DNA from: Schmidtea polychroa
Taxonomy: Eukaryota
Length of the DNA stretch: 64,000 bases
Assembly: GCA_044892525.1 (NCBI GenBank)
Contig: CM097885.1
Location: 33,482,001-33,546,000, forward strand
Reading direction: 5' to 3'
The notes under the pieces were generated by a model. That model was not told the DNA's origin. It saw nothing but the letters and a program-made list of their open reading frames with translations, and searched no databases. This document shows positions 1 to 64,000 of this stretch, in pieces. How positions within the stretch are numbered: position 1 is the first letter of the stretch; the number at the start of each line of letters is the position of its first letter. The translations under genes were made by a program, and so were the position numbers.

Positions 1-1809
1 CCAATATTGTTTTATGTTGTATAATATCTATTATCTTGTTTACTTCTGACATTTTCCTTGACAAGTTCTTATTCACCAACATTGAAAGGACTATGAATTA
101 TATTTTCTTGATGATTTTTATTGACTATAAACTATAAACTAATTTGATATTATATAGTATTTCATTTTTTCTCGATTCTTTACAACTAGTTTCTAGACTA
201 ATAGTAAAATGCTCTTTGCACAGTTTTTTTCCATTAACTACTTTAGCTGGAATGATTTTTAATCCAGATTTTCTAATTCAAAGAAAAACTTATTTATTCT
301 TTTTCTGTGGTCCTCGGTTGATTTTGAAAAAAATCAGAATATCGTTGTAATAGACTAATGCTTCATTCTACATCGTATCTAAAATTAACAGTGTCATAAC
401 TTTTTAGAGCATTGATTGTGCAATAAATATGCTAAAAGCCATCTAATTAAAGCAAAATTGATTGTGTCTTGTAGAAAATGCTGTTTTTAATTTACATTTC
501 TAGTCCAGATTGTTGAATAGTTATTTATCGTTTGCCTGAATATTACTGCTAGTCTGAATCACATATCTTGACCAAATAATACTAACTCAATTCAAACAAC
601 TTTTCTTAATATCACAGTTCACAAATTATTATACAAATGCAATTCTCACAAAACTCACCTCTCAGGTAAGATATTTGCTTTTATTTATATTTATTTACAC
701 TAAATATTTATTTTTATTATATTTGTAACATTTATCTTTAAAAAATATAAAAACAGAATTGCCTCCTGTTTTAGGATATTCTGTAATTCCTAAATACATC
801 AAAGTTCAGCAAATATAAAGCCTCGCATTTTTCCAAATACGATTTTACCTGTACTGGTCATATTATTCAAGTTTAGTTTTTATCAATACCTATATTTACT
901 AACATTATAATAATTTATGTATATTTAAAAATTATATCAATTTATTTATATTTAAATTATTATTTAATTATTTTACAAAAGACAAAAAAAGTTTGTTCTG
1001 TAATATACAAAAAGTGTTAGAACCTAAAATTCCCGATAAATTGTAAAATCAATTTAATCATTCATGAATATCTTCGTCACACATATTCGTAGAGAATCAT
1101 TGCAAGTGCCAACTTCAAAATTTATTATAGTAAAAAATGTATTATATGAAGTTTTAATTTATGAATTATTCAAAACTTCACACTGGTATCAAAAGAAAAA
1201 TATAAATATACCGAGGTAAAATGATTAATTACTATTTTAATAAGTTGAAAATATTTCAATATGTATAATAATACTAATTTAATAATTTATATTTATCACT
1301 TTTTTAATGTTTTTGATTACACTTTTATTTAATTAACCACATTATTTCATTTTTACCAATTTATCCATACTATTCCCCTATTTAAACCAATAACTCATGA
1401 AACACATAGTCAACCCTCCACAGATATTTACATTAAAATACAAAGTGATAATTCGTTTTTTCAGTCAATTAATGTGACACTGTCTTTAAATAACGTCGAA
1501 GTATTAACTTCAAATTGTCAACGAGCGCTTTTCTAGACAAAGGCGGGATCTCATATACATTAACCAAAATTTTATTTTCTAATAAACGTGATATCCAAAG
1601 TGCAAAAGAATAAATGATTATGCCATTACTACCAAAAGAAATTTTACAAATATTAGGTAATATGAATCTTTTATGCATCCGAATCCGCACCATAGGACAA
1701 ATTGAAAACGTTTATGACTGATTTTTAAAGACAGAAGACGAATTATACAATTCTTACTTCCATGCCCGATCACTAGGCAAACTGTTCTTATGTCAATTTA
1801 TAACTAAAA

Positions 1810-2062
1810 CAATGCTTCTCAAACTTTTTTGTGTCGCGGACCGGTAATTTTTTCCTAATCCAAAAACATAAATTTTAATTAGTAATATTTATTAAAAAAG
1901 TAACAAATAAACAATATAAAAAAATTATTAACGAATAAACTAATGTGAACGATGTGCTTTTTGTGCTATTGTAAATATTTTAACGCTAAAATATAAAATA
2001 AAAATTTTATAAAAATGTTCTGCGGACCGGTCACACGCGGACCACCACTTTGAGAAGCATTG
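1810..2062. mobile_element. hAT (Charlie/Buster-type) MITE
   Basis: Perfect 14-bp TIR CAATGCTTCTCAAA ... TTTGAGAAGCATTG. Subterminal GCGGACCGG repeats at both ends. Flanks aactaaaa/cactagat are a decayed 8-bp TSD (5/8) with central TA. Confidence 0.8.
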
Positions 2063-4000
2063 CACTAGATGACTTAAATCGTGTTTATCTAGGAATCACT
2101 GTTGAATCTCTTATCATTCTTAAGTTTGTTATCAGTCTTATCATCTACAGTCCGTTCAATTCTTTCAGGTTTTGATAAAACTTATATCGTAGACTTTGTT
2201 GCGATAGCCGACAAAATGACGCTTAATATTCTAGAACTGTTGAATACATCAATAAACCGCATAGATTTACTCATAGCGTATATGATAAAAACTTTATCAG
2301 ATTAAGTCACATCTTTACAATTAGATGTGTCTTCATATCGAAGACCAAGAACCTCTACCAAAAAAAAACGATAATAATGTGTTCAAGGTCAGCATCACTC
2401 AATTAGCAAACTTAAACAACTAAATTATTGATAATTCAGAAATACTTTAATTTCTATTTCGCAAATATTAAACATCTGTAAAGTTTATAATATGCTAAAT
2501 TAATTGAATAAAACTTAAAATATATATTTCTTTTTAAAATTAGAAAATTAAATGATATGTTCCAATTCCAAGTTCTGCTAAATTGTTAGCCGAATAAACT
2601 AAAATTCACATCTAATACACCATTTCCAAATTCAATCTGCTATAAGCAGGAAGTTCTGTGCACTGTCCAATGAAAGCAGACATACTTACTTGGAACATCC
2701 AATTAAAATCACGGGGAAAAGTCGAAATGCATCCAGTTCTATCCACAAACCGCCATGATGAAAAATGAGTACAAAATTTTGAGTTAATTGCGTATTGGTA
2801 TGCCACCACAAAAATATTACGTCAGTATTATGTATAAATTGTCTACTTATAGCTGATTCAATTTGGAAGTTGTGTACTTTTAATAAGCAATTGAAATTTG
2901 TTGAATGAAGACTTCATTTGTAAGTTTCTGATCAAGTTTAATGATAATTATTTTGTGAGCACTATATAAGAGTATGAGATAATAAAGTTGGATTATTGTA
3001 GCGGAAAATGAAAAGATATCTTTATTCTTCATACTAATTCTTGTGAATCTTGAACGCAGTAGGTTCTGTGGTTAATCAACTTTCTTATTTGGTTCTATTC
3101 AAGCTGAACAGTACCAAGGATACTCGTGGTGGGTATATGTTGGTCAGATTGTATTATGATTGGAATATGAATGCTTTAGTTAAGCTATGGTAATGACGCC
3201 AGTGTTTATGCACTTAAAGTTTTGATATCAGAAGTAGGTGACAGCCACATCTTCATTAAAGAAAACATTGAATTTCTTCTTTTATAGATTAGTTTAAAAA
3301 CTATATCAAATTTAAACTTATTATTTGAAACTCACAGTAAAACAGAAATATTATTTTCAGTCAGCCTACTTTTAATAGAATATAAGGAATAGTACAATCA
3401 TGAAGTACATAGGTCACATAAACTATTTTGCTATATTGAATATATATTGAAGATTAAAATATAATATAATTTTAATAATATTATTTCAATATTAATTTAA
3501 TAATTTAAACCATTAAAATTAAATACTAAACGTAACGATTAAAAGAAAAATGCTTTTAAGCAGCATGAGACCTATTGTGACACATGAACATAATATCTCA
3601 TTTCCATGATACAACAGTTAAGGATTCTCTTTAAAAATGTAATTTGATTACAAATTATTTACATTTCTTCTTACTGAAAATATACACTAAGCTAAAGCCC
3701 AAGGGTGTGAATTATATATTCTGCGAGTTTTTTTGCAAAAGTTTTAATTCTCATTTATTTTGTAAAGATATTTGAGTAAAAAATATTAATGAATTATATA
3801 AAATATTTACCAATTTTTAAATAAATAGATAAAATCATTTATTCATAATTGTCATATTTATATTTTAATATATATTATCTTCATTTGTTTATTGTACCAA
3901 TGTTCTATAACTTTTGAGGGCCATGTCCAGAAAAAAGAAAAAAAATTATTTTATCGAATTTATTTAAATTAATTTTAATTAAAAAAATAATGCAAAGTAA

Positions 4001-4158
4001 TTAAGCAAAATTTCTATCTCTTTTTTGGCAAATTAATCAATCATATCATTGTTATCAATTGTTATGGCTGTCCAATTTTCAATCGTCAGTATTGCTAATC
4101 CAGAAAGTCTTTCCATTGAAATTGTAGACCGTAGATAATTTTCAATGAACTTTAGTTT
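4001..4158 (-). pseudogene. hAT transposase C-terminal dimerisation-domain fragment (Tip100/ZMYM1-like)
   Basis: Manual translation KLKFIENYLRSTISMERLSGLAILTIENWTAITIDNNDMID*FAKKRDRNFA matches the hATC pattern KL..IKNYLRST.SQERL.GLA.L.IE; one internal stop. Confidence 0.7.
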
Positions 4159-6052
4159 TGTAGTGTATTTAACATGTGAGGGCACAGTGTAATTGCCTTT
4201 GTTGCATATGCGACGGTATGACGCTGGTTTATAAGCTATAAATCAATATTTATTTTTAATAAATTTTTGGCATTTAGCAATCACTGGAAAATTTCTTTTC
4301 CAAAAATTACCATTAAAAAATAAAAATATTGATCTATAGAAAAATGAAGATAGAAGAAATTGAAAAAATATTAAAAAAATATATAAATAAATGGGAATAA
4401 TAATTTTGTTTTTATCAAAAATAATAAACTGTTTCAGGCTGTAGATAAATCATAAAAAGTTTTATCAAATATTGTAAGCATTTATTCTAATAAAATGATA
4501 GTAATATATAATTGAGTATTATAACTGTAATGGAATAATTATTTATTTATTACTCTCTGGGGGTCTATTGAAAGCCTTATTATATTTATCAATATTTCAC
4601 AGCAGTTATTAAATATTAAAGCATTTCCAAGCAAGCGTAATATTTTGTAATATTTTTCAAAATTTTCATTCAGCGTTTCAGTGGTTAATATATGTTTAAT
4701 TGCTTTTATTTACATTATTTCTTTATTAAAAATTTAAAAAATTGAGCTTTTATTAATTTTTAAATTATTTATTATTTATAAAGATTCTTTACAAGTTGTA
4801 TAAATTTCCAATTATTGCTTTTCATAATTTAAAATATTTTTTTATATGACTCACAATATAATTTCTGCAAAAAGTAGAATTTTTATTATTTCCCAAAAAG
4901 GACTAATGGATACCTTGGTATTTGTTTTGTATCCTCTAAAAAATATAGGTAAATACCAAAAAGAACCGCATTTGAAAATTATTTCATGAATTCATCATAA
5001 AATTTTAATTAATTAATTAATTAATAGTTTACTTAATTTCTTGTTGAGATTCAGAAAACAAAATTCATATCTTAGCAAGCAGGTAATTGAAATTTGAAAA
5101 AGAAAATAAGCAATGCAGATATAATATAAAATCAACTTGGTTTTACAGAAAAATATCAGGAAAATAGAAATAAACCACAATTAAAGATGAGAAAGCTGTA
5201 AAAATGCTTAAAAAGGCAGTTGATTGTTATTTTTGGTCGAAGCCAAACACATTGTGCTTTTTTAATTAGAATTGAAAATTCGACTCGGAAAAGACGTTTA
5301 AATTTTCTAATCATGGACAACTTTCAAATTTTTGGAAATCGTTGAGCCTATCTAAATTTTCTTTTCAGCAAAGATTTTCAATGTCTTTCGTAAATCTGAT
5401 CAGCGTTCTTCGCTTACTTGAAGTTTTTCGAATACTTGTTTATATAGGAGCATTAGTCAAATTATTTACTTTACAATTTTTTACTACACTGGAATGTGAT
5501 CTCTACATTTCCCTCGCTTGATTTTATCTTATCTAAAAACATTTGGCATTCCCATCAACCGCATTGGCCAATTCAGAAATAATCAAGAGTTTCACATTAA
5601 TAGTCAATGTAAATACCAGAGAAAGTTGAACTGGATTAATGGCTCTGAAAGCTATATCCAAATAAGGCAGTTGGATAGATACCTCTGATCTGAGTCTTGT
5701 TCAGATTCGCAACCAGAACTGTTCATTCTTTCGGTATTCTCTCATAACTTTGTGGAGTGCGTATCCTCCATTGGTTTTAGAATATGTTTTTAGAGAATGG
5801 AAAAAACAAAACAGGATTAAACTTGGAAAAGTTATTTTATTAAAAATATTTACCTTCAGATTACTAATACATAATAAAAAGAACTCTTAAATTTAGAAGC
5901 ATTAAACAATTGTCATTATTCACAAAATTCCAAATAGTGTAGGTCTGCGTAAAACAAGAAATTAACAAAATTTGGAGAGAGTATCAAAGCTTTTTGAATG
6001 ATTTTTCAACATATATATATATATATATGTATATATGAATTTGTTTAAATAA

Positions 6053-8090
6053 ATGAGTTCGATATCTACAAAATCGCTAATGGAATTCCTACCGAAATCA
6101 TGCCAAGACATGCTCACACTGAACATCAAACGATATGACGGCGAAGTTGAAAAGTAGCCGAAGAATGGATTAGGGATATAGAGGAATGACTGCTTACAAA
6201 TTGACAGCGATTGACAAGCACTTTCGATGTGTTATTGATGGCAGAAGCAAAGAAATTGTAGGGAAACGTCACAGAAACAGAAACAACAGATGTGAAAGCC
6301 AAAGCGTGGTTCTTACATACTTTCACAATTACAAAATCAATAACTGACAAAAATCAGAGAATTGGCAGCTATGGAACAGGAAGATGATGAAAGGTTTGCA
6401 GCTTTTGAGATACATCTAAGGAAAGCTTTAGCTGAAGTTGTAAATTCAGGACGATCAGAAGAAGGTATTGTTCAACACCTCATCGCAAATAAAGCACGCG
6501 ATGCGAGACTGTGGGAGATACTATTAACGAAACCAGAAACAAAAATTGAAGAAACTAAATCATTGGCGAAGATATTTGAAAGTAACAAAAATGGAAACAA
6601 TGAAACTGAATTTTTTAAAGCAATCGGTCAAAGAACATAAGCAAGCGTTACTGAGGGAGGGCAGATGAAAATTCAAAAGAATACCCAAGATACCATGCCT
6701 ACATCACCACAAAGAAGACTAACAGAAGACTCATCTAGTCACCACAGATCAAGAAGTGACGAACATCCTATACGTGAACCAATACGATACGAATGAAATT
6801 ACCATGATCGTCGAAAACAATCTCCAAGAGAACAAATCTTGAGAAATGCGAGAATCCCGAATAGCTCAGAAAGGAAGCTACCAACAATATCCATGAAGAA
6901 TATAGCAAGGAGGCTATACAACGAAAGTAGAGGACTACCACGAGTATCGGTCTCAAAATTAACGGTAGGTGATTGTTTTTGCTGTGGCGAAAGGGGACAC
7001 AGAAGATATGTGTCCACTGGAAAATAAATGTCTGATATGTGGCAAGGAAGGACACGGGTTGTGAGATTGTTTTTCGTTACGGAAGGAGGTTCCACGCCGA
7101 TATCAAAAAATAGCGTGCATAGAAGAAGAAGATTCAAAATCTGAAAGAAGAGATTACACCGAGAACAGCCAGGATTTCAGAATGGCTCATAGCGATATGG
7201 AAGATAGATACAATGTCCCTGAGAAATATACTATAGTGAGAGAAGACGGAAAAACATCAGCGACTCCATGGGTTTCATTTCGTCGGTGGAGTCAAGACAA
7301 TAAATTGTGAAAGAAGTGATGAACGACGAAGAGACTAGGCAGAAGAAGAGATGTACCAGGCGGAAGATGGAAGAAATTGGATTAAAATAATGTTGAATGA
7401 TGCCGAAGCAGAGATTATCAAGTAAAGTTGGCTCAAGAAATTCAAGAAATGACTGCATTCAGTTCAAGAGAAGGACAATTTTGCTTCAATAGACTACCGT
7501 TTGGCTTATCAACAGCCCCTGTGACATTCCAGAGACTGATGCACACAGTGCCAGAAGGAATGCTATTCAAGGAAGTAGTAGTTTTCTAGATGATATCTTG
7601 ATATATGGTCAAAGTCAAAAAGACCACGATGAGCTATGAAGTGAAATATTCAAAAGAATTCAAATGGCAGGACTGAAGATAAATCCAGAAAAATGCAAAT
7701 TCAATAAAACAGCATTGTGTTTCCTTGGTCACAGAGTTAATGAGAAGGGTATCCAGACAAACAGAAAGAAAGTTGAAGAGATTGAGAAAGCAGAAGTACG
7801 AAAATGTTTAAAACAATTGAGATCGTTTCTCGGATTATTAACGAATTTCTATAGAAGATTTATCAAAAAATATGACAAAATCGCCGAACCATTTCATTCT
7901 GTAACATCTGGATGTGATAAAGAGATAAATTGGACTAAAGTATGCAATGATAGCTTCCAAACTCTGAAGAGATGGTTGTGCGAGGCACCTATCCTTGATT
8001 TTCCAATAGAAGATATGACTTTTATCCTAAACACATACGCTAGTTTTGGAGCCATTTGTGCAGTTTTGAGTCAAATTACAGAAGATATTA
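6053..8090 (+). mobile_element. Degenerate Ty3/Gypsy LTR-retrotransposon internal region (gag with zinc knuckles, RT, start of RNase H)
   Basis: Gag fragments (ORF 6362-6640). Two CCHC-like knuckles at ~6970-7070 (CFCCGERGH..., CLICGKEGH..DC, frameshifted). RT motifs TAFSSREGQFCFNRLPFGLSTAPVTFQRLM and LDDILIYG at ~7450-7610. ORF 7664-8101 has GLKINPEKC..FLGH..LRSFLGL..FYRRFI..APIL. Many frameshifts; no integrase or LTR pair seen. Confidence 0.9.
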
Positions 8091-8245
8091 CGTCTGATTG
8101 ACAGATGTGTCGATTTGGAATTAATTCAATGAGAAGTGACAAATTGAATGCTCTCGAATGTTATATGGAATTTCCGCTAATACTGATAATCAACTATTTT
8201 TCGGATTCTTATGAACGATTGAATATTATATACAGGATTCCTCGT
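8084..8245 (+). repeat. Dispersed repeat, copy 1 (second copy inverted at 32038-32183)
   Basis: ATATTACGTCTGATTG...AAATTGAATGCTCTCGAATGTT...TTCGGATTCTTATGAACGATTG is near-identical to the reverse complement of 32038-32183. It starts where the Gypsy pol homology stops. Confidence 0.85.
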
Positions 8246-8999
8246 CACCTTCTCTAACCAGGAAATTTTTATGAATATATACTGAAGACTCTATGATCTT
8301 GTCTTTCCCTCGGTTCTTTCATGGGTAATTGTCAACCAAGAGCATCAAAGTGTAATTACGCAGATATTCTATATCGAAATGACTTAAACAAATCACAGTC
8401 CTAAAATCTATCTGGTTCTTCTGTGCGATTTTGATAGGATTAATATGATGATGAAACCTAGCTCACTGATCGAGAGCATTGCTGAACGATATTCCTATGC
8501 TTAAGAAATTGATTCGACACAAAAATTAGAGATAGTTGGTTAACGACGATGCAACACCTTAATCATTGTGAATCACATTTGCCTTGGAGCGAGCTACAAT
8601 CCAATTTCATCTCAACACTCAAAACGGTTTTTTCCTGTGGCGACAGACTAGCTTGATCAATCCGCATGGCACTGAAACTCCAGCCGACCAACTGGCAAGA
8701 GGAACAATAAATGCCCCTCAAACTGTGGCCTTTTGGGTGCCAGTGTCACAATCTTCATAAAAGTGAATGATAAATATCATTATGAATAAATATATTACTA
8801 GTTATTTTCTTTTACTGATCATCAATAAAATTATATTTAATATTCGTACTTTAATGATTAAAAATTTTTCTTATTTAATTACCAATCGGAAAGCGAAAAG
8901 CGAACCATTTTTAATAAAAATATTTAATTACTAGTGTCGTTACAAAATTACAAAAACTAAAAATTAGCTACAAATGATAATAAAAATTTACTAAATATT

Positions 9000-9998
9000 G
9001 AAACTGGTTTTCTCCAAAATTAATTCTTTAGGATGATTTTCCAAATGGTAGATGAATGCTGATTTGATGAATCGGTTTGAGTCCACGGGTGATTTTTTGA
9101 GTAATTTACCTATAGTCGTTTAGTTTTAATATTAACTGACTACATTTTATGCGGTCCTTATATAATTAACTTACACCTTTTTGGACCATTCAAAATAGAG
9201 TGATCGTTATTTAATTAAATTTATTTACAATAAATGTGCTATTGTTAATTTTGTCTTCCTTTTACTGATTTTCTTTCTATTATTTTAATTTTTAAAATAT
9301 TTTTATTAAACTGGAAAATTTTGTGTTTTTCGTTCTATTTTTATATGAATTCTGATTGTGAGGTGTTTTCAGCTGAGAATTAAATATTTCAATGATTTAT
9401 TAAAATAATTTTAAATGATAAATAATTGACAATTTAAAATAACTTTTAAAGCATTTTTAAATTGAATTTTTTGAATTGAAATTTCTAAATTTTTAAATTA
9501 AAAAAGCTTTTATTAGTAAACTATTTTTAAATAAATATATTTTAAATATCAAAATTTTAATAAATGGTTTTTAAAATATTTTATTCAAAGCTGAAAATTT
9601 GTTTAGAAATTATACAATATTTCATTAAATAAATACTTTGAATTATGACTTTAACTTTTGAACCGGATTTAAAAAATAATTTAGAAGATGTCTTAGCAGC
9701 TTCTAAAATGTCGACCACGTCTATTGATTTCTTCATAAAGAAGCTATTTCCAATTTTGTTTTAATTATAGGTTTTATTTTTCTTATATTTTATTCCGTTA
9801 TTGTTTTTATTTTAATTTTATTTATTTTCAAGTTATTTTTGATTTTTAAAGATACTTTTTATTGTTTCCTATTGCTTTTCTCTTTTGATTTACCTATGCT
9901 ATCTTATCTTTTGTCTTAGTCCTACTTTTTAGTCCAACATAAGTCATTTTTTAGCTTCTTGAGTAGGCTTCAGTTCTAGCTTCAGTTCTAACCCAACA
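9000..9998 (-). mobile_element. LTR-like terminus/U3 fragment related to the ends at 23320 and 25503
   Basis: Shares the terminus CAGTTCTA(A/G)CCCAACA, read TGTTGGG... on the minus strand. Minus strand is A-rich, with TATATAA at ~9158-9164 followed ~25 nt later by TCAGTT (Inr-like). Left boundary uncertain. Confidence 0.5.
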
Positions 9999-10204
9999 AT
10001 AAATTTGTTGTCAGTATTATGAAGTTATGATTACGTTGTGATACTATTTTGAGCAAAATAAGCATATACTTGAAGTAGGTAGCGTATTTGTGAAAGAATT
10101 TTCATGGAATATAATTTTGATGCAAAATTGATACAAAATCTTGTAGTATCTCTTTCTATATGTATAAATAAATATATCTAAGTTTAAATTTATATAGTCT
10201 AAAG

Positions 10205-12719
10205 CAGTCTTTCTCAAAATGGCCGAAAAAATGGGGGGGGCGTTGACGTGGGTTAAGAGGGCGATGGTAAATTTGTAATTTCATTTACTTTATATTCTAA
10301 ATTTCACTAAAATTAAAACCTACCTACTACACAATTACGAATAACTAGTTTATATTTCTACCATGTATGATGTTATAAAAACTTAAAATACTTATCATAG
10401 ATTTTGTAGGATAGCCCGCACGCCGTACCCAGTCAAGTTATAACAAATTTCTGTTAAATAACGCTATTGGAGCAATCCGGTAGCAATCGGCTGGTTCTTC
10501 GATACTTGTCCTAACTTGCTCAGTACGGTTTGAGCGTCGAAAGAGATAAACGAATTGGTACGTGTTTGTCATATTCCTGTCGGTACTTGCTGTATTTAAA
10601 TCCTATATAAAAGCTCTTAATTTTTCTTATATTTTCATTAGTGGTTTCGCGCACTATCTTTAAACAAGTATTTAAGTTCAACACTTTATTTACATATTTT
10701 TGAAAACAAAGCCATGTCGGAAGCAAAAAAGAAGAAACGTCAATACAGTGCAGAATATATTAAATATGGATTCATAGAAAATTCGATAAACCCATCTTTG
10801 CCCCTGTGTCTTCTTTGTTCAAAAACATTTTCAAACGAAGCGTTGAAGCATTCAAGATCTTTTGAATAAAATGCATCCAGATAGGAAGGACAAAAATGTA
10901 GCCTACTTTCAAGTTCTGGAAGAGAAGCAAAATGTTCAGCCAACTGTATTGAAACTCTTTTCGATGGCTTCTAAGCAAGACGATGACGGACTTCGAGCTT
11001 CATTCAATATCTCTCTGTTAATTGCTCAAACAGGTAAACCACACACCATCGGAGAAAAGTTAACTTTGCCGGCGATAAAAGAACTTATAACTACTGAGCA
11101 CCATAAACCGGCGGCAGATATAATTCGAAAAATTTCTTTGAGCAATAGTTCTGTGCAAAGAAGAATTGATGAAATGGCTGAAAACATTAAAGAGTCATTG
11201 TGCAATCATCTGAAGACTAGTCAATTTTCAATTCAGTTGGATGAGTCCACTTTACCAACTAATAAACATTGTTGTTGTCTTACGTGAGGTTATTAAAGAT
11301 GAAAAAATATGTCAGGAACTTTCATTTGCTAGAAATTTAGAGACAGACACAAAGGAGAAACCGTATTTAAACACTGGAAAGATTTTGTGATGAAAAAGGA
11401 ATTCCCTTGAAAAATATTATATCAGCTTCTACAGATGGTGAGTCAGCTATGACGTGGTGTCAAAAAGGCTTCATATCGTATCTTAAAATCAAAATTCCTA
11501 ATGTGCTTGCTGTACATTGTGTTATACATCGACAACATTTCAATAATTGCAACATGTCATCAGAGCAATCAATAAAATCCGAAACAACAATTTAAATGAC
11601 AGATTATTTAATCATCTTTGTGTCGCTAATGATGAAGATTTCAACAGATTGATCCGAAGTGAACACCGAAGTGCGTTGGCTATCAAAAGGAAATTGTCTA
11701 ACTCGTTTTTACAATCTGTTTGACTCTGTCATAGAGTTCTTAGAAAACAAAGACACAGAATTGTGCGAAAACCTCAGCATTTCAAAGAATGATATCGCAT
11801 ACCTGACAGACCTTTATACAATGCTCAATGATATGAATCTCCAACTTCAAGGCGATGATTTGAACTTAATAAAAACAAAATATGTCGTTGCTGCTTTCGT
11901 AGCCAAGCTGCTCTTACATAAGAAGGATATCGGCAGACGTGAGTTCCGTAATTTTCCCAATTTATCAGTATCCTGCAACAACGACGACTTTCTCGTATAC
12001 TGCCAACATTTAGAAAAATCTTCATTGAAAGATTCCATGACATTTTGAAATTGGAAATACCAAACTGGGTGTTAGATCCTTTTTCAAATGTCAACATTGC
12101 AATATCACCCCAGCTGGAAGAAAAACTTAGAGTTGACAATGAAGGAGTAAATAAAAATCAAATTCGAAAATGGCTACCAACAATTTTGGCTACAAAAGTC
12201 AATTCCGCAGTTGTATCATGGATTGTGGTCGATCATTCAACGATTTTTGATAGCATTCCCATCGTCATATTTGTGCGAACGTGGATTTAGCGCTGTGACA
12301 ACGCTGATTACTAAAAAGAGAAATCATTTGCAAGTTACCAAACGCGGCGACTTCCGACTGTTTTTGAGTAAATTCGAACCTTATATCAACAAATTTGTTA
12401 AAAATCATCAAATTCATCATCTCATTAGATTAGTTTAAAAAATAAAACTTATTACCTATCTGTATTGTTTCTATCACTTTGATTAAAATATATTATTAAT
12501 ATTATAAAGTTGCATTTTAATTGCTCTCACTGATAAAAATTTCTAGTTTAGAATGTAAGTTTAAACACCAGAACCGACTAATATAGCATACTATAACTAA
12601 ATGAACTAAAGTAATGAAATTATGGTTTTTAAGTTTTAGGAGTGTATAAAAAATGGGGGCGCTGAAAAATAATTGATTTTCAAAGGGGGCGGTAAAAGAA
12701 ATAAGTTTGATAATCTATG
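10205..12719 (+). mobile_element. Full-length hAT element, Buster/Charlie subfamily
   Basis: Perfect 8-bp TSD GTCTAAAG (10197-10204 and 12720-12727) with the central TA typical of Buster elements. Imperfect TIRs CAGTCTTTCTCAAA / TTTGATAATCTATG. GGGGGCG subterminal motifs. Confidence 0.92.
10714..12438 (+). pseudogene. Frameshifted Buster-type transposase (ZBED5/ZBED8/SCAND3-like family)
   Basis: Begins MSEAKKKKRQYSAEYIKYGF..PLCLLC. ORF pieces carry KPHTIGE, SLSNSSVQRRI, FSIQLDEST, STDG, HCVIHRQH, EVRWLSKG, IAYLTD, LQLQG and FPSSYLCERGFS, split by several frameshifts. Confidence 0.92.
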
Positions 12720-12937
12720 GTCTAAAGGTAATATATAAATCCGTATAATATATTAATGATTAACTTGCAAAATATTTATTAGGCTTTGTTTGACTAAATA
12801 ATTTTTAAACATTTTATTTGTATTTTATTTAAAATAGCTTTGTATTATTAGAATTTAATATCTTATCAAATTAAAAATTAAAAATCTTTTTGTTTCTTAT
12901 AATTTTAAAATAAGAAATCTAAATAATAATCCTAATT

Positions 12938-13448
12938 ATGTGGCATAGTTTTAAAATTGGAGAATGCTTTGAAAATCTTAATTTATACGAGAAAAGAAAT
13001 ACTATTGCTTCTATATTTTCTGGTTTGCTTTTTTTCCTAGGATGGTGGTTAGCAATCGGTGCATCAGCAGTTTATCCTAAACAAGAAGAGATGCATCATG
13101 CTATTCATACCTGTGGTGTATTTGGTACGGTTGCATTTTTTATGATAAATATCGTTTCAAATGCTCAGGTTATAATAAATTTTTAGCCGCACTTTATTGA
13201 TTAAATAGCTTAGAGGTGATTCTTTATATGAAGGTGGATGCATTGGACAAACTGGTGCTCGAATCTGGATATTTATTGGATTTCTATTGAGTTTTAGTAG
13301 TTTAATAGCGAGTTTGTATATTTTATTTGGAATATATGTGGTACCGAAAAAGGTACCTGTAAATCCCGGAGTTTTAATTTTTATTCAGAATCTTTTCATA
13401 TTTGTTTCTGCCTACATTTTAAGATTCGGAAGAGTTGATGAAAATTGA
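12938..13448 (+). CDS. TMEM50: Transmembrane protein 50 (UPF0220/Vps68 family), 156 aa; join(12938..13168,13209..13448)
   Basis: Exon 1 has [39 protein letters not shown] 40-nt GT-AG intron follows (13169-13208). Exon 2 reads [25 protein letters not shown]...[21 protein letters not shown]. Matches animal TMEM50A/B along its length. Confidence 0.95.
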
Positions 13449-14383
13449 TTGTCTATATCGCTTGGTATTCTGTAAAGATTATGTATTATCACAAAAATGA
13501 TTTATTAAAATATAATCTGTTGCGTTTTATTTCATTATTTATATAAAATCGATTATCTAGTAAACCAATTACGTCTTAGAATTGATAATTTCAGATATCG
13601 AAACATTCATCAGATAAATTTACGACGGAAGTTTATAAAATCGAATTCAGTCGAATTGATTATTGTAAGAAATGTTCAACATTTTGAACTGGGCCGAATC
13701 AATGTGAACCCCGTTAAGAAAATTTTACGAATTATCATTTAGTTTTTGTTGATAACTTAATTTGTGTCTGTCTTATATATCCATTGTAAATTAAAATTTG
13801 TGTTATTGAATTTTATAGTTTTCTATGGAGTAGATAGTCATCTGATAAAAATTCGTAATAGGACCTTGTATGTTGACATAGAAATGACTGAGGTTATCGA
13901 AATTAACGTATTGTAGACGTCAGTCCTTCGAACGGCCGTCCAGAACCTGAAAAGGAATGGCATGAGGAAGTACCTACTAACGCAGGCGCTCACCTGCCTC
14001 ATGTTTTCCGCCGACATTGCTCAGTTCCAACGTGAACCATCTTCATGGGTGCGTTGTCGTGAAGCAACAGTCATTTAGCGTGTTGTGAGAATCTGATCTT
14101 TACCATCAACTTAACAGTAGAGCCATCGATTTTTCTGTCCAGTTGGATTAGTTTGTTTAAATTCACGAAACTCCATCAATAACAGTTTGATCATTTCGAT
14201 ATTCTGTTTATCGATGTTTTTACATGTTTCAATTTTATGTCAACTTCACGCTATGTTAGCATGCTATTTTTACGTATTTCTATCGCAATTCACTATTCGT
14301 TTTGGGCCAAATATCATATTTTCCCCAACAATATTAAGCCAAATTTATACAATCTGGTGTTGGCGCTCAGGGGTGTGTCATTC

Positions 14384-14954
14384 TCAAAAACCAAGACGAA
14401 TGGTAATAGGGGTAGTTGTGGTTGTTTCAACCCGACAATTAACGTTGTTCGGGACGGGGAGATCATTGGAAGTTTGATTTACGGTGGAAGAAGATGTTGA
14501 CTGAGGAGGCGCTTGACTGGTACCCATACATACGATATCAGGCGTGGGAGATTCCGACCCATGGCTTATGCAGGCCGATTTTGAAGGAAATAATAGATCG
14601 TCGCGCAAACTATGCGCGGGGAAAAAGTTGTCCTGGTCAACTGCTGGGCATTTAGGAACTCGCTTTTTGAGTTCGGCCTTCGTATAGACGTGATAAAGTG
14701 CCTCAGATTGTGACTTTATGGTGATACGCAAGTTTTGATTTTCCGCCAAAATACTGTCCCTGCCGTGTTCAAGTCTCAGAAGTTTTTTATTGACCCCCTT
14801 CATTTGAGCTGGGGTAAACCAAGTACCCTCTAAGAAATCTATCCGCTTTTTTAGTGATCTTATGTCTGCCAGTCCTTGGTTGATCGTGATATTTGTCCGC
14901 GCAAGAGAAGTACGGTTTAAGATTAGACTTGGATATACTTGATCCAGACATTTT
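14384..14954 (-). CDS. Orphan coiled-coil protein, TWF family member A (terminal exon)
   Basis: The frame of ORF 14384-14803 stays open 50 more codons upstream (KCLDQVYPSLILNRTSLARTNITINQGLADIRSLKKRIDFLEGTWFTPAQMKG...) to an acceptor gctaattcatctttttctag. The motif is shared with 17841-18241 and 33320-33740. Confidence 0.6.
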
Positions 14955-15629
14955 CTAGAAAAAGATGAATTAGCTTACGGATAACCTCATTACAACTTGC
15001 ACTGAGAAAATACATCAATCAAAGGTGTACTTTATGGCCTCTCATGCATTCATGCAACCTTCCAAAGTTGGGTATAAATTAACATCACTGCGCTACAACT
15101 ATCATAATTTTCTATTTGGGTCTTGCTATTGAGTAAGAAAATTTTGTTTGCTTTAAACTATGGTAGATGGCAGAGTTAGAATTCAAACTTAATTAAATAA
15201 ATAACAAAAGTAAACATAGAAGAAAACTCTTGTCACCCGTAAATTTTTGATTCAAGGCAGGATGTAATTAGGTATTGTTCCTCTTCAATGTTTATTCTCG
15301 TAAATTTTTTAAGAATGATTATGATTTCATTTTTAAATTAAATTTTAAATCATTATTCCAAATTTTACAGTTATTAGATTTAATTATTAACCCGAGGTTA
15401 TCGATTGTTTATTATACAAGGCTATTATTTGTTTATTCACGATGGAGTTATTATTTGTTCCTTTACACGAGATTATCATGTGTTTATATTTCTCTCTGAT
15501 CTCAGTCGCTTAAATATGCCTCAGTTTAATTCTCACTTGAATACATTTAGTGTAGATACCCATCATAGTTTACATATAATATTTTTGATGTTCGTAATTT
15601 TGGTTCGATGGTTATCTCGTCCTTAATAT

Positions 15630-15858
15630 TGGTGGGTTACTGATTATCAAATATTTTGCTCTTTAGTGCTGTTACCAGCGTAACCCAAGATACAACATTG
15701 TTTACCGCTTGATACCCGTTGAGCGATCAACGTTGGTACTGTATCAAGAGGGTGAGTGCTCGCAAAAAGTGAGCGCACTACTTGCACTGTAATTGTTGAG
15801 CACTCCTTTGGGTTCACGGACTACCGTTAGAAGGTTTATGTCGGCTTTACATGGTCCC
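15630..15858. ncRNA. Conserved structured motif, copy A (unknown family; RNA or ssDNA fold)
   Basis: Collinear with 17464-17697, with stems retained through compensatory changes. The 41-nt core 15708-15748 differs from copy B only in the GNRA loop. Confidence 0.55.
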
Positions 15859-15958
15859 TGTCGTCGGATAGTGCTCACGAAAACCTGTTAACGTGTCTTG
15901 TATTCTTCCACGGTATCAGCTCACCCCACCATTCGTATAAATCATCATTATTCATGGG

Positions 15959-16057
15959 TCAATCTGTCCTACCTTCCCTGAAGATGAGCCAACTTTTCCG
16001 TCTTCGTTGGATCTCCTTGCGTCTGACATTTAAATGAGATTCGTTACCAAAAGTTGT
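15959..16057 (-). pseudogene. Short fragment resembling the N-terminal part of ORF 18668-19168
   Basis: TFGNESHLNVRRKEIQRRRKSWLIFR versus SIGGKADEAVRLREEAEIARLRSRWIWYK; aligned by eye only. Confidence 0.35.
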
Positions 16058-16197
16058 TCATTGCCCTACTTAATTATGGTTTAAATGCTCATCGCGACAA
16101 GCTACTTAGACCGCCTTATCACACCATTCCACGAAAATTTGCAACTAGTCTAAATTTTATTCTTATATTAATTTAGCCTAAAACTAATATTTCATCG

Positions 16198-16331
16198 GAA
16201 AAATTAAAATTTTATAATAAATTAAAGTAATAAATCTTTAACCCGAATAAATAAATTAAGTTAGTGAAAAATTAAAATTTTATAACAAATTAAAGTAATA
16301 AATCTTTAACTTAAATTAATAAATTAAGTTA
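16198..16331. repeat. Tandem duplication, 68-bp period
   Basis: GAAAAATTAAAATTTTATAA(T/C)AAATTAAAGTAATAAATCTTTAAC... at 16198 and 16266. Confidence 0.85.
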
Positions 16332-17423
16332 TATTATTAAATATTTGTTTTAAATGATGACGTAACAGTCATTTACTTATCACCCCAAAGCGGTGAATTC
16401 AAATTTTTATATTTATTTAGGATTTAAATTTTTTAAATAATTATTTATGAAATTGCCACTGTATGCGACCTCGCTGAGAAAGAAGCACTAGCATCGAACT
16501 TTGTTTTCGAAATGCTTGCTTCTTCCTCAGTTGTGGCAGTCATCAGCGGCACGATCCACATTTCTACTCGTTCAGTTTAGTAATTTATATTGTTACATTT
16601 ATTTTCACTAATTTTTCAGGTACAAGTTAGCAGGAATTGTTCCCTTTTTTAGGTTCTGGTCACTCGCTGTGGCTATTTTAGTAGATTGTGGAGAGGCTTA
16701 TTTTTAAATATTCGAACGGAAAGTTTACAACTGAAATCGATTTTAAACCTGAAATAGAAGCGCTAGTCGGAGCACACGGGTATAAACTACCTAGCAAACT
16801 TTTCAGGAAAAGGTGAATTTCCATTCATTATTGGAATTTTATCGGCTCTCAAAACGAACAATTTGCACAATAAAAGTTCCTATTTTGTTTAGTTATTTTT
16901 TTCTCTTTTTTATTCATTCACTGTTATGCTTTTTTATTCTATTTATAATAATAATAATAACATTGATAGCAGTAATAATAATAATAATGATAATAATAAT
17001 CGTAGTAATAATAATAGCACTAGGGTAATAATAATAACACATGCAAAATTATAAAAATTTTTAGGATTATAAAACGACTAGCAATAACCTTAATTCTTGT
17101 TATTATACAACTTGGGGTCTTTAGGGGGAACGGTGGTTATATTTTTATAAGGTTATTTTATAAATTTATATATACATACACATACACATACATACAGATT
17201 TATATATTTAATTTAAATTATTAATTGTGTCGTCGTTTTCTGGGGGGGGGCAGTTACTAAAAATAGATTTTAGTGGTTTTCTAAAATTTTATTGGAAGAT
17301 AGGGTCATTGAAACTAAATTTAGAGATAGGGGAATCCCAAAATCAATAATTTGGTCTATAATTTTATTTTCATGAAATAAAGATAATTATTTTAATAATA
17401 TAATAAAAATAATAATAATGATA

Positions 17424-17463
<40 letters not shown>

Positions 17464-17465
<2 letters not shown>

Positions 17466-17697
17466 GTGGGTTACAGGTATTTTCAAAGTTTCTACCTACT
17501 CCTGCTGTTTCCAGCGTAACCCAGGATACAATTTATAACTGACCACTTGATACCCGTTGAGTAATCAACGTTGGTACTGTATCAAGGGTTTGGGTACTAG
17601 CAAAAACTGAGCATGCTTAGCATACTATAATTGTCTAGCACCCACTGGGGTTCACGGACTGCCGATAGAAGGCCTATGTCCGGTTTCTTTAGTCCCC
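17464..17697. ncRNA. Conserved structured motif, copy B
   Basis: Second copy of 15630-15858. Core CTTGATACCCGTTGA-GTAA-TCAACGTTGGTACTGTATCAAG at 17546-17586. Confidence 0.55.
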
Positions 17698-17840
17698 GTT
17701 ATGATAATCAACATTATAGAAAAATCACAATGTCCAGATATGAGTGTACCAGTAAAGATTTATTCATAACAACAAGATCGGAACTCATAGGGTTGTAGTC
17801 GGTTCTTTCGGTGCAGACTCTGACAAAGTAGCATGGAGGG

Positions 17841-18393
17841 TCAATTGGGCCTGACAGGCTTGGCGGACTCTGCCCGCGCCGCTTTACCCGACCGGATCTT
17901 CTTCTTCGAGATCTTCAACGCATATTCCTTCGGTTGGTGAAACAGTTCACTCATAGGTCGGATCTTGGAAATGACCTCTCGATCAAGGTCCTGTTGGTGT
18001 ACCTTGACCTCCAGCTCTCTCACTCTCAGGCGGAGGGCCCACAACTCAACTTGATCTTGGGCACTCTGGAGTTGCAATTGGGTGATGAGTTTCATCCGCT
18101 TTTTCATCTCTGCTGGCGGAAACCAGGTGCTCTCGAAATTCCGGCAATGGACCTTGATTCGCACTAACTTGGCCCGGTATTCTTCCACCTGTTGTTGCGC
18201 CCGCTCTCTATCTGTTCGCATTTCTTCCAGGAGTTTTAGCACTAAAACAAGATAACGTTAGTGAGATTCATATCAGCATCGAGTGTCGAGCATTATTATG
18301 ATCATCAATACTAAATGAATGCAATCTCTTCGTCGCAGCCCTCCTCTACGCGCACCAAAACCGAGTTCTATGAATCTTACCAAACCCTATCGG
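17841..18393 (-). CDS. Orphan coiled-coil protein, TWF family member B (13-nt micro-exon 18381-18393 plus terminal exon 17841-18241)
   Basis: Open 133-codon frame with FESTWFPPAEMK, heptad-like segments and a basic tail. Acceptor ctaacgttatcttgttttag has a CTAAC branch site. The upstream ag|CCGATAGGGTTTG|gtaag micro-exon joins in frame. Confidence 0.65.
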
Positions 18394-18667
18394 CTGTCAA
18401 TGTTACAGAAAATTGTAGTCGATAATAATAATAGTTAACGCTAAGAACTTTACCAAGAATCAAGCAATACACACAATTAAATTAATATCGACAACCAAAA
18501 CCCAATCAAACATTTAACTAAATACAAACTACTAAGACATAACGAATATTATTTTAATTCTGGGTCAAAGTTATCTAACCCAGTACACAATGTCTCAAGG
18601 TACATTAATAGCGGAGTCATTACAGGATGATTATTTTTATCACAAGACTCTAGTCATGACACAAATG

Positions 18668-19168
18668 TTAGGGGTGTTGTGCAGCGCTGGCTTTCAGTTC
18701 AGTAATCTTCTTGGCGGAGCTGGAGGTTTTTCGTGGGCGTCCGCGTTTTCTCTGCTGGCTCGGCTCACGTTGAGGCTTCCTTGGGTATTCCAGCCCACGG
18801 CGAAGGGCTGCGGTCCGCTTAGTATGGCATTGAGCTCGAGCGTAACCGTCAATATCCTCGAGCTCGCCGGCCAAGGTTGCTGTTTCGAGCCTGTGCAGTC
18901 GGTCCACCGCTCTCTTCGCATCGTCGAAGGCGTCGCTCAGAGCCAATGAAGTAAGATTGATATATGGCTCCACCTTCGGGATCACCGGGACCACATTCTG
19001 GTAGGTCCAATCATGAATCTTATACCAGATCCATCTAGACCTTAGCCTGGCGATTTCTGCTTCCTCCCTCAGTCGGACGGCTTCGTCTGCCTTCCCGCCG
19101 ATACTGTCGGGGCTCCAGTCATTTGACGAGTGACCTTCTTGTACTTTCCTTGGCTCAGTGTTGGGCAT
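18668..19168 (-). CDS. Orphan 166-aa protein with a C-terminal AT-hook (RKRGRPRK)
   Basis: Intact ATG-to-stop ORF, much more GC-rich than the host background. The ATG lies 2 nt after an acceptor-like ttttatcattacag. RKRGRPRK is a canonical AT-hook core. Confidence 0.65.
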   Translation of the reverse strand: MPNTEPRKVQEGHSSNDWSPDSIGGKADEAVRLREEAEIARLRSRWIWYKIHDWTYQNVVPVIPKVEPYINLTSLALSDAFDDAKRAVDRLHRLETATLAGELEDIDGYARAQCHTKRTAALRRGLEYPRKPQREPSQQRKRGRPRKTSSSAKKITELKASAAQHP

Positions 19169-19503
19169 GGCTGTAATGATAAAAGAGAGGTTAAAACGAA
19201 TCCTCGTTCTCCCATTTACGTTCGGTTACTCTAAGACGTTCAATGTACAGTTACATTTAAGATCACCGCGACCCGCATCTCAACGATATCTTAGGTAGGG
19301 AAAATGGACCTAAAATGCTAATTAATTTCCCCTTTCGATTTATTCTTTAATTTAATTTAAGTTGGCTTGAGACTTACGAAATCCAAGTTTATAAGTCTCG
19401 GTTACAGAATTGCAGTTCGTATGTTTAAAGTGGAAATCCATGAGCTTAGTTTTGATGAACTACTGGTTGATACAGTAGAAGTGAGCGTTTAAAATTTTAT
19501 GAA

Positions 19504-19638
19504 TTAAACTTTTAATAGTAGTTGTTTAACTCATGCAAAGATTTAATTTAACTATTTATACCAATCTATATTAATTCAAATTTTAAACTATTAATAGTGG
19601 TTGTTTAAATCATTCAAAGATTTAATTTAACTATTTAT
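19504..19638. repeat. Tandem duplication, 79-bp period
   Basis: TTAAACT(T/A)TTAATAGT(A/G)GTTGTTTAA..CAT.CAAAGATTTAATTTAACTATTTAT at 19504 and 19583. Confidence 0.85.
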
Positions 19639-20625
19639 TCAAATATTATTTTTCATTTTTTAGAATTCTCCATTGATAATTTTTTTGGCAAAGTTTATGC
19701 TACTAGGACCCACTATGGGAAGCGGATGTTGCAAATTGTATGAATTTGTATTCAACTCTTTGTGAATCCCTGACCATAGTGGTTGTAAGTGGCCCTTTCA
19801 TCAGCTGGTGCTCGATAGTAAGTTAAAATTTTTATCTTTTGTAGTTGCATAATTTCAGGAATGGGTCTCTAATTCCTCGGTTTTTAGTATTTCAATCATT
19901 CACCGTATTGGAGTTATTACTGTTTAGTGGAATCCAAAGTATGGCTATACTCCCAATTCGTGGGCATTTAGGTGAAAATTTCGGGGATTTCAGGATTTTA
20001 CTGATCTGTGCCACAGGAATTTAAAGTGAAAATTGGGACTTGAGTTTTTCTGAGTAGTCCCCTTCTAGACATTCCTTAATATTACCGGTAAGATTCTTTT
20101 CGTAAACAAAATTTTTGATTTTATTAAATACATTTTCGCTTTTGTTGATTCTTATTTAAGTAATTTTGTTTGACGTAAATTAATAATTATCGAGTAATTT
20201 TGTTAACTCCTCATGAGAACCTATATAGTTAGTAATCATGACTTGTTATTATTCCTTACCTTTGGTCCTACTGGGTGGGTATTCCGATTCAGACCGTTAC
20301 TTTCGGGGACTAGGTCCCGTGGCTTACATGCGATCTACTTCTGGGGTAACAAGGGTTAAATTCGCATGGGTGAGATAGGTTTTATCGAAAGATTAGAGTT
20401 TCTACTGACATGGTCGATGGCGATTGGCTCGTGTAGTGGAGAGTATGTGCCACCTATTCGGTCAGTTAGGAGTAGTTCGTAGGGGGTACCCCTTGGTTTG
20501 CAGGGTTGTTACTAATAATAGAAGCGGTATTATTGGTCCAACTTTGTTATGAGGGAAAGGAAAAATCGATACTGTCGGTTTTGAACTTTCCTATTAATAG
20601 TAACGTTTTATTGATAATCATGTTA

Positions 20626-20626
20626 C

Positions 20627-20686
<60 letters not shown>

Positions 20687-20960
20687 TAAAATAATAACAA
20701 TAATAATAAAATAATAGTATTAGTAATAGTAATAATAATGGTAATGATAATAATAATGATAATAACAATAATACTAATAATAACAGTACTATTAATAATA
20801 ACCATAATGATAATTATGGTAATAGTAATGGTAATAATAATGATAATGCTAATGATAATAATAATAATAATGATAATAATAGTAATAATAGTAGTGATAT
20901 GATAATAACCATAATAATAATTATAGCAATGGTAATGGTAACAATAATAATAATGCTAAT
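20626..20960. repeat. (AAT)n / degenerate (RRT)n microsatellite
   Basis: Pure AAT run followed by AAT/AGT/GAT/GGT variants. It explains the poly-I/poly-L ORFs at 20506-21059. Shorter tracts at 16946-17035 and 17395-17463. Confidence 0.95.
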
Positions 20961-23379
20961 GATGTTACTAGGAATGATAGTAGGAGTTGTTGTCTTAGAA
21001 TAATTCAATTGACGACTATATGATTCGAAGGGGTAGTTATAGAAGATTTTTACAATCAAAATATATACATATCATTATCATAATTATGGGAAAAAATACG
21101 GTTGAGTTTTAAAAATTTATAAGTATTTATATAATATATACTACAGTAAACACAAAATCTTTACGGAATTGATTAAGGGTTATCCTATAATTAGGCAAAT
21201 AGACATGAACCAAAAATCATATTTTATTTTATAGTATCTATATAACTAGTATATGTATGACAAAAACTTTGAACTAATTTAGGCATTTAAGGGCATTCAT
21301 ATGGCCCCAAAATGAGGACTCTGTTTTAATTCCAAACAGTTATATAACCGATGCTTACTAGGTAAGGCAATAAACATAAAAATACTTTGAAATAACTAAA
21401 GTGATGATTTATAATTATTCGAATAGATATGAAGTAAGGATTATATTTTAATTTTTAAAGTATTTACCTAGCCAGTATATAGTATGTATGACGATGAACA
21501 GGAGAACTTTCATGGAATGATCTGAGAGTCATTATATAATAATTAGTCACATTCATATAAATGTTAATAGATAAATTCTTATAACACGATTCTAGAGGGT
21601 GGGGTTTAATAATAAATCTCTATTAACCAAACAATAGGGCTACCGGGTATATGTTTAGCGAACGTCCTTGGGTAGGGCAGATTCTAATATATACATTTCT
21701 AAAATAGTCAGGTGATGTTGATACTAGTAAGTATATGTAGAAAATCTTTTATCTAGTACCAAGTTAATAATTAGTATAGGCATATATCTCCCTGAAATAC
21801 ATTCTAATGATATCGGTTTGGAATATAATGTCCACATTAACCTAAAATTATATGAAGCACAAGTTTGGCTCGCATGGGTTTAAAATCGTTATCCAAGAAT
21901 AATTACACCATCGCATTTAAATTAGATTCGGGCTTTTTGATTATAAACTTTCGGATTTAAATATGATTACCAGTAATCTCGATAAGAGTAAATTAATAAT
22001 ATTTGATATCAAAAATATTAAACATTTGAATAGTTTGTGTAATTAGCCGACTATTTGAGAACTTTCGTGATCATTTAAGTCTGGGATATTTCCCGTTTAG
22101 ATTTTCTTAATGATGTATTCCTATAGAATAGTTGAGTGTGTATTTTAGATATGTCGTTTACCGGAAGGTCGAATTAATTAAAATTTTCCTACTTTCCCGA
22201 CTCAACTGAATACGGTACGATAGGCCTTATTGTATTATGTTTCCCGCGATTACTAGCCCAAATTTTATTTCGTCCGCATAGTCCCTGCGACTATGCCAAC
22301 TACCTGAATGGATTTACCGCCCTACTCCTGGTTAGAAACCATTTGTTCGTGGCGACCTTCCGGTTAAAAAAAAATGAAATTTTGTGCATGTAGGGTCGTA
22401 GACCCGATTGTGTGCGTGTGGACTATCAGTTGGAAACAAGGCTGATCAGCGTCGCGAATACAACCCGTCGACGACGCTGGTCATTCTTGTTACGTAATAG
22501 TAAAATGATGATAAAAAGGACAAAATTAATAATTAATATAATTTAGCATAAAATAACAATTATATAATCGATAAAAATCAATCACCCTTACTTTCAATAC
22601 TTGGTGTTTCAGAAAAAATTTTTGGCATACAAAAATATCTAAATTGTGACGAAAATGCGTCGGTATATATACCTGTTTTGTACACGTGTATGTATTGATG
22701 CATTAAAACAAACTCGAATTCTTTTTATTCCAGAATTTTCTATTTTGTAATTTTGATATTTTTAATGGCAATTTTTGTGCCATAATTTTTGTTTTTATTT
22801 TTAAATTTTTATTCTTTAATTATTTTTTGTTAATTTTACGTCCATGATGGATTTGGAACGGTTCCAGAAAATTCCATATTACTTTTAATTTAATTTTTAT
22901 TTTAACTGATGTTCTCTGAATTTCTTTTTAAGATTTTTTTATTTTTATTACTAATTTATTTACTTTTTCTAAATTTTATTGTTTAAGGTAGCTTTTATGA
23001 TGGTCATCGCCATTTTTATGGAATGTTCTGGGTTTTTCTGGAATTTTTTACTGTTTTTACCGTCTTTTAAGTTATTCGAGTTTGTTTTTTGTGACTCTAT
23101 GTTTATTTGGTTATTTTTGAGTTCGATGTTGCATAACTTCTTGCTTTTGGTATAATTTTATTTAATTTCTGTGTTTATGCTTTTGTTGTTTTCCCCTTTG
23201 ATTAATATTGTTTATTTGGTGTATTTTTTTAATATTTAACTACACTTTTTGCATGTTGTGTACCTACGCATTTCAGCCACAATTAGAAGTTTGGGTCTAG
23301 AAATCAGTTCTAGCCCAACAATAATAATAATAACGATAATAATAATAATAAATGTAAATTTAGATGCTTATAAGATTAC

Positions 23380-24535
23380 CACATATGGGGGAGGGGTCAT
23401 TTACGAAAATTTATGAATTTATATTTTTAAGTGAAATATAATTTAACTGTCTATGAATATGATATAATTCAGTATACCTACGTAATAGTTAATGGCTACA
23501 TGATTTGAGGGGGGTCGGTTAAATAAAAAATACCAGTTATATTTTTAAAGGTAATATAAGTTGAATATATCTGAAAACAAATTAAATTAATACTTTTGGG
23601 TAATCATTAATGACTATATGATCTGAGGGGGGTCATTTATGGAAATATACAATTTATAGTTTTAAATATAATATAAGTTAAATATATATTAAGATAAGCT
23701 AATTTAGTATATTTAGGTGGTGGTTGATGACTATATGGTTTATGGGGGGGGTCTTTAATGAAAAATTTTCAACTATGATTTTAAAAGTAATATAAGTTAA
23801 GTATATATATAAAATAGTCTAAGTTAATGCTTTAAGGGAGTGGTTATATGATTTAAGAGAAAGTTATTTATGGAAAAATTATAAATTATAGTTTTATAAA
23901 TTTGGTATCTGTACATATATATGTTAATTTATATTGTTTTCGACTATTCGGTAACTTAGGGGGTAGTTAGGGAAAGTTTAATAATTTATAATTTTATGGA
24001 TTTATTTTCAATTTATAAGTAAGTTAAATCAGCACTCTTGACATAAATTTGAGCTACCATACTACTTGAGGGAGGCATCTGTGAAAGAAGGTAAATCATA
24101 CTTTTATAAGTTCTAATATGCTTATATATGCTTTATATTATTAACATTAGCCCCTTTTGATTATGATATAACTTAGGGGGGGGTAGTAATGAAAGATTAC
24201 AAATAATACTTTATAAGTTCAAAATGTGCAATTATAGTTTGGAATATTTCTTTGAACATGTGTTTTGGCTATTATACAACCTGAGAGGGTATTTAGGGAA
24301 AATTTTATAAATTATAATTTTATGAGTTTATTATACATGTATGTATTTTAGATTAATATTTTTAACATTGATTTTGACTATTATACAATTTGAGGGAAAA
24401 AAAATAAAAATTTTCTTAGAAAATTATAATACATACTTAAGAGAATCTAGTATATATATATATATATATATATATAACTTATATTAATAATCCTAAGGTT
24501 TTTCTTATGGCTACACCTCTTAGGGGTGGGACAGT
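23380..24535. repeat. Diverged tandem array of ~11 units, mostly ~105-120 bp, each anchored by a G-run
   Basis: Anchors TGAGGGGGGTC-like at ~23386, 23506, 23623, 23740, 23852, 23956, 24066, 24173, 24282, 24390 and 24520, followed by similar AT-rich blocks (...TAATATAAGTT...). Confidence 0.85.
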
Positions 24536-25124
24536 TGTACTTGAAAGTCTATATTTTCCTTGGTTTTGATTTATGCTTTATGTTGAAATAATATTTATGC
24601 TTGCAAGTTATCCATGTAGCCTTGTTTTGGTTATGATTGAGAACAATTTTAACGTAGATCTATTTTGTGGATCCCTATATCATATCTAGAGAAATTTATG
24701 CCTGTAAAATATCATTTCAACAACTTTTGAGTCGAATGAAAAGCACTTTTAGTGGAGAATTGTTTTTGTTATGAATCTATATATTGTAATTACATAACAT
24801 TTGTGTCGACAATTTACTTTTTATAGCTATTCAACTTAGTGTAGAATAATGTGAAGATGTTGCCCGAACTTATAAGTTATAGATATAATATTAGTAGTTT
24901 ATAGATAAAGAGACTTTGTAAATATGTCTACGGGAGTTTGCACATACCAAGACCATTACGATAGAGAAATTTAGTTTGCATCAAAATAGGTTATTTTGTG
25001 GGCATCTATAGATATTAGTTCGCTTACCAGTGCGATTGAGATTATGTCATCTTAGGTCCTACTCATCGCATGAACTTTAGGTTGCAGTATTCTTACAGGG
25101 AATAGTTCAGAATTTTTGAGTCTT

Positions 25125-25503
25125 TAATGATGGATTTTTATGAATTGTTCTGGATTTTTATTCGAAATATCGATATAATTTTCTTTTCGTAAGATTTTAT
25201 GGAGATTTTCTTTAATTTTCTTTTTGAATTTTTTCTAATCGCCTTTATTCGAATTTGTTTTTTGTTGTTTTATGTCTTTCGGTTATATTTGAGTAGGTTT
25301 TCGTGTAATACTTCTTGCTCGTGTTTTATTTTATTTTTAATTCAGATGTTTTATTTTTGGGTATATCATCTCTATTATTATTGTTTACTTGGTGTTTTAT
25401 ATATTTTTATTTAAGTAAACTTAATACTGGGTATGCGTGTTGTGTACTGACACATTTCGTCCCATTCCTAACTTTGGGTTCAGAAATCAGTTCTAGCCCA
25501 ACA
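25125..25503 (-). mobile_element. Second, diverged copy of the LTR-like terminus (homologous to ~22990-23320)
   Basis: AGAAATCAGTTCTAGCCCAACAATA is identical at 23299-23323 and 25482-25506. Collinear similarity extends ~350 bp to the left. Confidence 0.7.
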
Positions 25504-25505
25504 AT

Positions 25506-25960
25506 ATGATGCATAAGATGGCTGATTCATGGTTACTATCGTTAAAAGTGATGGATGTAAATTCAACCGACCAGACGTGGATTTTGATAATCAATCGAAG
25601 ATTATGTGATAAAATCGAGGACAAAAAGCTGGAATATATAAATCCGATGACGATGGAACAGGATGGAAGCGTTACATCTTTTACAGTAAGTCAAACCCAG
25701 AGGCGTGTCTGGATATTAGCAGTTCTTATGACGGTATTTATTTTTGGCTGACGGCCACCCACTAAATTGTAGCACCAATATTGCTTATGACATGCATTTA
25801 GTGGTCAATTAAATAATTATGCCCGATTACGAAGGGAAAGGTGTAGAATCAAAAGTATTTACAGGACAATTCGAGTACATGCATTAAAAGCACTGAAAAA
25901 ATGTAAAAATAATGGAAATGAAAGGAGCATAAGGGCTAGGAAATTATTTTGGACTGGATC
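25506..25960 (+). pseudogene. Mutator-like transposase remnant
   Basis: Frameshifted pieces LDISSSYDG..WLT.(G)H, DMHLVVN*IIM, SKVF and ALKALKK occur in the order of the DIxVSYDGTWxxRGH...VVDYxIMSK...DGDSK...ALRxL pattern of Mutator-like transposases. Confidence 0.4.
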
Positions 25961-26324
25961 CACGAAGTTTGACTACGTTTCTCCTTATATTAATGATCAA
26001 GAAATCTTAGGCTAGTCTACATCGCCTTTATCATTATTTTTTCTTTACTATATTACATTTAAGTTAATATATATTACAATTACAACATTAAAAACAAATT
26101 TTGATTACAAAAATTCAATAGATTACAAAAAAATAATTTAATGATAAATAATTTGTAATTTATCGAAAAATATTTTGACAAATGATTTTATATGTTAAAA
26201 TTAGTTTTTGTAAATTGTTTGATTGTTTAACTCTATTTTCAAGGTTAAATTATGGTCTTAGTTTATTGCATGATTCTTGACCTAAATTGTTTTATTTCGA
26301 TTTTATTATAAAGTTCGCCTTAAA

Positions 26325-26493
26325 ATGAAGTATAGTTTACGCATACTACTTCTCTTTATTGTTGGAGTATCTTTTGCATATGTAACTCATTTTTTGCAAA
26401 ACAACAATGGTGGTCTTTTCAATAGAGGATTTAATATATTTGGATTATTTGGACCATCAGTTTGGATTCCTGTATTTTGTGGCATCACAGCAG
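26325..26493 (+). CDS. INSIG: Insulin-induced gene protein (INSIG), exon 1
   Basis: MKYSLRILLLFIVGVSFAYVTHFLQ...SVWIPVFCGITA aligns to INSIG R..VLF..GV.LA.V...LQ...WVP..CG.A. Phase-1 donor G|gtttga at 26494. Confidence 0.85.
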
Positions 26494-27039
26494 GTTTGAT
26501 TTAGTTCTATTTGTAATGATTATGGGGATACTTTTATCTTAAAAATATACTTATCTAATAATTCTTTTTAAATAATTCACAGATTTAATTTTTTAAATAA
26601 ATCTGTGTTTCGGCGGGTTTATTTTTGACAATATGATTGTCATTATAAATCAAAATTGAATACTAGTCATTTTGAGCATTTTTAAAAATTTACTAATTCT
26701 ATTTTAAAACGAAATACACATGAAAACAGTATAAGTCGTATATAGCTCTTTTTTGGTAGATATGTATCAAACTGAGATGTTAAATAGTTTTTAACTAATT
26801 ATAATTGTTAAATATGTTAGAAGGACGATGGGTTTATTATCTTTGCTATATGAATCGTGATTTTTTGCATTTATTTGCAAGTTATTCTTATCATAAAATG
26901 TTCATTTTTCAAATTGAACACTCACAATATATATATTTCATACATTTGTGCCAGCGCAGTAGGAGTTCTACAAATGCATTTTTTTGAAGAAATGCACATC
27001 CTTTTTTCGAATAACTCTTTGACTACGCGCTATAAATCC

Positions 27040-27260
27040 TCTGTCTGTGAATGCTAATAATCAGATAAGAACTATAAAAAGCGTCAAGCCAACCTGCTCA
27101 ATTCTGACTTTCGAAATATCTACTTTATGAACAGGCACATTGTCATGCAAAAACCACAGTGGCGTCCCTGCCTGACTTATCCCTATCTTTCTGGCTATTT
27201 CTATAAGGTTGATGGAGTACTCGGTATTAATCTCAATTGAAATTTAATAAAGATAGAGAA
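27040..27260 (-). pseudogene. Tc1/mariner transposase DDE fragment in the INSIG intron
   Basis: Translation INTEYSINL...PLWFLHDNVPVHKV resembles the I.S..Y...L / F.HDNAP.H catalytic block. Confidence 0.5.
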
Positions 27261-28411
27261 TCCTTCTGATAGTTAGACTGCAAAAACACCTCAATTTCAC
27301 TGCTGATTTTCTTTTGCAATACAAAGAATTTTATCAATTTTTGATTGACAATTTTTCAAAATTTTGGCTTCTTGGTATCCGACCTCCTTAATGTAACCTG
27401 AGACTTCTTTTTTGATTTCATTGTATCTATTTTTGTTTTACGGTGGCTCAGCTGAATCAATCCAACCCCAGCATGTACGATCAATACTGCACAATTAGCT
27501 TTGGATGTTCTAGTAATCATATTTTGAAATCATCAATAACGGTGACGTAGTAGTTTGAGGTTTCGAATGTCAGAACCAATACTTATTGTTATCTACTATA
27601 TAATAACTCGAGGACGATATCACGAGAATTTAAAAATTCAAATTTCCCACTCTTTATCAAGATTCTTTTTGAAGTGATCAAACTTATACCAAAAATATTG
27701 TCATGAAAGAGTTATTGAATTAAAATAAATATGAATTAAACCACATATTGAATCTATTTTTTAACATACAAATTTATGTATTTGAATTGATAACATGATT
27801 TCGTCCTTTTATAACTCTGAAAGGTTATAGCTAGTAAACTTATAATAAAATGTGTTATACATTGTTACATTGCTACATAGAAAATTATGTATATTAGGCC
27901 AGGAACCTAAACGCACCACATACTCTTTAATTTAAAGCGCAATCAGGTATTTATTTTAATATACTTTACATTAATATACTTATTACTGACATTAAAAATG
28001 TTTCTTGTGCAAAAATTACTGGTATTCAATACAAAAGAGTTGTTATTGTTTTTACTCGACAATAGGTTTATCAAACAAAAGCACTCACAACTAACGTTAA
28101 GATATTTTAAAATATTGTAGATGCCATAACTATTTTTAGCTAATTAACTGTGAATTGCACTGTATTATTGTAATTGCACACCAGTTATTATACCTGAAAA
28201 TTTAATGATTACAATTATTAATAATCATTTTTTTACTTTTTCGTTGACATCAGCAGAAAACTAAATGAAGATCAATGAAATAAAAAAAAAACCAGATCAA
28301 AGATATATAATAATAAAAATAATAAAAATTTGGCTTATACTTATGCAGTGCAGATGAAACAAATTGTAACATTATTCACTAGTAATAAGTTATTTCAAAA
28401 CCTTTATGTAT

Positions 28412-28442
<31 letters not shown>

Positions 28443-28518
28443 CAAACTCGCGGGCCACTAAGAAAATCTTGGCAGGCCAGCCAATTTCGTAACTTAATTT
28501 TTAAAATTTCTATTTATA

Positions 28519-29632
28519 CATAAATGGGGAGTCGGAGTTGGAGTCAGAGTCGATAAAAATCAATCGACTCTTCGACTCCTTTTCCACTTCGAAAAAATAA
28601 TAATTTAAACTTCTCTATTTCACACACGTATGTTAAAGTTGCGAAAAACATGAATGCAAATAAAATGCAGCAGGTTATCGGTCTAAAAACCGAACAATGC
28701 GTGGATAAAAGGCGAACAATAGTTTTACTACAAGATCCCAAAAGAAATAAGAACTAATGTGTCTAGAGAGAGAATTTATTCAATCTTTATTTATATGTTT
28801 AATTTATTCCATTATAAAACGAAACAGTTGGTTAAAATTTAATGCAGCGAAATAATTAATAACTTAAAGTATAAAATACATGCAGTGCTTTAATTCCTAA
28901 AAAATAATAACAATAAAAAAGAAAGTTTAAGCTATATAATTCGTTTATCTCTCTTAAATGTCCGCGCTCTCTAGTCTCTAACGTTAGATATCGATTGTTA
29001 AGCCTAACGCAATTATCACAGAGTCCCCCTCTTTCAAATCGGAGACTTAACTGGTTATATCCGGTTTTTGATCTCTCGATGAAAGGAAATCCGAAAGTTA
29101 TTAATTCCGTCTTAAATTAATAAACTTTGATAACTCTAGTTTTTACCATTGAGTTTAATGGTAAAATTAAATCTATTTACAGACTTGATTTAAAGTTTTA
29201 GGCCGAATACTTTGTTCGTTAGATAATTAAGAATTCGGAGTCATGATACAACGTAAAACATCGCCGTCAAAATAATATTTACGAGTGCCAGCCTTATTTC
29301 AAAGGGTGACAATTTTCCCGGTTTTAAAATTTCTTCAGCTGCATTTGGAAATTCGTAACTCCTTTACTATTTATCTTATATATATATATATATGAATTTC
29401 GTGAAGCTTCTTCTATCAGCGTAACGTAAAACAACTATCTAAAAAAAATATTATTTTGACAACCAAATTTCAAAGGTTAACAAATTTTTCAGTGATAAAT
29501 TTTCGGAATCAAGTAGTGCCTTAATGAAACTGAAAGGAGTCGAGATTCGAGAGTCGGAGTCGATGAAAAAAATATAGACTCCGGAGTCGGGAGTTGGGAG
29601 TCGATCGTTTTCCAATCGACTCCCCATCCCTG
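28519..29632. mobile_element. Non-autonomous DNA transposon (hAT-like) with GGAGTC subterminal repeats, in the INSIG intron
   Basis: TIR 13/16 (CATAAATGGGGAGTCG versus reverse complement CAGGGATGGGGAGTCG). Clusters of GGAGTCG/CGACTCC at both ends. TSD not recognisable. Confidence 0.7.
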
Positions 29633-30769
29633 GTAAATAGTACCGATGGATGGCAATACTACAGAGCTAGATATATTTAATTGTGTTTATGAACTTTCGC
29701 AAAAATACCTTTTATCTCTTTCAAAATTGACTTAGGTAGCAACAGATAGAGCTCCTTCAATAACCGGAAAAACTAACAGTTTATTATTTCTTAAACTATG
29801 AAGTTTTTAGTAACCAAAATCAAGACGTCAGCTTGATTTCTAATCTAGTAAGGTTTCAAAATTTATTCGTCATGGTTGATATAATAAAACTCTTATTTGA
29901 TTTCGATTTAAAACTGCAAAGAAAAGATCAGATATTTACAAACATTTGAGACCAAGTTAAATAATTTAAACGTAAGCTAGTTCATATGTAAAAACAGTTA
30001 AAAAATGAAAATTTGTCGCAATTTCCGACTTGCAGCATAAAATAATAAAGTTTAGATAAAACTGAATCTTATTATTTTTTATTTGTTTTTTTAATACTGT
30101 TTGTTTTGAAATAAACTTAAATTTCTTTGAAAATCGTAGTTGTAGTTGATTTGCCTTGACTTGGTTGCATAAACTAATTTATTTACAAAATGAATAAAAA
30201 TAGTTAGGTAGAAACTTTAAAAGACCAAGAAATATTCATAAGCTCATTTATGTAGGAAAATAAAGTGTTTAATAGTGAATATATATAAATATTAAATATA
30301 TAAATGTGAAACGTTAAAATCAAAGTTAAAGTAATTTATAAAAATAGAATAATTAAAAGTTGAATCGAAACTGCTAGGTTGAAATTTAGCGATAATTCTC
30401 AAAAAAACAAAGTACTATCGTTGTTTATAAAGAAAAGGATACAGAAATAAAATTTGTTTGAAAAAGAAAAGTTGTAAAAATATTATGAATAGAGAAATTT
30501 GCAAATGAAATTTAAATTAATAAAAACAAAGTCTTACAAATAATAAAAATTTCGAGTTAAACATTTATAGTTGTTATGTGAGTCACACATTAAATAAAGT
30601 TCAAATCCAAATTTTGCAATAAATATTTTACTGGAATTATCGTGATTTTGTAAAATATTTATTACATACGAACTTTGAATTTTGAATTTGTTTCGTCGAT
30701 AAATTTTATTTAAGTAATTTGAATTCGAGCATAAATTTACATTATTTTTATAAATTTCATTCATTTTAG

Positions 30770-31191
30770 TTTTTATTGGATGCCTTTATCCTTGTATCGA
30801 CATAAAATTGGGGCAAATAAAATTTTATAATCAAGAATGGGCAAGTGTGTTGCGATGTATGGCACTGTTTCTTGGTATCAATCATGCTCCAGATAAATTA
30901 GATTTCACATCAGATTCCCAGTTACAGTTCTCTCTATTAGCTATGTGTATCGGTCTTTGGTGGTTATTTGACCAATCCTTCACTGGCTTAGGGTTAACTT
31001 CTGTCACTACGTTTTTGGTCACGATGTCTTATCGGTTGTTAGAATACATTGGATTATACCGACTCAGTCATCCTGAAATGCATAGTTGGCTGCCATTTGT
31101 TTTCTTTTCTGGAACAGTTACAGTCGGTATTGTTGGTAGACAGTTGGCAAAGTCGGACATCCTGGAGATAGTCAAATTAAAAAATCAATAG
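30770..31191 (+). CDS. INSIG: INSIG exon 2 (complete protein 196 aa)
   Basis: Acceptor tcattttag at 30769, in frame with exon 1. Reads VFIGCLYPCID..EWASVLRCMALFLGINHA..KLDF..GLWWLFD..G.GL..SWLP.VFFSG.VTVG.VGRQLA. Confidence 0.95.
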
Positions 31192-32037
31192 AATTCTTTG
31201 TCCATCATATTCTCGCCTGATGTTTCTTAAATTTTATTACGATACATTCTGTATATTGATGATTGTTTTTTAAACAGAATTTGGTCCTTTGTCATTAATA
31301 ACGACGCCAAAAGCAAAATATAATGTATATAAAGATGTTTTAATGTGATACTTTTCATTTATATAATTTTGCCATTTAATATTTTAGAAAATAAATGTAA
31401 TATCGATCGTTTTATTTATTAGTCGCTCGTTTGAATAATACAATAATCAATTTATATTTTAATGATAAAATATATTTTTACATGTAAAAATTGTTAAACT
31501 CCTTTATTCATTCTTATACATAATACACTATTTTTTGTGTGAGAACATAGTGAGTTGAATTGATTCTACTTAAACAGCAAAATTTTTCTCTAAAATGTTG
31601 GAAAGAAATTTTAAGCTCACAAGAATAATAGGAACATTTCACCAAATCCTGGTAAAAGGAAAGGTAAGTCAATAGTAAAATACACCTAACTTGGTAAACG
31701 TCCATTTTTGGTAACGTCCATAATAATTAAATAAGTTTTATATTATAGAAGTAAATGCACAAATGTACCGCATATTTATAGAATACGCATAACATATGAT
31801 ACAATCCACCAAGACATTGAAAAATGTTTATGTGAGTTATTTTAGATATTGAAAATTGAAGAATGCCTTAAAAGGCTAACGTGCATATAGAGAAAAACAT
31901 AAATAGATCAAATAAAAGAGCTGCGAATTTCAAACTTTATTTTTATTGAACCACCAAATAAAAAAAATATCAAAGATCAAATCAAAAACAAGAGGTGAAC
32001 ATAAACACCTATAGGTGTGCGATAGAGGTGAACATAA

Positions 32038-32183
32038 ACGAGAAATTCTGTATATAATATCCAATCGTTCATAAGAATCCGAAAAATAGTTGATTATCAT
32101 TATTAGCGGAAATTTCATACAACATTCGAGAGCATTCAATTTGATATCCAAAGTCGACAAATCTGACAATCAGACGTAATATT
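32038..32183 (-). repeat. Dispersed repeat, copy 2 (see 8084-8245)
   Basis: Reverse complement nearly identical to 8084-8245 apart from an internal indel. Confidence 0.85.
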
Positions 32184-32801
32184 TTCATAAACTCATATAG
32201 GGTCTGGGTTGTGAGGAGCTTCATTTGCAACAATGTATAATATAGCATTTGTTTTGGAAAATAAAAATAAAAGTCGAGTTAGTGGCGGTTCAACATTAAA
32301 AAAAGAAAGTGGTTGGAGAGCGAGCTTCTTGGTCACTCTTACGGATAGAGCAAGTTAAAAGTGTTTTCATTTTTTAAATTTCAAAATTATTTCAGTTTTA
32401 ATCATAAATTGGTAAAACAACTTTTGTTTTTTTTTCTTCTGACAACCTTTGAAAACTGCTGAGATATAGCATTTACCAATTATTAATAGTCAATATGATA
32501 TTGGGGTGATCTTTGTTGTGAAAAAAAGAATAACAAATAACAGGAAAAATAAGACAAATGAAGAGAATGTTTCTTTTTAGAAGAATTGATTGTTTAAATA
32601 TTGTTGGGATATTAAGAAATTGTCGTTAGGAATTTGTTTCATTCTGCCTCAATCAAATCTCACAAAATAATTTTATTCAGACAAAAATTGATTACATTTT
32701 TATTTTCCAAAATCTAACAAATGCTAAGATACTCCATAGATATCACTTTCAAATCAAAAATACAAATCTGGTTAAACTAACTTTATTCGAATAAATCGCT
32801 T

Positions 32802-33000
32802 TGTTGAGGATACCTAAATAACAAATAGTATATTAAATAAGTAAATTTGGAGGAAGATCGTCATGACAAATGGGACGATCTATGGAAACTCCAAGAAGAA
32901 AACGGAAGTAAAAAGAAATGAAAAATCAGAAAGATAAATCAAATAAAAGAAAAAAAACAAGAAATTAAAACAAAGGTCTAATTATCGGTGATTACATTAA
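32802..33000 (+). mobile_element. 5' fragment of an LTR related to the LTR at 34633
   Basis: TGTTGAGGATACCTAAAT..AAATAG...ATCGTCATGACAAA is shared with 34633 onwards. A probable opposite-orientation LTR end (TGTTGGG) lies at ~32602. Confidence 0.7.
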
Positions 33001-33319
33001 TATATTTTATTAATTATTATTCAATTGTAGACATGTATGGATTTTTATATTTATTAGTTTGCAATGTACTCAATTTAATTTTTATTTCTGATTACTCTAG
33101 CACTATAAATCTCTTGACTTCCAGTTGAAAGGACTATCTCAACCTATTTAGAATTTTTATTTATTGTTATCTTTAATACGACGGATTCCTAAATGGTATC
33201 GTCCTTCGCTTTTAATCAAATATTAAATTCTCTTCAGACAACCAATTAAAACAATAACAACTTTATTTTCATAATTAGGCAAGCGATTAAACAATCATAT
33301 ATAATAAAATGTTTCATTT

Positions 33320-33740
33320 TTACTGAGATGCATTTGTGCTCATCTTCAATTCCCGGAAGCGCCTTCTTTTTAGTTTTACTGGCCTCGGTTTACAAGACCT
33401 TTTGTCAATTGTGAGAACTGTGAGCATTTTTGACAGTAAGGCTACAATTGTCGGAAAGAGCTTGTTCTGCCGACTTCAGCCTCTATGTGGGTTCCTATTA
33501 CATTTCCAGAATTCTTTGAGCTTGCTCTCGGATCGGGATCTTAAGATCACGAAAGATTCCCTGATCCTCGACCCGAAACTTCTCCATGACTCAATCTTCT
33601 GATTTAATTTGCGCATATGTTCCGGTCGGAACTATGTCACTTCCATTCGACGGGATTTCCGTAACATCGATTCTACTCTTCTAATCCCGCTTCTGAAGTA
33701 TATCAGACTACCTCCTGCCAGAATCTTTATATTGGATCTA
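33320..33740 (-). pseudogene. TWF family member C, two in-frame stops
   Basis: RMEVT*FRPEHMRKLNQKI, with TAG at 33632-33634 where members A and B have TGG. The frame runs ~140 codons with two stops and has a basic tail. Acceptor gactaacttgattttag with CTAAC branch lies at a similar distance upstream as in A and B. Confidence 0.6.
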
Positions 33741-34632
33741 CTAAAATCAAGTTAGTCAAATTTAAGTTAATATCGCATATTGTATTCGTACTACCATCTA
33801 TATTTTGCGATAATGAAATGTTATTAAAAAGTAATTTTGTTTGTTTTAATTGTCTGAAGAATTACAACTCTTATAACAATAATTTTGTTTTAATTTACAA
33901 TATTCGCAGTTAAAATCTATTTTATTTCTACATATCCTTTCACTCTCAAAGTCAATGAATTTTATTGCTGTCTTTAAAATTTGTCTATCTCTCTCTATTG
34001 TTAAATTCTTACTTATTAAAGATTTTATTTGATTTAATTTCATTGCTGACAAATGGGTCATTTCGTTTAAATTGAATTTTAAATAAAGCTATAACTAATT
34101 CAAAGACACAAAAAATAGATATGAAAAAGCAAATGTTTATTTTTTAAACATTTCAAACATGTCGTGATTTCTTTTGGAACTTTTCACTCTGTTAATTGTG
34201 GCTTTGATCGGCCTCTTGGTCCATTTTTCAATCGTCTCGCTGCTGTCCTTCAAATCCTCGTTTTACCTACTCTAGATTTATCATAATGAAGAAAACAAAT
34301 CGGAAACTGAAGTCCACAGGATATCAAATCTAAAAAAATAAAAGTTCGTATCTGTTATATCTCTGATGTCAACGCATTTCAAGTCAAACTCAAACTATGG
34401 GAAAGTTAATTATCAAAAAGTAACACAACGCATTTTTTATGTCTAATTGAATATAAAACTGATACAAATTTGGATAAAATTTGCATATATTGTAGCTCAT
34501 GAACATGAGCACAAATTATTTTGAAACCCATTCAATTCTCATGCAGTTCTCATGCAGTTCTATTCTGAAACATATGCAGGCTGAGTGATCAAAAATCTTT
34601 TAAATGAACTATAGCAATGTCAAGTATCAAGT

Positions 34633-35334
34633 TGTTGAGGATACCTAAATGATAAATAGCATAATAAATAAACAAATTACCTGAGGGAAAATCGTCATGA
34701 CAAACTGTGAATATGGAGCAAAAAAGGAAAATGGAAAACAAAATTATCTCAAGTATTGCAAATGGGGCAAGCTATAAAAAGGAAGACAAAGAAGTTAGAA
34801 TACGAGAGAAAAAGTAAGACAAAATTAGAGACGAAAGGAGAGGCAAAACTAAAGTTAGAAAGAGACAAAACCGAGACAACAAGAGAAGAAAAACGTGAGT
34901 TAAATTTAAAGAGTTCAAAAGGAGAATCAAAGGAAGAATTAAAAGGAGCAATTAAGGGGAGAATTAAACCTGGTTCAGAACAGAATGAAACGAGAAGTGA
35001 CGAGAATCTTTTGTAAAATTGAATATAAAGTGGAAGTGAAGTAAATAAATTTGTGGTCAAAGCAAATAGATAATTGATCAAAATACCCTGCAATTGAGTA
35101 GTTGACGGCTAGTGATTATTGTTGTGGTTTCAGAAAGAGCTATTCTTCACGTAGTATCGCAATAAGCTTTGTGTGATTAATTGGTTGTAATTGGAATTTG
35201 TGTGATCTAGTGTGAATATTAATAAAGCTTATCGTGTTCGAGATAGTTAATTTGTGATTTAATAAAACACGCTTTGGAGTCAGAGTAAAAAAGTTTGAAT
35301 TTACAAACATTGTCACCAACCCAATAACCCAACA
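34633..35334 (+). mobile_element. 5' LTR (702 bp) of a Ty3/Gypsy-type element
   Basis: TGTTG...CAACA termini, purine-rich U3, TATAAA at ~35024, AATAAA at 35221 and 35261. Followed directly by a PBS-like site and gag. Confidence 0.85.
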
Positions 35335-35339
35335 TATTT

Positions 35340-35357
35340 TGGTGAGCCTGTCGTGAT
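35340..35357 (+). promoter_or_regulatory. Primer-binding site (TGGTGAGCCTGTCGTGAT)
   Basis: TGG 5 nt after the LTR end. Resembles tRNA-Arg-type PBSs (TGGCGAGCC...); the tRNA identity is not verified. Confidence 0.65.
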
Positions 35358-35513
35358 CAAAAGTTGGTGAAAAATAAATTGTTGAAAGGACAATTGTGAA
35401 AATAAAGTGTGATAAATTAAAATTATTAAAGTTAATTGTGAAAAGGTAAATTATTTATTGTAGTAATAATTTGAGATTTAGATTTGTGCAATTTGAGAAA
35501 ATAATTTATTAAA

Positions 35514-36134
35514 GTGAATCGATATTATTTACGTAGCAAGAATAAAAAGAAAGCTATGATTAGTGAAGATTTGCCAGTTTCAGTTGTTAAAGAAAATAAT
35601 GATTTTGCAAGTTGTCAAAGATTGCCAGTAGAGCAATATGGAGGAGATCCAGTTATTTTTGTTGATTTTAAGAGCGATTACTATATGTATGCAACGGCTT
35701 ATGGATGGTCTCAAGCAATCATGATTCAAAGATTACTCTTATATCTTAAAGGAACAGCTAGAGAGGTTTGGCAACAAATCGTCAGGAAAACAATCGGCAA
35801 TGATTGGGCCAAGTTGAAAAATGCATTGGCTGCTAAACTTATTGGAGGAGATATTAAAAGATTAATGCGCCAAAAATTGTATAATAGAGTTCAAAATCAA
35901 AATGAAACAGTGAGCGAATTTGCGTATCATTTATCGACTCTTGCCAGCAAATCCTTTGAAGAAGATGCAAAACAACCAGGATTAGCTCAACAGATACAGG
36001 AGCTGATTCAAGACCAATTTTTGTCAGGAGTAAATAAAGAGATCAAGATGGCATTATGTTGTGTAGACTATGACAATTTTGATGAACTAGTTAAAAAGGC
36101 GATGAAAGTTGAATTGAATCTAAAGAGCTGTTAA
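35514..36134 (+). CDS. gag: Ty3/Gypsy Gag, capsid region only
   Basis: 206-codon open frame (first ATG 35556) with LKGTAREVW, W..LK.AL, NRVQ..NETVSEFA..L..LA and DQFL.G retrotransposon-gag motifs. No zinc knuckle or pol follows. Confidence 0.85.
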   Translation: MNRYYLRSKNKKKAMISEDLPVSVVKENNDFASCQRLPVEQYGGDPVIFVDFKSDYYMYATAYGWSQAIMIQRLLLYLKGTAREVWQQIVRKTIGNDWAKLKNALAAKLIGGDIKRLMRQKLYNRVQNQNETVSEFAYHLSTLASKSFEEDAKQPGLAQQIQELIQDQFLSGVNKEIKMALCCVDYDNFDELVKKAMKVELNLKSC

Positions 36135-36519
36135 AGATGTTAAAGATGTTTTAGTAAATTTTAGTAAAGATGTTTATTAAGTTTTTTTGTTTATTAAGAT
36201 GTTTATTAAGGGTATTTTTTGCAATAGAATTTTTTAATAAAAAAATATTTATCAAATGGGATATAGTTAGTTATATTTTCTCTAGTAAAATGGATAAGGG
36301 GAATTTTTTGTTTAAGATGTTTTCTTAAATAAATAAATAGATAAATTATTAAAATTTTGAAGTGAACTTATTTATCAGAGGTTATTTTGAAAAGAGGATT
36401 ATTCAGAGGCTATTGAGCAATCATTTTTCTAATTTAAGAGCATTTATGTTGATTCTAAAATTTTATCATCATTTATATAAGATATAATAATTTTTTTATA
36501 AATATATATATAGTTGTAT

Positions 36520-36782
36520 CAGGGTCGTCAAGAGCCAGGCCGGGCCCCCGATGCAATTGGTCAGTAAGGGCCGCCCTCTTTATAATTACAAACTGATATA
36601 TTTTTTAAAAAACATGTGTTTCAGCTATCCTATTTATTACTTATGAAATTCCATGATACATATAAAATTAAATTATCACAAACTTAGATTTTTAAAATTA
36701 TTTAATTATATAAAAATGCCAAATATGATTATATCTCGGCCCGATGATCTGCATCGCCGGCATCGTCCTCCTAACCACGATG
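36520..36782. mobile_element. hAT (Tip100-like) MITE
   Basis: 8-bp TSD AGTTGTAT / AGTTATAT (7/8). CA...TG ends with imperfect TIR. GGGCCC and CGATGCA/TGCATCG subterminal motifs. Confidence 0.7.
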
Positions 36783-36915
36783 AGTTATATATAAATATGG
36801 TAATGGTTTGATATACCTATAATATACTATATATGAAATATATATTCTCTAAGATTCTTTATATGTGTGTTCTCTGTTTATGTTGTGACTTTTTAGCTAA
36901 TGCTTTTATTTCAGG

Positions 36916-37515
36916 TTTAGATCCATCAAAATTGATGATGATCTGATTGCTGCTCATCTGAATAAAGATTCGATATGTTTAGACATACCTAGTTACATCA
37001 GTAAATCAGTACTAGATCTGTCTAAACTACAGATATATCTTTTCCAATATAATGAAATTGCGAAATAGAGGGATGAATTTAATTGTGAGATCAATATTGT
37101 TACCGGTGAGACAGACTCCTTTTTTCTTGACGTTAAGCACTGTAAGCTTGATACTCCTTTGCTGGCAATGATTCGAGACAGTCTTCTAGACAGGTCGAAT
37201 TAAGATCCTGCTCACCCTTTATATTCAATGAGTTTGGATTCGGTTATAGGACATTTTATAGGCTAGAGTAAGGAGTTAGGTTATAGTGAATGGGTTTTCT
37301 TACCCTTAAAGTGTTATAGTCTTTTAGGTAATAAACCTACAATATAGGCTAAGGAAGTTAAAATGTCAGGAACTGAGATTAGGCACCAGTTATATTTAGA
37401 CACCTCATCAATAACATCATAGTTTACACAGAGCAACATACTAGGATAGGGACGCGTAACCAACAACTTTTCACATTTAAAAAGTAGTAAATTCGCATTG
37501 TCTAATAACGAAAAT
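36916..37515 (+). pseudogene. Polinton/Maverick-type protein-primed DNA polymerase B, C-terminal fossil
   Basis: Translation LDIPSYISKSVLDLSKLQIYLFQYN...VTGETDSFF...LDRSN*DPAHPLYS...VIGHF...EWVFLPLKCYSL...*AKEV...H.LY...KFALS follows the pPolB order P.Y.G..ILDLSK..MY.FHY / YTDTDS / DTSNYP..HPLYS / G.FKDE / EFV.L..K.YS / KAKGV / K.ALS. Four stops and a frameshift. Confidence 0.85.
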
Positions 37516-37961
37516 TATCATATTCTTCATATATTCTTAATATAGAGGACGCCTATTATGATCCTGCTCCATTTGATTATTGAATAGTAAGGTCGACAAC
37601 CTTCTTGAACGATCGCATTTCCGGTTAGATATAATAAGATAATACTGAATTGACTGGTCGTCAACTATCTTTTCGGCATGTTCCACGAACAACTGAAAGT
37701 TCATGATTATCTCCTTATTTTGATCATTTGAAATTAATCCGTTTAATAAATACAATATGGATGTAGTTTGAGACATTTTATAAATAATATTTGAAGTGAT
37801 CATCTCTTTACATTATTAATTTTGAGTTTCTTACTATTATCCACTAAATAACAATTATGTGCAATATACGTCGCGATAAACAAGCACATGTGCATTGTAA
37901 AGGCATGACGACATGAAGAAATTTTCTTTGTCTTTCCAATGACATATAAATGGTTATCATA

Positions 37962-38918
37962 CACCCAATTCCGAAATTGAGTAACCTCTATAATTCACGT
38001 TGGTGTGCACACCAGTTGAGTGAGTCACCATTTACGTGAAAATGAAGTTACTCAATTTCATTTATTCAATAATTTATTAGCAACAAAAATGGTTTTCAGG
38101 TAATTTTTTTAATTTCAAGTATATTTTAAGACTTGAATTTTGATCTTATATAATTATGAGATCATTATTCAAGTTCTTAAATATTACTGTTAGTCATCAT
38201 TTATAATATAATATATTAATAATTAAATTTCAGGTGTTTTTTAGGAAATTTATGATATTTTATGCATTAATATGGAATTATTTCGCTAAAATGTAAGTTA
38301 GATATTTTTATATTTATAAATAAATAAAATTAATCACCATTGACATTTATTTTTTAAGACATTTAGGGAAAAATCGGCGTACATGAACGAAATAGTTTTT
38401 TAAATTTTTATAATCTTCTTTCTGCAGCTCATTTTCGATGGCTTTTTTCTTTCTGTAAATCAAAAGATCTCGAAGGACCTTCAATATTTGAAATGCTGCC
38501 TTCACACATACTATAAAATATTTTAATAATTTTTAATTTAATGAATAAAACTTACATTGTATTTTCTTCTTTTTCCCTAAAGCTCAAGGTAGAGCTGTCG
38601 GAATCTAAATTAAAAGTATTTTCTTCCATTTTTTAATAATTTTAAAATAATTATATTTTAAAAATATGTTAACAATATGTTAACAGTTATTTATTTTGGA
38701 ACAAAAACCTATATATAAAAATTTTGCATGCATTTTTCATTATGTGTTTTGTGTTGGTGTGTTGAGTTATTTTTTTCTCACCTTCACAAAACCTATAATA
38801 AAGATACTAAATTTCGGAATAATAAATTCCTACACACAGGTAAGTTTGTGTGTTCCTATAATATATATTTATTGATTTTTTTTAGATTATAGAAGTTATT
38901 AAATTTCGGAATTAGGTG
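37962..38918 (-). mobile_element. Non-autonomous TIR element with TA flanks (Tc1/mariner/pogo-like)
   Basis: TIR CACC(C/T)AATTCCGAAATT with TA on both sides. Internal minus-strand spliced ORF remnant MEENTFNLDSDSSTL... (~38400-38630) with a short GT-AG intron. Confidence 0.7.
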
Positions 38919-41215
38919 TAGGACCTGTGTATGTATATGCGTGTAAATTTACATGTTTAATTCATACACAAAGGATTTATGATAACCAGTTATACTGGCG
39001 TTTTCATATACGCACAGTTTTTGAAGTCTAAAATACATAATTTTCGTAAATTTTAACAAAATTAAATGTTTTTTCCTCATAATTGTTGAAATATCTTTTA
39101 TTTATAGCCCACTAAACACATATACACACAGTCACTGAAGTTTAGGCTATTTTGTACATTTTACATATTGTCTACTTATAGCTGATTCAATTTGGAAACG
39201 GTATATTAATATTTATTGATATTACTCTTTTCTAAATTTTTTTCGATTCCTATTACATTCTCGGGGGAAATCCTTAATCTATTAATAAAGCAAAGCGAAA
39301 ATGGATCAACGTTAATATGTTCTTAGATGACAGAGACTATTTACTATAGATTAAGATACTATAATTTATATAATTTTATAAATGTATTGAAAAACAATTA
39401 TAATTAAAAATTAGTTAGTTCAAAGTGCTGACCGAGAAAAAATAGCGTGATTCTATTTTTAAACTATTTATAAAAGTCCAAGAGCTTATAAATAATAATC
39501 AGTATATTTTTTGAGAAATTTTGGACAGCATTTCTAAGTTCAATTCTTGGATTAAAGTTTATTTGTGCAGTTTATTTAATTTGATAGCCATATTTATATA
39601 AAATATAACATTTTCTTGAAATTATTTTATATTAAAAATTCCTTTTAAAATCTTTAATAATTTATATTTGCTGGTTTCATATGCTGGTTTATATACTGGA
39701 TTTAAGCTATGGTAAGAATATGACTAATCTTGAGTATATAAATTTATTTAAATACAAAATCTGCCGTTGCCTGATTTAATAAAACAATACAAAAAATTTC
39801 TCAATAATAAAATTAATATTAATAACTATTTCCGTACATGTTTTAATTAAATTTATTATTTAATAAGTGCCTGAAACATGCACATTTAATTTTATTAATT
39901 TTTTTTAATTATTTAAATTAAAATTACAATTATACTGATGAAATAAACAAAACTACGTTTTTTAAATTGTATAATTATCTGGTCACCTTGTTTATTCAAC
40001 TGATCGAAAGAAAATTCAAAAATGTATTCAAAAATCTGAAATCGTAACATCTCGTGGAACATCGTACCGCTTCGCCTCAAGACCAAATGTATAATTTCAT
40101 CGACATCAATCTTCTTGTTCTTCATATATTTCTCTCATCAGGGTTCAAATTTCAACTAATGAAAATATCAGTTCGCATTTCAAGTTTGGAAAAGAAATAT
40201 CAAACCATTGTTTTGGTTCAAAATCGAGTTTAATACATGTAAATCTTCACTATACATCAATTTTATATTTTGTTATGGCCGTTTGTTTGGTTTTGCAAAT
40301 TTCAGTCCAGGAAATGGAACAAATATGAAAAGAAGCTCTTACTTATTATATCAATTGATAAATATATATTCTAAATGCTCCAGTTATTCTTATGTCTACA
40401 ACACAAAGTTCTAAATAAAGAATAAAATTAAATATAAGTCATTTTATTAAAAAATTAAATTAGTTTTAAGAATAATTATTTGTGAAATTTATTTACCCAT
40501 TAATTTCATATTAACTGAACGCAGGACCTCCAAAAGGTGAAATAACATCATGATTTACTAGTAAATCTTAAAATATTTCCCAATAGGCCTAAAACTTGTC
40601 ACCACATAAGTCTTTATTGTTGTATTCAATACAATGTATTGGATGAAATCGAGTAAGGTCATGCCTTCTTCTTTTGTCTATTAGGTATTCATTTAAACTT
40701 AACCCTTTTTCAAGATTAGTGTGATGAATTGATATCGCTAAAAAATTTACATTTCTTTAAAAACTCATATTTTAATCTTGCCTGTTTAGAGTATTACATT
40801 AACATTAGATAAAAATTTGTAAAAAAAGTTTTCCTTTTCATTTGCAATTACAGGTCCATGAAAACGACAATGATTAAATAATAGAGAATTTTAAATTTTT
40901 CAGCTGTTTTTTAAATTTTGAACATATTCTTCTTTGTTATTCGGTAATGAGACCTTTATTGAACATGAATGTATTGTACTATCTGACACGCGTGTATCCT
41001 TTTTTGAAAATACTTTCCATTAGTCAAGTTTCAAAAATTCCCAAACATCAGTGATACCTGATGAAATTCTAGAGTAATCCTTGAGTAATCTTCTAGAGCA
41101 GGGATGGCGAACCTTTTTTTGACTGCGTGCCAATAAATATTATTTTTATTAAATGAAAATACATGCTTTTAAAAATTATATATAGATTCATTTTTATAAT
41201 ATGCTGACATGTTTT

Positions 41216-43127
41216 TTAATGGGATTTTTGTTGCTGAATATTTCTCGATAATGCATCAATATCCGGATCATAGTTTGACAATTTTAATGAAATACAAGCC
41301 TCCCACATTCATCGGTAAGTCTGTTTCGTACATCAGATTTTATATTATTCATAATCGAAAATAGACTTTCACAGCTATACGTTGATGAAAATATTGTTAG
41401 AATAGCTAAAGACAATTTCTTCATCGCATTAAATGTTTCTGGGAGCGAACACCATGTCTTCAACAACATATTATTCATGTTTTCGTATTCTTCTTCATTT
41501 AATCTTTTTTTTTCATTATTTTCTATTTCTTGCCTTAACTCTATAAATTTCAGCTTCCAAATAGAACTTGATTGAAACTCTGCCAACTGCATTTCTAAAT
41601 TCTCCAACTGTAACCAGTCTAATTGATCAATTTTAGCAGTTTCCATATCAAACTTGTCTGGATATTTAATAAAGTTAATTAATGGTTGAAATTTTTTGAA
41701 AGCTTGAAATCTATTAGCAAAATTGTCTTGTATGTCACTTATAACTTGGCTATAAAAATTTATATTAATTTCATAGACTCCATGAATAGAAAATTTTTGA
41801 AGGTGATCTTTCAACAAAGGAAAATACTTAAAATTATTGTTGTCAATATCGCGTTTAAATATTACTAATTTGGACTCAAAACCTTCAATAATATCGAACA
41901 TTACATCAATTGATTTTCCGGGACCTTGCAATTTAATATTTAATTCATTTAAATGGTTGGAAATATCCGTTAAAAACATTAATTTGGTGATCCAGTTATT
42001 ATCAAAAAGTTCAGGAAATTCGGTTTTTTATCATTAAGAAACATGATAATTTCATCAAAACATTCTACAAAACGTTATAACACAAATCCTCTACTAAGCC
42101 AGCGTACGTGATTATACATTAACAATCCATGATAATTTGAACCTACCTCTTGTAGAAGCAACTGAAATTGCCGCTTATTCAAAGCTCGAGCTGCTATAAA
42201 ATTTATTATTTTGAAAACAATACTTAAAATATCATCAAATGCTGCCAATCCAGACTTCGCACATAGAACTTCTTGATGAATTATACAATGAAAATTAATA
42301 ATTGGATGCCCAACGTGTTCTTGAAAAAGAGATACAAAACCAGCTTGCCGTCCTATCATTGAGGGAGCTCCATCAGTTGTAATTGACACTATTGTTGATG
42401 TATCTATCTCAGCTATTTGAAACGTTTTTATAACTGCATCACTAATATCTTTCCCAGTTGTTTTTGCTGATAAGGAAACTAGTGAAAGCAATTCCTCAAC
42501 TATTTTTTCTCCTTTAGCATAACGAGCAATTATGGACAAGCGAGCTGAAGATGTTACGTCGGTACTTTCATCAAGACATATAGAAAATAGCTTTGCTGAA
42601 CGTATATCATTTATTTTTTTAATATTAATATTTTTATGCATTTTTAATATCCTGTCTTTAACAGTATTTCGACTTATACTTAATTCTACAAAGCGCTTAA
42701 GTATCTGCTCTTTATTTTGAAAATCTTCAAATAAATGTGGTGCACATTTAATGAAAGCTTCTTTAATATAATCTCCATCGCTAAATGGTTTGCTATGAGT
42801 AGCAATAGTCTTGGAAACCTCAAAACTAGCAGCAACTAAATAATTTGTATGTTTCAAAAATGTAGTGAATGAGTTTGATTGGAAATTTTTATTTTTAACT
42901 TCACGTGCAATATATTCTTTTTGTTCTGAATCACTTTTAGATAAAAGAAATGAATGAGTAGTTTCATAATGACGTTTTACTGAGGATGTTCTGCACACTA
43001 CTGTATTTCCACACAACGCACACAGGGCATTGTTATTGCTTTTCATCATTTCATATTTATCAGTCCACCAATCTTGAAATGGTCTGTTAGAGCTGGCCTC
43101 TGTTTTCCTTTTCTTATTTTCTGACAT
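41216..43127 (-). pseudogene. hAT transposase (GTF2IRD2/EPM2AIP1/SPIN-like) with one stop and two 1-nt frameshifts
   Basis: BED finger (CALC...RHYETTH), KPFSDG, FSICLDESTD, TTDGAPSM, HCIIHQE, VRWLSRG, FLTDI..HLNELN.KLQG and FSSTYSCESLFS. TAA at 42075-42077; shifts at ~42025 (A-run) and ~41302 (G-run). The repaired frame ends IQQQKSH* at 41216. Confidence 0.95.
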
Positions 43128-43262
43128 TCTAAAGTTGAAACATATTATTTATTTATCATTAAAATTGTTAATGAATTACCTTTTGAAATCAATTATAATT
43201 GTCTTCTAAAAATATAAATAGATTTTTTTTATTAGCAAAAAATAATACTAAAATAAGAAAAC

Positions 43263-43433
43263 ACAATTTTCAATCGCACTTACAAAGTTTTTAACTGAAC
43301 TGAATTAGAATTAGTGAATTTCAATTTTGGCGAGAATGCAAATATTAAAACAATTTTCAATCGTACTTACAAAGTTTTTAACTGAACTGCATTAGAATTA
43401 GTGAATTTCAATTTTGGCGAGAATGCAAATATT
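43263..43433. repeat. Tandem duplication, 87-bp period, in the hAT 5' non-coding arm
   Basis: ACAATTTTCAATCG(C/T)ACTTACAAAG...GGCGAGAATGCAAATATT at 43263 and 43350; two substitutions. Confidence 0.9.
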
Positions 43434-45145
43434 CATATATATATGTATGTATATATTTGAAAATCCAAAGCATACTATATTCATTTTAACATTTTTTTTA
43501 TATTTAAAATTACATGTTCATACTTGTACATACCTATACCAACATACGCAAATAATATAATTATATTTTAACGTTATGAATAAAGGCGCCAGAAATCTGG
43601 AAGTTCGTTTTTAAATAACAAAATTTATGCATTAAATTTGAATTGAGTTCACAATTTTTTCAATATCAAAAATGCATTTGGATTAGTCAGTACATTACAT
43701 ATGTATGAAAATGAAAAATATTATACGTGCCAGCGAAAATTTATCTGCGTGCCACTTTGGGCACGCGTGCCATAGGTTCGCCATCCCTGTTCTAGAGTAA
43801 TCTGCGTTCATCCTGATACTGTCAACTAGAACGACTTTGAAGAATGTTTGAAGATTTATATCTTTTAATTGGTCAGACTATTGGTTTACAAATCATATGT
43901 ACAACGACCTTTTCGATTTTGTCAAATATACTGGTATCCTACAAGAAATCGTCATTCTCTTTGAAATATTATTGGAGTCGAAGCATCCACTCTCCCAATT
44001 CCCAGAAGCAACCAGTATGCAGAAAGTACAATAAAGGTTATACAGGAATTATATACAGAATGCAAAAATAAATAAAAACTAAAATGATTTATTCTGAGTA
44101 ATAAATCATGATACATGCTGCACTACTCTGTATTAACCAATTGCAAATTACAGTTCTACAATCTAAAAAGAATTTTTGTAATTTGGGGGTGATAAATAAA
44201 TACATAATTCGTTGTTTTCAGACAAAAGTTCATCCTTTTATGACACAGAAAAAGTGAGTTACAAAAAGTCATAATCCTAGTGTTCATGCTTCAGCTACTA
44301 ATTATATTAATCTACTGCAAATAAATTAATCTTGGCAATGGCGCTGAAATATTGCATAACTAAAACGCCAAATTCTAACATTGCAATTTTCTTTGAAATA
44401 AATAAACATGTTGAAATTTGTATCAGTTCACATATCCAAATAATCAAGTATATTTAATAAAAAAAACAATTTTATCTAAAGGCGCATACATTTTGGTGGT
44501 AGGGAGTTTTACTGACATAATTGTTGATATCAGTTGAATGCCAAAACGGGAAAAATATTTTCTTGGGTTAAAAAGTAATTAATATTACTAAAATTTTATT
44601 ATTAAATAAATATGATATTGATACTTTTCCATTGAAACAAGTGGTAATTTATTAAATTCAACGGCCACTTGAAGGTATTTATAATCTTTTAGTCATTGGT
44701 TTAAATAATTTTTCAATTTAGTTGTAATTATTATGATATAAATAATAATTTAATATATTGCAAGAATTGTAAACCAATGCTTTAAAAAGTGCGGAGTCTT
44801 ACACTGAATTCATTTATATATTCAGAACTCCATGTCCCATATCCCTCAGGAAATTGCTAAATATTTTCTTTACACTTTGGTTGAGTTTTGAAAGTGAGAT
44901 TATATCAAAACATACGATGTTTCTTTTAGTATTTATTGCATTTATTTGGTTGGTACTTATTTTCACAATATAAGTCAGCTGTTTTGTCTTTTTTCTCATA
45001 TTATATGCCATTCAAGACGTCTTTACAGTTAAATCTTTTAACAAATTATAGCATTTGAAATGTTGGAAAATTCTTTCGAATTCTTTTATTGCAATTTATA
45101 TTCAAATGGTCGAAGTCTTTTCAATTGACATTGTTTTTATTAAAA

Positions 45146-45245
45146 AAACATCGATATATTTACTGATTCATAGTCAAGCTTTTTAATAAATATAATGTCA
45201 ATGGAAAAGAAATCAGTGGTGAAATTTGAAAAAAATTCTTATAAT
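45146..45245 (+). repeat. Dispersed repeat family (other copies ~55119-55230 and ~63814-63876)
   Basis: Shared core AAAACATCGATAT.TTTACTGATT(C/T)ATAGTC in all three. ...AAAGAAATCAG.GGTGAAA...ATTCTTATAAT is shared by the first two. Confidence 0.8.
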
Positions 45246-45669
45246 ATATATATATATATATATAACAAATGAATGAAAAAATAGAGGTAGTTTTATAGAA
45301 TATTAAAATACAAAATCATAAAATTAATTAACTATTAAGTTCTTATTAACTAAGTTCTTATGATCACAAATAATTTTAATAGGATAAATAAAAATCATTC
45401 TTTTAAGACAAAAGGAAATTAAAAAATTTCAAAATATTTTTTCTTATAAAAAATATTCTTAGAATATATGATAAATAAATTCTTTCCACTTCTTTTCTTT
45501 GGCCGATAAAAAGTGATTATCCTTATTAACATATATGAAAAGATAAGCAACGCCTTATGAAAAGTTACCCATTATGCTAAGCAAGTACAATATTGTGAAA
45601 ATTAAATTAATTTCAGTATATATTGTGAAAACTTGTAGTGTAAATAATGTGTTGAAATTATTTTTAGAC

Positions 45670-46018
45670 CCAGTAAAAGCGCGGAACACCATTCACATGA
45701 TATATTTACGCGGAACACTGACAAAAAATGCTTGCCCACAATGAGTGACTAATCAAAAATTACTATAAATCTGTCGTAAACATAAACAATGCCTTCTTAT
45801 AAGCAAAGAAAATACTACGCGCAACAATAACAAGCAATAAAAACACTTTTATATTTGTATGTTTATATATCTGTGCAACGGCTTTCTTATTGAATCATCT
45901 TATAAAAAAATTAATTGAGGTTTTTGATGATATGTATCTTAAATGCAAATTTAAAGATAAAATGTCATTTTTTTCGCTGAATACTGATGTTCCGCGGAAC
46001 ACGGGTTGAGAACCACTG
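45670..46018. mobile_element. hAT MITE fragment
   Basis: Three GCGGAACAC subterminal motifs and a Charlie-type end GGTTGAGAACCACTG. Left TIR not recognisable. Confidence 0.55.
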
Positions 46019-48440
46019 CATTAATTGAATATTCAATTGATTATTACGTACAAGAATATATATAATTAATTTCGTCTACTAAAACATTAATAAATAACAG
46101 CCCCATAAAATTTAAGAAATAACAATACTTTATAAAAATATTCTTAATACTTTTATTCATCTATTGCCAAGTAATCAAAATATATTAGTATAAAAATGAA
46201 AATTAAAAAATAATTTTACAAAATTAAATCGATTTAATTCGAGTTTTGCAAATAAAGATTTTATAAATTTTATTAAAAATTTACTAAAATTACTACTTAT
46301 TAATAAAAAATAGTGTTACTTATTTATAAAATATTGTAGAAAAATTATGTATAAATTTTAAAAGACTCGAACAACATAAAAATTTTAAATAAAATATTTA
46401 AATATATAATTAATAGAATATTTAAAAAATAAATAGGAAATTCTGTTATAACTGTTAAATATATTCATAAATATTTGTCATATCTCACTTGAAAGTTACA
46501 ATTATTGTCAAACCTTTACTGATTCAATATTCTCGAATAAATTAAATCTAATCCAATGTTATCAGTCCAGGAAAGTATTGAGATGGACATGATTACATAA
46601 ATGAAGTTGAGGATTGCATTTCATATAATTCATATAACTATGAAAAGTACTTGTATCATCAAGAACAAATATTATTAATATGTTACGTATTGCACATTTA
46701 AAATTAACTTGTTTCTTTCAATCCATCTGACTTGAACCTTTCTTCCAAATCAAAATCACATTTTACTCAACAATAACTTTATTTAAATCAATAAACTGAA
46801 ATTTCCAATTATGATTGATCAAACATTTGGTATTGTATATTGGCCAATACTACCAATACTAGAATAGAAATTGAGTCAGTTGATCAATGGTAAGCTATTA
46901 GCAACAGAGGTTCTTGTATTAATTGTATTCATAGTTAAAATTCGAATTCAAATTATATTTTATTAATTCAAATAATAATCTTCTCAATAATACTGTTCAA
47001 ACAAAATCTTTTGAGGAAAATCTTTTATTGTAGTAATGTATAAATAAAGATTTCAGCAAACCGGATCAAACAACATACATATACACAATCTTTAATTAAT
47101 TTGTTATTTATTAAATTGTTAAAAATATTAATAATATAATTAATCAGTTTAACTAGTAGCCAACATTGTAATTTCTTCCGAAAATACGGTAAACTTTTAT
47201 CTTAAAAATCATTTTTTTACCCTTGCAAATCATTTTGTTCATCATTTAAACTCTATCTTTCCTAATAAACTAACTTTTACCAAAATGTTATCTCTTTTGC
47301 TAGAGTACTATTTCTCAATTCTTGTAAAGACTAAAATTAAGTCCCAGATTTTAAGCAAATTTTAATAAATTCATTTAAATTTAAATACTTTTTTCTTTAA
47401 CCTGCCAGGTAACAATCTCTAAATTATTTGATATTTTTTTCATTTGCAGTAAATTTTAATTAAATTTTTCGATTGAAGTGTCACCATTGAAACCTGTTTA
47501 ACATCCTCAATTCAATGTTATACAGTTGGCAAAATTCGTCTGAAAATTACAAAAATACAAACAATTCGAAAATAACTTTTATAAAATTTTACAGTTGGTG
47601 ACAATTCTTACAAATATTTTGTTTTAAAGAAATTGATTGTAGATTTACAAATATTACGCTTAATAAAGATATATACATTTCTCAACAACGTTTATTATTA
47701 AATTTTTAAATTTATTAAAATCAAACTGAAATCACAAGATTCCATCATTAAATAAGAATATAAATTCTAATTTATTAATTTTTTTCATCATTATATATTT
47801 TGATGCTCTTGCAGATATTCGTTTTAGTTTTGATACCAATAGCAAGGGGATATGGAGTGAACAAAATGTTTTATACAGATTCCTTTTTCAATTGAATTTT
47901 CTTCACAATGTTCAAATGTTTCGCGAGTCACATTTAAATTCAAACGAAACTATTTTACAATAAAAAAAAGTTGTTAAGATACTATTAAAACTTTAATAGA
48001 ACAGCTTTAAAAAAATGACTCAAAATTACAGAATGAATAATTTGTTCTTTTTAATAAAATGAAATGTTAATCACAATATAAACTTAACAAGAAATAATAA
48101 ATAATAAAAAAATATTTACCCACTGTCTTTAACTGAAATATTTGATTAAATATTTTAAATATTTTTCTTTATTTTATTCAATTTAAAATATTTTTTTTAT
48201 TTAAAGAAAATTAAAAAATTCAATTTTCGCTGATATTTCCCAAGTTAAATTTTAACAAAAGGAAATATTTAACAACGATTTCAGCAATTCCTTAACACCC
48301 CTAATTAGGATTTATATTGTAGTAAAAATTCTTGAGCATATTTACTTTCCTTGCAAAAAATTACATTAATTTTAATTTGATTGACACTTGATTGGCATTA
48401 ATTCACAAATTATATTCTAATGCTTTCTTTAAATTGTTAA

Positions 48441-48441
48441 T

Positions 48442-48534
<93 letters not shown>

Positions 48535-48562
48535 TTAATAATAATAATAATAGTAATAATAA
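48441..48562. repeat. (AAT)n microsatellite
   Basis: Directly visible. Confidence 0.95.
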
Positions 48563-50906
48563 ACAATCACGTAACGACACATGATACAAAATTATTTCCT
48601 AAATCATATTTACATATTATAAAAAGTTTAATAGTGCAAAAAATAGTTAAAAAAGATTTTTTTCGTAAAACTGTTACAGAAGCCTAATTCAATGCTCTTT
48701 ACATTGTGTTATATTTTTTGTGAAATAATAAATATAAGTGGATTTGTATAATAGCATGCACAAGTGATAAAATAATATTTTTAGTAACAGAAAAATATTC
48801 CTTATAAAAATTATTTGCAAAAAAAAGATAAATAAATTTTAAACTATAAAATTTATAATTAGCATCGGTTGATTATTTTTGGTTTTCTAGACATTTTAAA
48901 TATGACGCACAGGCTTTTAAATTATATTTCCACGAAAGATTAATGCATAAGATTCATGAATAATTAAAAGTTTTTTCCACAAATATTTTAGAGTGAAAAC
49001 AAAATATGTTTTAAATAAAACTTGAAGAGCACTATAATGTAACGACTTTGAAAGATGTCCTTTTTTTAAATATGTTCAAATTTTCAAAGACTTGGTGGAA
49101 CTTAATTGTAATTTTGAAATTTATTATACTTTTTGTTCGATTCAAATTTTAAATCATTATCAAAAACTTTGAATAATTATAAAAATAATAAAAATATTTC
49201 CTAAATATCATTTTAATTTGGAAATTTTTCTTTTTTGAAATAATTCAGTTTTATCTAGATTTCATATCCAGTAGAGTTTTAAATTTCATTCTGATAAATA
49301 ATTTTGTTTTAATCTAATATCAAAATGTCAAAAATGAAGATTAATTTATTTTTAAATAAATAAATTCTAGTTAAAAAAGTTTTCTGTTAATGGATACAAT
49401 TCTTTTTTCATAAATAAGCTAGGCGATCTTATAAAAATTTAAAGAAACCAGATATTACAAAACAAAATACATTAAAACAAAATCAATAAAATTAATTGAG
49501 TTTCATTTATCTTAATTTAGATTTAGCCTAAAATCAAAAGTGAAAAAGATAAATGATTTTTTTTTGAAAGTCATTAATGAAGTGACTTTGATAAGAAATT
49601 TAAAAATTGCAATTTTACAATGTAAATGGTACAAAGCATTCGAGATATTTTGTAGAACCGATTAATAATTATTTATTTTAATTAATTATAATTAATTAAA
49701 ATAAATATAATTATTATATTGAGTTCGTTAGATAAATCTTTTATTAATTTTTTTAATTAATTTTGAATTAATTTGTGACTTTTTTTATTGATAGAGTTCG
49801 TTAGGCTGTAAGATAATGAAAAATAGAAAGAGCTAATAAAATTCACTGGATCAACGGATTTTACCGTCAACATTACAAATTTTATAAAACTCAGAATAAG
49901 ACAATACCAACTGTTAAGAATTTTTAAACAAAAAGGCAGATTAATTCAAGTCATAACATCACATTTATTATTTATTCATAGTATATGAACTTGTTATTTG
50001 TCTCTTTTTTTCGTCCTCTCTATAAAATATTTAGTATTTTCATTATCCTACAAAAATAATACCAGTTTATCAACATATTTTATTAAGTTAACGAGAAAAG
50101 GTATTCATCATAAACAAATTCATCATATTCATCATCACAAATATTTTAGGAGAACCACATAAACTTCTGTTTGTATTTTTTGTTTTACTAAATATTAAAA
50201 ACTCTAAATTATTATTGAAATAAATAGTAAAATAAACAATAAACATTTAACTTTTACATTGCGCTTAGCATTACATAAATAATTTCATGCAAATGCAGAT
50301 GGTATTTATTTATTATTTAAAATATAAATTTTAAATAATAATTTTTATATATTATTATTGAAAGAAATTTTTGACATTTTACCAAAAATTATTAATAATA
50401 ATAATTATTTTTAAATTAATTTATTTATATATAATGCGTTAGTTATACTTTAAAAAATATACAATTCATTATTAAAAGGTTTTTCAATTTTTTAAAATTA
50501 TGTTATAAGTGCATTTTTTTTTAAAATTTTACACAAGTGTTTTAAATAAAATCTTTCAATGCAGTTATGATTATTTACATTAAATTCTATACGAAAGGGT
50601 TTAAATTATTTTAATCTTTAACATTTTAGCGAAAGAAACATATTTGTAATTTCAGTAAATCAAATAATGACAAATGTCAATTAGATTATTTTGAAAATTC
50701 AATGGGCTGTTCTTGTAAAATGATCCTTAAAAAGCAATTAATAACTTAATCTTCACTTAATGAATGTTTCGCTGTTAATGATCTGCATTTATGATCTATA
50801 AATATAAATATATATAAACATATGTTGACTTCACAATCAACTTGTTTGAATTTAAAGTTCGTTTTTATAATTTTAAAAATTTTTTTAAATTTTAAAAATA
50901 CATAAA

Positions 50907-51155
50907 ATGTGCGGTATCTGGGCGGTGTTGAATTACGGCAAATGTACTCTGAAATTGGCGAAGAGCTTTGAAAGAATTAAACACCGGGGACCGGATTCGT
51001 ACAAATTAGAGAGAATACCCGAACTTCCTAGTTCCTGCATCGGATTTCACCGACTAGCAATTATAGGGGATAATCAAAATATGCAACCGTTAGTCCATCC
51101 AAAATTTCCTCATATTAAAATGGTCTGCAATGGTGAGATATACAATCATAAATTG
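50907..51155 (+). CDS. ASNS: Asparagine synthetase (glutamine-hydrolysing), exon 1
   Basis: MCGIW (Cys2 nucleophile), HRGPD, GFHRLAI, MQP, CNGEIYNH. Phase-0 donor gtaag at 51156. Confidence 0.95.
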
Positions 51156-52521
51156 GTAAGTTTGAAAATTTTTGAAAATATTTAAATTTAAATTTAAAAT
51201 ATTTTTCAATCATTGAAATTAATTTATAATTAACCAGTCAAAGTTTACGATCAATGAAAATGTTTTAAGATTATATTGAAATTAATATTATTTTATGTAT
51301 TTTTTGATTTAAAAATAAATATTGATGCTGCAAACTGGATTTATTTAATAAGTATTTCTGACATATACTTATTGTACATCAACGGTTCAGAAATGTTTTT
51401 ATCAAAGCAACTCTGATAATAGTTTTCAACTCTGAATTAGTTTGTCAACTCGATAAAGCGTGCATAAATAATGGGAAAAGCTATGGATCGTCGGAAAGCT
51501 CTCAAGAGATGACAGCAGCAGAAAATTAAATTTTATTTAAAATTTTTAGTTATTTCCTCACTTAATTTTCGATAGTAGAGAATTTAAAAACAAACTAAGA
51601 ATTTAGAATTATAATATATATATATAAAAAATATAAAATTTTAATTTTTTTTAAATGTTTATTTAATAATTATGAAATAAAATAAAAATAATAGAGAATT
51701 TTAAAATAAATGACCATTTTACTCAACGAAGTGTATAAAATAAAAACGTCTTCATTATTATTAAATATGTCAGTATTTTATGATATAGAAATGTTGGCAA
51801 TCGGTTGAGAGTTTAGTTTAGGCCCCGGGATGAATTTATTTATGTGAAGGCATACTAAAAAGAAAGTATAAAGAATTAATAATATTAAAATGACATATTT
51901 TCATGAATTAATTATTTCAATTAAACTGACTAAACAAATGAAATCAAAATAAACATCCAACTCTACTTTGATTCGTATCTTTCTTCAAAAAAATTTATTC
52001 TTTATAATTCTTATTAAATTTCTTTATTCTTTGATAAAAAATTTTTTGGCATTGTTTGTTAATATTTTTATATTAAGTCTTCGATTCTTTTCATCAGCAG
52101 TTAAAAGAAATAATTACTTAATGATTTAATTAATTTTAATTCCCACAAATTCCTCTAAATCGTATTGTAATTAACCAATCACATCATTAATTAACATTAA
52201 AAAATTTGATACTGACTTTCAAACTAATTTGCCCATGTTCTAGTAATGAAGAAACTTAACTCAGTTTATCTTCACATAAATAAATTGCATCATCTAATTT
52301 TATAGGCATTTATTATATTAAACTTCATTTAAAATAAATTTCCATTATAAATCAGATTAATAATAATAAAATTAATAATCATAATAATAATATCGGAAAT
52401 GGTATACCTATTTTTTAATTATGTTTTTATAAAGAATTCCGCGATCAACGAATTAAATAACGTTAATTGTATCAATATGTCTTTTATTTTTTGTCACTTT
52501 TAATCTGTTTTCTTTTTTTTA

Positions 52522-52750
<229 letters not shown>

Positions 52751-52807
52751 AATAATTCACAATTTATTATTATTTTATTATTATCATAAATATTAACTTT
52801 ATTTCAG

Positions 52808-53045
52808 CTTGAGGATTATTTTGAATTGAAATTATCATTTGCTAGTGATATGGAATGTATCTTGCATCTATATGAAAAATACGGGGTAAAATTAATGGCA
52901 TCAAGCCTTGATGGAATGTTTGCAATGATACTAGTTGATACATATTTGAAAAAAGCTTTTTTAATACGAGATGCAATTGGAATAAGACCTCTGTATTTTC
53001 TTAGATATCCAGGAAATTGCATCATGGCTTCGTCTGAGGCCAAAG
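52808..53045 (+). CDS. ASNS: Asparagine synthetase, exon 2
   Basis: Acceptor tttcag. LEDYFE..SDMECILHLY..LDGMFA..RDAIGIRPLY..SSEAKG. Donor gtgag at 53046. Confidence 0.95.
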
Positions 53046-53203
53046 GTGAGCACACTTTCAAATATTTTGTAAATTATTCTACATAATTGATAATTTATAT
53101 ATTTATTTCAAATAATTTAATGAGTCTTATTTAATGTCAATGGTCCGTTGAAACTTTGTTTTCAGTAATTACAATTTGTGAAATCTAATTAGATTTATTC
53201 TAG

Positions 53204-53467
53204 GATTAATAGATATGGCTTTGAGTTCAAAATGTGAAATTGAAGTTGTAATGCCTGGAAATATCGTAGAAATAAACTTGTCACGCAAAGGAGGTGCAAA
53301 AGTTAAGGAAATCAATTCATATTATTTACTTGGACAAAAGCTATTGCATTCAAAGTTTAATCAAAGTGCAAAAACAGAAAATATTTTTCAAAACATTCGC
53401 CAGCTTTTAAAAGATGCAGTTAAAAAGCGATTACAATCTCATAGAAAAATTGGATGTCTTTTATCTG
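53204..53467 (+). CDS. ASNS: Asparagine synthetase, exon 3
   Basis: Acceptor ttctag, in frame. GLID..PG..IRQLLKDAVKKRLQSHRKIGCLLSG. Donor gtaag at 53468. Confidence 0.95.
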
Positions 53468-55468
53468 GTAAGAAAAATATTATTATTATTTATACATTTA
53501 TTATTATTTATACATTTATAAATATAGGAGAAGAATTTTACAGTTTACAATTCATAAAGAATTCATCATTTGTAAAATTTTAGTCTACAAAATCTTTTGT
53601 ACATAGTTCTAGACATCAACCTACTTAGGAATACTTATTATATGTCTTTTCTTCTTTTTGTCACAATGAAAAACTGAAAATGTTTAAGAAACTTGCCTTC
53701 TGATAATCATTGTTTTACTTACCTTATGAATTGCAGAGAGGCGTCAATAACTTCATATTTGATAAAAATAATTGTTTTTAGTGAGATTTTACATCGAGAG
53801 AAAATACAAATAAATAGTGAAATTCTCAATCATTTCACCAGTTAATTATTTGTATAATTTTCCATTTTCTTTATCTTTTTTTATATTTTGAATTAATAAT
53901 TTTATTTATTTTAAACTAATTTTTAAAATAACCTTTTTGATAACATTTTTATTATTAATATTTTATCATCAATTTATTTATTTAAAAAGAAATAAATATA
54001 TTATTTTATATTTTATTGGATGATTATTTTACATTTAAATCAAATACGATAATGTTCAGAAAGACATATATGAGAGATATTATCAGATTAGAGCAAGATG
54101 TCGAAAAATGTGTTTAGACGCTTTGAAATTTCGACTTCTTTCTCCAGAAAGATTAAGGAAATATATAAAGTAATCATGGTTAAATGCCTTTTAAAGATTT
54201 GTGAGTTTGACATAACTTACACTATATCCAAATCAGATCTGCTTCAAACAAACAATTTAAAATAACATTAACGTGATATTTTTGTAGTCGCATAGAAAAT
54301 ACACCAATACATAATTGACTCAATTATGTTGTCATTTTTCAACACGATTTTTATGAATAGAACACGTTGTATTTCGCTTTATTCCATGATCTTTATCATT
54401 TTGTCTAAGTAATTGTGCGTGTATTCATCGGGTAGTGTATACAATTTTCTACTTATATCATATTGAGTTTGTAAATGGTGTATCATATTATAAAAACAAA
54501 CGACTACAGTTGTCGAACTGCTACTATCTGTAAATATATTTAAGACTGCATTTTGAATAGAAGTGTATCTGTAAATAGACAGATTTTGACATGAATGTTT
54601 ATTGAGTAATCATAAATAACAGCTGGTAATTTACCAAATATTTACTTGTAAAATGAATTTAAAATTGTTAAATAATTGTTAAAGTCTGGTAAATTCTAAA
54701 ATCTATTTTATGACATAACAGTTCAAGTATGCATATCTTTAGACTATTTCATAATAATGAACATGAAATATGATAGATGTTTCAGATATACAATAACATA
54801 CACATACGCTTCAAACCATTCACGATAATTATTAATTAGGTAATTTAATTAATTTATATTACTTAAACCCTCCCTGCTTCAATATTCCGAATGCTCTTAG
54901 AACGTTTCCATGGGACCTCTGTATCGATTCTCATCTTTATTTCGTAAATCTAACTAATACTTTATCTTCAATCTTGAAAGTTCTATGAATAACGATTAGT
55001 GTTATTACACTATTTCATTGCTTGCATTACTCGCAGCTGCGTCCTATTGATATTTTCTCTATATAGTCCGGTATGTTTTTATTTGTTGTTTCAAGTGAAA
55101 AAGGTAGGAAAGGGCTGTGTCGAAAATTCATGAATATCAAAAAACATCGATATCTTTACTGATTCATAGTCAATTTTATTTTATAAATGAAAAGAAATCA
55201 GAGGTGAAAATCTAAAGAAATTCTTATAATATTAATTAATTAATTAGCTTGTTTGTTTATTTTCAATTCTAAAAAGTGCTATAAATAATTATAAATTTTA
55301 TTTCTCTTTATTAACTATAATATATTTGCATTAATAAAGATTAAAAAAATAATGCAAAAATGTAAATGCAAATAGTTATTATTGCTTCTCACTATACACA
55401 TTAATTTATTATTGTCAGATGTAAATCACATTGAGGTTTTTCATGATATTAGTTATATTAATTATATT

Positions 55469-55507
<39 letters not shown>

Positions 55508-57069
55508 CACCAAGAAGTGAATGAAATATTAATTACATTTTAATAATTGCTATTACTATTTCAGCGGATCATGAATTTAATTCTCCCTAATAAATTTACA
55601 GATTGGACAAAATAAAAATTCCCTATAGTAAAGAATTAAAAATACGCCGATCCCTCGCATAACGCGGATGAACCGTCTTATTAGTTAGAACAAACTTTTA
55701 TTGCTGATCAAATGGGTGTATACTGATGAAACATGTCCCCCTTTTCCAAAAATTTATTTGCCTCGTTCTATATGGTTAAGTGTAACACGGTGATCTAGCA
55801 GAACTTATGTTCCATGTTAAGTAAGGAATGGATGCATACTTAAAACAAAAATTAAATATATACTATTTATTTAAAAATTAAATTACGAAATTTGCTAAAA
55901 GATATCTAAATTTACAAAGAATAAATTTCCGGAATTGCGAAATTTCGGATATTAATAAAAAATTCGATCATTGAAGACTGAGGCAAAAAATTATTTTATA
56001 TTATGCAATGCTCGAATATATATAAGATAGGATTTGAGATAATAATATGATAAGAATACTAAATCAAACCAACGGCTCTGAAACTATGAATAAAGAAAAG
56101 TATAAAATTGGCAAAAGAATATTGTTGCTATTGAGTCCAGAATACATACTGCTTGAAGGAGAAAAGTAAAAAATTTTCTCAACGTTATTATTTATTAAAT
56201 GTATTGCTGAAATTAAATTAACAAATACGTTTAATACATTGAGAATTGTAGATATTTTACAAATTGAATATATTTTTCATAAGTTCCAGCCATTCACTCT
56301 AGCCATGGCAAATGTTTGCGTCATAAGCTATTATCGGGAAAATTGGTTTGAGAAACATTTTCCGTTTTATCACGGGAAGCATCAACAATAATCATACAAC
56401 AATAAATTATACAACAGAAATAACAGAAATTATTATTTTATATATAATTTATAAAGAAGTGACAGAAAATTTATTCTTAATTGTATTTATTGAAAAAATT
56501 CACGATTTATTTTTCACATGACAAATATTATTGAAATTAATTATGATCAGAAAATGTTGAGATTAATTAATTTGAAGATAATTGTGGCAAAGATAAAATA
56601 AATAATTACCTTTCGAGAATAAATGTTTAAAACATTTATAATTGGCAAATTTTTAATGGTAAAAATTAGAATAAATATTTTACATTAAATTATATATGAA
56701 AAAGCTAATGTGTAACATTATTAATAAAGCAGTATTTAAAGTTCAACACATTACGTAATTATGTTAAATTATATATACAGATGATGACGTGTTTGTGTTT
56801 GTAGTACACCGCGTTACATTTGATAAAAACTACCTAGAATATAAAAACATAACCAGTAAATTATATTATAACAAACGTACATATATGTATATGTATATGT
56901 ATTTATATATGTATATATGCTGGAAGTAAGCAGCTACACCTGCCAATTTATTATAAGAACAAGTGGAAAATTTATAGTGAAACATAAAAGCGAAGTATAT
57001 GCAATTTCCATAACAAAATAAACATGCAACCCAGCAATAAAATACCACCTGAAAGAAATACCAATTTTT

Positions 57070-57441
57070 GGTACTTCCGTGTTATCTTACCCCCAAAAAT
57101 TAAATTAAAAAAGAACACATAATTATTATATTTATTTTCTAAATCACAGTTAAAAACTCAGCAAATGTTTGTAAAGAGTTTTTAAATGGTCATCCAGTTG
57201 GCCAGGAAACCACAATGTCGCTGAGAATATGTCGAACACATCGACACTGTTGCTTAGAACACGTTTGCGCCCCATAAACTCACATTATCACATAATCACA
57301 TAAATTACAGATATCCTTAATAAATTCATGTTCAATAATGTTCAATAACGTCATCAATAATGTATTCTCTCATTTTTTATATTGTTATTTTAATTGTATT
57401 TTATAATTTAATTTTTGGGGGTAAGATAACACGGAAGTACC
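57070..57441. mobile_element. MITE with a 38-bp perfect TIR and 8-bp TSD (Merlin- or Mutator-like), in ASNS intron 3
   Basis: GGTACTTCCGTGTTATCTTACCCCCAAAAATTAAATTA and its exact reverse complement. CAATTTTT duplicated at 57062-57069 and 57442-57449. Confidence 0.9.
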
Positions 57442-59082
57442 CAATTTTTAAGAAAGAATTTATTTTAATGACATTGAATTACATTTCCTCGAAGCACACT
57501 TTCATAGTGGAATACGAAGAAAGAAATTCGTAAGTTTTACTTGTTTATTATTACTAATTGTTGTTAAATTATTGCTAAAAACTTATTTATCCCACATTAA
57601 ATTTGTCTTATAAAATATTTGATAAATCTATAAATTATGGGCGATTGGGTTTATAAATTTTTAAATTTGGATAATATTTAGGAATTACAAATAACTTAAA
57701 TTCCACATAAATAATTTAAAATGTGAAATTTCCATATTTTCTTATAAAATTTTGACAATAATTTTTTTGCGGTATTCATTCATTTTACTTTGTATTCAAA
57801 ATTTACAGGCTCACCTTACAAAGTTTATATGAAATGCAATGCGGTGTACAGATTGTTGTGCAAACCGATAGATGAGTCATAATTGGTCGGAAATTAACTT
57901 TTCGAAATTATGAATTTAAAAATTTGTTTTTTTGAAATTTTACAATTTTAAGTTTTAATAATTTTTAACTTAAGTTTTTAAACTTACTGTTTTAATATTA
58001 TTCAGAACATATTTTTATTTTATGTATGTATTTTAGGAGGAAATTGTTCATAAAATAGTGCTTTTAGGCTTTTACATTGACTTCCAATTTTTACTTTTCA
58101 AATTTGAAAATTAGAAATATAAATAAACATTTTGGTAACCATATTAACCGTTTATATTCGTTTTATCAGTTTATTTTTTTCATTTATTTGAATTCAGTAG
58201 AGTTTTCGCAATTAAATTTGAAATTTGTATCTGTCATTGTTTTTTCAAAAAATAAAAAATAAAATTTTTTTTCCATACAACATTTCTACATATCGAAAGT
58301 TTACTATATATAATGTTTGTATGTTCAATTTATTTTTTTCACAACTTTTTCAATTTCTATATAAATGATTATATTCCATGCAACATTAAATGTCTGCACA
58401 CATGTAAGTTTGTATGTTTATATAATATAAACTTATTGAATATTTTTAATGTTTATGTTTTTAATGTTTTATATATATAATCCATGCAAACAGTATAGCA
58501 TATGGAAAAATAATGTGCAAAATGATGTGTTTTGAATAAATTAGGATTTTAAATATAGTAGATATGGTGTTTTGTTTTAAAAATTTACACAATTAAAATG
58601 ATTTTATAAAATGTAAAAGTTTTCAATAAATTTTAAATGAAATAATGAAATGACTTTGTATGTGATTAATTAAAAATAAAATCTATTTAGAAAAAAAATA
58701 ATTATTTGGCTTATAATTTGGCATTTATAATCTCTAAAACCTTCTGAGTACGGCAATACCAACACAAATTTACTAAACATTTCTTTTATTACTAAAATTA
58801 ATAAAACTATTGAGTTTAATAATATTAATTTCCGACAAAGAATGAGAGAAATTTAGTGTCCATCAAAATCTTAATCATTTAAAAAACTTTTACAATTTAT
58901 TAAAATAAGACTTTATTATATGTAAAATAATAAATTATGTAGGTTTGACCCCAACATGTTATAAATTATGCTTTTATTATTGAGGGTACCTTAAAATTAT
59001 TTTTTCAGTGTACTCAAAACTAAAAATATATGTCTAGCACTTATATTATGTACATGTAATGATGTAAAGTTTTTATTTCCAG

Positions 59083-59222
59083 GAGGTCTTGATAGCAGTA
59101 TTGTGGCTGGTTTGATTTGTGAAATTTACAAAGAATCCTCAGGTGAAAAGAATTCTCCACAGTTAGAAACATTTTCCGTTGGAATGAGTGAAGATGGAGT
59201 CGATCAAATATTCGCTAACATG
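59083..59222 (+). CDS. ASNS: Asparagine synthetase, exon 4 (gene incomplete in window)
   Basis: Acceptor tttccag. Completes SG|GLDSS (PPi-binding loop): GGLDSSIVAGLICEIYKE...LETFSVGMSEDGVDQIFANM. Donor gt at 59223. Missed by the ORF track. Confidence 0.93.
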
Positions 59223-60967
59223 GTTAATTATTATTTTATTTATTAATTACTTTTAATATCGTTTTACTTTTATTGTCTCTGATTTTTCTGTATAAAAACA
59301 TAAACCAAACTATTCCAAAAAGAAATAATTTATAAAATTTATCAATATGAAAATCAACAAATTTAAAATTATAAGATTTAAAAAATTAACCTTTATTTAC
59401 ACAAAACGAGTTATCGAAATTTGGTTGAATGTCTTAAATAATGATTACTCACATAATATGGACTCGTGAACATGACTACAGTAGTGAGTAAAATATGTGT
59501 AAAACTATAGAATTCCAATTTTTTAGGTAAACAAGAAAAAAAATATTTGTTTTATACAAAAAACAACATATTAATCTATAGCTTAGAACAGAGGTTCCCA
59601 ATCTTTGTTAGATATTTTATCTGTTAGTAGAGTATAACACCATGGTGTACCTAAACATGTACCTAAACATGTGCTATAAACCTTTACGCTGAGCATGAAT
59701 GTGATTGACGTAGAAAAAAATATTACACAAAATTGTCAATCTTTTAATTTTGTTTCTAATTTCATCTATTACAATGTAGTAGAACTTGTGTAAATTGATG
59801 GCAATTGTTTTCTTATTTTTACTTCCATGAGATTAAAATAAGCCGTTTTTAGAGATCCTTATAACTTGATAATAAATGTAGATTACAAATGGAGGTGTAT
59901 AAAAAGAAGAGATTATTTCAAAGACAATTCAAAGAATGTTGTCAATAATTGAAATAGATCTATCTTTTAGAATCATAACGTAAGACCACATCTTCGTTAA
60001 AAACACTAAAAATAAAATAAAAAATTAAATGTAAAAGACTAATTTTATTGAAGAATACTTGAAAACTGCCATCAAGATGTAAAAATGTGACTAATATCAA
60101 TATAAGTTACACTGCTAATAAAACCTTAATGAACAATATTAAAATATGTAACTTTCTTTAATATAATGCGGACAAAATCTTTCGGAAGATTTTTTTTAAT
60201 AATATTATAATAATTATTTTATTTTGCCCATATAGAAACTATTTTAATCATTTTTTTATTATCACATAATTTTTTTTAAATACTTGAGAAATATTTGAGA
60301 AAAAATGACGATGGCGCCTGAAAAGTCGACTCCTATATTTGTGGCCTTAATATAATTCGAAATAAAAATAAAATTCAAACTTATAAATATTAAAAACCTT
60401 TTGACCATTTCTGAAATGTATTCAATCATCAAATAGAAAGTTAATTAAGAATTTCATTTAATCAATTTATAAATAAAAAAATTGAAATTAATTTTTTTAA
60501 TTTTGAATAGATTATGTTAGTAAAAAAATATTCAATTAATAAAAACTTCATTGTTTTTTTTAAAAAAATTCAAAAGCTACTTGAAAAAAATCTTAATCAC
60601 TGCAATTAAATATTAATTTATTTTATTTTATTTTCAAATCTTATCTGCTTTTTTTAAATGTAAATTAATTATTAAAATTGTAGAAAAACAACAATTAAAA
60701 AATAATTAAAAACATATTTTTTATTATGAACGTCAAATAATTTATTTGGAACTTATGTTTCCCTTCAAATAAAACACTCATTTCTGTTAAAATGTTTAGA
60801 AATAAGAACTTGACGTGACGTTGACAAGATAAGTGAATCAAAATATTATTTAAAAATATATAAAATAAAATAAATACATTTTTTAAATATTTTTAAATAC
60901 GAGAAAAGAATTTAATCTAATAATTTAGATTTATTAAAAATTTAGATTGATTTAATATTATTAGTAG

Positions 60968-61973
60968 TGTTGAGGTCTGTAAATTAAAATTAAAAAATTA
61001 AATAAAATTTAGGATAATAATTCAAATGGAAAGTAAGCGAGGAAAAAAGGCAAATAAAAGCGGGATCGTGCACAGAATCAATAGTAAAAGAAACTGTGAT
61101 GGAAACAGTATTAGAAAATGCAAAAAGCAATTACGAAAGGCGAGAATCCGGAAATCCGAGAAAAATCAATAAATGGAAAAATCATCGAAATCGAATGGGA
61201 AAAACGGGACAGGTATAGATTAGCTAATGGTCAACAAGATGATGGTTAGGGATTTATCAGAAAAGGGTTAGAAGGGTCGAAAAACATTCAAACGTATGAA
61301 AACAGAAAACGTTAATTAATTAATTAATTGGCTAATGGAAAACCCGAGCTGGGTAAACAAGAAGAAAGGCAAAAAAAAGGAAGATTTTGGCCCATTAGCT
61401 TGACACAATGATTAATGGGAAAAGAGTAAGGAGAAGATAGCGCGCGTAGGAAAACCGGTAGGGCCATTAATTATCTGGATTCGTTGGACCATTATGGGTG
61501 ACAGCCGAAGCAAACACTTAGGAGAAAATGTCAAACGAAAGATTGGCTCGGCAATAACCATTTGTCATCCTGATTTCGAGGAGTATATAAGCAAAGGGAA
61601 AATCAGAGAAAATCGGCATTCTGCCTCAGCTAGGGTTCGAAGAATTAGACTGTAGGAAAAGCTGGTAGACGAATTAGGGAAAGTAGGGAAAAGAAGAAAT
61701 AGAATTAAGAATACGGAAAGGCGAAAAGGGATCAAACCAAACAGAAACCGAGGAAAACGAGAGTCAAGAGAACTAAAGGATCAAAAGGTGAATACTGTTT
61801 GTTTGCAAAGCATCAACGTCGAGCGCAGAATCGTATAAAACTTTGATCAGTAATTGTAGCGTGATAATAAATTGTGAACCTGTTGTTTCAATATACGTTG
61901 GGTCGTTCATTGTTTTGATTTAAAGAACACAGGAGTCAGAGAGAACCGACTTGAAATAATCCAAAACCCAACA
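60968..61973 (+). mobile_element. Solo LTR (1006 bp) in an ASNS intron
   Basis: TGTTGAGG...CCCAACA termini with 4-bp TSD GTAG on both sides. TATATAA at ~61584, AATAAA at ~61866, and GGAGTCAGAG near the end as in LTR 34633-35334. Confidence 0.88.
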
Positions 61974-62328
61974 GTAGCAATGAAGAAAAGGTGCTATGTC
62001 ATAGGAGAATGCTGGTTTTGAAATCAGATATTGAGAAAAAATTGAGTTTTAATTCAATAACTAAATAAATAACAATAGTACAAGTATAAGAGAAAATAAA
62101 ACTATTTTAGATTTTGGAAACTACCAAAAACAAATTACAGTAATAAAGCCCTCGACCACAAGCCATATATTCACTTTTGAATGTAAATAACCTATAAGCA
62201 AGTCATTCAAGTCATTAAAAGTTAAAAGCATCATAAAGAACCAAAAACATTTAATTTGTTTAATTATAACGTAATTTATGACGAACTATAAAAATTATAT
62301 CAAGAACATTGATATCTTTGTAAATGTC

Positions 62329-62493
<165 letters not shown>

Positions 62494-64000
62494 GATTTTG
62501 CTAAAATTCTTAATTATTTTCGCTTTAATTCACCCTTATGCTCAATTATTCGGTCACAAACGGGAAAGAGCCCAGTAATATTTATATCAGATTTGAGAAT
62601 GACACTACTCCATATGTCACTCTGAATAACACTAAACTGCTATATAAATAAATACATTTAACAAATTACAAATTAAGCATACGAAAAGCTAAAACTGGTG
62701 TAAAAATAACTAAAGTTTCCAATTGCATTTAAGAGCGATAAATTGTGATCTGATAAAATCATATAGTCTTTTTTTATTATTTTAAAAATATTCGTTAACT
62801 TCTAATTTTTTAATTAATTTTTAATTAATGTCGTTATTATTATTTTTTATATTTTTCATACAAAATAATAGTAAAATAAAAAGTATATATTGTGTCTCAA
62901 GAAAATGGTCAGCCCAAGGAAAGTCATAATTTTTACCTGAGTAAATAATAAAAAAACAAATATTTCTTCATTAGTTAATTTATTTCGTATGTTTTCCATT
63001 TGTCATTATCGTAATTGATTAAAATCAAAGAAAATCTTTTGAATTTTTACTTGAAGTAAATTTGTTTTGTTAATTGCAAAGAAATCCATCACAAACTCCA
63101 AATCATTCTCGAAAATTTTGTTTTTTTATAAGAATAGTAATCTTTGATAAAAGAATCCATCTGTTTCTTTTTTTAATTTAAACAAAATAATTATATTTTT
63201 GAGAAAAATGTTTAACTTTAATTCGATGAATAAAATAACAAATGGTTAAAATATAAATAACAAATTATGTATAAGCTCAAAAGAGAAAAACATTCTTTTA
63301 AGAAATACTCATTGAGATCTCTATTCATATGCGCGCTTTTGAGTGAAGAATATTGCACATCTACTGTAATCTACCTGTTTTACCATCTTTCACTAATTAA
63401 AAATAAAAATATTGGTTGACTATCCTTTTGCTGAATACAATTATATAGTTAAGACAAATAGATTCTTTGTTTTCTTTCTTCTATAGATAAAAGAAACGCG
63501 AACATTTTCAGGCTTCCGTTGCTTATATTGAATGGTCACAAACGAACCTCTAAAAACAAAATGAGAAGTTAATTACGTTCTTTGTCACAAAGTTTAATTT
63601 CAACCATTGATGGAGGTCACAATAGGTATAGTAGAATCTTCGAAAAGTCATTTACCATAAATATTGAACAAACAATTTGAGTAATTTATATACCATGAGA
63701 AGTAATTTGTGATATTAAATAACTACTTACTTCATATTAGTAAGTACATGTTAGGTGTGTGCAAGCTGACACTATGGTTTTGTCAATATATTATATCATT
63801 TTGAAAAAGGCAGTGCCAAAAATTCGTGAGTATCATAAAAACATCGATATATTACTGATTTATAGTCTTCAAGCTCTCTTTTTAATATATACTTATATTT
63901 ATTACGTTGCGGTATTTTATGAGTATTTTACGTTGCAGTATTTTAAAATAATGAGTTTAGTAATTAATATGTGTTGTTCAAATATATGTTTGTGCGAATA

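Follow-up and report, generated by a model that had tools for sequence, protein, structure and literature searches.

Two nested units with LTR-type ends and antisense orphan genes in the planarian Schmidtea polychroa: candidate solo LTRs of a Ty3-type element

The window analysed here is a 64,000-nucleotide stretch of the Schmidtea polychroa genome (assembly GCA_044892525.1, contig CM097885.1, positions 33,482,001 to 33,546,000), numbered from its first base. It contains two units on the + strand, one inside the other, both reading TGGTGGG...CCCAACA: the inner unit X1 (17464..23320; 5,857 bp), a candidate solo LTR of presumed + sense, and the outer unit X2 (15630..25503; 4,013 bp of its own sequence), which is split by X1. 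Each is bounded by identical 4-bp flanks, ATAA at 17460-17463 and 23321-23324 for X1 and ATAT at 15626-15629 and 25504-25507 for X2, and the insertion point of X1 lies within an AAT tract of X2. The left ends of the two units are 75% identical, and the right ends, at 23320 and 25503, share 74% identity over ~250 bp and 71% over ~380 bp. A sequence-only reading of the same DNA had described one terminus in diverged copies at 9998, 23320 and 25503, and had taken the latter two for the paired LTRs of a single ~12-kb element at 13700-25503. CCCAACA is present at all three positions and the copies at 23320 and 25503 are related, but the terminus at 9998 resembles them over only ~40 bp. Further, the single element has no matching target duplication, and 23320 and 25503 instead close two separate nested units on the right; each of these has a left end and a 4-bp duplication of its own. 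The left ends at 15630 and 17464 had been overlooked, as had a terminus at 14330 and inverted copies of a structured motif at 25647-25861 and ~13906-14050.

The terminus at 14330 (14200..14330, +) is of the right-hand type, reads CCCCAACA followed by ATAT, and shares 67% of 123 aligned bases with the 23320 end (z 9-10). The terminus at 9998 (9960..9998, +) is short, ends in CCCAACA before ATAA, and matches the other right ends at 29 of 38 positions. No left partner was found for either. Five further candidate LTR ends (13703, 15231, 22488, 8744 and 20621) were rejected, as they show no homology among themselves, and so were four candidate primer-binding sites (PBSs). Those at 17464, 22483 and 14354 correspond to none of the tRNAs in the searched table, and the one at 8742 has only a loose likeness to tRNA-Lys.

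The minus-strand orphan ORFs described earlier are real: A, B and C exceed the length expected by chance, which 3, 21 and 0 of 1000 shuffles, respectively, reach. ORF A (18671..19168, -; 166 aa) begins with an ATG two bases behind a splice acceptor and carries an AT-hook-like RGRP motif, which scores below the cut-off against Pfam AT_hook (E 0.0065); its structure model consists of two long helices at low confidence (pTM 0.26). None of the 199 candidates scored was a homologue of A, its atlas matches were all <0.9, and it does not match the profile of the B/C family. ORF B (17844..18239, -) is a 132-aa exon behind a branch point and acceptor, with AATAAA at 17764. ORF C (14387..14950, -; 188 aa), in which the nearest ATG is in a different frame, lies outside X2, in the older sequence that received X2, and is modelled as a helical hairpin with pLDDT of ~80-97 over residues 1-100. 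ORF D (33314..33736, -) is interrupted by stops and likewise stands behind a branch point and acceptor. In all, each of the four ORFs has an acceptor before it, three of these acceptors with a CTAA branch point, and none of the ORFs has a Pfam match above the cut-off.

B, C and D belong to one orphan family, with a helical hairpin and usually a basic tail. Similarity is significant between B and C (BLASTP E 1e-5; 0/1000 shuffles) and between C and D (0/1000 shuffles), and not significant between B and D when compared pairwise (116/1000 shuffles); against a family profile built without window sequences, B, C and D score E 5.9e-9, 3.5e-22 and 4.8e-5, respectively. The family is multi-copy, being found in P0001/P0002, to which B is 81-85% identical, and in six gene models (7 outside proteins). 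In 5 of the 6 gene models the family segment is fused to unrelated host-type domains, which is what an intronic repeat would give. A strong basic cluster is missing in C, P0005 and P0007. Searches for further relatives matched 1 of 275 proteins of near length and 2 of 8000 longer proteins scored, both already known; the atlas search gave no usable match, and PDB sequences and Foldseek returned generic coiled coils only, none at E 0.001. No fusion to gag or pol was found among the outside proteins searched, and 0 of 596 pattern matches in the metagenome and 0 of 127 in viral contigs were confirmed as related loci. In the sequencing data, 7 of the 15 runs listed contain part of 17470-20600 (best share 0.43), and none of those listed that contain it is an RNA run.

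The orientation of these ORFs bears on a reading close to the sequence-only one, in which a single giant LARD-like non-autonomous LTR element occupies 10-12 kb of the minus strand, one LTR beginning at 23320 or 25503 and the other at 14330. This would turn A, B and C into sense cargo between the LTRs, and all of these termini do read TATTGTTGGG on the minus strand and are homologous over at least 130 bp. Yet the two presumed LTRs agree at only 67% of 123 bases although the ORFs between them are open, 13703 has no matching duplication with any right end, there is no PBS, and the two nested duplications are left unexplained, which makes such an element decidedly unlikely. The minus-strand TGTTGGG, previously taken for the start of an LTR, is more likely the mirror of a + strand LTR 3' end, and the polarity is probably the reverse of that proposed earlier, with the element sense on + and the cargo antisense.

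The DNA also contains the other modules described earlier: tandem duplications, AAT tracts and G-box units. AAT tracts (+) lie in X1 at 20627..20954 and in X2 at 16945-17016, 17393-17463 and 23321-23351; an array of 10 G-box units of ~105-118 bp occupies 23364..24480 (+), and weaker single units at 17100-17173 and 21011-21054 (+; E 0.004 and 0.04) each stand behind an AAT tract. The two tandem duplications, of 68 bp (16198..16331) and 79 bp (19504-19662), are not homologous. The + strand remnant reported at 16.4-16.95 kb, with an intron-like stretch at ~16569-16619, also holds up: inside X2, 16691..16954 (+) resembles, in decayed and inverted form, the 3' part of gene B together with its 3' UTR (DNA alignment z 9, 0/500 shuffles); no protein-level signal was found in it. 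A full inversion of 15866-16944 relative to X1 was considered and discarded, its support being limited to this B-like 3' piece. The segment 16435..16560 (-) forms a long, single-copy hairpin resembling a pre-miRNA (z -7.3 on the minus strand, -4.8 on the plus), with no match in Rfam; Rfam does match mir-753, which is of planarian origin, in the window. In X1, a TATA box at 22662 and ATTAAA at 22702 (22662..22707, +) lie 40 nt apart, ~650 bp before the right end, and from their sequence could mark a candidate U3/R/U5 junction; neither a TATA box nor a poly(A) signal was found in the right part of X2. X1 and X2 correspond in their ends, in the G-box units and in the inverted B-like piece; otherwise their interiors are not colinear.

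The structured motif is repeated as described before, at the left edge of X1 (copy 1, 17464..17705, -; fold z -4.1 minus, -2.7 plus) and of X2 (copy 2, 15630..15865, -; fold z -3.3 minus, -0.5 plus). The two copies are 75% identical and covary, so that a ~240-nt RNA structure is conserved at the left edge of both units, which would be the LTR edge if these are LTRs. Two more copies are diverged and inverted: copy 3 directly outside X2 (25647..25861, +; covariance model E 0.009; local alignment z 13, 0/300 shuffles), which alone folds no better than shuffles, and copy 4 inward of the 14330 terminus (about 13906..14050, +; z 4.5, 1/500 shuffles against copy 2), for which nhmmer gave no match and no fold signal was seen. 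The combination of right-end homology with an inward motif at 14330 requires an inversion or inverted symmetry. A coding origin of the motif is not indicated, an excess at third positions being absent (9, 19 and 14 of 55), and it matches no Rfam family. Its patterns were not found in viral contigs (0), and the 38 stretches retrieved from the metagenome match neither the RNA model nor the window. Those 38 stretches resemble bacterial palindromic repeats.

As to what the motif might be, an RRE on genomic RNA fits poorly, because the motif folds better antisense and sits downstream of the AATAAA of B. HDV-like and hammerhead readings were ruled out on inspection and by pattern; no Rfam ribozyme was found, and the hammerhead-like pattern matches at 16530 and 16546 lie in a simple hairpin. 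The motif could also be the 3' tail, tRNA-like and terminating in CCA, of a retroposed RNA with (TTA)n (SINE-, retroplasmid- or mascRNA-like), or an element-encoded primer, given that a 7-bp stem and ACCA close both young copies, 1 and 2 (z -3.3 and -3.1), and that (TTA)n follows copy 1. Against this, the CCA is the mirror of the unit's opening TGG, ARAGORN reports no tRNA, a canonical T-arm is missing, the stem is invariant and so draws no support from covariation, copies 3 and 4 lack it, and copy 2 is without a tail. We regard a tRNA-like origin as highly improbable.

The fourth ORF connects this gene family to a recognisable retroelement, as the sequence-only reading had noted in placing a cargo-gene homologue upstream of a PBS and gag; homologue, PBS and gag all proved real, and the link to Ty3 gag is supported through this homologue at 33.5 kb. 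A candidate 5' LTR of 2,733 bp (32602..35334, +), flanked by ATAT and reading TGTTGGG...CCCAACA, holds D in antisense and is directly followed on the + strand by a predicted PBS for tRNA-Trp (35340..35357, +; 16/18 bases) and a truncated Ty3-type gag (35505..36134, +; 209-aa remnant, Pfam Retrotrans_gag E 2e-8). The PBS, defined against the planarian tRNA-Trp 3' end in the supplement of PMC7962491, is the sole such site in the window. At the ends 32602 and 35334, 11 of the 12 outermost bases form an inverted repeat, and no better partner lies within 12 kb; 32602 may nonetheless not be the LTR start, because another 11/12 match to this end occurs in the window at 38760. The unit contains an internal repeat of ~70 bp (32801-32870 and 34632-34704), and a 702-bp LTR from 34633 is the alternative. 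No DNA similarity between X1 or X2 and this unit extends past the end heptamer, and their tie to gag-pol, through D and these heptamers, is an indirect one.

Left and right ends in the window can be combined into 27 pairs. The same 4 bp stand on both sides in 2 of them, namely the nested pairs, whose ends are homologous. Keeping in mind that all ends share a preference for ATAT or ATAA, a flank match would arise by chance about 1 time in 4, and for X1, inside a microsatellite, 1 in 3 by phase, so this target bias weakens the duplication criterion. The bias leaves some room for a mosaic of decayed repeats, in which paired ends and duplications are partly chance and D merely neighbours a short-LTR Ty3 element; the interiors that do not align and the orphan ends at 9998 and 14330 would suit it. 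However, X1 matches X2 at both ends (71-75%), and ATAT plus the end heptamer occurs 4 times in the window against 0.05 expected, and we give a mosaic little credence.

The nature of the ends and the absence of known mobility genes bear on the class of element. X1 ends in TG...CA with an inverted repeat in 9 of the first 12 bases; it has no TIR longer than ~10 bp, and in neither unit do inverted repeats extend past ~10-20 bp (z 0.3 and -0.5 over 150 bp). Neither PBS nor PPT was found at X1 or X2, GTAACCC is absent from the planarian tRNAs of the searched table, and no gag or pol lies between the ends of either unit. In agreement with the earlier reading, Pfam scans of all 34 stop-free frames of at least 55 aa at 13.2-26 kb, with read-through scans of about half the region, gave no match to RT, integrase, transposase or recombinase, nor to the pPolB, Rep-helicase, RT or recombinase genes of DIRS/Ngaro, Polinton, Helitron and Penelope/Terminon elements. 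A Ginger-like or other TIR DNA transposon proper was set aside, as it would carry a DDE transposase and TIRs tens to hundreds of bp long, and neither was found. Ginger elements do have TG...CA ends and 4-bp duplications, and X1 and X2 might be non-autonomous, cargo-carrying DNA transposons of this kind, moved in trans by a Ty3-type integrase. The missing PBS and PPT and the hint of inverted symmetry at 14330 speak for this, whereas the short inverted repeats, the missing transposase and the same gene family preceding a PBS and gag speak against it; on balance we think it unlikely.

The reading we favour, with some reserve, takes X1 and X2 for solo LTRs from two diverged subfamilies of a planarian Ty3/Metaviridae element, whose very long U3 would hold antisense accessory genes. 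It is supported by the TG...CA ends with only ~10 bp of inverted repeat, by the recurrence of end heptamers, ATAT flank and gene family directly before a tRNA-Trp PBS and gag, by the TATA box and ATTAAA that lie 40 nt from each other towards the right end of X1, and by the acceptors preceding A-D in a multi-copy family. It is weakened by the position of C outside both units, by interiors that are not colinear and lack DNA likeness to the gag-linked unit, and by the inward motif at 14330. In this sense the earlier proposal of nested pieces with LTR-type ends and spliced orphan cargo inside an LTR is supported. The unusual length of X1 and X2 (~6 and ~4 kb) would most likely reflect the small genes housed inside them.

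Retroviral genes encoded in U3 or antisense are known from MMTV sag, foamy virus bel and HTLV HBZ, which resemble the present case in having coding sequence within or driven from the LTR and differ in their much shorter LTRs, usually single ORF and different virus family. Among planarian elements, Burro, as reportedly described by Grohme in 2018, has AAT-rich ends, as does the region here. Burro/GYPSM1 is a giant Ty3 element of >30 kb in total with an internal part of up to 25 kb, hence with LTRs of several kb, and the available part of the review on it also describes tandem repeats, accessory ORFs and a roughly 5,000-aa gag-env-pol polyprotein with BIR/MATH/BCL2/ankyrin domains (PMC6431247). 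Host type, multi-kb LTRs (candidate ones here), tandem repeats and accessory ORFs are shared; in contrast, the window has no giant polyprotein and no BIR, MATH, BCL2, ankyrin or env domain, and that part of the review puts no ORFs inside the LTR (PMC6431247). By analogy in LTR size and host, a Burro/Ogre-like giant element is plausible. The plant Ty3 elements Retand, Grande and RIRE2 carry antisense ORFs of unknown function, one with an SMC-type domain, together with tandem arrays and an antisense promoter of their own, and a Tat/Rev-like role has been proposed for them (PMC11963269, PMC7264820). Antisense accessory ORFs and tandem arrays also occur here, but the plant ORFs lie between pol and the 3' LTR and include a TRP28 domain, whereas A-D have no Pfam match above the cut-off, are unrelated in sequence and are apparently spliced and LTR-internal, in units bounded by target duplications. 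CERV of C. elegans Cer1, compared here by description, is an accessory protein of an animal Ty3 element as well; its mRNA is spliced and it has coiled-coil parts. It differs in its Cys loop and in having an export role that was tested, and in the part of its description available it is not presented as antisense or LTR-internal (PMC10309623). The literature searched, which excluded the primary Burro paper (this may report them), describes no ORFs inside planarian LTRs.

If X1 and X2 are solo LTRs, an integrase would have used ATA(T/A) sites to insert full-length copies, choosing for X1 a site in X2's AAT tract, and LTR-LTR recombination would afterwards have deleted gag-pol. On the + strand the element would begin with a U3 of 5 kb, followed by a short R near 22.7 kb and by a U5 rich in T, and A and B would be made from spliced antisense mRNAs running towards the left edge of the LTR, in which the structured RNA might serve as a 3'-end, stability or protein-binding element. 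The proteins A and B/C/D could be nuclear regulators of the element; as a tentative best guess, B/C/D would be an oligomeric RNA-binding factor like Rev, Rex or CERV (helical hairpin plus Arg/Lys tail), and A would bind AT-rich DNA. It is possible, though we hold this only tentatively, that a Ty3 lineage took into its U3 both a conserved structured RNA and a spliced antisense cassette of paralogous regulators with helical hairpin and basic tail, that its solo LTRs are self-contained expression units, and that it nests into its own AAT tracts. Factors from the solo LTRs would then act in trans on full-length elements or the host, and the units would splice into host transcripts. The B family and the 240-nt structure would form a testable protein-RNA pair for the role of antisense accessory ORFs in LTR elements. 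Solo LTRs are usually regarded as non-coding remnants. Should X1 and X2 prove to be solo LTRs that carry open, spliced genes, the great LTR length of giant Ty3 elements would be accounted for, and a regulator family may be dispersed in many copies through planarian genomes, where it would also contaminate gene models.

The region lies in AT-rich eukaryotic DNA with short introns, between a TMEM50/UPF0220 gene on one side and an INSIG gene on the other, and our evidence was drawn from the 64-kb window itself, from published work and from a small number of proteins outside it. The host is probably a planarian, to judge by the mir-753 match and the primer binding site described below. The heptamer TG(G/T)TGGG or its complement is present at 13 sites in the window, where about 3 would be expected; five of these ends are left-type and eight right-type, and four have ATAT on the outside against an expectation of 0.05. 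Among the 27 pairs in which a left end precedes a right end, two have identical 4-bp flanks and none has identical flanks of 5 or 6 bp. The two pairs are nested: an inner candidate solo LTR of 5,857 bp (X1, 17464-23320, flanked by ATAA) is inserted in an AAT tract of an outer one with 4,013 bp of its own sequence (X2, 15630-25503, flanked by ATAT). The double flank match has a background probability of about 0.003; given the shared preference of these ends for ATAT or ATAA, however, a value of about 1 in 4 is fairer. The stronger argument for pairing the ends in this way is their homology, the left ends of X1 and X2 being 75% identical (176/234) and the right ends 74% (185/249) and 71% (270/381). 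The inverted repeat between both ends of one unit is about 10 bp, with no significance over 150 bp. The sequence-only reading had started the element at 13700, a position that lacks a matching target duplication. For neither of two further termini, at 14330 (67% identical to the 23320 end over 123 bases) and at 9998 (29/38 bases alike), does the window contain a left partner. The observed features are real. We also noted that the segment holding ORF C is bounded by a perfect 8-bp inverted repeat (14331-14338 and 15622-15629) that includes the ATAT target sites, which may reflect a longer target preference.

Four orphan ORFs lie on the minus strand: A (18671-19168, 166 aa) and B (17844-18239, 132 aa) in X1, C (14387-14950, 188 aa) outside X2, and D (33314-33736), which is broken by stops. 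The lengths of A, B and C are beyond what shuffles allow, and a splice acceptor precedes each of the four. B is homologous to C (E 1e-5; 0/1000 shuffles), as is C to D (0/1000 shuffles), and the pairwise comparison of B with D was not significant (116/1000 shuffles). A matched none of the other three and no homologue of it was found; it has a sub-threshold AT-hook match. When 1.84 billion proteins were searched with a profile, seven matched. One is P0001, which shares 81-85% identity with B; the others are six single-member gene models, five of which have the domain fused to host-type domains unrelated to it (ribosomal L21, CH, SNF, GDC-P and CRAL-TRIO), as expected from gene prediction running into an intronic repeat. 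In P0003-P0006 and P0008 the fusion is an artefact of annotation or else reflects genuine splicing into genes of the host. A profile built from the six outside models alone recovered C (3.5e-22), B (5.9e-9) and D (4.8e-5), with no other window locus below E 1. Neither the 1.84-billion-protein search nor a second one, with 8000 candidates scored, revealed a family member fused to gag or pol. C is predicted to form a helical hairpin with a disordered tail, a model for which structure searches gave no specific fold match. Most members of the family carry a basic cluster (7-10/14 residues), which is weaker in C, P0005 and P0007 (5/14). In its DNA, though not as protein, the plus-strand remnant in X2 that was previously read as spliced resembles the inverted 3' end of B together with its UTR.

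D lies upstream of a PBS-Trp (35340-35357) and a truncated Ty3-type gag remnant (35505-36134), both on the plus strand. The PBS at 35340 agrees at 16/18 bases with a planarian tRNA-Trp 3' end from the PMC7962491 supplement. For the right end at 35334, the best inverted partner within 12 kb is 32602 (11/12 bases), a site preceded by ATAT, and 32602-35334 is accordingly a candidate 5' LTR of 2,733 bp with D antisense inside. The same end has one further 11/12 site, at 38760, and between the pair of TGTTGAGG starts called related before, similarity is significant over only about 70 bases; because of these two observations, it is possible that the LTR measures only 702 bp, from 34633, with D simply upstream of it. 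X1 and X2 do not align with the 2,733-bp candidate beyond the heptamer. X1 carries a TATA box at 22662 and ATTAAA at 22702, about 650 bp before its right end, and these signals together with the layout of D, PBS and gag suggest plus as the sense strand, which would place the cargo antisense in a long U3.

A structured motif is found at 17464-17705 (copy 1) and 15630-15865 (copy 2), and the minus strands of the two adopt similar folds (z -4.1 and -3.3; on plus, -2.7 and -0.5). Between them, 6 of 59 pairs changed on both sides and none is broken (8/500 shuffles), and substitutions affect 17/117 paired vs 45/127 unpaired positions, a contrast inflated by deriving the structure from the same copies. 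Two older, inverted copies (25647-25861 and 13906-14050, both plus) fold poorly alone; across all four, 10/26 pairs changed on both sides (0/500 shuffles), a control that related sequences can pass. The motif has no Rfam match, and its CCA-ending stem, a mirror of the bases with which the unit starts, is probably no tRNA mimic. Two mutually unrelated hairpins, one in X2 (16435-16560, minus, 110 nt, z -7.3) and one in X1 (19700-19810, plus, z -3.6), are possible small-RNA precursors; in a folding scan, 20 of 153 segments 150 nt long fell below z -2.2 on some strand. The stretch 32800-32949 (minus), downstream of D and close to where the gag-linked unit has its left edge, folds strongly (z -4.8, 12 shuffles); its position is that of the motif in X1, its sequence not similar. 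Mir-753, a planarian family, has a match above the Rfam gathering score at 38122-38183 (plus), although this palindromic stretch may derive from a repeat.

Other remnants accompany these units. A Ty3 gag-pol remnant with deletions, in which RT and RNase H are matched, occupies 6080-8100 (plus), with no link shown to the 9998 terminus. One hAT-type transposon copy (41100-43790, minus) has Dimer_Tnp_hAT and Spin-doc zinc-finger matches, and a broken one (about 10200-12720, plus) is similar to it by tblastx. A decayed frame at 36930-37530 (plus) looks by eye like the C-terminal part of a protein-primed/Polinton-type PolB, with no Pfam match, and broken frames at 26900-27550 (minus), apparently in an INSIG intron, look EF1-alpha-like (processed pseudogene), with no matching Pfam entry. 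There are also a palindromic stretch at 9366-9597 and two small dispersed repeats (8081-8245 with 32038-32186; 2615-2876 with 54218-54483). A bacterial REP-type-like family of palindromic repeats of about 140 bp, with copies about 72-94% alike, occurs in metagenome contigs (L001, L003, L004, L008, L016, L017, L020, L021, L023, L024, L027, L029, L033 and L036) and has no relation to the present finding.

Insertion at ATA(T/A) sites, followed by nesting within an AAT tract of the same family and removal of gag-pol by LTR-LTR recombination, is standard Ty3 behaviour and fits the ends, and we regard this course of events as somewhat probable. Spliced antisense mRNAs would encode small nuclear regulators, a reading that agrees with the basic tails, the splice acceptors, the AATAAA that follows B and the precedents in plants. 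Our best guess for the B family, albeit a doubtful one, is a Rev/Rex/CERV-like role. Its weak point is the motif, for which the antisense strand gives the best fold and which is located beyond the poly(A) signal of B. The literature searches yielded no description of such an arrangement for planarians; ORFs within Burro LTRs may, however, already appear in the supplements of the Burro paper (Grohme 2018). In a comparison with the literature (PMC6431247, PMC11963269, PMC7264820, PMC10309623, PMC8532177 and PMC11410931), the cargo would work like the antisense accessory ORFs of Retand-type elements (PMC11963269, PMC7264820), except that here the ORFs appear to lie inside the LTR. The observation is real, and the arrangement is probably a variant on the known accessory-ORF theme, distinguished by this placement.

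Follow-up and report, generated by a model that had tools for sequence, protein, structure and literature searches.

An orphan gene with a predicted coiled-coil product that may lie within a solo LTR of a giant Gypsy-type retrotransposon in Schmidtea polychroa

We analyzed a window of 64,000 nt from Schmidtea polychroa (GCA_044892525.1, contig CM097885.1, positions 33,482,001-33,546,000, forward strand) in which three minus-strand exons share a short peptide motif, designated members A (14384-14954), B (17841-18241) and C (33323-33740). Member B is contained in a 5.9-kb unit with defined ends, and this unit is likely the solo LTR of a giant, Burro-sized retrotransposon of Gypsy type. The reading as a whole, to which we give an even chance, is that B is an orphan gene within this LTR whose product is a coiled-coil regulator, with A and C as its relatives. 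The window also contains mir-753 (74 bits), a family which we take to be planarian.

Two related elements are nested around B. The inner element, 5,857 bp in length (17464-23320, minus strand), runs from TGTTGGG to CCCACCA on the minus strand and is flanked on both sides by ATAA within an (AAT)n tract, a microsatellite that fixes the length of the duplication only as 1 modulo 3. It is inserted into an outer relative (15630-25503, minus strand) that spans 9,874 bp, about 4.0 kb of which is its own sequence, and that is bounded by an ATAT duplication (15626-15629 and 25504-25507). The left ends of the two elements are 75% alike over 240 nt and the right ends 66% alike over ~400 nt. Comparison of the terminal 500-bp segments gave no long inverted repeat in either element, the best match being 8-11 nt apart from an imperfect tip of 7-20 nt. 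Additionally, repeat detection identified a tandem array with a 118-bp unit within the outer element (23393-23828).

The integrase signal of Metaviridae has been described as TGTTRNR...YNYAACA, with AATAAA and a GT-rich stretch as the other conserved feature of their LTRs (PMC3601003), and for the Drosophila Gypsy 412 and Idefix clades the typical duplication is given as 4 bp with an ATAT core, and for BEL/Pao as 5 bp (PMC3276498). In both of our elements TGTTGGG is a full match to TGTTRNR, CCCACCA departs from YNYAACA at one base, and the duplications (ATAT/ATAT for the outer, ATAA/ATAA for the inner) are 4 bp long and AT-rich, as for Gypsy types. BEL/Pao was rejected because the 5-bp flanks are unequal and the 4-bp flanks equal in both elements. 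As far as these sources describe 412/mdg1, Idefix and the animal Metaviridae, the likeness extends to the duplication, the terminal signal and, on the minus strand of the inner element, the AATAAA with its GT-rich stretch, whereas LTRs of 4-6 kb, two acceptor-bearing ORFs, a conserved fold of 240 nt and a CCCACCA 3' end set the units here apart.

Close counterparts are the Burro/GYPSM1 elements of planarians, described with an internal part of up to 25 kb and a total of more than 30 kb, which are alike in host type, implied multi-kb terminal repeats, tandem repeats, thousands of copies and accessory ORFs; the 4.0- and 5.9-kb sizes and the internal tandem repeats found here fit that description, which rather than Burro sequence was the basis of the comparison, whereas the extra domains described there belong to the polyprotein or an upstream ORF and not to spliced LTR genes (PMC6431247). 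Counting against an LTR, the window holds no full-length element. Furthermore, no PBS or polypurine tract lies beside any element end, and loose contig ends, which gave 2-4 flanking letters at 3 termini, included no PBS. Because none of these was seen, the LTR status stays at likely. In the history that we consider reasonably probable, an integrase would have inserted a full element with two repeats and recombination between its LTRs would have left one, such that the minus-strand LTR would consist of U3/R (carrying B and a second orphan ORF, O1), AATAAA and a folded U5.

The downstream part of this arrangement can be followed on the minus strand, where an AATAAA poly(A) signal (17759-17764) and a T/G-rich stretch occur 300 nt before the end of the inner element, with AATAAT at the matching place of the outer element (15947-15955). 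The inner element then terminates in a conserved folded end (17464-17705, minus strand) with a closing stem of 7-8 bp followed by CCA (z -3.94 on the minus versus -1.99 on the plus strand), and the matching end of the outer element (15630-15867, minus strand) behaves likewise (z -3.38 versus -0.30). Compensatory changes affect 6 of 59 pairs, a covariation drawn from two sequences and reached by 7 of 500 shuffles. For genes in sense orientation to sit immediately ahead of the poly(A) signal, the R region would have to be unusually long or a promoter would have to lie internally; we located neither of the two, which counts against our preferred explanation.

The same solo LTR could also be read in plus-strand sense, O1 and B then being antisense accessory genes and B having a role in chromatin, silencing evasion or structure rather than in export. 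The introns of O1 and B would in that case be invisible on the packaged strand and would thus survive retrotransposition, and plant Gypsy elements are described as commonly having extra antisense ORFs whose products are nuclear (PMC7264820). The termini are, moreover, nearly symmetric, and plus-strand signals include a TATA-like TATATAA (22561) and, as a rival poly(A)-type signal, ATTAAA at 22702 with a T-rich 600 nt to the right end, which resembles R-U5. The right end of the outer element folds better on the plus strand as well (z -4.0), but that of the inner element is without a fold (z -1.2), and the family's most conserved and most abundant portion, situated past the AATAAA where a U5 is expected, has its fold on the minus strand alone. 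On this evidence we consider the plus-strand reading unlikely.

Under the preferred minus-strand solo LTR, the inner element carries two putative genes. B has a Met at 18221 that is also present in P0001, an 85% copy and the sole protein relative of B recovered by three sequence searches, Pfam and two fold searches; P0001 is in frame with B across 123 aa, and the similarity ends just upstream of the acceptor. No other relative emerged from the same searches; the structural comparison proposed in the first-pass annotation, made with the two fold searches, gave no known relative. Near 17871, the window copy of B has a frameshift relative to both P0001 and the bulk of the X2 contig depth. O1, of 166 aa (18668-19168, minus strand), has a C-terminal AT-hook-like KRGRPRK (PF02178, E 0.0054, 16.9 bits, just below the cut-off of 17.4) and, at 19171, a candidate AG acceptor that precedes its ATG by two bases. 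Among the variants listed, 3 of 3 in the O1 core are synonymous; the 13 coding variants listed comprise 5 synonymous and 8 non-synonymous, most of the latter sitting in the O1 N-terminus or being private to the window copy. The earlier annotation had passed over what is informative here, namely the element, O1 and the folded end.

Acceptors with a branch site had been predicted at 14955, 18242 and 33741, and all three are present; the pattern of branch point, pyrimidines and YAG, which was tuned after the sites were seen, has only 18 occurrences across the entire minus strand, these among them, and the chance of such an acceptor 90-135 nt upstream of a random position is 0.0125. The motif had been placed 35-45 codons past the acceptor, which agrees with A (41) and B (36) and not with C (32). 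A persisting exon layout was also proposed, which does not fit the unlike intron phases (A 2, B 1, C 2), such that the three exons could not use one common upstream coding exon. A candidate intron of 139 nt precedes B (18242-18380, minus strand), with donor G/GTAAGA at 18380, branch CTAAC and a strong acceptor AG at 18242. For the spliced reads expected across the acceptors, contigs were examined; no spliced join occurs among the 15 listed of 115 joints, and a contig from the poly(A)-bearing run X12 spans the B acceptor unspliced (18173-18283). We regard it as quite probable that O1 and B are translated from spliced, LTR-initiated transcripts that use the acceptor before each.

Copies of these sequences are abundant in the same species, with 9,567 contigs from run X2 and 4,508 from X5 on 13500-20600, most of them less than 99% alike. 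Summed X2 depth, which is not copy number, was ~108-212 for unique contigs and 7e5-1e6 for the folded ends. It reached 1.1e5 in the B exon versus 1.1e4 and 2.6e3 in two upstream bins, 2.8e4-3.6e4 in O1 versus ~3e3 on either side, and 2,413 in the A motif bin versus 493 and 533 in the adjacent bins, an exon/intron contrast that can also arise if AT-rich introns drift faster or assemble less well.

Retained introns would need no extra machinery if the units moved at the DNA level, as complete non-autonomous elements that are either Ginger-like DNA transposons or members of an undescribed integrase-mobilized class with asymmetric ends and their own spliced genes. The window shows lone units only, an RNA end like an acceptor stem plus CCA is present, and, as a weak sign, four additional T stand beside the element end in one X12 contig. 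However, there is no transposase within the units, and a DNA transposon would not be expected to have one end with a strand-specific RNA fold; we hold this alternative to be quite unlikely. Ginger1 and Ginger2 are reported, like the units here, with TG...CA ends, 4-bp duplications and introns in their genes (candidate introns in the units here), and are further described as having inverted repeats of 40-270 bp and CCGG/CCGT targets (Ginger1) or 50-180 bp and RTATAY (Ginger2) (PMC2836005). Both were rejected: the best inverted match here is 8-11 nt, the targets (two sites only) are ATAT and ATAA, and an integrase-like transposase is absent from the units. Of the TGTNR termini of Ginger, TGTTG is found at one element end and TGGTG at the other.

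The wider family was proposed from three motif peptides on the minus strand, and these were confirmed in place, with the motif E at 14830 in A (motif 14830-14801), 18134 in B (18134-18105) and 33643 in C (33643-33614). The motif pattern occurs 3 times in the window versus 0 in 40 block-shuffled windows, a count that overstates significance since the pattern was derived from the same three sites. Compared with shuffled controls, the proposed homology stands for A and B (local score 64, 0 of 2000 shuffles), which are mutual best non-self matches among 1818 six-frame segments, and stands modestly for A and C (score 52, 3 of 3000; 50 versus a maximum of 36 in 60 shuffles when alignment allowed for frameshifts). 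It does not stand for B and C (897 of 3000), nor is P0001 significantly similar to C (1011 of 3000), and with a profile from A, B and P0001, C ranks first among non-members at an E of only 0.053. Membership of C is inferred from a marginal alignment together with its acceptor. We consider A and C likely to be older, damaged relatives of B. Damage is present in all three window copies. The previous description of the family as element-encoded, selected and unrecognized applies well to B (defined ends, a target duplication, many divergent copies with much greater depth in exons than in introns, and only an 85% copy found), with selection indicated indirectly, in part to A (copies at 82-88% identity) and by inference to C.

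If only A and B were related, C would be a chance look-alike and the ORFs passively carried and non-functional, which would agree with the B-C result, the profile E-value, the damaged window copies and the lack of a spliced join among the joints listed. Against this, C has a rare acceptor at the right distance and aligns to A, exon depth exceeds intron depth for A, B and O1, and the open frame is kept in P0001 and B, making this possibility very unlikely.

The AlphaFold model of B consists of a helix at 2-39, a break and a helix at 42-92. Its predicted homodimer score was 0.56 versus 0.01 for the best of 3 controls, with contacts that agree at 94% or more among runs and a partner pLDDT of at least 80; on eukaryotes, 17 of 29 true homodimers and 0 of 30 single chains attained this mark, which may also be passed by generic coiled coils through likeness. 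B is accordingly predicted to form a parallel coiled-coil homodimer with an interface that includes motif residues 38-40, 42 and 45. The W-F-x-P-x-x-M motif would be a kink packed in this interface, leaving free the basic tail, which is present in both B and P0001; the folded RNA region lies 140 nt downstream.

Such a protein may act as the element's regulator, most likely in handling unspliced RNA. With introns on the element's sense strand and kept in many copies, we guess that the packaged RNA must exit the nucleus unspliced. Our tentative guess, made with low confidence, is that B would be a Rev/CERV-like adaptor that uses its basic tail to bind the folded LTR RNA, and that O1 would regulate transcription of the AT-rich LTR through its AT-hook. 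Among Gypsy elements, a spliced export protein has its precedent in CERV of C. elegans Cer1, described as an orphan, lineage-restricted accessory protein from a spliced mRNA, with predicted multimers, that is needed for export of unspliced RNA (PMC10309623); B resembles neither CERV nor Rev in sequence or fold, and for B the export role is a proposal. [quoted passage not shown]

In stem cells, planarian giant retroelements are reported to rank with the most active elements (PMC6884822). The descriptions of them that we found cover only the polyprotein, and the literature found, with Grohme et al. 2018, supplements and Repbase outside its scope, describes neither the B protein nor any ORFs located in Gypsy LTRs of planarians. 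If the multi-kb LTRs of these elements do contain two spliced regulatory genes together with a conserved RNA element, each solo LTR would be a potential source of both proteins, repeated in a genome thousands of times, and an early/late switch like that of complex retroviruses, known among Gypsy elements from Cer1/CERV, would operate in these elements. Annotators should also expect these exons to be called orphan host genes.

The 4-6 kb units might instead be self-contained, integrase-ended elements that encode a coiled-coil RNA adaptor and an AT-hook regulator in spliced genes of their own and that have risen to thousands of copies with no gag-pol; their transcript would end in a tRNA-acceptor-like stem plus CCA that primes or recruits a helper reverse transcriptase. 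This reading seems to us very doubtful. Penelope-like (Terminon/Athena-type) pieces, with intron-bearing coiled-coil ORFs beside a structured pseudo-LTR and insertion into microsatellites, are highly improbable, although the inner element sits within (AAT)n and PLEs are described as retaining introns, favoring microsatellites and carrying coiled-coil ORFs (PMC8557442, PMC6431247). Both elements have fixed TG...CA ends and 4-bp duplications, the window contains two intact-ended units with no tandem or inverted partial copies and no PLE reverse transcriptase, and an Rfam scan to E 1 gave no hammerhead, with 8 bare core-pattern matches, 0 of them in the folded ends. Naiad and Chlamys PLEs are also without a hammerhead, so its absence excludes some PLE clades only.

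Members A and C lie apart from the nested elements. The claimed TGG to TAG change in the motif of C was verified as an in-frame stop (33632-33634) in a decayed exon with further breaks, including at least one more stop. A possible terminus of its element (32602-32608, minus strand; ATAT/TGTTGGG on the plus strand) is found 720 bp past C, with no partner end in the window and no similarity to the B-type folded end. A, located outside the outer element, has no in-frame Met ahead of its motif and no assignable element ends in the window. The part common to its other copies is 14476-14954; two contigs from these copies cease to match at 14476, so the final ~30 codons of A's frame probably fall outside the family sequence. 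Just past A lies an old, diverged end of the B-type element family (14190-14330, plus strand), which ends in CCCAACA/ATAT, is 66% identical to 25365-25512 (E 1e-4) and has single-copy depth.

The E-x-T-W-F-x-P-x-x-M motif is encoded on the minus strand in three exons, A (14384-14954), B (17841-18241) and C (33323-33740), and the first-pass annotation had placed all three motif peptides correctly. A and B, which it held to be related, aligned significantly against shuffled controls (local score 64, reached by 0 of 2000 shuffles) and were each other's best non-self match among the 1818 six-frame segments of the window. C aligned modestly with A (score 52, 3 of 3000 shuffles as good; with a frameshift-aware alignment 50, shuffle maximum 36, n=60), and without significance with B (897 of 3000 shuffles as good) or with P0001, a database copy of B (1011 of 3000), while a profile of A, B and P0001 matched C at E 0.053; the proposed three-way relationship thus holds for A-B and to a modest degree for A-C, and is not significant for B-C. 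The best support for C as a family member is provided by the splice acceptors: a branch-point/pyrimidine/YAG pattern, defined after inspection of the three sites and occurring 18 times on the entire minus strand of the window, lies 32-41 codons upstream of the motif at 3 of 3 sites (chance 0.0125 per site), so that the predicted acceptor ahead of each motif stands but its predicted distance, 35-45 codons, does not. Against a persisting exon layout, the intron phases of A, B and C are 2, 1 and 2, and B has its own Met where A has none ahead of the motif. Damage consists of stops in C, of a frameshift in B near 17871 relative to P0001 and to most of the contig depth in sequencing run X2, and in A of the probable loss of family sequence beyond 14476, as judged from two contigs of other A copies. 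We conclude that the orphan protein family is real.

Searches with B against proteins of near length yielded one match from 15 candidates, P0001, which was also the only match among 1.84 billion representatives; it is an unnamed ENA gene call, 85% identical to B, on a 638-bp contig, and its cluster has two members, both unnamed ENA entries, whose contigs measure 549-638 bp. The protein libraries were queried with B, with alignment A2 and with O1, a second orphan ORF (18668-19168, minus strand, 166 aa, with an AG two bases ahead of its ATG). For A2, 0 of 8000 longer proteins scored, and in viral and metagenome contigs two sets of pattern matches, 261 and 260, gave 0 confirmed each; for O1, 0 of 199 candidates matched, and the ORF is a multi-copy orphan without relatives. 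None of A, B, C, O1 and P0001 passed the Pfam cut-off, an AT-hook in O1 falling slightly below it (E 0.0054). In the ESM Atlas the best cluster for B was zgc:113691 (0.95), which we set aside as a generic coiled-coil match (144 shared features, low recognition 1839) and whose name had no match in the literature; the best for O1 reached 0.82. Foldseek returned 0 matches in the PDB and none below E 0.001 in the viral set.

For B, AlphaFold with a 3-row alignment predicted a helix at 2-39, a break at the motif and a helix at 42-92, with the basic tail disordered (mean pLDDT 76.5, pTM 0.36), and aliphatic residues occupy 9 of 14 heptad positions of the second helix in B and 9 of 12 in A. For two copies of B 1-100 the prediction was a parallel dimer in register (0.56 vs 0.01 for the best control; contact agreement at least 94%, pLDDT at least 80). 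Among eukaryotes, 17 of 29 true homodimers reached this mark, as against 0 of 30 single chains; coiled coils may pass it through their likeness to solved ones. The predicted interface includes T38, W39, F40, P42 and M45, suggesting that the motif is conserved because it forms a packed kink between two coiled-coil segments.

Self-comparison of the window revealed two repeat pairs, 15624-15861 with 17458-17699 (75%) and 22928-23323 with 25106-25506 (66%), which mark two nested elements, the first pair at their left ends and the second at their right ends. ATAA stands on either side of the inner element (17464-23320, 5,857 bp), which lies in an (AAT)n tract, and the outer element (15630-25503), which contains a 118-bp tandem array, has ATAT on both sides; read on the minus strand both start with TGTTGGG and finish with CCCACCA, and neither has a long inverted repeat between its ends. 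The minus-strand order within the inner element is O1, a donor at 18380, an acceptor at 18242, B, AATAAA (17764, minus strand) and a 240-nt end region. The A exon falls beyond the outer element, in the interval from an old right end at 14330 to the outer element's left end, and a candidate terminus of C's element, lacking a B-type fold, lies at 32602, 720 bp from C; no second end for either terminus was found in the window, and nothing homologous to O1 precedes A or C. The 70-bp repeats flanking C at 32802 and 34633 were rejected as its LTRs, the similarity extending past the TG...CA unit; 32802-32955 and 34633-34793 (plus strand) are 68%-alike starts of another family, TGTTGAGG...TGACA, followed by a lysine-rich ORF. 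In this window of ~28% GC with AAT microsatellites, CCCA[A/C]CA termini followed by ATA or TTA number 7 in 64 kb vs 0.46 expected (maximum 4 in 200 shuffles), on the plus strand at 9992-9998, 14324-14330, 23314-23320 and 25497-25503 and on the minus strand at 32602-32608, 17464-17470 and 15630-15636. At right-hand ends of the element family a small hairpin closes on the terminal motif, and the family may make up a major share of this genome. The outer element also has a strong donor at 15924 and a 25-aa ORF (15947-16029, minus strand), possibly a remnant of its own gene, which ends at AATAAT, the counterpart of B's poly(A) signal.

The end regions of both elements fold on the minus strand, with z -3.94 in the inner and -3.38 in the outer copy (0 of 200 shuffles as good for each), vs -1.99 and -0.30 on the plus strand. 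Compensatory changes between the two copies affect 6 of 59 consensus pairs with 0 broken, a covariation drawn from two sequences only and equalled by 7 of 500 shuffles. The folded end terminates in a 7-8 bp stem and then CCA, and was recognized by neither ARAGORN nor Rfam; it is not a tRNA gene, because the tRNA scan found none, and a hammerhead ribozyme reading was dropped after an Rfam scan and a core-pattern search. The 22-nt conserved end pattern had 0 matches in viral and metagenome contigs.

Parts of 14000-20500 occur in 11 of 18 listed sequencing runs, none recorded as RNA. Aligning the contigs of four runs on 13500-20600 at 80% likeness gave 9,567 contigs in X2 and 4,508 in X5, most of them less than 99% alike. 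Summed X2 depths, which are no copy number, reached 7e5-1e6 on folded ends. The B exon had 1.1e5, vs 1.1e4 and 2.6e3 in the two adjoining upstream bins; O1 had 2.8e4-3.6e4, vs ~3e3 each side; and the bin with the A motif had 2,413, vs 493 and 533 each side. Unique contigs had depths of 108-212, and X5 repeats this pattern. The peaks on exons suggest that divergent relatives retain exons, not introns. Of the 40 variants listed, out of ~1,190, 13 fall within the O1 or B coding sequence, 5 of them synonymous and 8 non-synonymous, and 3 of 3 listed in the O1 core are synonymous. No spliced join occurs among the 15 of 115 joints listed. Run X8 is uninformative on expression because introns are covered throughout, and it may be DNA; X12 contains RNA, as a loose end with poly(A) at one of the host genes shows, and its two low-depth B contigs, one unspliced across the acceptor, fit unspliced element RNA, pre-mRNA or DNA alike. 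A separate low-copy repeat at 13850-14172 has a ~85% match to 2.6-4.2 kb contigs in X2 and X5.

We read these units as probable solo LTRs, in either orientation. Their ends agree with TGTTRNR...YNYAACA, the integrase signal of Metaviridae; AATAAA with a GT-rich stretch is the other conserved LTR feature in the available text of PMC3601003, and the inner element has a candidate for it. The 4-bp duplication resembles the ATAT duplications of the Gypsy 412 and Idefix clades and led us to reject BEL membership, BEL/Pao making 5 bp (excerpt of PMC3276498). The multi-kb repeats with tandem arrays of Burro, a giant Gypsy-like planarian LTR retrotransposon, fit those found here (excerpt of PMC6431247). 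Assignment to Gypsy would follow from ends and target duplication. We favour the minus sense, since the fold then comes after the poly(A) signal, as U5 would; a plus-sense LTR with the genes antisense inside it agrees with the same ends and appears unlikely. Slightly less plausible still is a lone non-autonomous element, Ginger-like or of a new type; membership in Ginger itself was rejected, its long inverted repeats being absent here and its target different (excerpt of PMC2836005). That C arose by chance and decay, the ORFs being passive, would suit the B-C comparison; with an acceptor ahead of its motif we regard this as improbable. A Penelope-like origin is very improbable, the units having been judged non-members by their ends and by an Rfam scan without hammerhead.

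Under the solo-LTR reading, U3/R would carry O1 and B as accessory genes that are expressed through splicing, and the inner element would be comparable in its working to the accessory-gene-bearing LTR region of a complex retrovirus. With putative sense-strand introns retained in many copies, the packaged RNA would have to be exported unspliced, a problem solved in the Gypsy element Cer1 by the export protein CERV (excerpt of PMC10309623). By analogy, B, with its predicted dimeric coiled coil and basic tail beside a conserved RNA fold, might be an RNA-export adaptor and O1 a DNA-binding regulator, putative roles that we offer as a guess; older sub-families would have left A and C as remnants. 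We found no published account of the protein family or of genes in planarian Gypsy LTRs, and Grohme et al. 2018 or Repbase may already annotate the repeats; the available excerpts of PMC13238120, PMC11410931, PMC5408684, PMC6839031 and bioRxiv 10.64898/2025.12.11.693146 contain nothing on these LTRs.

The window also holds a plus-strand Gypsy gag ORF (35505-36134; PF03732, E 2e-8), decayed plus-strand Gypsy gag/RT/RNase H pieces (6344-8101; PF17919, E 2e-10), and an 83% match in inverted orientation between 8081-8245 and 32038-32186. Broken hAT-type transposases lie at 10847-12438 (plus strand) and 41284-43148 (minus strand, with a hAT dimerisation domain and a zinc finger of the Spin-doc type); 43260-43433 is a tandem duplication of 87 bp. 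Host genes, all on the plus strand, are a TMEM50-like gene named by eye (12923-13448; the X12 loose end is at 13529), INSIG (26286-26504 and 30754-31191; PF07281) and asparagine synthetase (50889-59246; PF00733). A precursor of mir-753, a planarian microRNA family whose presence suggests a planarian host, lies at 38122-38183 on the plus strand (74.3 bits vs a gathering score of 62).

Follow-up and report, generated by a model that had tools for sequence, protein, structure and literature searches.

In the window (the whole 64,000-nt stretch of Schmidtea polychroa DNA that was analysed), the original prediction described two copies, A and B, of a fold-back motif of about 230 nt and proposed an undescribed cis-acting structure under selection. 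What is this motif, on which strand does it act, and what is it for? The five helices were found where they had been placed, for example TGGGTTAC (15633-15640) opposite GTAACCCA (15680-15687) in copy A and the equivalent strands at 17467-17474 and 17516-17523 in copy B. The two tetraloops, the 39 of 41 core nucleotides identical between copies A and B, and the listed compensatory changes were likewise present in the sequence.

The motif is not restricted to two copies, as had been supposed; there are thousands of copies genome-wide. First-look searches of the 781-Mb genome gave 2,445 and 3,188 look-alike candidates for the two copies (40 scored each), and the 21-nt core of the motif had 2,412 exact genome matches. 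Among the relatives of copy A, direct pairs were spaced ~15.5 kb apart. Outside the genome, metagenome contigs contained no match to the 21-nt motif pattern; a gapped pattern had one metagenome match, within a bacterial coding region without the fold, which was judged to be due to chance. In viral contigs, three short-pattern matches without further likeness and no gapped-pattern match were obtained. A covariance model, which recovers diverged LTR ends missed by BLAST, also found a third, diverged copy in the window that the original prediction had missed. The motif copies of the window and the LTRs to which they belong are as follows.

13910-14066, plus strand: third copy, a decayed P1-P3 of a distant LTR group (covariance model, 50.6 bits), with a probable LTR end (CCAACA) at 14330.
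15630-15858, minus strand: copy A, the terminal ~230 nt (putative U5) of solo LTR-A, with the four-domain fold P1-P4.
17464-17698, minus strand: copy B, the terminal ~235 nt (putative U5) of solo LTR-B, with the same fold as copy A.
15630-25503, minus strand: solo LTR-A, with TG...CA ends, split by LTR-B and flanked by the target duplication ATAT (15626-15629 and 25504-25507).
17464-23320, minus strand: solo LTR-B, 5,857 bp, with TG...CA ends, inside an AAT microsatellite of LTR-A and flanked by the target duplication ATAA.

Copies A and B terminate two solo LTRs, one nested in the other, that belong to Burro-type giant gypsy retrotransposons. The target duplications of both LTRs are 4 bp long, that of LTR-B sitting in the microsatellite, and the window DNA is AT-rich and eukaryotic. 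The motif is a eukaryotic LTR end, and not a single-stranded DNA recombination site between gene cassettes as one earlier suggestion had it. The plus-strand reading frame said to end just before copy A was an 80-codon stop-to-stop frame ending at 15626, in flanking DNA outside the LTR. A minus-strand frame does end a little way upstream of the motif at copy B (ORF 17841-18257), whereas no frame of at least 40 codons ends upstream of the motif at copy A (15600-16500).

Full elements carried direct repeats of 4.3-5.2 kb, which were 99.7-99.95% identical within an element, ended in TG...CA, and were flanked by 4-bp target duplications. The intact relatives are elements of 20-36 kb, and two carriers were measured at 34.2 and 35.8 kb. 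A Pfam scan of one 35.8-kb element gave Gag-CCHC, MATH, fusion glycoprotein, PR, RT, RNase H, IN, ankyrin, and BIR+RING domains, with the gypsy order PR-RT-RH-IN and an env-like fusion domain between gag and pol. A matching domain order has been described for the planarian Burro elements (PMC6431247), and the layout by itself points to a probable planarian host. The likeness to the Burro and GYPSM1 giant gypsy-like LTR retrotransposons thus extends to a size of >30 kb, LTRs of ~5 kb, Gag-CCHC, MATH, env between gag and pol, PR-RT-RH-IN, ankyrin, and BIR+RING, the difference being that the published account, as far as its available text goes, covers the proteins and not the RNA structure of the LTR (PMC6431247). 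Our Burro-type assignment is based on size and domain layout, the named Burro1-4 and GYPSM1 having been compared by description. Burro1 encodes B-IAP and, according to a second-hand report, supports planarian stem cells (PMC13465017); a further source covers, in its available part, expression only (PMC8532177).

Family A, a derivative of 20-21 kb, retains gag together with a C-terminal piece and has no pol. Compared with Burro, it is internally deleted and lacks both the env fusion domain and pol; a candidate env-like tail was rejected, as the region matches the polyprotein part after the integrase. LTRs of the LTR-B family flank Burro-type polyprotein genes elsewhere in the genome.

In full elements, the motif is followed by a spacer of 7-8 nt and then by an 18-nt primer-binding site. 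Exact junctions of LTR end, spacer, and primer site occurred 389 times, compared with 0 in the control. In 14 of 15 copies, all 18 bases of the primer site matched the 3' end of the genome's own tRNA-Pro(TGG), and in the other one 17 of 18 did; every motif carrier with a primer site uses tRNA-Pro. The motif is missing from a family that shares the LTR end and spacer but has a different primer site, which we take to be tRNA-Trp-like. Searching for the tRNA-Pro primer site revealed the distant LTR group (2,504 matches to its P1 pattern), whose polyprotein is 69% identical to that of the Burro group and also has the gypsy domain order with env between gag and pol. In the elements inspected, a polypurine tract was not seen upstream of the 3' LTRs, the preceding 30 nt not being purine-rich. 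Neither copy A nor copy B is followed by a primer-binding site, so that the solo copies of the window would be unable to do the primer and leader job proposed below.

The whole fold consists of four domains across 220-280 nt, located in the window as follows.

15818-15845, minus strand: P1 of copy A, a 3-bp covarying stem with a 7-nt UUCUA(A/U)C loop on a lower helix (copy B, ~17656-17683).
15754-15805, minus strand: P2 of copy A, a long hairpin with a 1x3 internal loop fitting the C-loop pattern (copy B, 17592-17643).
15704-15752, minus strand: P3 of copy A, a covarying helix with an 8x1 internal loop and an apical hairpin; bulge at 15733-15740.
~17542-17590, minus strand: P3 of copy B; bulge at 17571-17578.
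15630-15695, minus strand: P4 of copy A, a terminal helix with a GNAA tetraloop arm (copy B, 17464-17531).

The P1 loop begins with UUCUA and has one of two exact 7-nt forms in 33 of 40 copies. Its U and A are invariant and position 4 is mostly U, with a G variant in the third window copy and in one further locus (L284). A T-loop is a 5-nt loop closed by U...A, usually with a purine at position 4; the P1 loop, with U where that purine would be, is putatively T-loop-like. In the 1x3 loop of P2, the long strand reads CAC in 36 of 40 copies, and the free pyrimidine is kept in 39 of 40 (counted by column). One closing pair is A-U in 39 of 40 copies, and the other is A-U, G-C, or G-U in 21, 18, and 1 copies, respectively. 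C-loops are asymmetric loops within a hairpin, in which the long strand begins with C and two pairs close the loop (PMC9516175; a further account is given in PMC2952876), and the P2 internal loop, judged by its base composition, fits this definition.

The 8x1 internal loop of P3 ends in CCAA facing one G and lies 108-168 nt upstream of the primer site. CCAA was present in 39 of 40 model-aligned copies, a count that includes a training set picked by a pattern favouring CCAA; in sets chosen without it and read by eye, it was present in 29 of 30 loci picked on P1 only and in 20 of 22. As for P4, its last helix was predicted in all 11 copies folded to cross the LTR end, pair with the spacer, and stop 1-3 nt short of the primer site; a consensus fold built from 15 copies likewise has P4 ending beside this site. 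The P4 sequences differ between the Burro and distant groups, yet this end position is common to both. A tRNA-mimic 3' end (7-bp stem and ACCA) was rejected as an identity for the motif, the T-arm equivalent not being kept and the distant group ending otherwise. A pairing switch had been proposed as well; it showed no covariation, and the switching partner is missing in part of the distant group.

A comparison of eight LTRs showed a common stretch of ~700 nt at their start and one of ~230 nt at their end, and little else could be aligned between subgroups. The start block closes with three elements, namely a TATA box (around +650 to +720), a word resembling an initiator, and a donor reading GTAAG; of these, the TATA box and the donor were present in 8 of 8 LTRs. 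Loose ends with A-runs near the LTR start (sequencing run X7) were dismissed as genomic A-rich sequence with probable internal priming. The autonomous and B-type LTRs have an acceptor and two ORFs after the donor, ORFs that none of the 3 A-type LTRs carries. Nearer to the promoter than the motif, the LTR was seen to have another conserved block with structure. In LTR-B, the parts are arranged as follows.

22587-22671, minus strand: putative promoter, with TATA box (22664-22671), initiator-like word (22646-22655), and GTAAG donor (22587-22591).
19171-19190, minus strand: polypyrimidine-CAG acceptor.
18668-19168, minus strand: ORF1, 166 aa, with an AT-hook-like RKRGRPRK (Pfam E 0.0065, below the cut-off).
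17841-18221, minus strand: ORF2, 126 aa from ATG, coiled-coil-like with a basic tail.
17759-17764, minus strand: AATAAA, the likely poly(A) signal, 301 nt before the LTR-B end and upstream of the motif.

LTR-B ORF2 has protein-level relatives inside the LTRs of other families, and a protein search with it gave one unnamed relative among 26 candidates. AATAAA was found at -420 to -260 in 11 of 18 upstream groups, compared with 2.2 in shuffles (0 of 2000 reached this number) and 1 of 18 in a control window. These groups are clusters of 144 LTR ends that were picked by motif words and are related to one another; the AATAAA window was chosen after the first LTR comparison, and 7 of 18 groups have no hexamer there. 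The motif started at -219 to -236 in 18 of 18 groups. These positions suggest a very long R region followed by the motif as U5, in which the place of the motif before the primer site is seen directly and the poly(A) site is suggested by AATAAA in those 11 groups.

The reading that we prefer, to which we give a probability of about 0.7, is that the motif is a folded U5 leader standing before the tRNA-Pro primer site, which likely sets the primer in place and labels full-length RNA for reverse transcription and packaging. Transcription would start ~680 nt into the LTR and polyadenylation would occur ~280 nt before its end, and only transcripts that continue through the 5' LTR as far as the primer site would contain the motif. 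Because U5 would be present only in such read-through RNA, the motif is well placed as a packaging mark, and the earlier suggestion of a packaging signal stays plausible as part of this leader reading. Moreover, families without pol or LTR ORFs still carry the motif, as expected for a cis signal. P4 would act as a retroviral U5-IR stem, leaving the primer site open; its pairing with the spacer is possible only in 5' LTR RNA and is thus the strongest pointer to reverse transcription. P1 and P2 would pack through the T-loop-like loop and the C-loop, and P1-P3 would make up a compact unit as a binding site for Gag, reverse transcriptase, or the primer. An IRES was discarded as a candidate, since in the element checked gag begins ~3.7 kb downstream.

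The CCAA bulge may take part by pairing with UUGG. This sequence is present at the junction of spacer and primer site, and tRNA-Pro(UGG) carries it in its anticodon loop as bases 33-36. By our estimate, such a match would arise by chance at ~1 in 80 for the exact register and ~1 in 7 for any tRNA loop, four bases being weak evidence. PAS-like pairing to the T arm of the tRNA was above shuffles in only 1 of 15 copies. A bolder version of the leader reading, which we consider fairly unlikely, is that U5 is a folded tRNA clamp resembling a T-box riboswitch in a eukaryotic retroelement. In naked RNA, CCAA would shield the beginning of the primer site; once tRNA-Pro has annealed, CCAA would read its UGG anticodon, with the T-loop/C-loop unit gripping the body of the tRNA. 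If this were true, the element would select one isoacceptor and switch its RNA from translation to reverse transcription.

The same position in the LTR could be explained otherwise, by a fold that is mainly a poly(A) read-through or nuclear-export element, bound by an LTR-encoded basic protein and deciding between a short LTR mRNA and full-length RNA. The motif begins 60-190 nt past the likely poly(A) signal, the LTR has the look of a complete transcription unit (donor, acceptor, two basic ORFs), and the HTLV RxRE and HIV RRE offer parallels as export elements. A viroid C-loop also serves protein binding and nuclear traffic (PMC9516175). However, the pairing of P4 with the spacer adjacent to the primer site, in both groups, speaks against such a role; so does the lack of the ORFs from the three A-type LTRs, although helpers could supply them, and the structured block nearer to the promoter is an alternative response element. 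We regard the export explanation as unlikely. 3'-end processing as the main role, which the original prediction had offered, does not agree with the position of the motif downstream of the likely poly(A) signal, nor with a last helix that needs bases outside the LTR.

Near-invariant unpaired bases within freely covarying stems could also indicate that P1-P3 form a new self-cleaving ribozyme. Cuts in both LTRs would trim the 4-5 kb R and could give a circular template, in the manner of retrozymes, which are retrotransposons with hammerheads (PMC4918200). The P2 junction, where an A-G/C-U helix end is followed by C-A, and the 7-nt T-loop-like hairpin are both reminiscent of twister-sister, in which this helix end lies in a two-way junction and the hairpin is of T-loop type (PMC7373991; bioRxiv 10.1101/2020.11.26.399451). 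Topology and loop sequence are different, though: the T-loop hairpin of twister-sister is placed inside a 3- or 4-way junction, beyond and enclosed by the catalytic loop (PMC7373991), whereas here P2 is a simple hairpin end and P1 lies outside and upstream. No Rfam family matched the motif at E<=5 in the 12 kb of the window that was scanned, and no match was obtained at 10 further loci. With core patterns, hammerhead words were found in 5 of 34 strand-copies and hairpin, twister, pistol, and hatchet cores in 0 of 34; the original prediction, too, had seen by eye no fit to hammerhead, hairpin, twister, pistol, or HDV cores. HDV-like ribozymes are characterized by a nested double pseudoknot, an L3 consensus, and a J4/2 cytosine; a descriptor gave 0 of 34 strand-copies in its strict form and 7 of 34, on both strands, in its relaxed form. 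Furthermore, regular TG...CA pairs of LTRs and a primer site for a tRNA allow these elements to do without a ribozyme. We regard the ribozyme proposal as highly unlikely, and the folded leader remains our preferred reading.

The structure had been described on both strands, which leads to the question of polarity. The minus strand of the window folded better than its shuffles, with z of -2.47 (copy A) and -3.87 (copy B), and the plus strand did so only weakly or not at all, with z of -0.58 and -1.89. G·U pairs exceeded A·C pairs on the element sense strand, 33 vs 2 in 16 young copies, 58 vs 12 in all 22, and 120 vs 40 in 40 model-aligned copies. Since G·U is above A·C, the fold was assigned to the sense strand of the element, which is the minus strand of the window, and the wobble pairs do not bear out a structure on both strands. 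What stands of that claim is the P3 apical loop: when the opposite strand is read, 16 of 21 Burro-group copies (hand count) have GNRA there, an observation left unexplained by the leader reading. One might accordingly suppose that the structure acts in single-stranded DNA (minus-strand strong-stop) or in antisense RNA and aids strand transfer or integrase loading; LTR ends are integrase sites, and a weak antisense splice joint was seen in LTR-A (one run, presumed RNA). Against this, GNRA is read on the sense strand in the P4 loop of all 22 copies counted and in the P3 loop of 11 of 19 copies of the distant group, and C-loops and T-loops are RNA motifs. Together with the wobble counts, these observations make an action in DNA or antisense RNA highly unlikely.

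The pattern of base changes indicates that the motif is a real, selected RNA structure at the ends of Burro-type LTRs, which supports the proposal of an undescribed cis-acting structure under selection. Ten families were 0.72-0.94 alike over the motif, compared with 0.05-0.70 over the 250 nt upstream (local-match fraction). A reading frame shared by the copies was not found as the reason for this conservation, a frame being open across the motif in 1 of 16 copies in the sense direction and in 0 of 16 in antisense. In 22 Burro-group ends, 12 of 48 pairs showed double changes and 96.5% of cells paired. When this group was compared with 300 tree-simulated alignments, the top 3 of 26,368 column pairs were predicted pairs, as were 8 of the top 40, and 1 of 48 pairs passed a tree-aware test at E<0.05. 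P4 hardly covaries within the Burro group.

The distant group keeps P1-P3 with rewritten stems. For 25 sequences, the mean covariation over 33 pairs was 8.09, compared with a maximum of 2.2 in 400 tree simulations, and 0 of 33 single pairs passed. In 40 copies of both groups aligned by, and thus fitted to, the model, 25 of 33 pairs were doubly changed and 2 of 33 passed the tree-aware test at E<0.05. In the P3 lower helix, 99.1% of cells were paired and 7 of 8 pairs had changed on both sides; the outer P1 helix was 67.5% paired, which we attribute to a register differing between the groups. These values are to be read with the structure derived from the same alignments, and with a single tree that does not model families which are mosaics. 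Covariation across more copies is thus seen in doubly changed pairs and in a mean above the simulations, but few single pairs pass a tree-aware test. The idea that there is no selected structure, and that the LTR end is kept by recent descent and exchange between families, draws on the mosaicism at the LTR end and the thousands of near-identical copies, but is largely refuted and scarcely credible in view of the stems rewritten between groups with 69% identical polyproteins, the pairing of the P3 lower helix, and the mean covariation.

How, then, does the folded U5 leader compare with known systems? In the U5-IR or U5-leader stems of retroviruses and Tf1, the helix stops just before the primer site. 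P4 resembles them as a helix at the LTR end that is predicted to halt short of the primer site; it differs from them in being part of a four-domain fold that has a 7-8 nt spacer, conserved tertiary-type loops, and no Rfam family. The HIV-1 leader contacts the anticodon loop of its primer tRNA via an A-rich loop and also has a primer activation signal (PMC13191261, PMC11251516), to which the unpaired U5 CCAA, complementary to bases 33-36 of the primer tRNA, would be comparable. It differs from HIV-1 in its distance from the primer site and its place in an 8x1 loop, and in PAS-like pairing at chance level. The Ty1 5' leader, with its pseudoknot, CYC, and extended primer boxes, is likewise a compact cis-acting structure near the primer site that is needed by non-autonomous elements (PMC4974528). 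Ty1 is, however, copia-type, its primer site lies inside GAG, and it has no sequence or fold likeness to the motif (PMC4974528).

In the literature covered (titles and abstract beginnings), no description of this fold was found. A few retroviruses and yeast Ty1 have leaders whose structure has been worked out in detail, and the RNA structure of Ty3 is termed uncharacterized in the available text of one source (PMC4974528). Taken together, the general role would be of a known kind and the fold appears to be new: an animal gypsy clade, present in thousands of copies, has a U5 fold of several domains that is backed by covariation. The fold would bear on primer choice, and also on how full-length RNA is told from the mRNA that any solo LTR could make.

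Mosaic LTR ends were found at five loci elsewhere in the genome (L126, L130, L132, L148, and L223), and their breakpoints fell between the structural domains of the terminal motif. Among the same loci, unrelated upstream sequences were joined to near-identical LTR ends. Taken together, these sequence comparisons suggest that templates are often switched between co-packaged families.

The internal ends of elements were examined at L061, L064, L194, and L202. No polypurine tract was present directly before the 3' LTRs of these elements. About 10 nt upstream of the 3' LTR, they carried a GC-rich word complementary to the primer-binding site; accordingly, the two internal ends of an element could pair with each other, as judged from their sequences. 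The spacer between the LTR end and the primer-binding site was long (7-8 nt).

The other features of the window were as follows.

10640-12440: broken frames resembling a DNA transposase (by eye)
12938-13448, + strand: small host gene encoding a membrane protein, spliced from two frames with a short intron between them
17841-19168: two LTR-borne ORFs, with counterparts at loci L197, L199, and L213
22060-22500, minus strand: second block conserved between LTR families, at +820 to +1260 of LTR-B, downstream of the splice donor
23391-23813: array of 118-bp tandem repeats, central in LTR-A
35514-36134: retrotransposon gag fragment
41284-43127: hAT-type transposase including a zinc finger and a dimerisation region

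The transposase-like frames at 10640-12440 gave no match in Pfam. The 118-bp repeats were also found in other LTR families.

The protein sequences of the LTR-borne ORFs were conserved between subgroups, whereas the DNA was barely alignable. One of the products contained an AT-hook-like RKRGRPRK sequence, and the other was coiled-coil-like with a basic tail. A single solo LTR could itself constitute a complete spliced gene. The second LTR-B block contained long hairpins, as judged by eye, and is a possible response element for the basic proteins encoded by the LTR.

Contigs of the public sequencing run X1, presumed to be RNA, matched LTR-A in two places. Two low-depth contigs had a joint spanning a GT..AG stretch at 16570-16620 (+), in antisense orientation to LTR-A. 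A deep contig of 1,354 nt matched the window only at 16702-16858. These contigs possibly represent a captured piece of a host gene or an antisense transcript. Furthermore, the covariance model of the motif weakly matched 25662-25811 (+) (23.7 bits, E about 0.0015); this match had a P3-like bulge and is perhaps a very old copy.

At L188-L193 (G000:C1, about 130.9 Mb), tRNA-Pro(TGG) genes formed a tandem array with a 475-bp period, and the T-arm pattern had 2,164 matches genome-wide. No trace of the motif was found in another LTR family (L254-L282), which shared the CCAACA end and the 7-nt spacer with the motif carriers but had a different, tRNA-Trp-like primer site.
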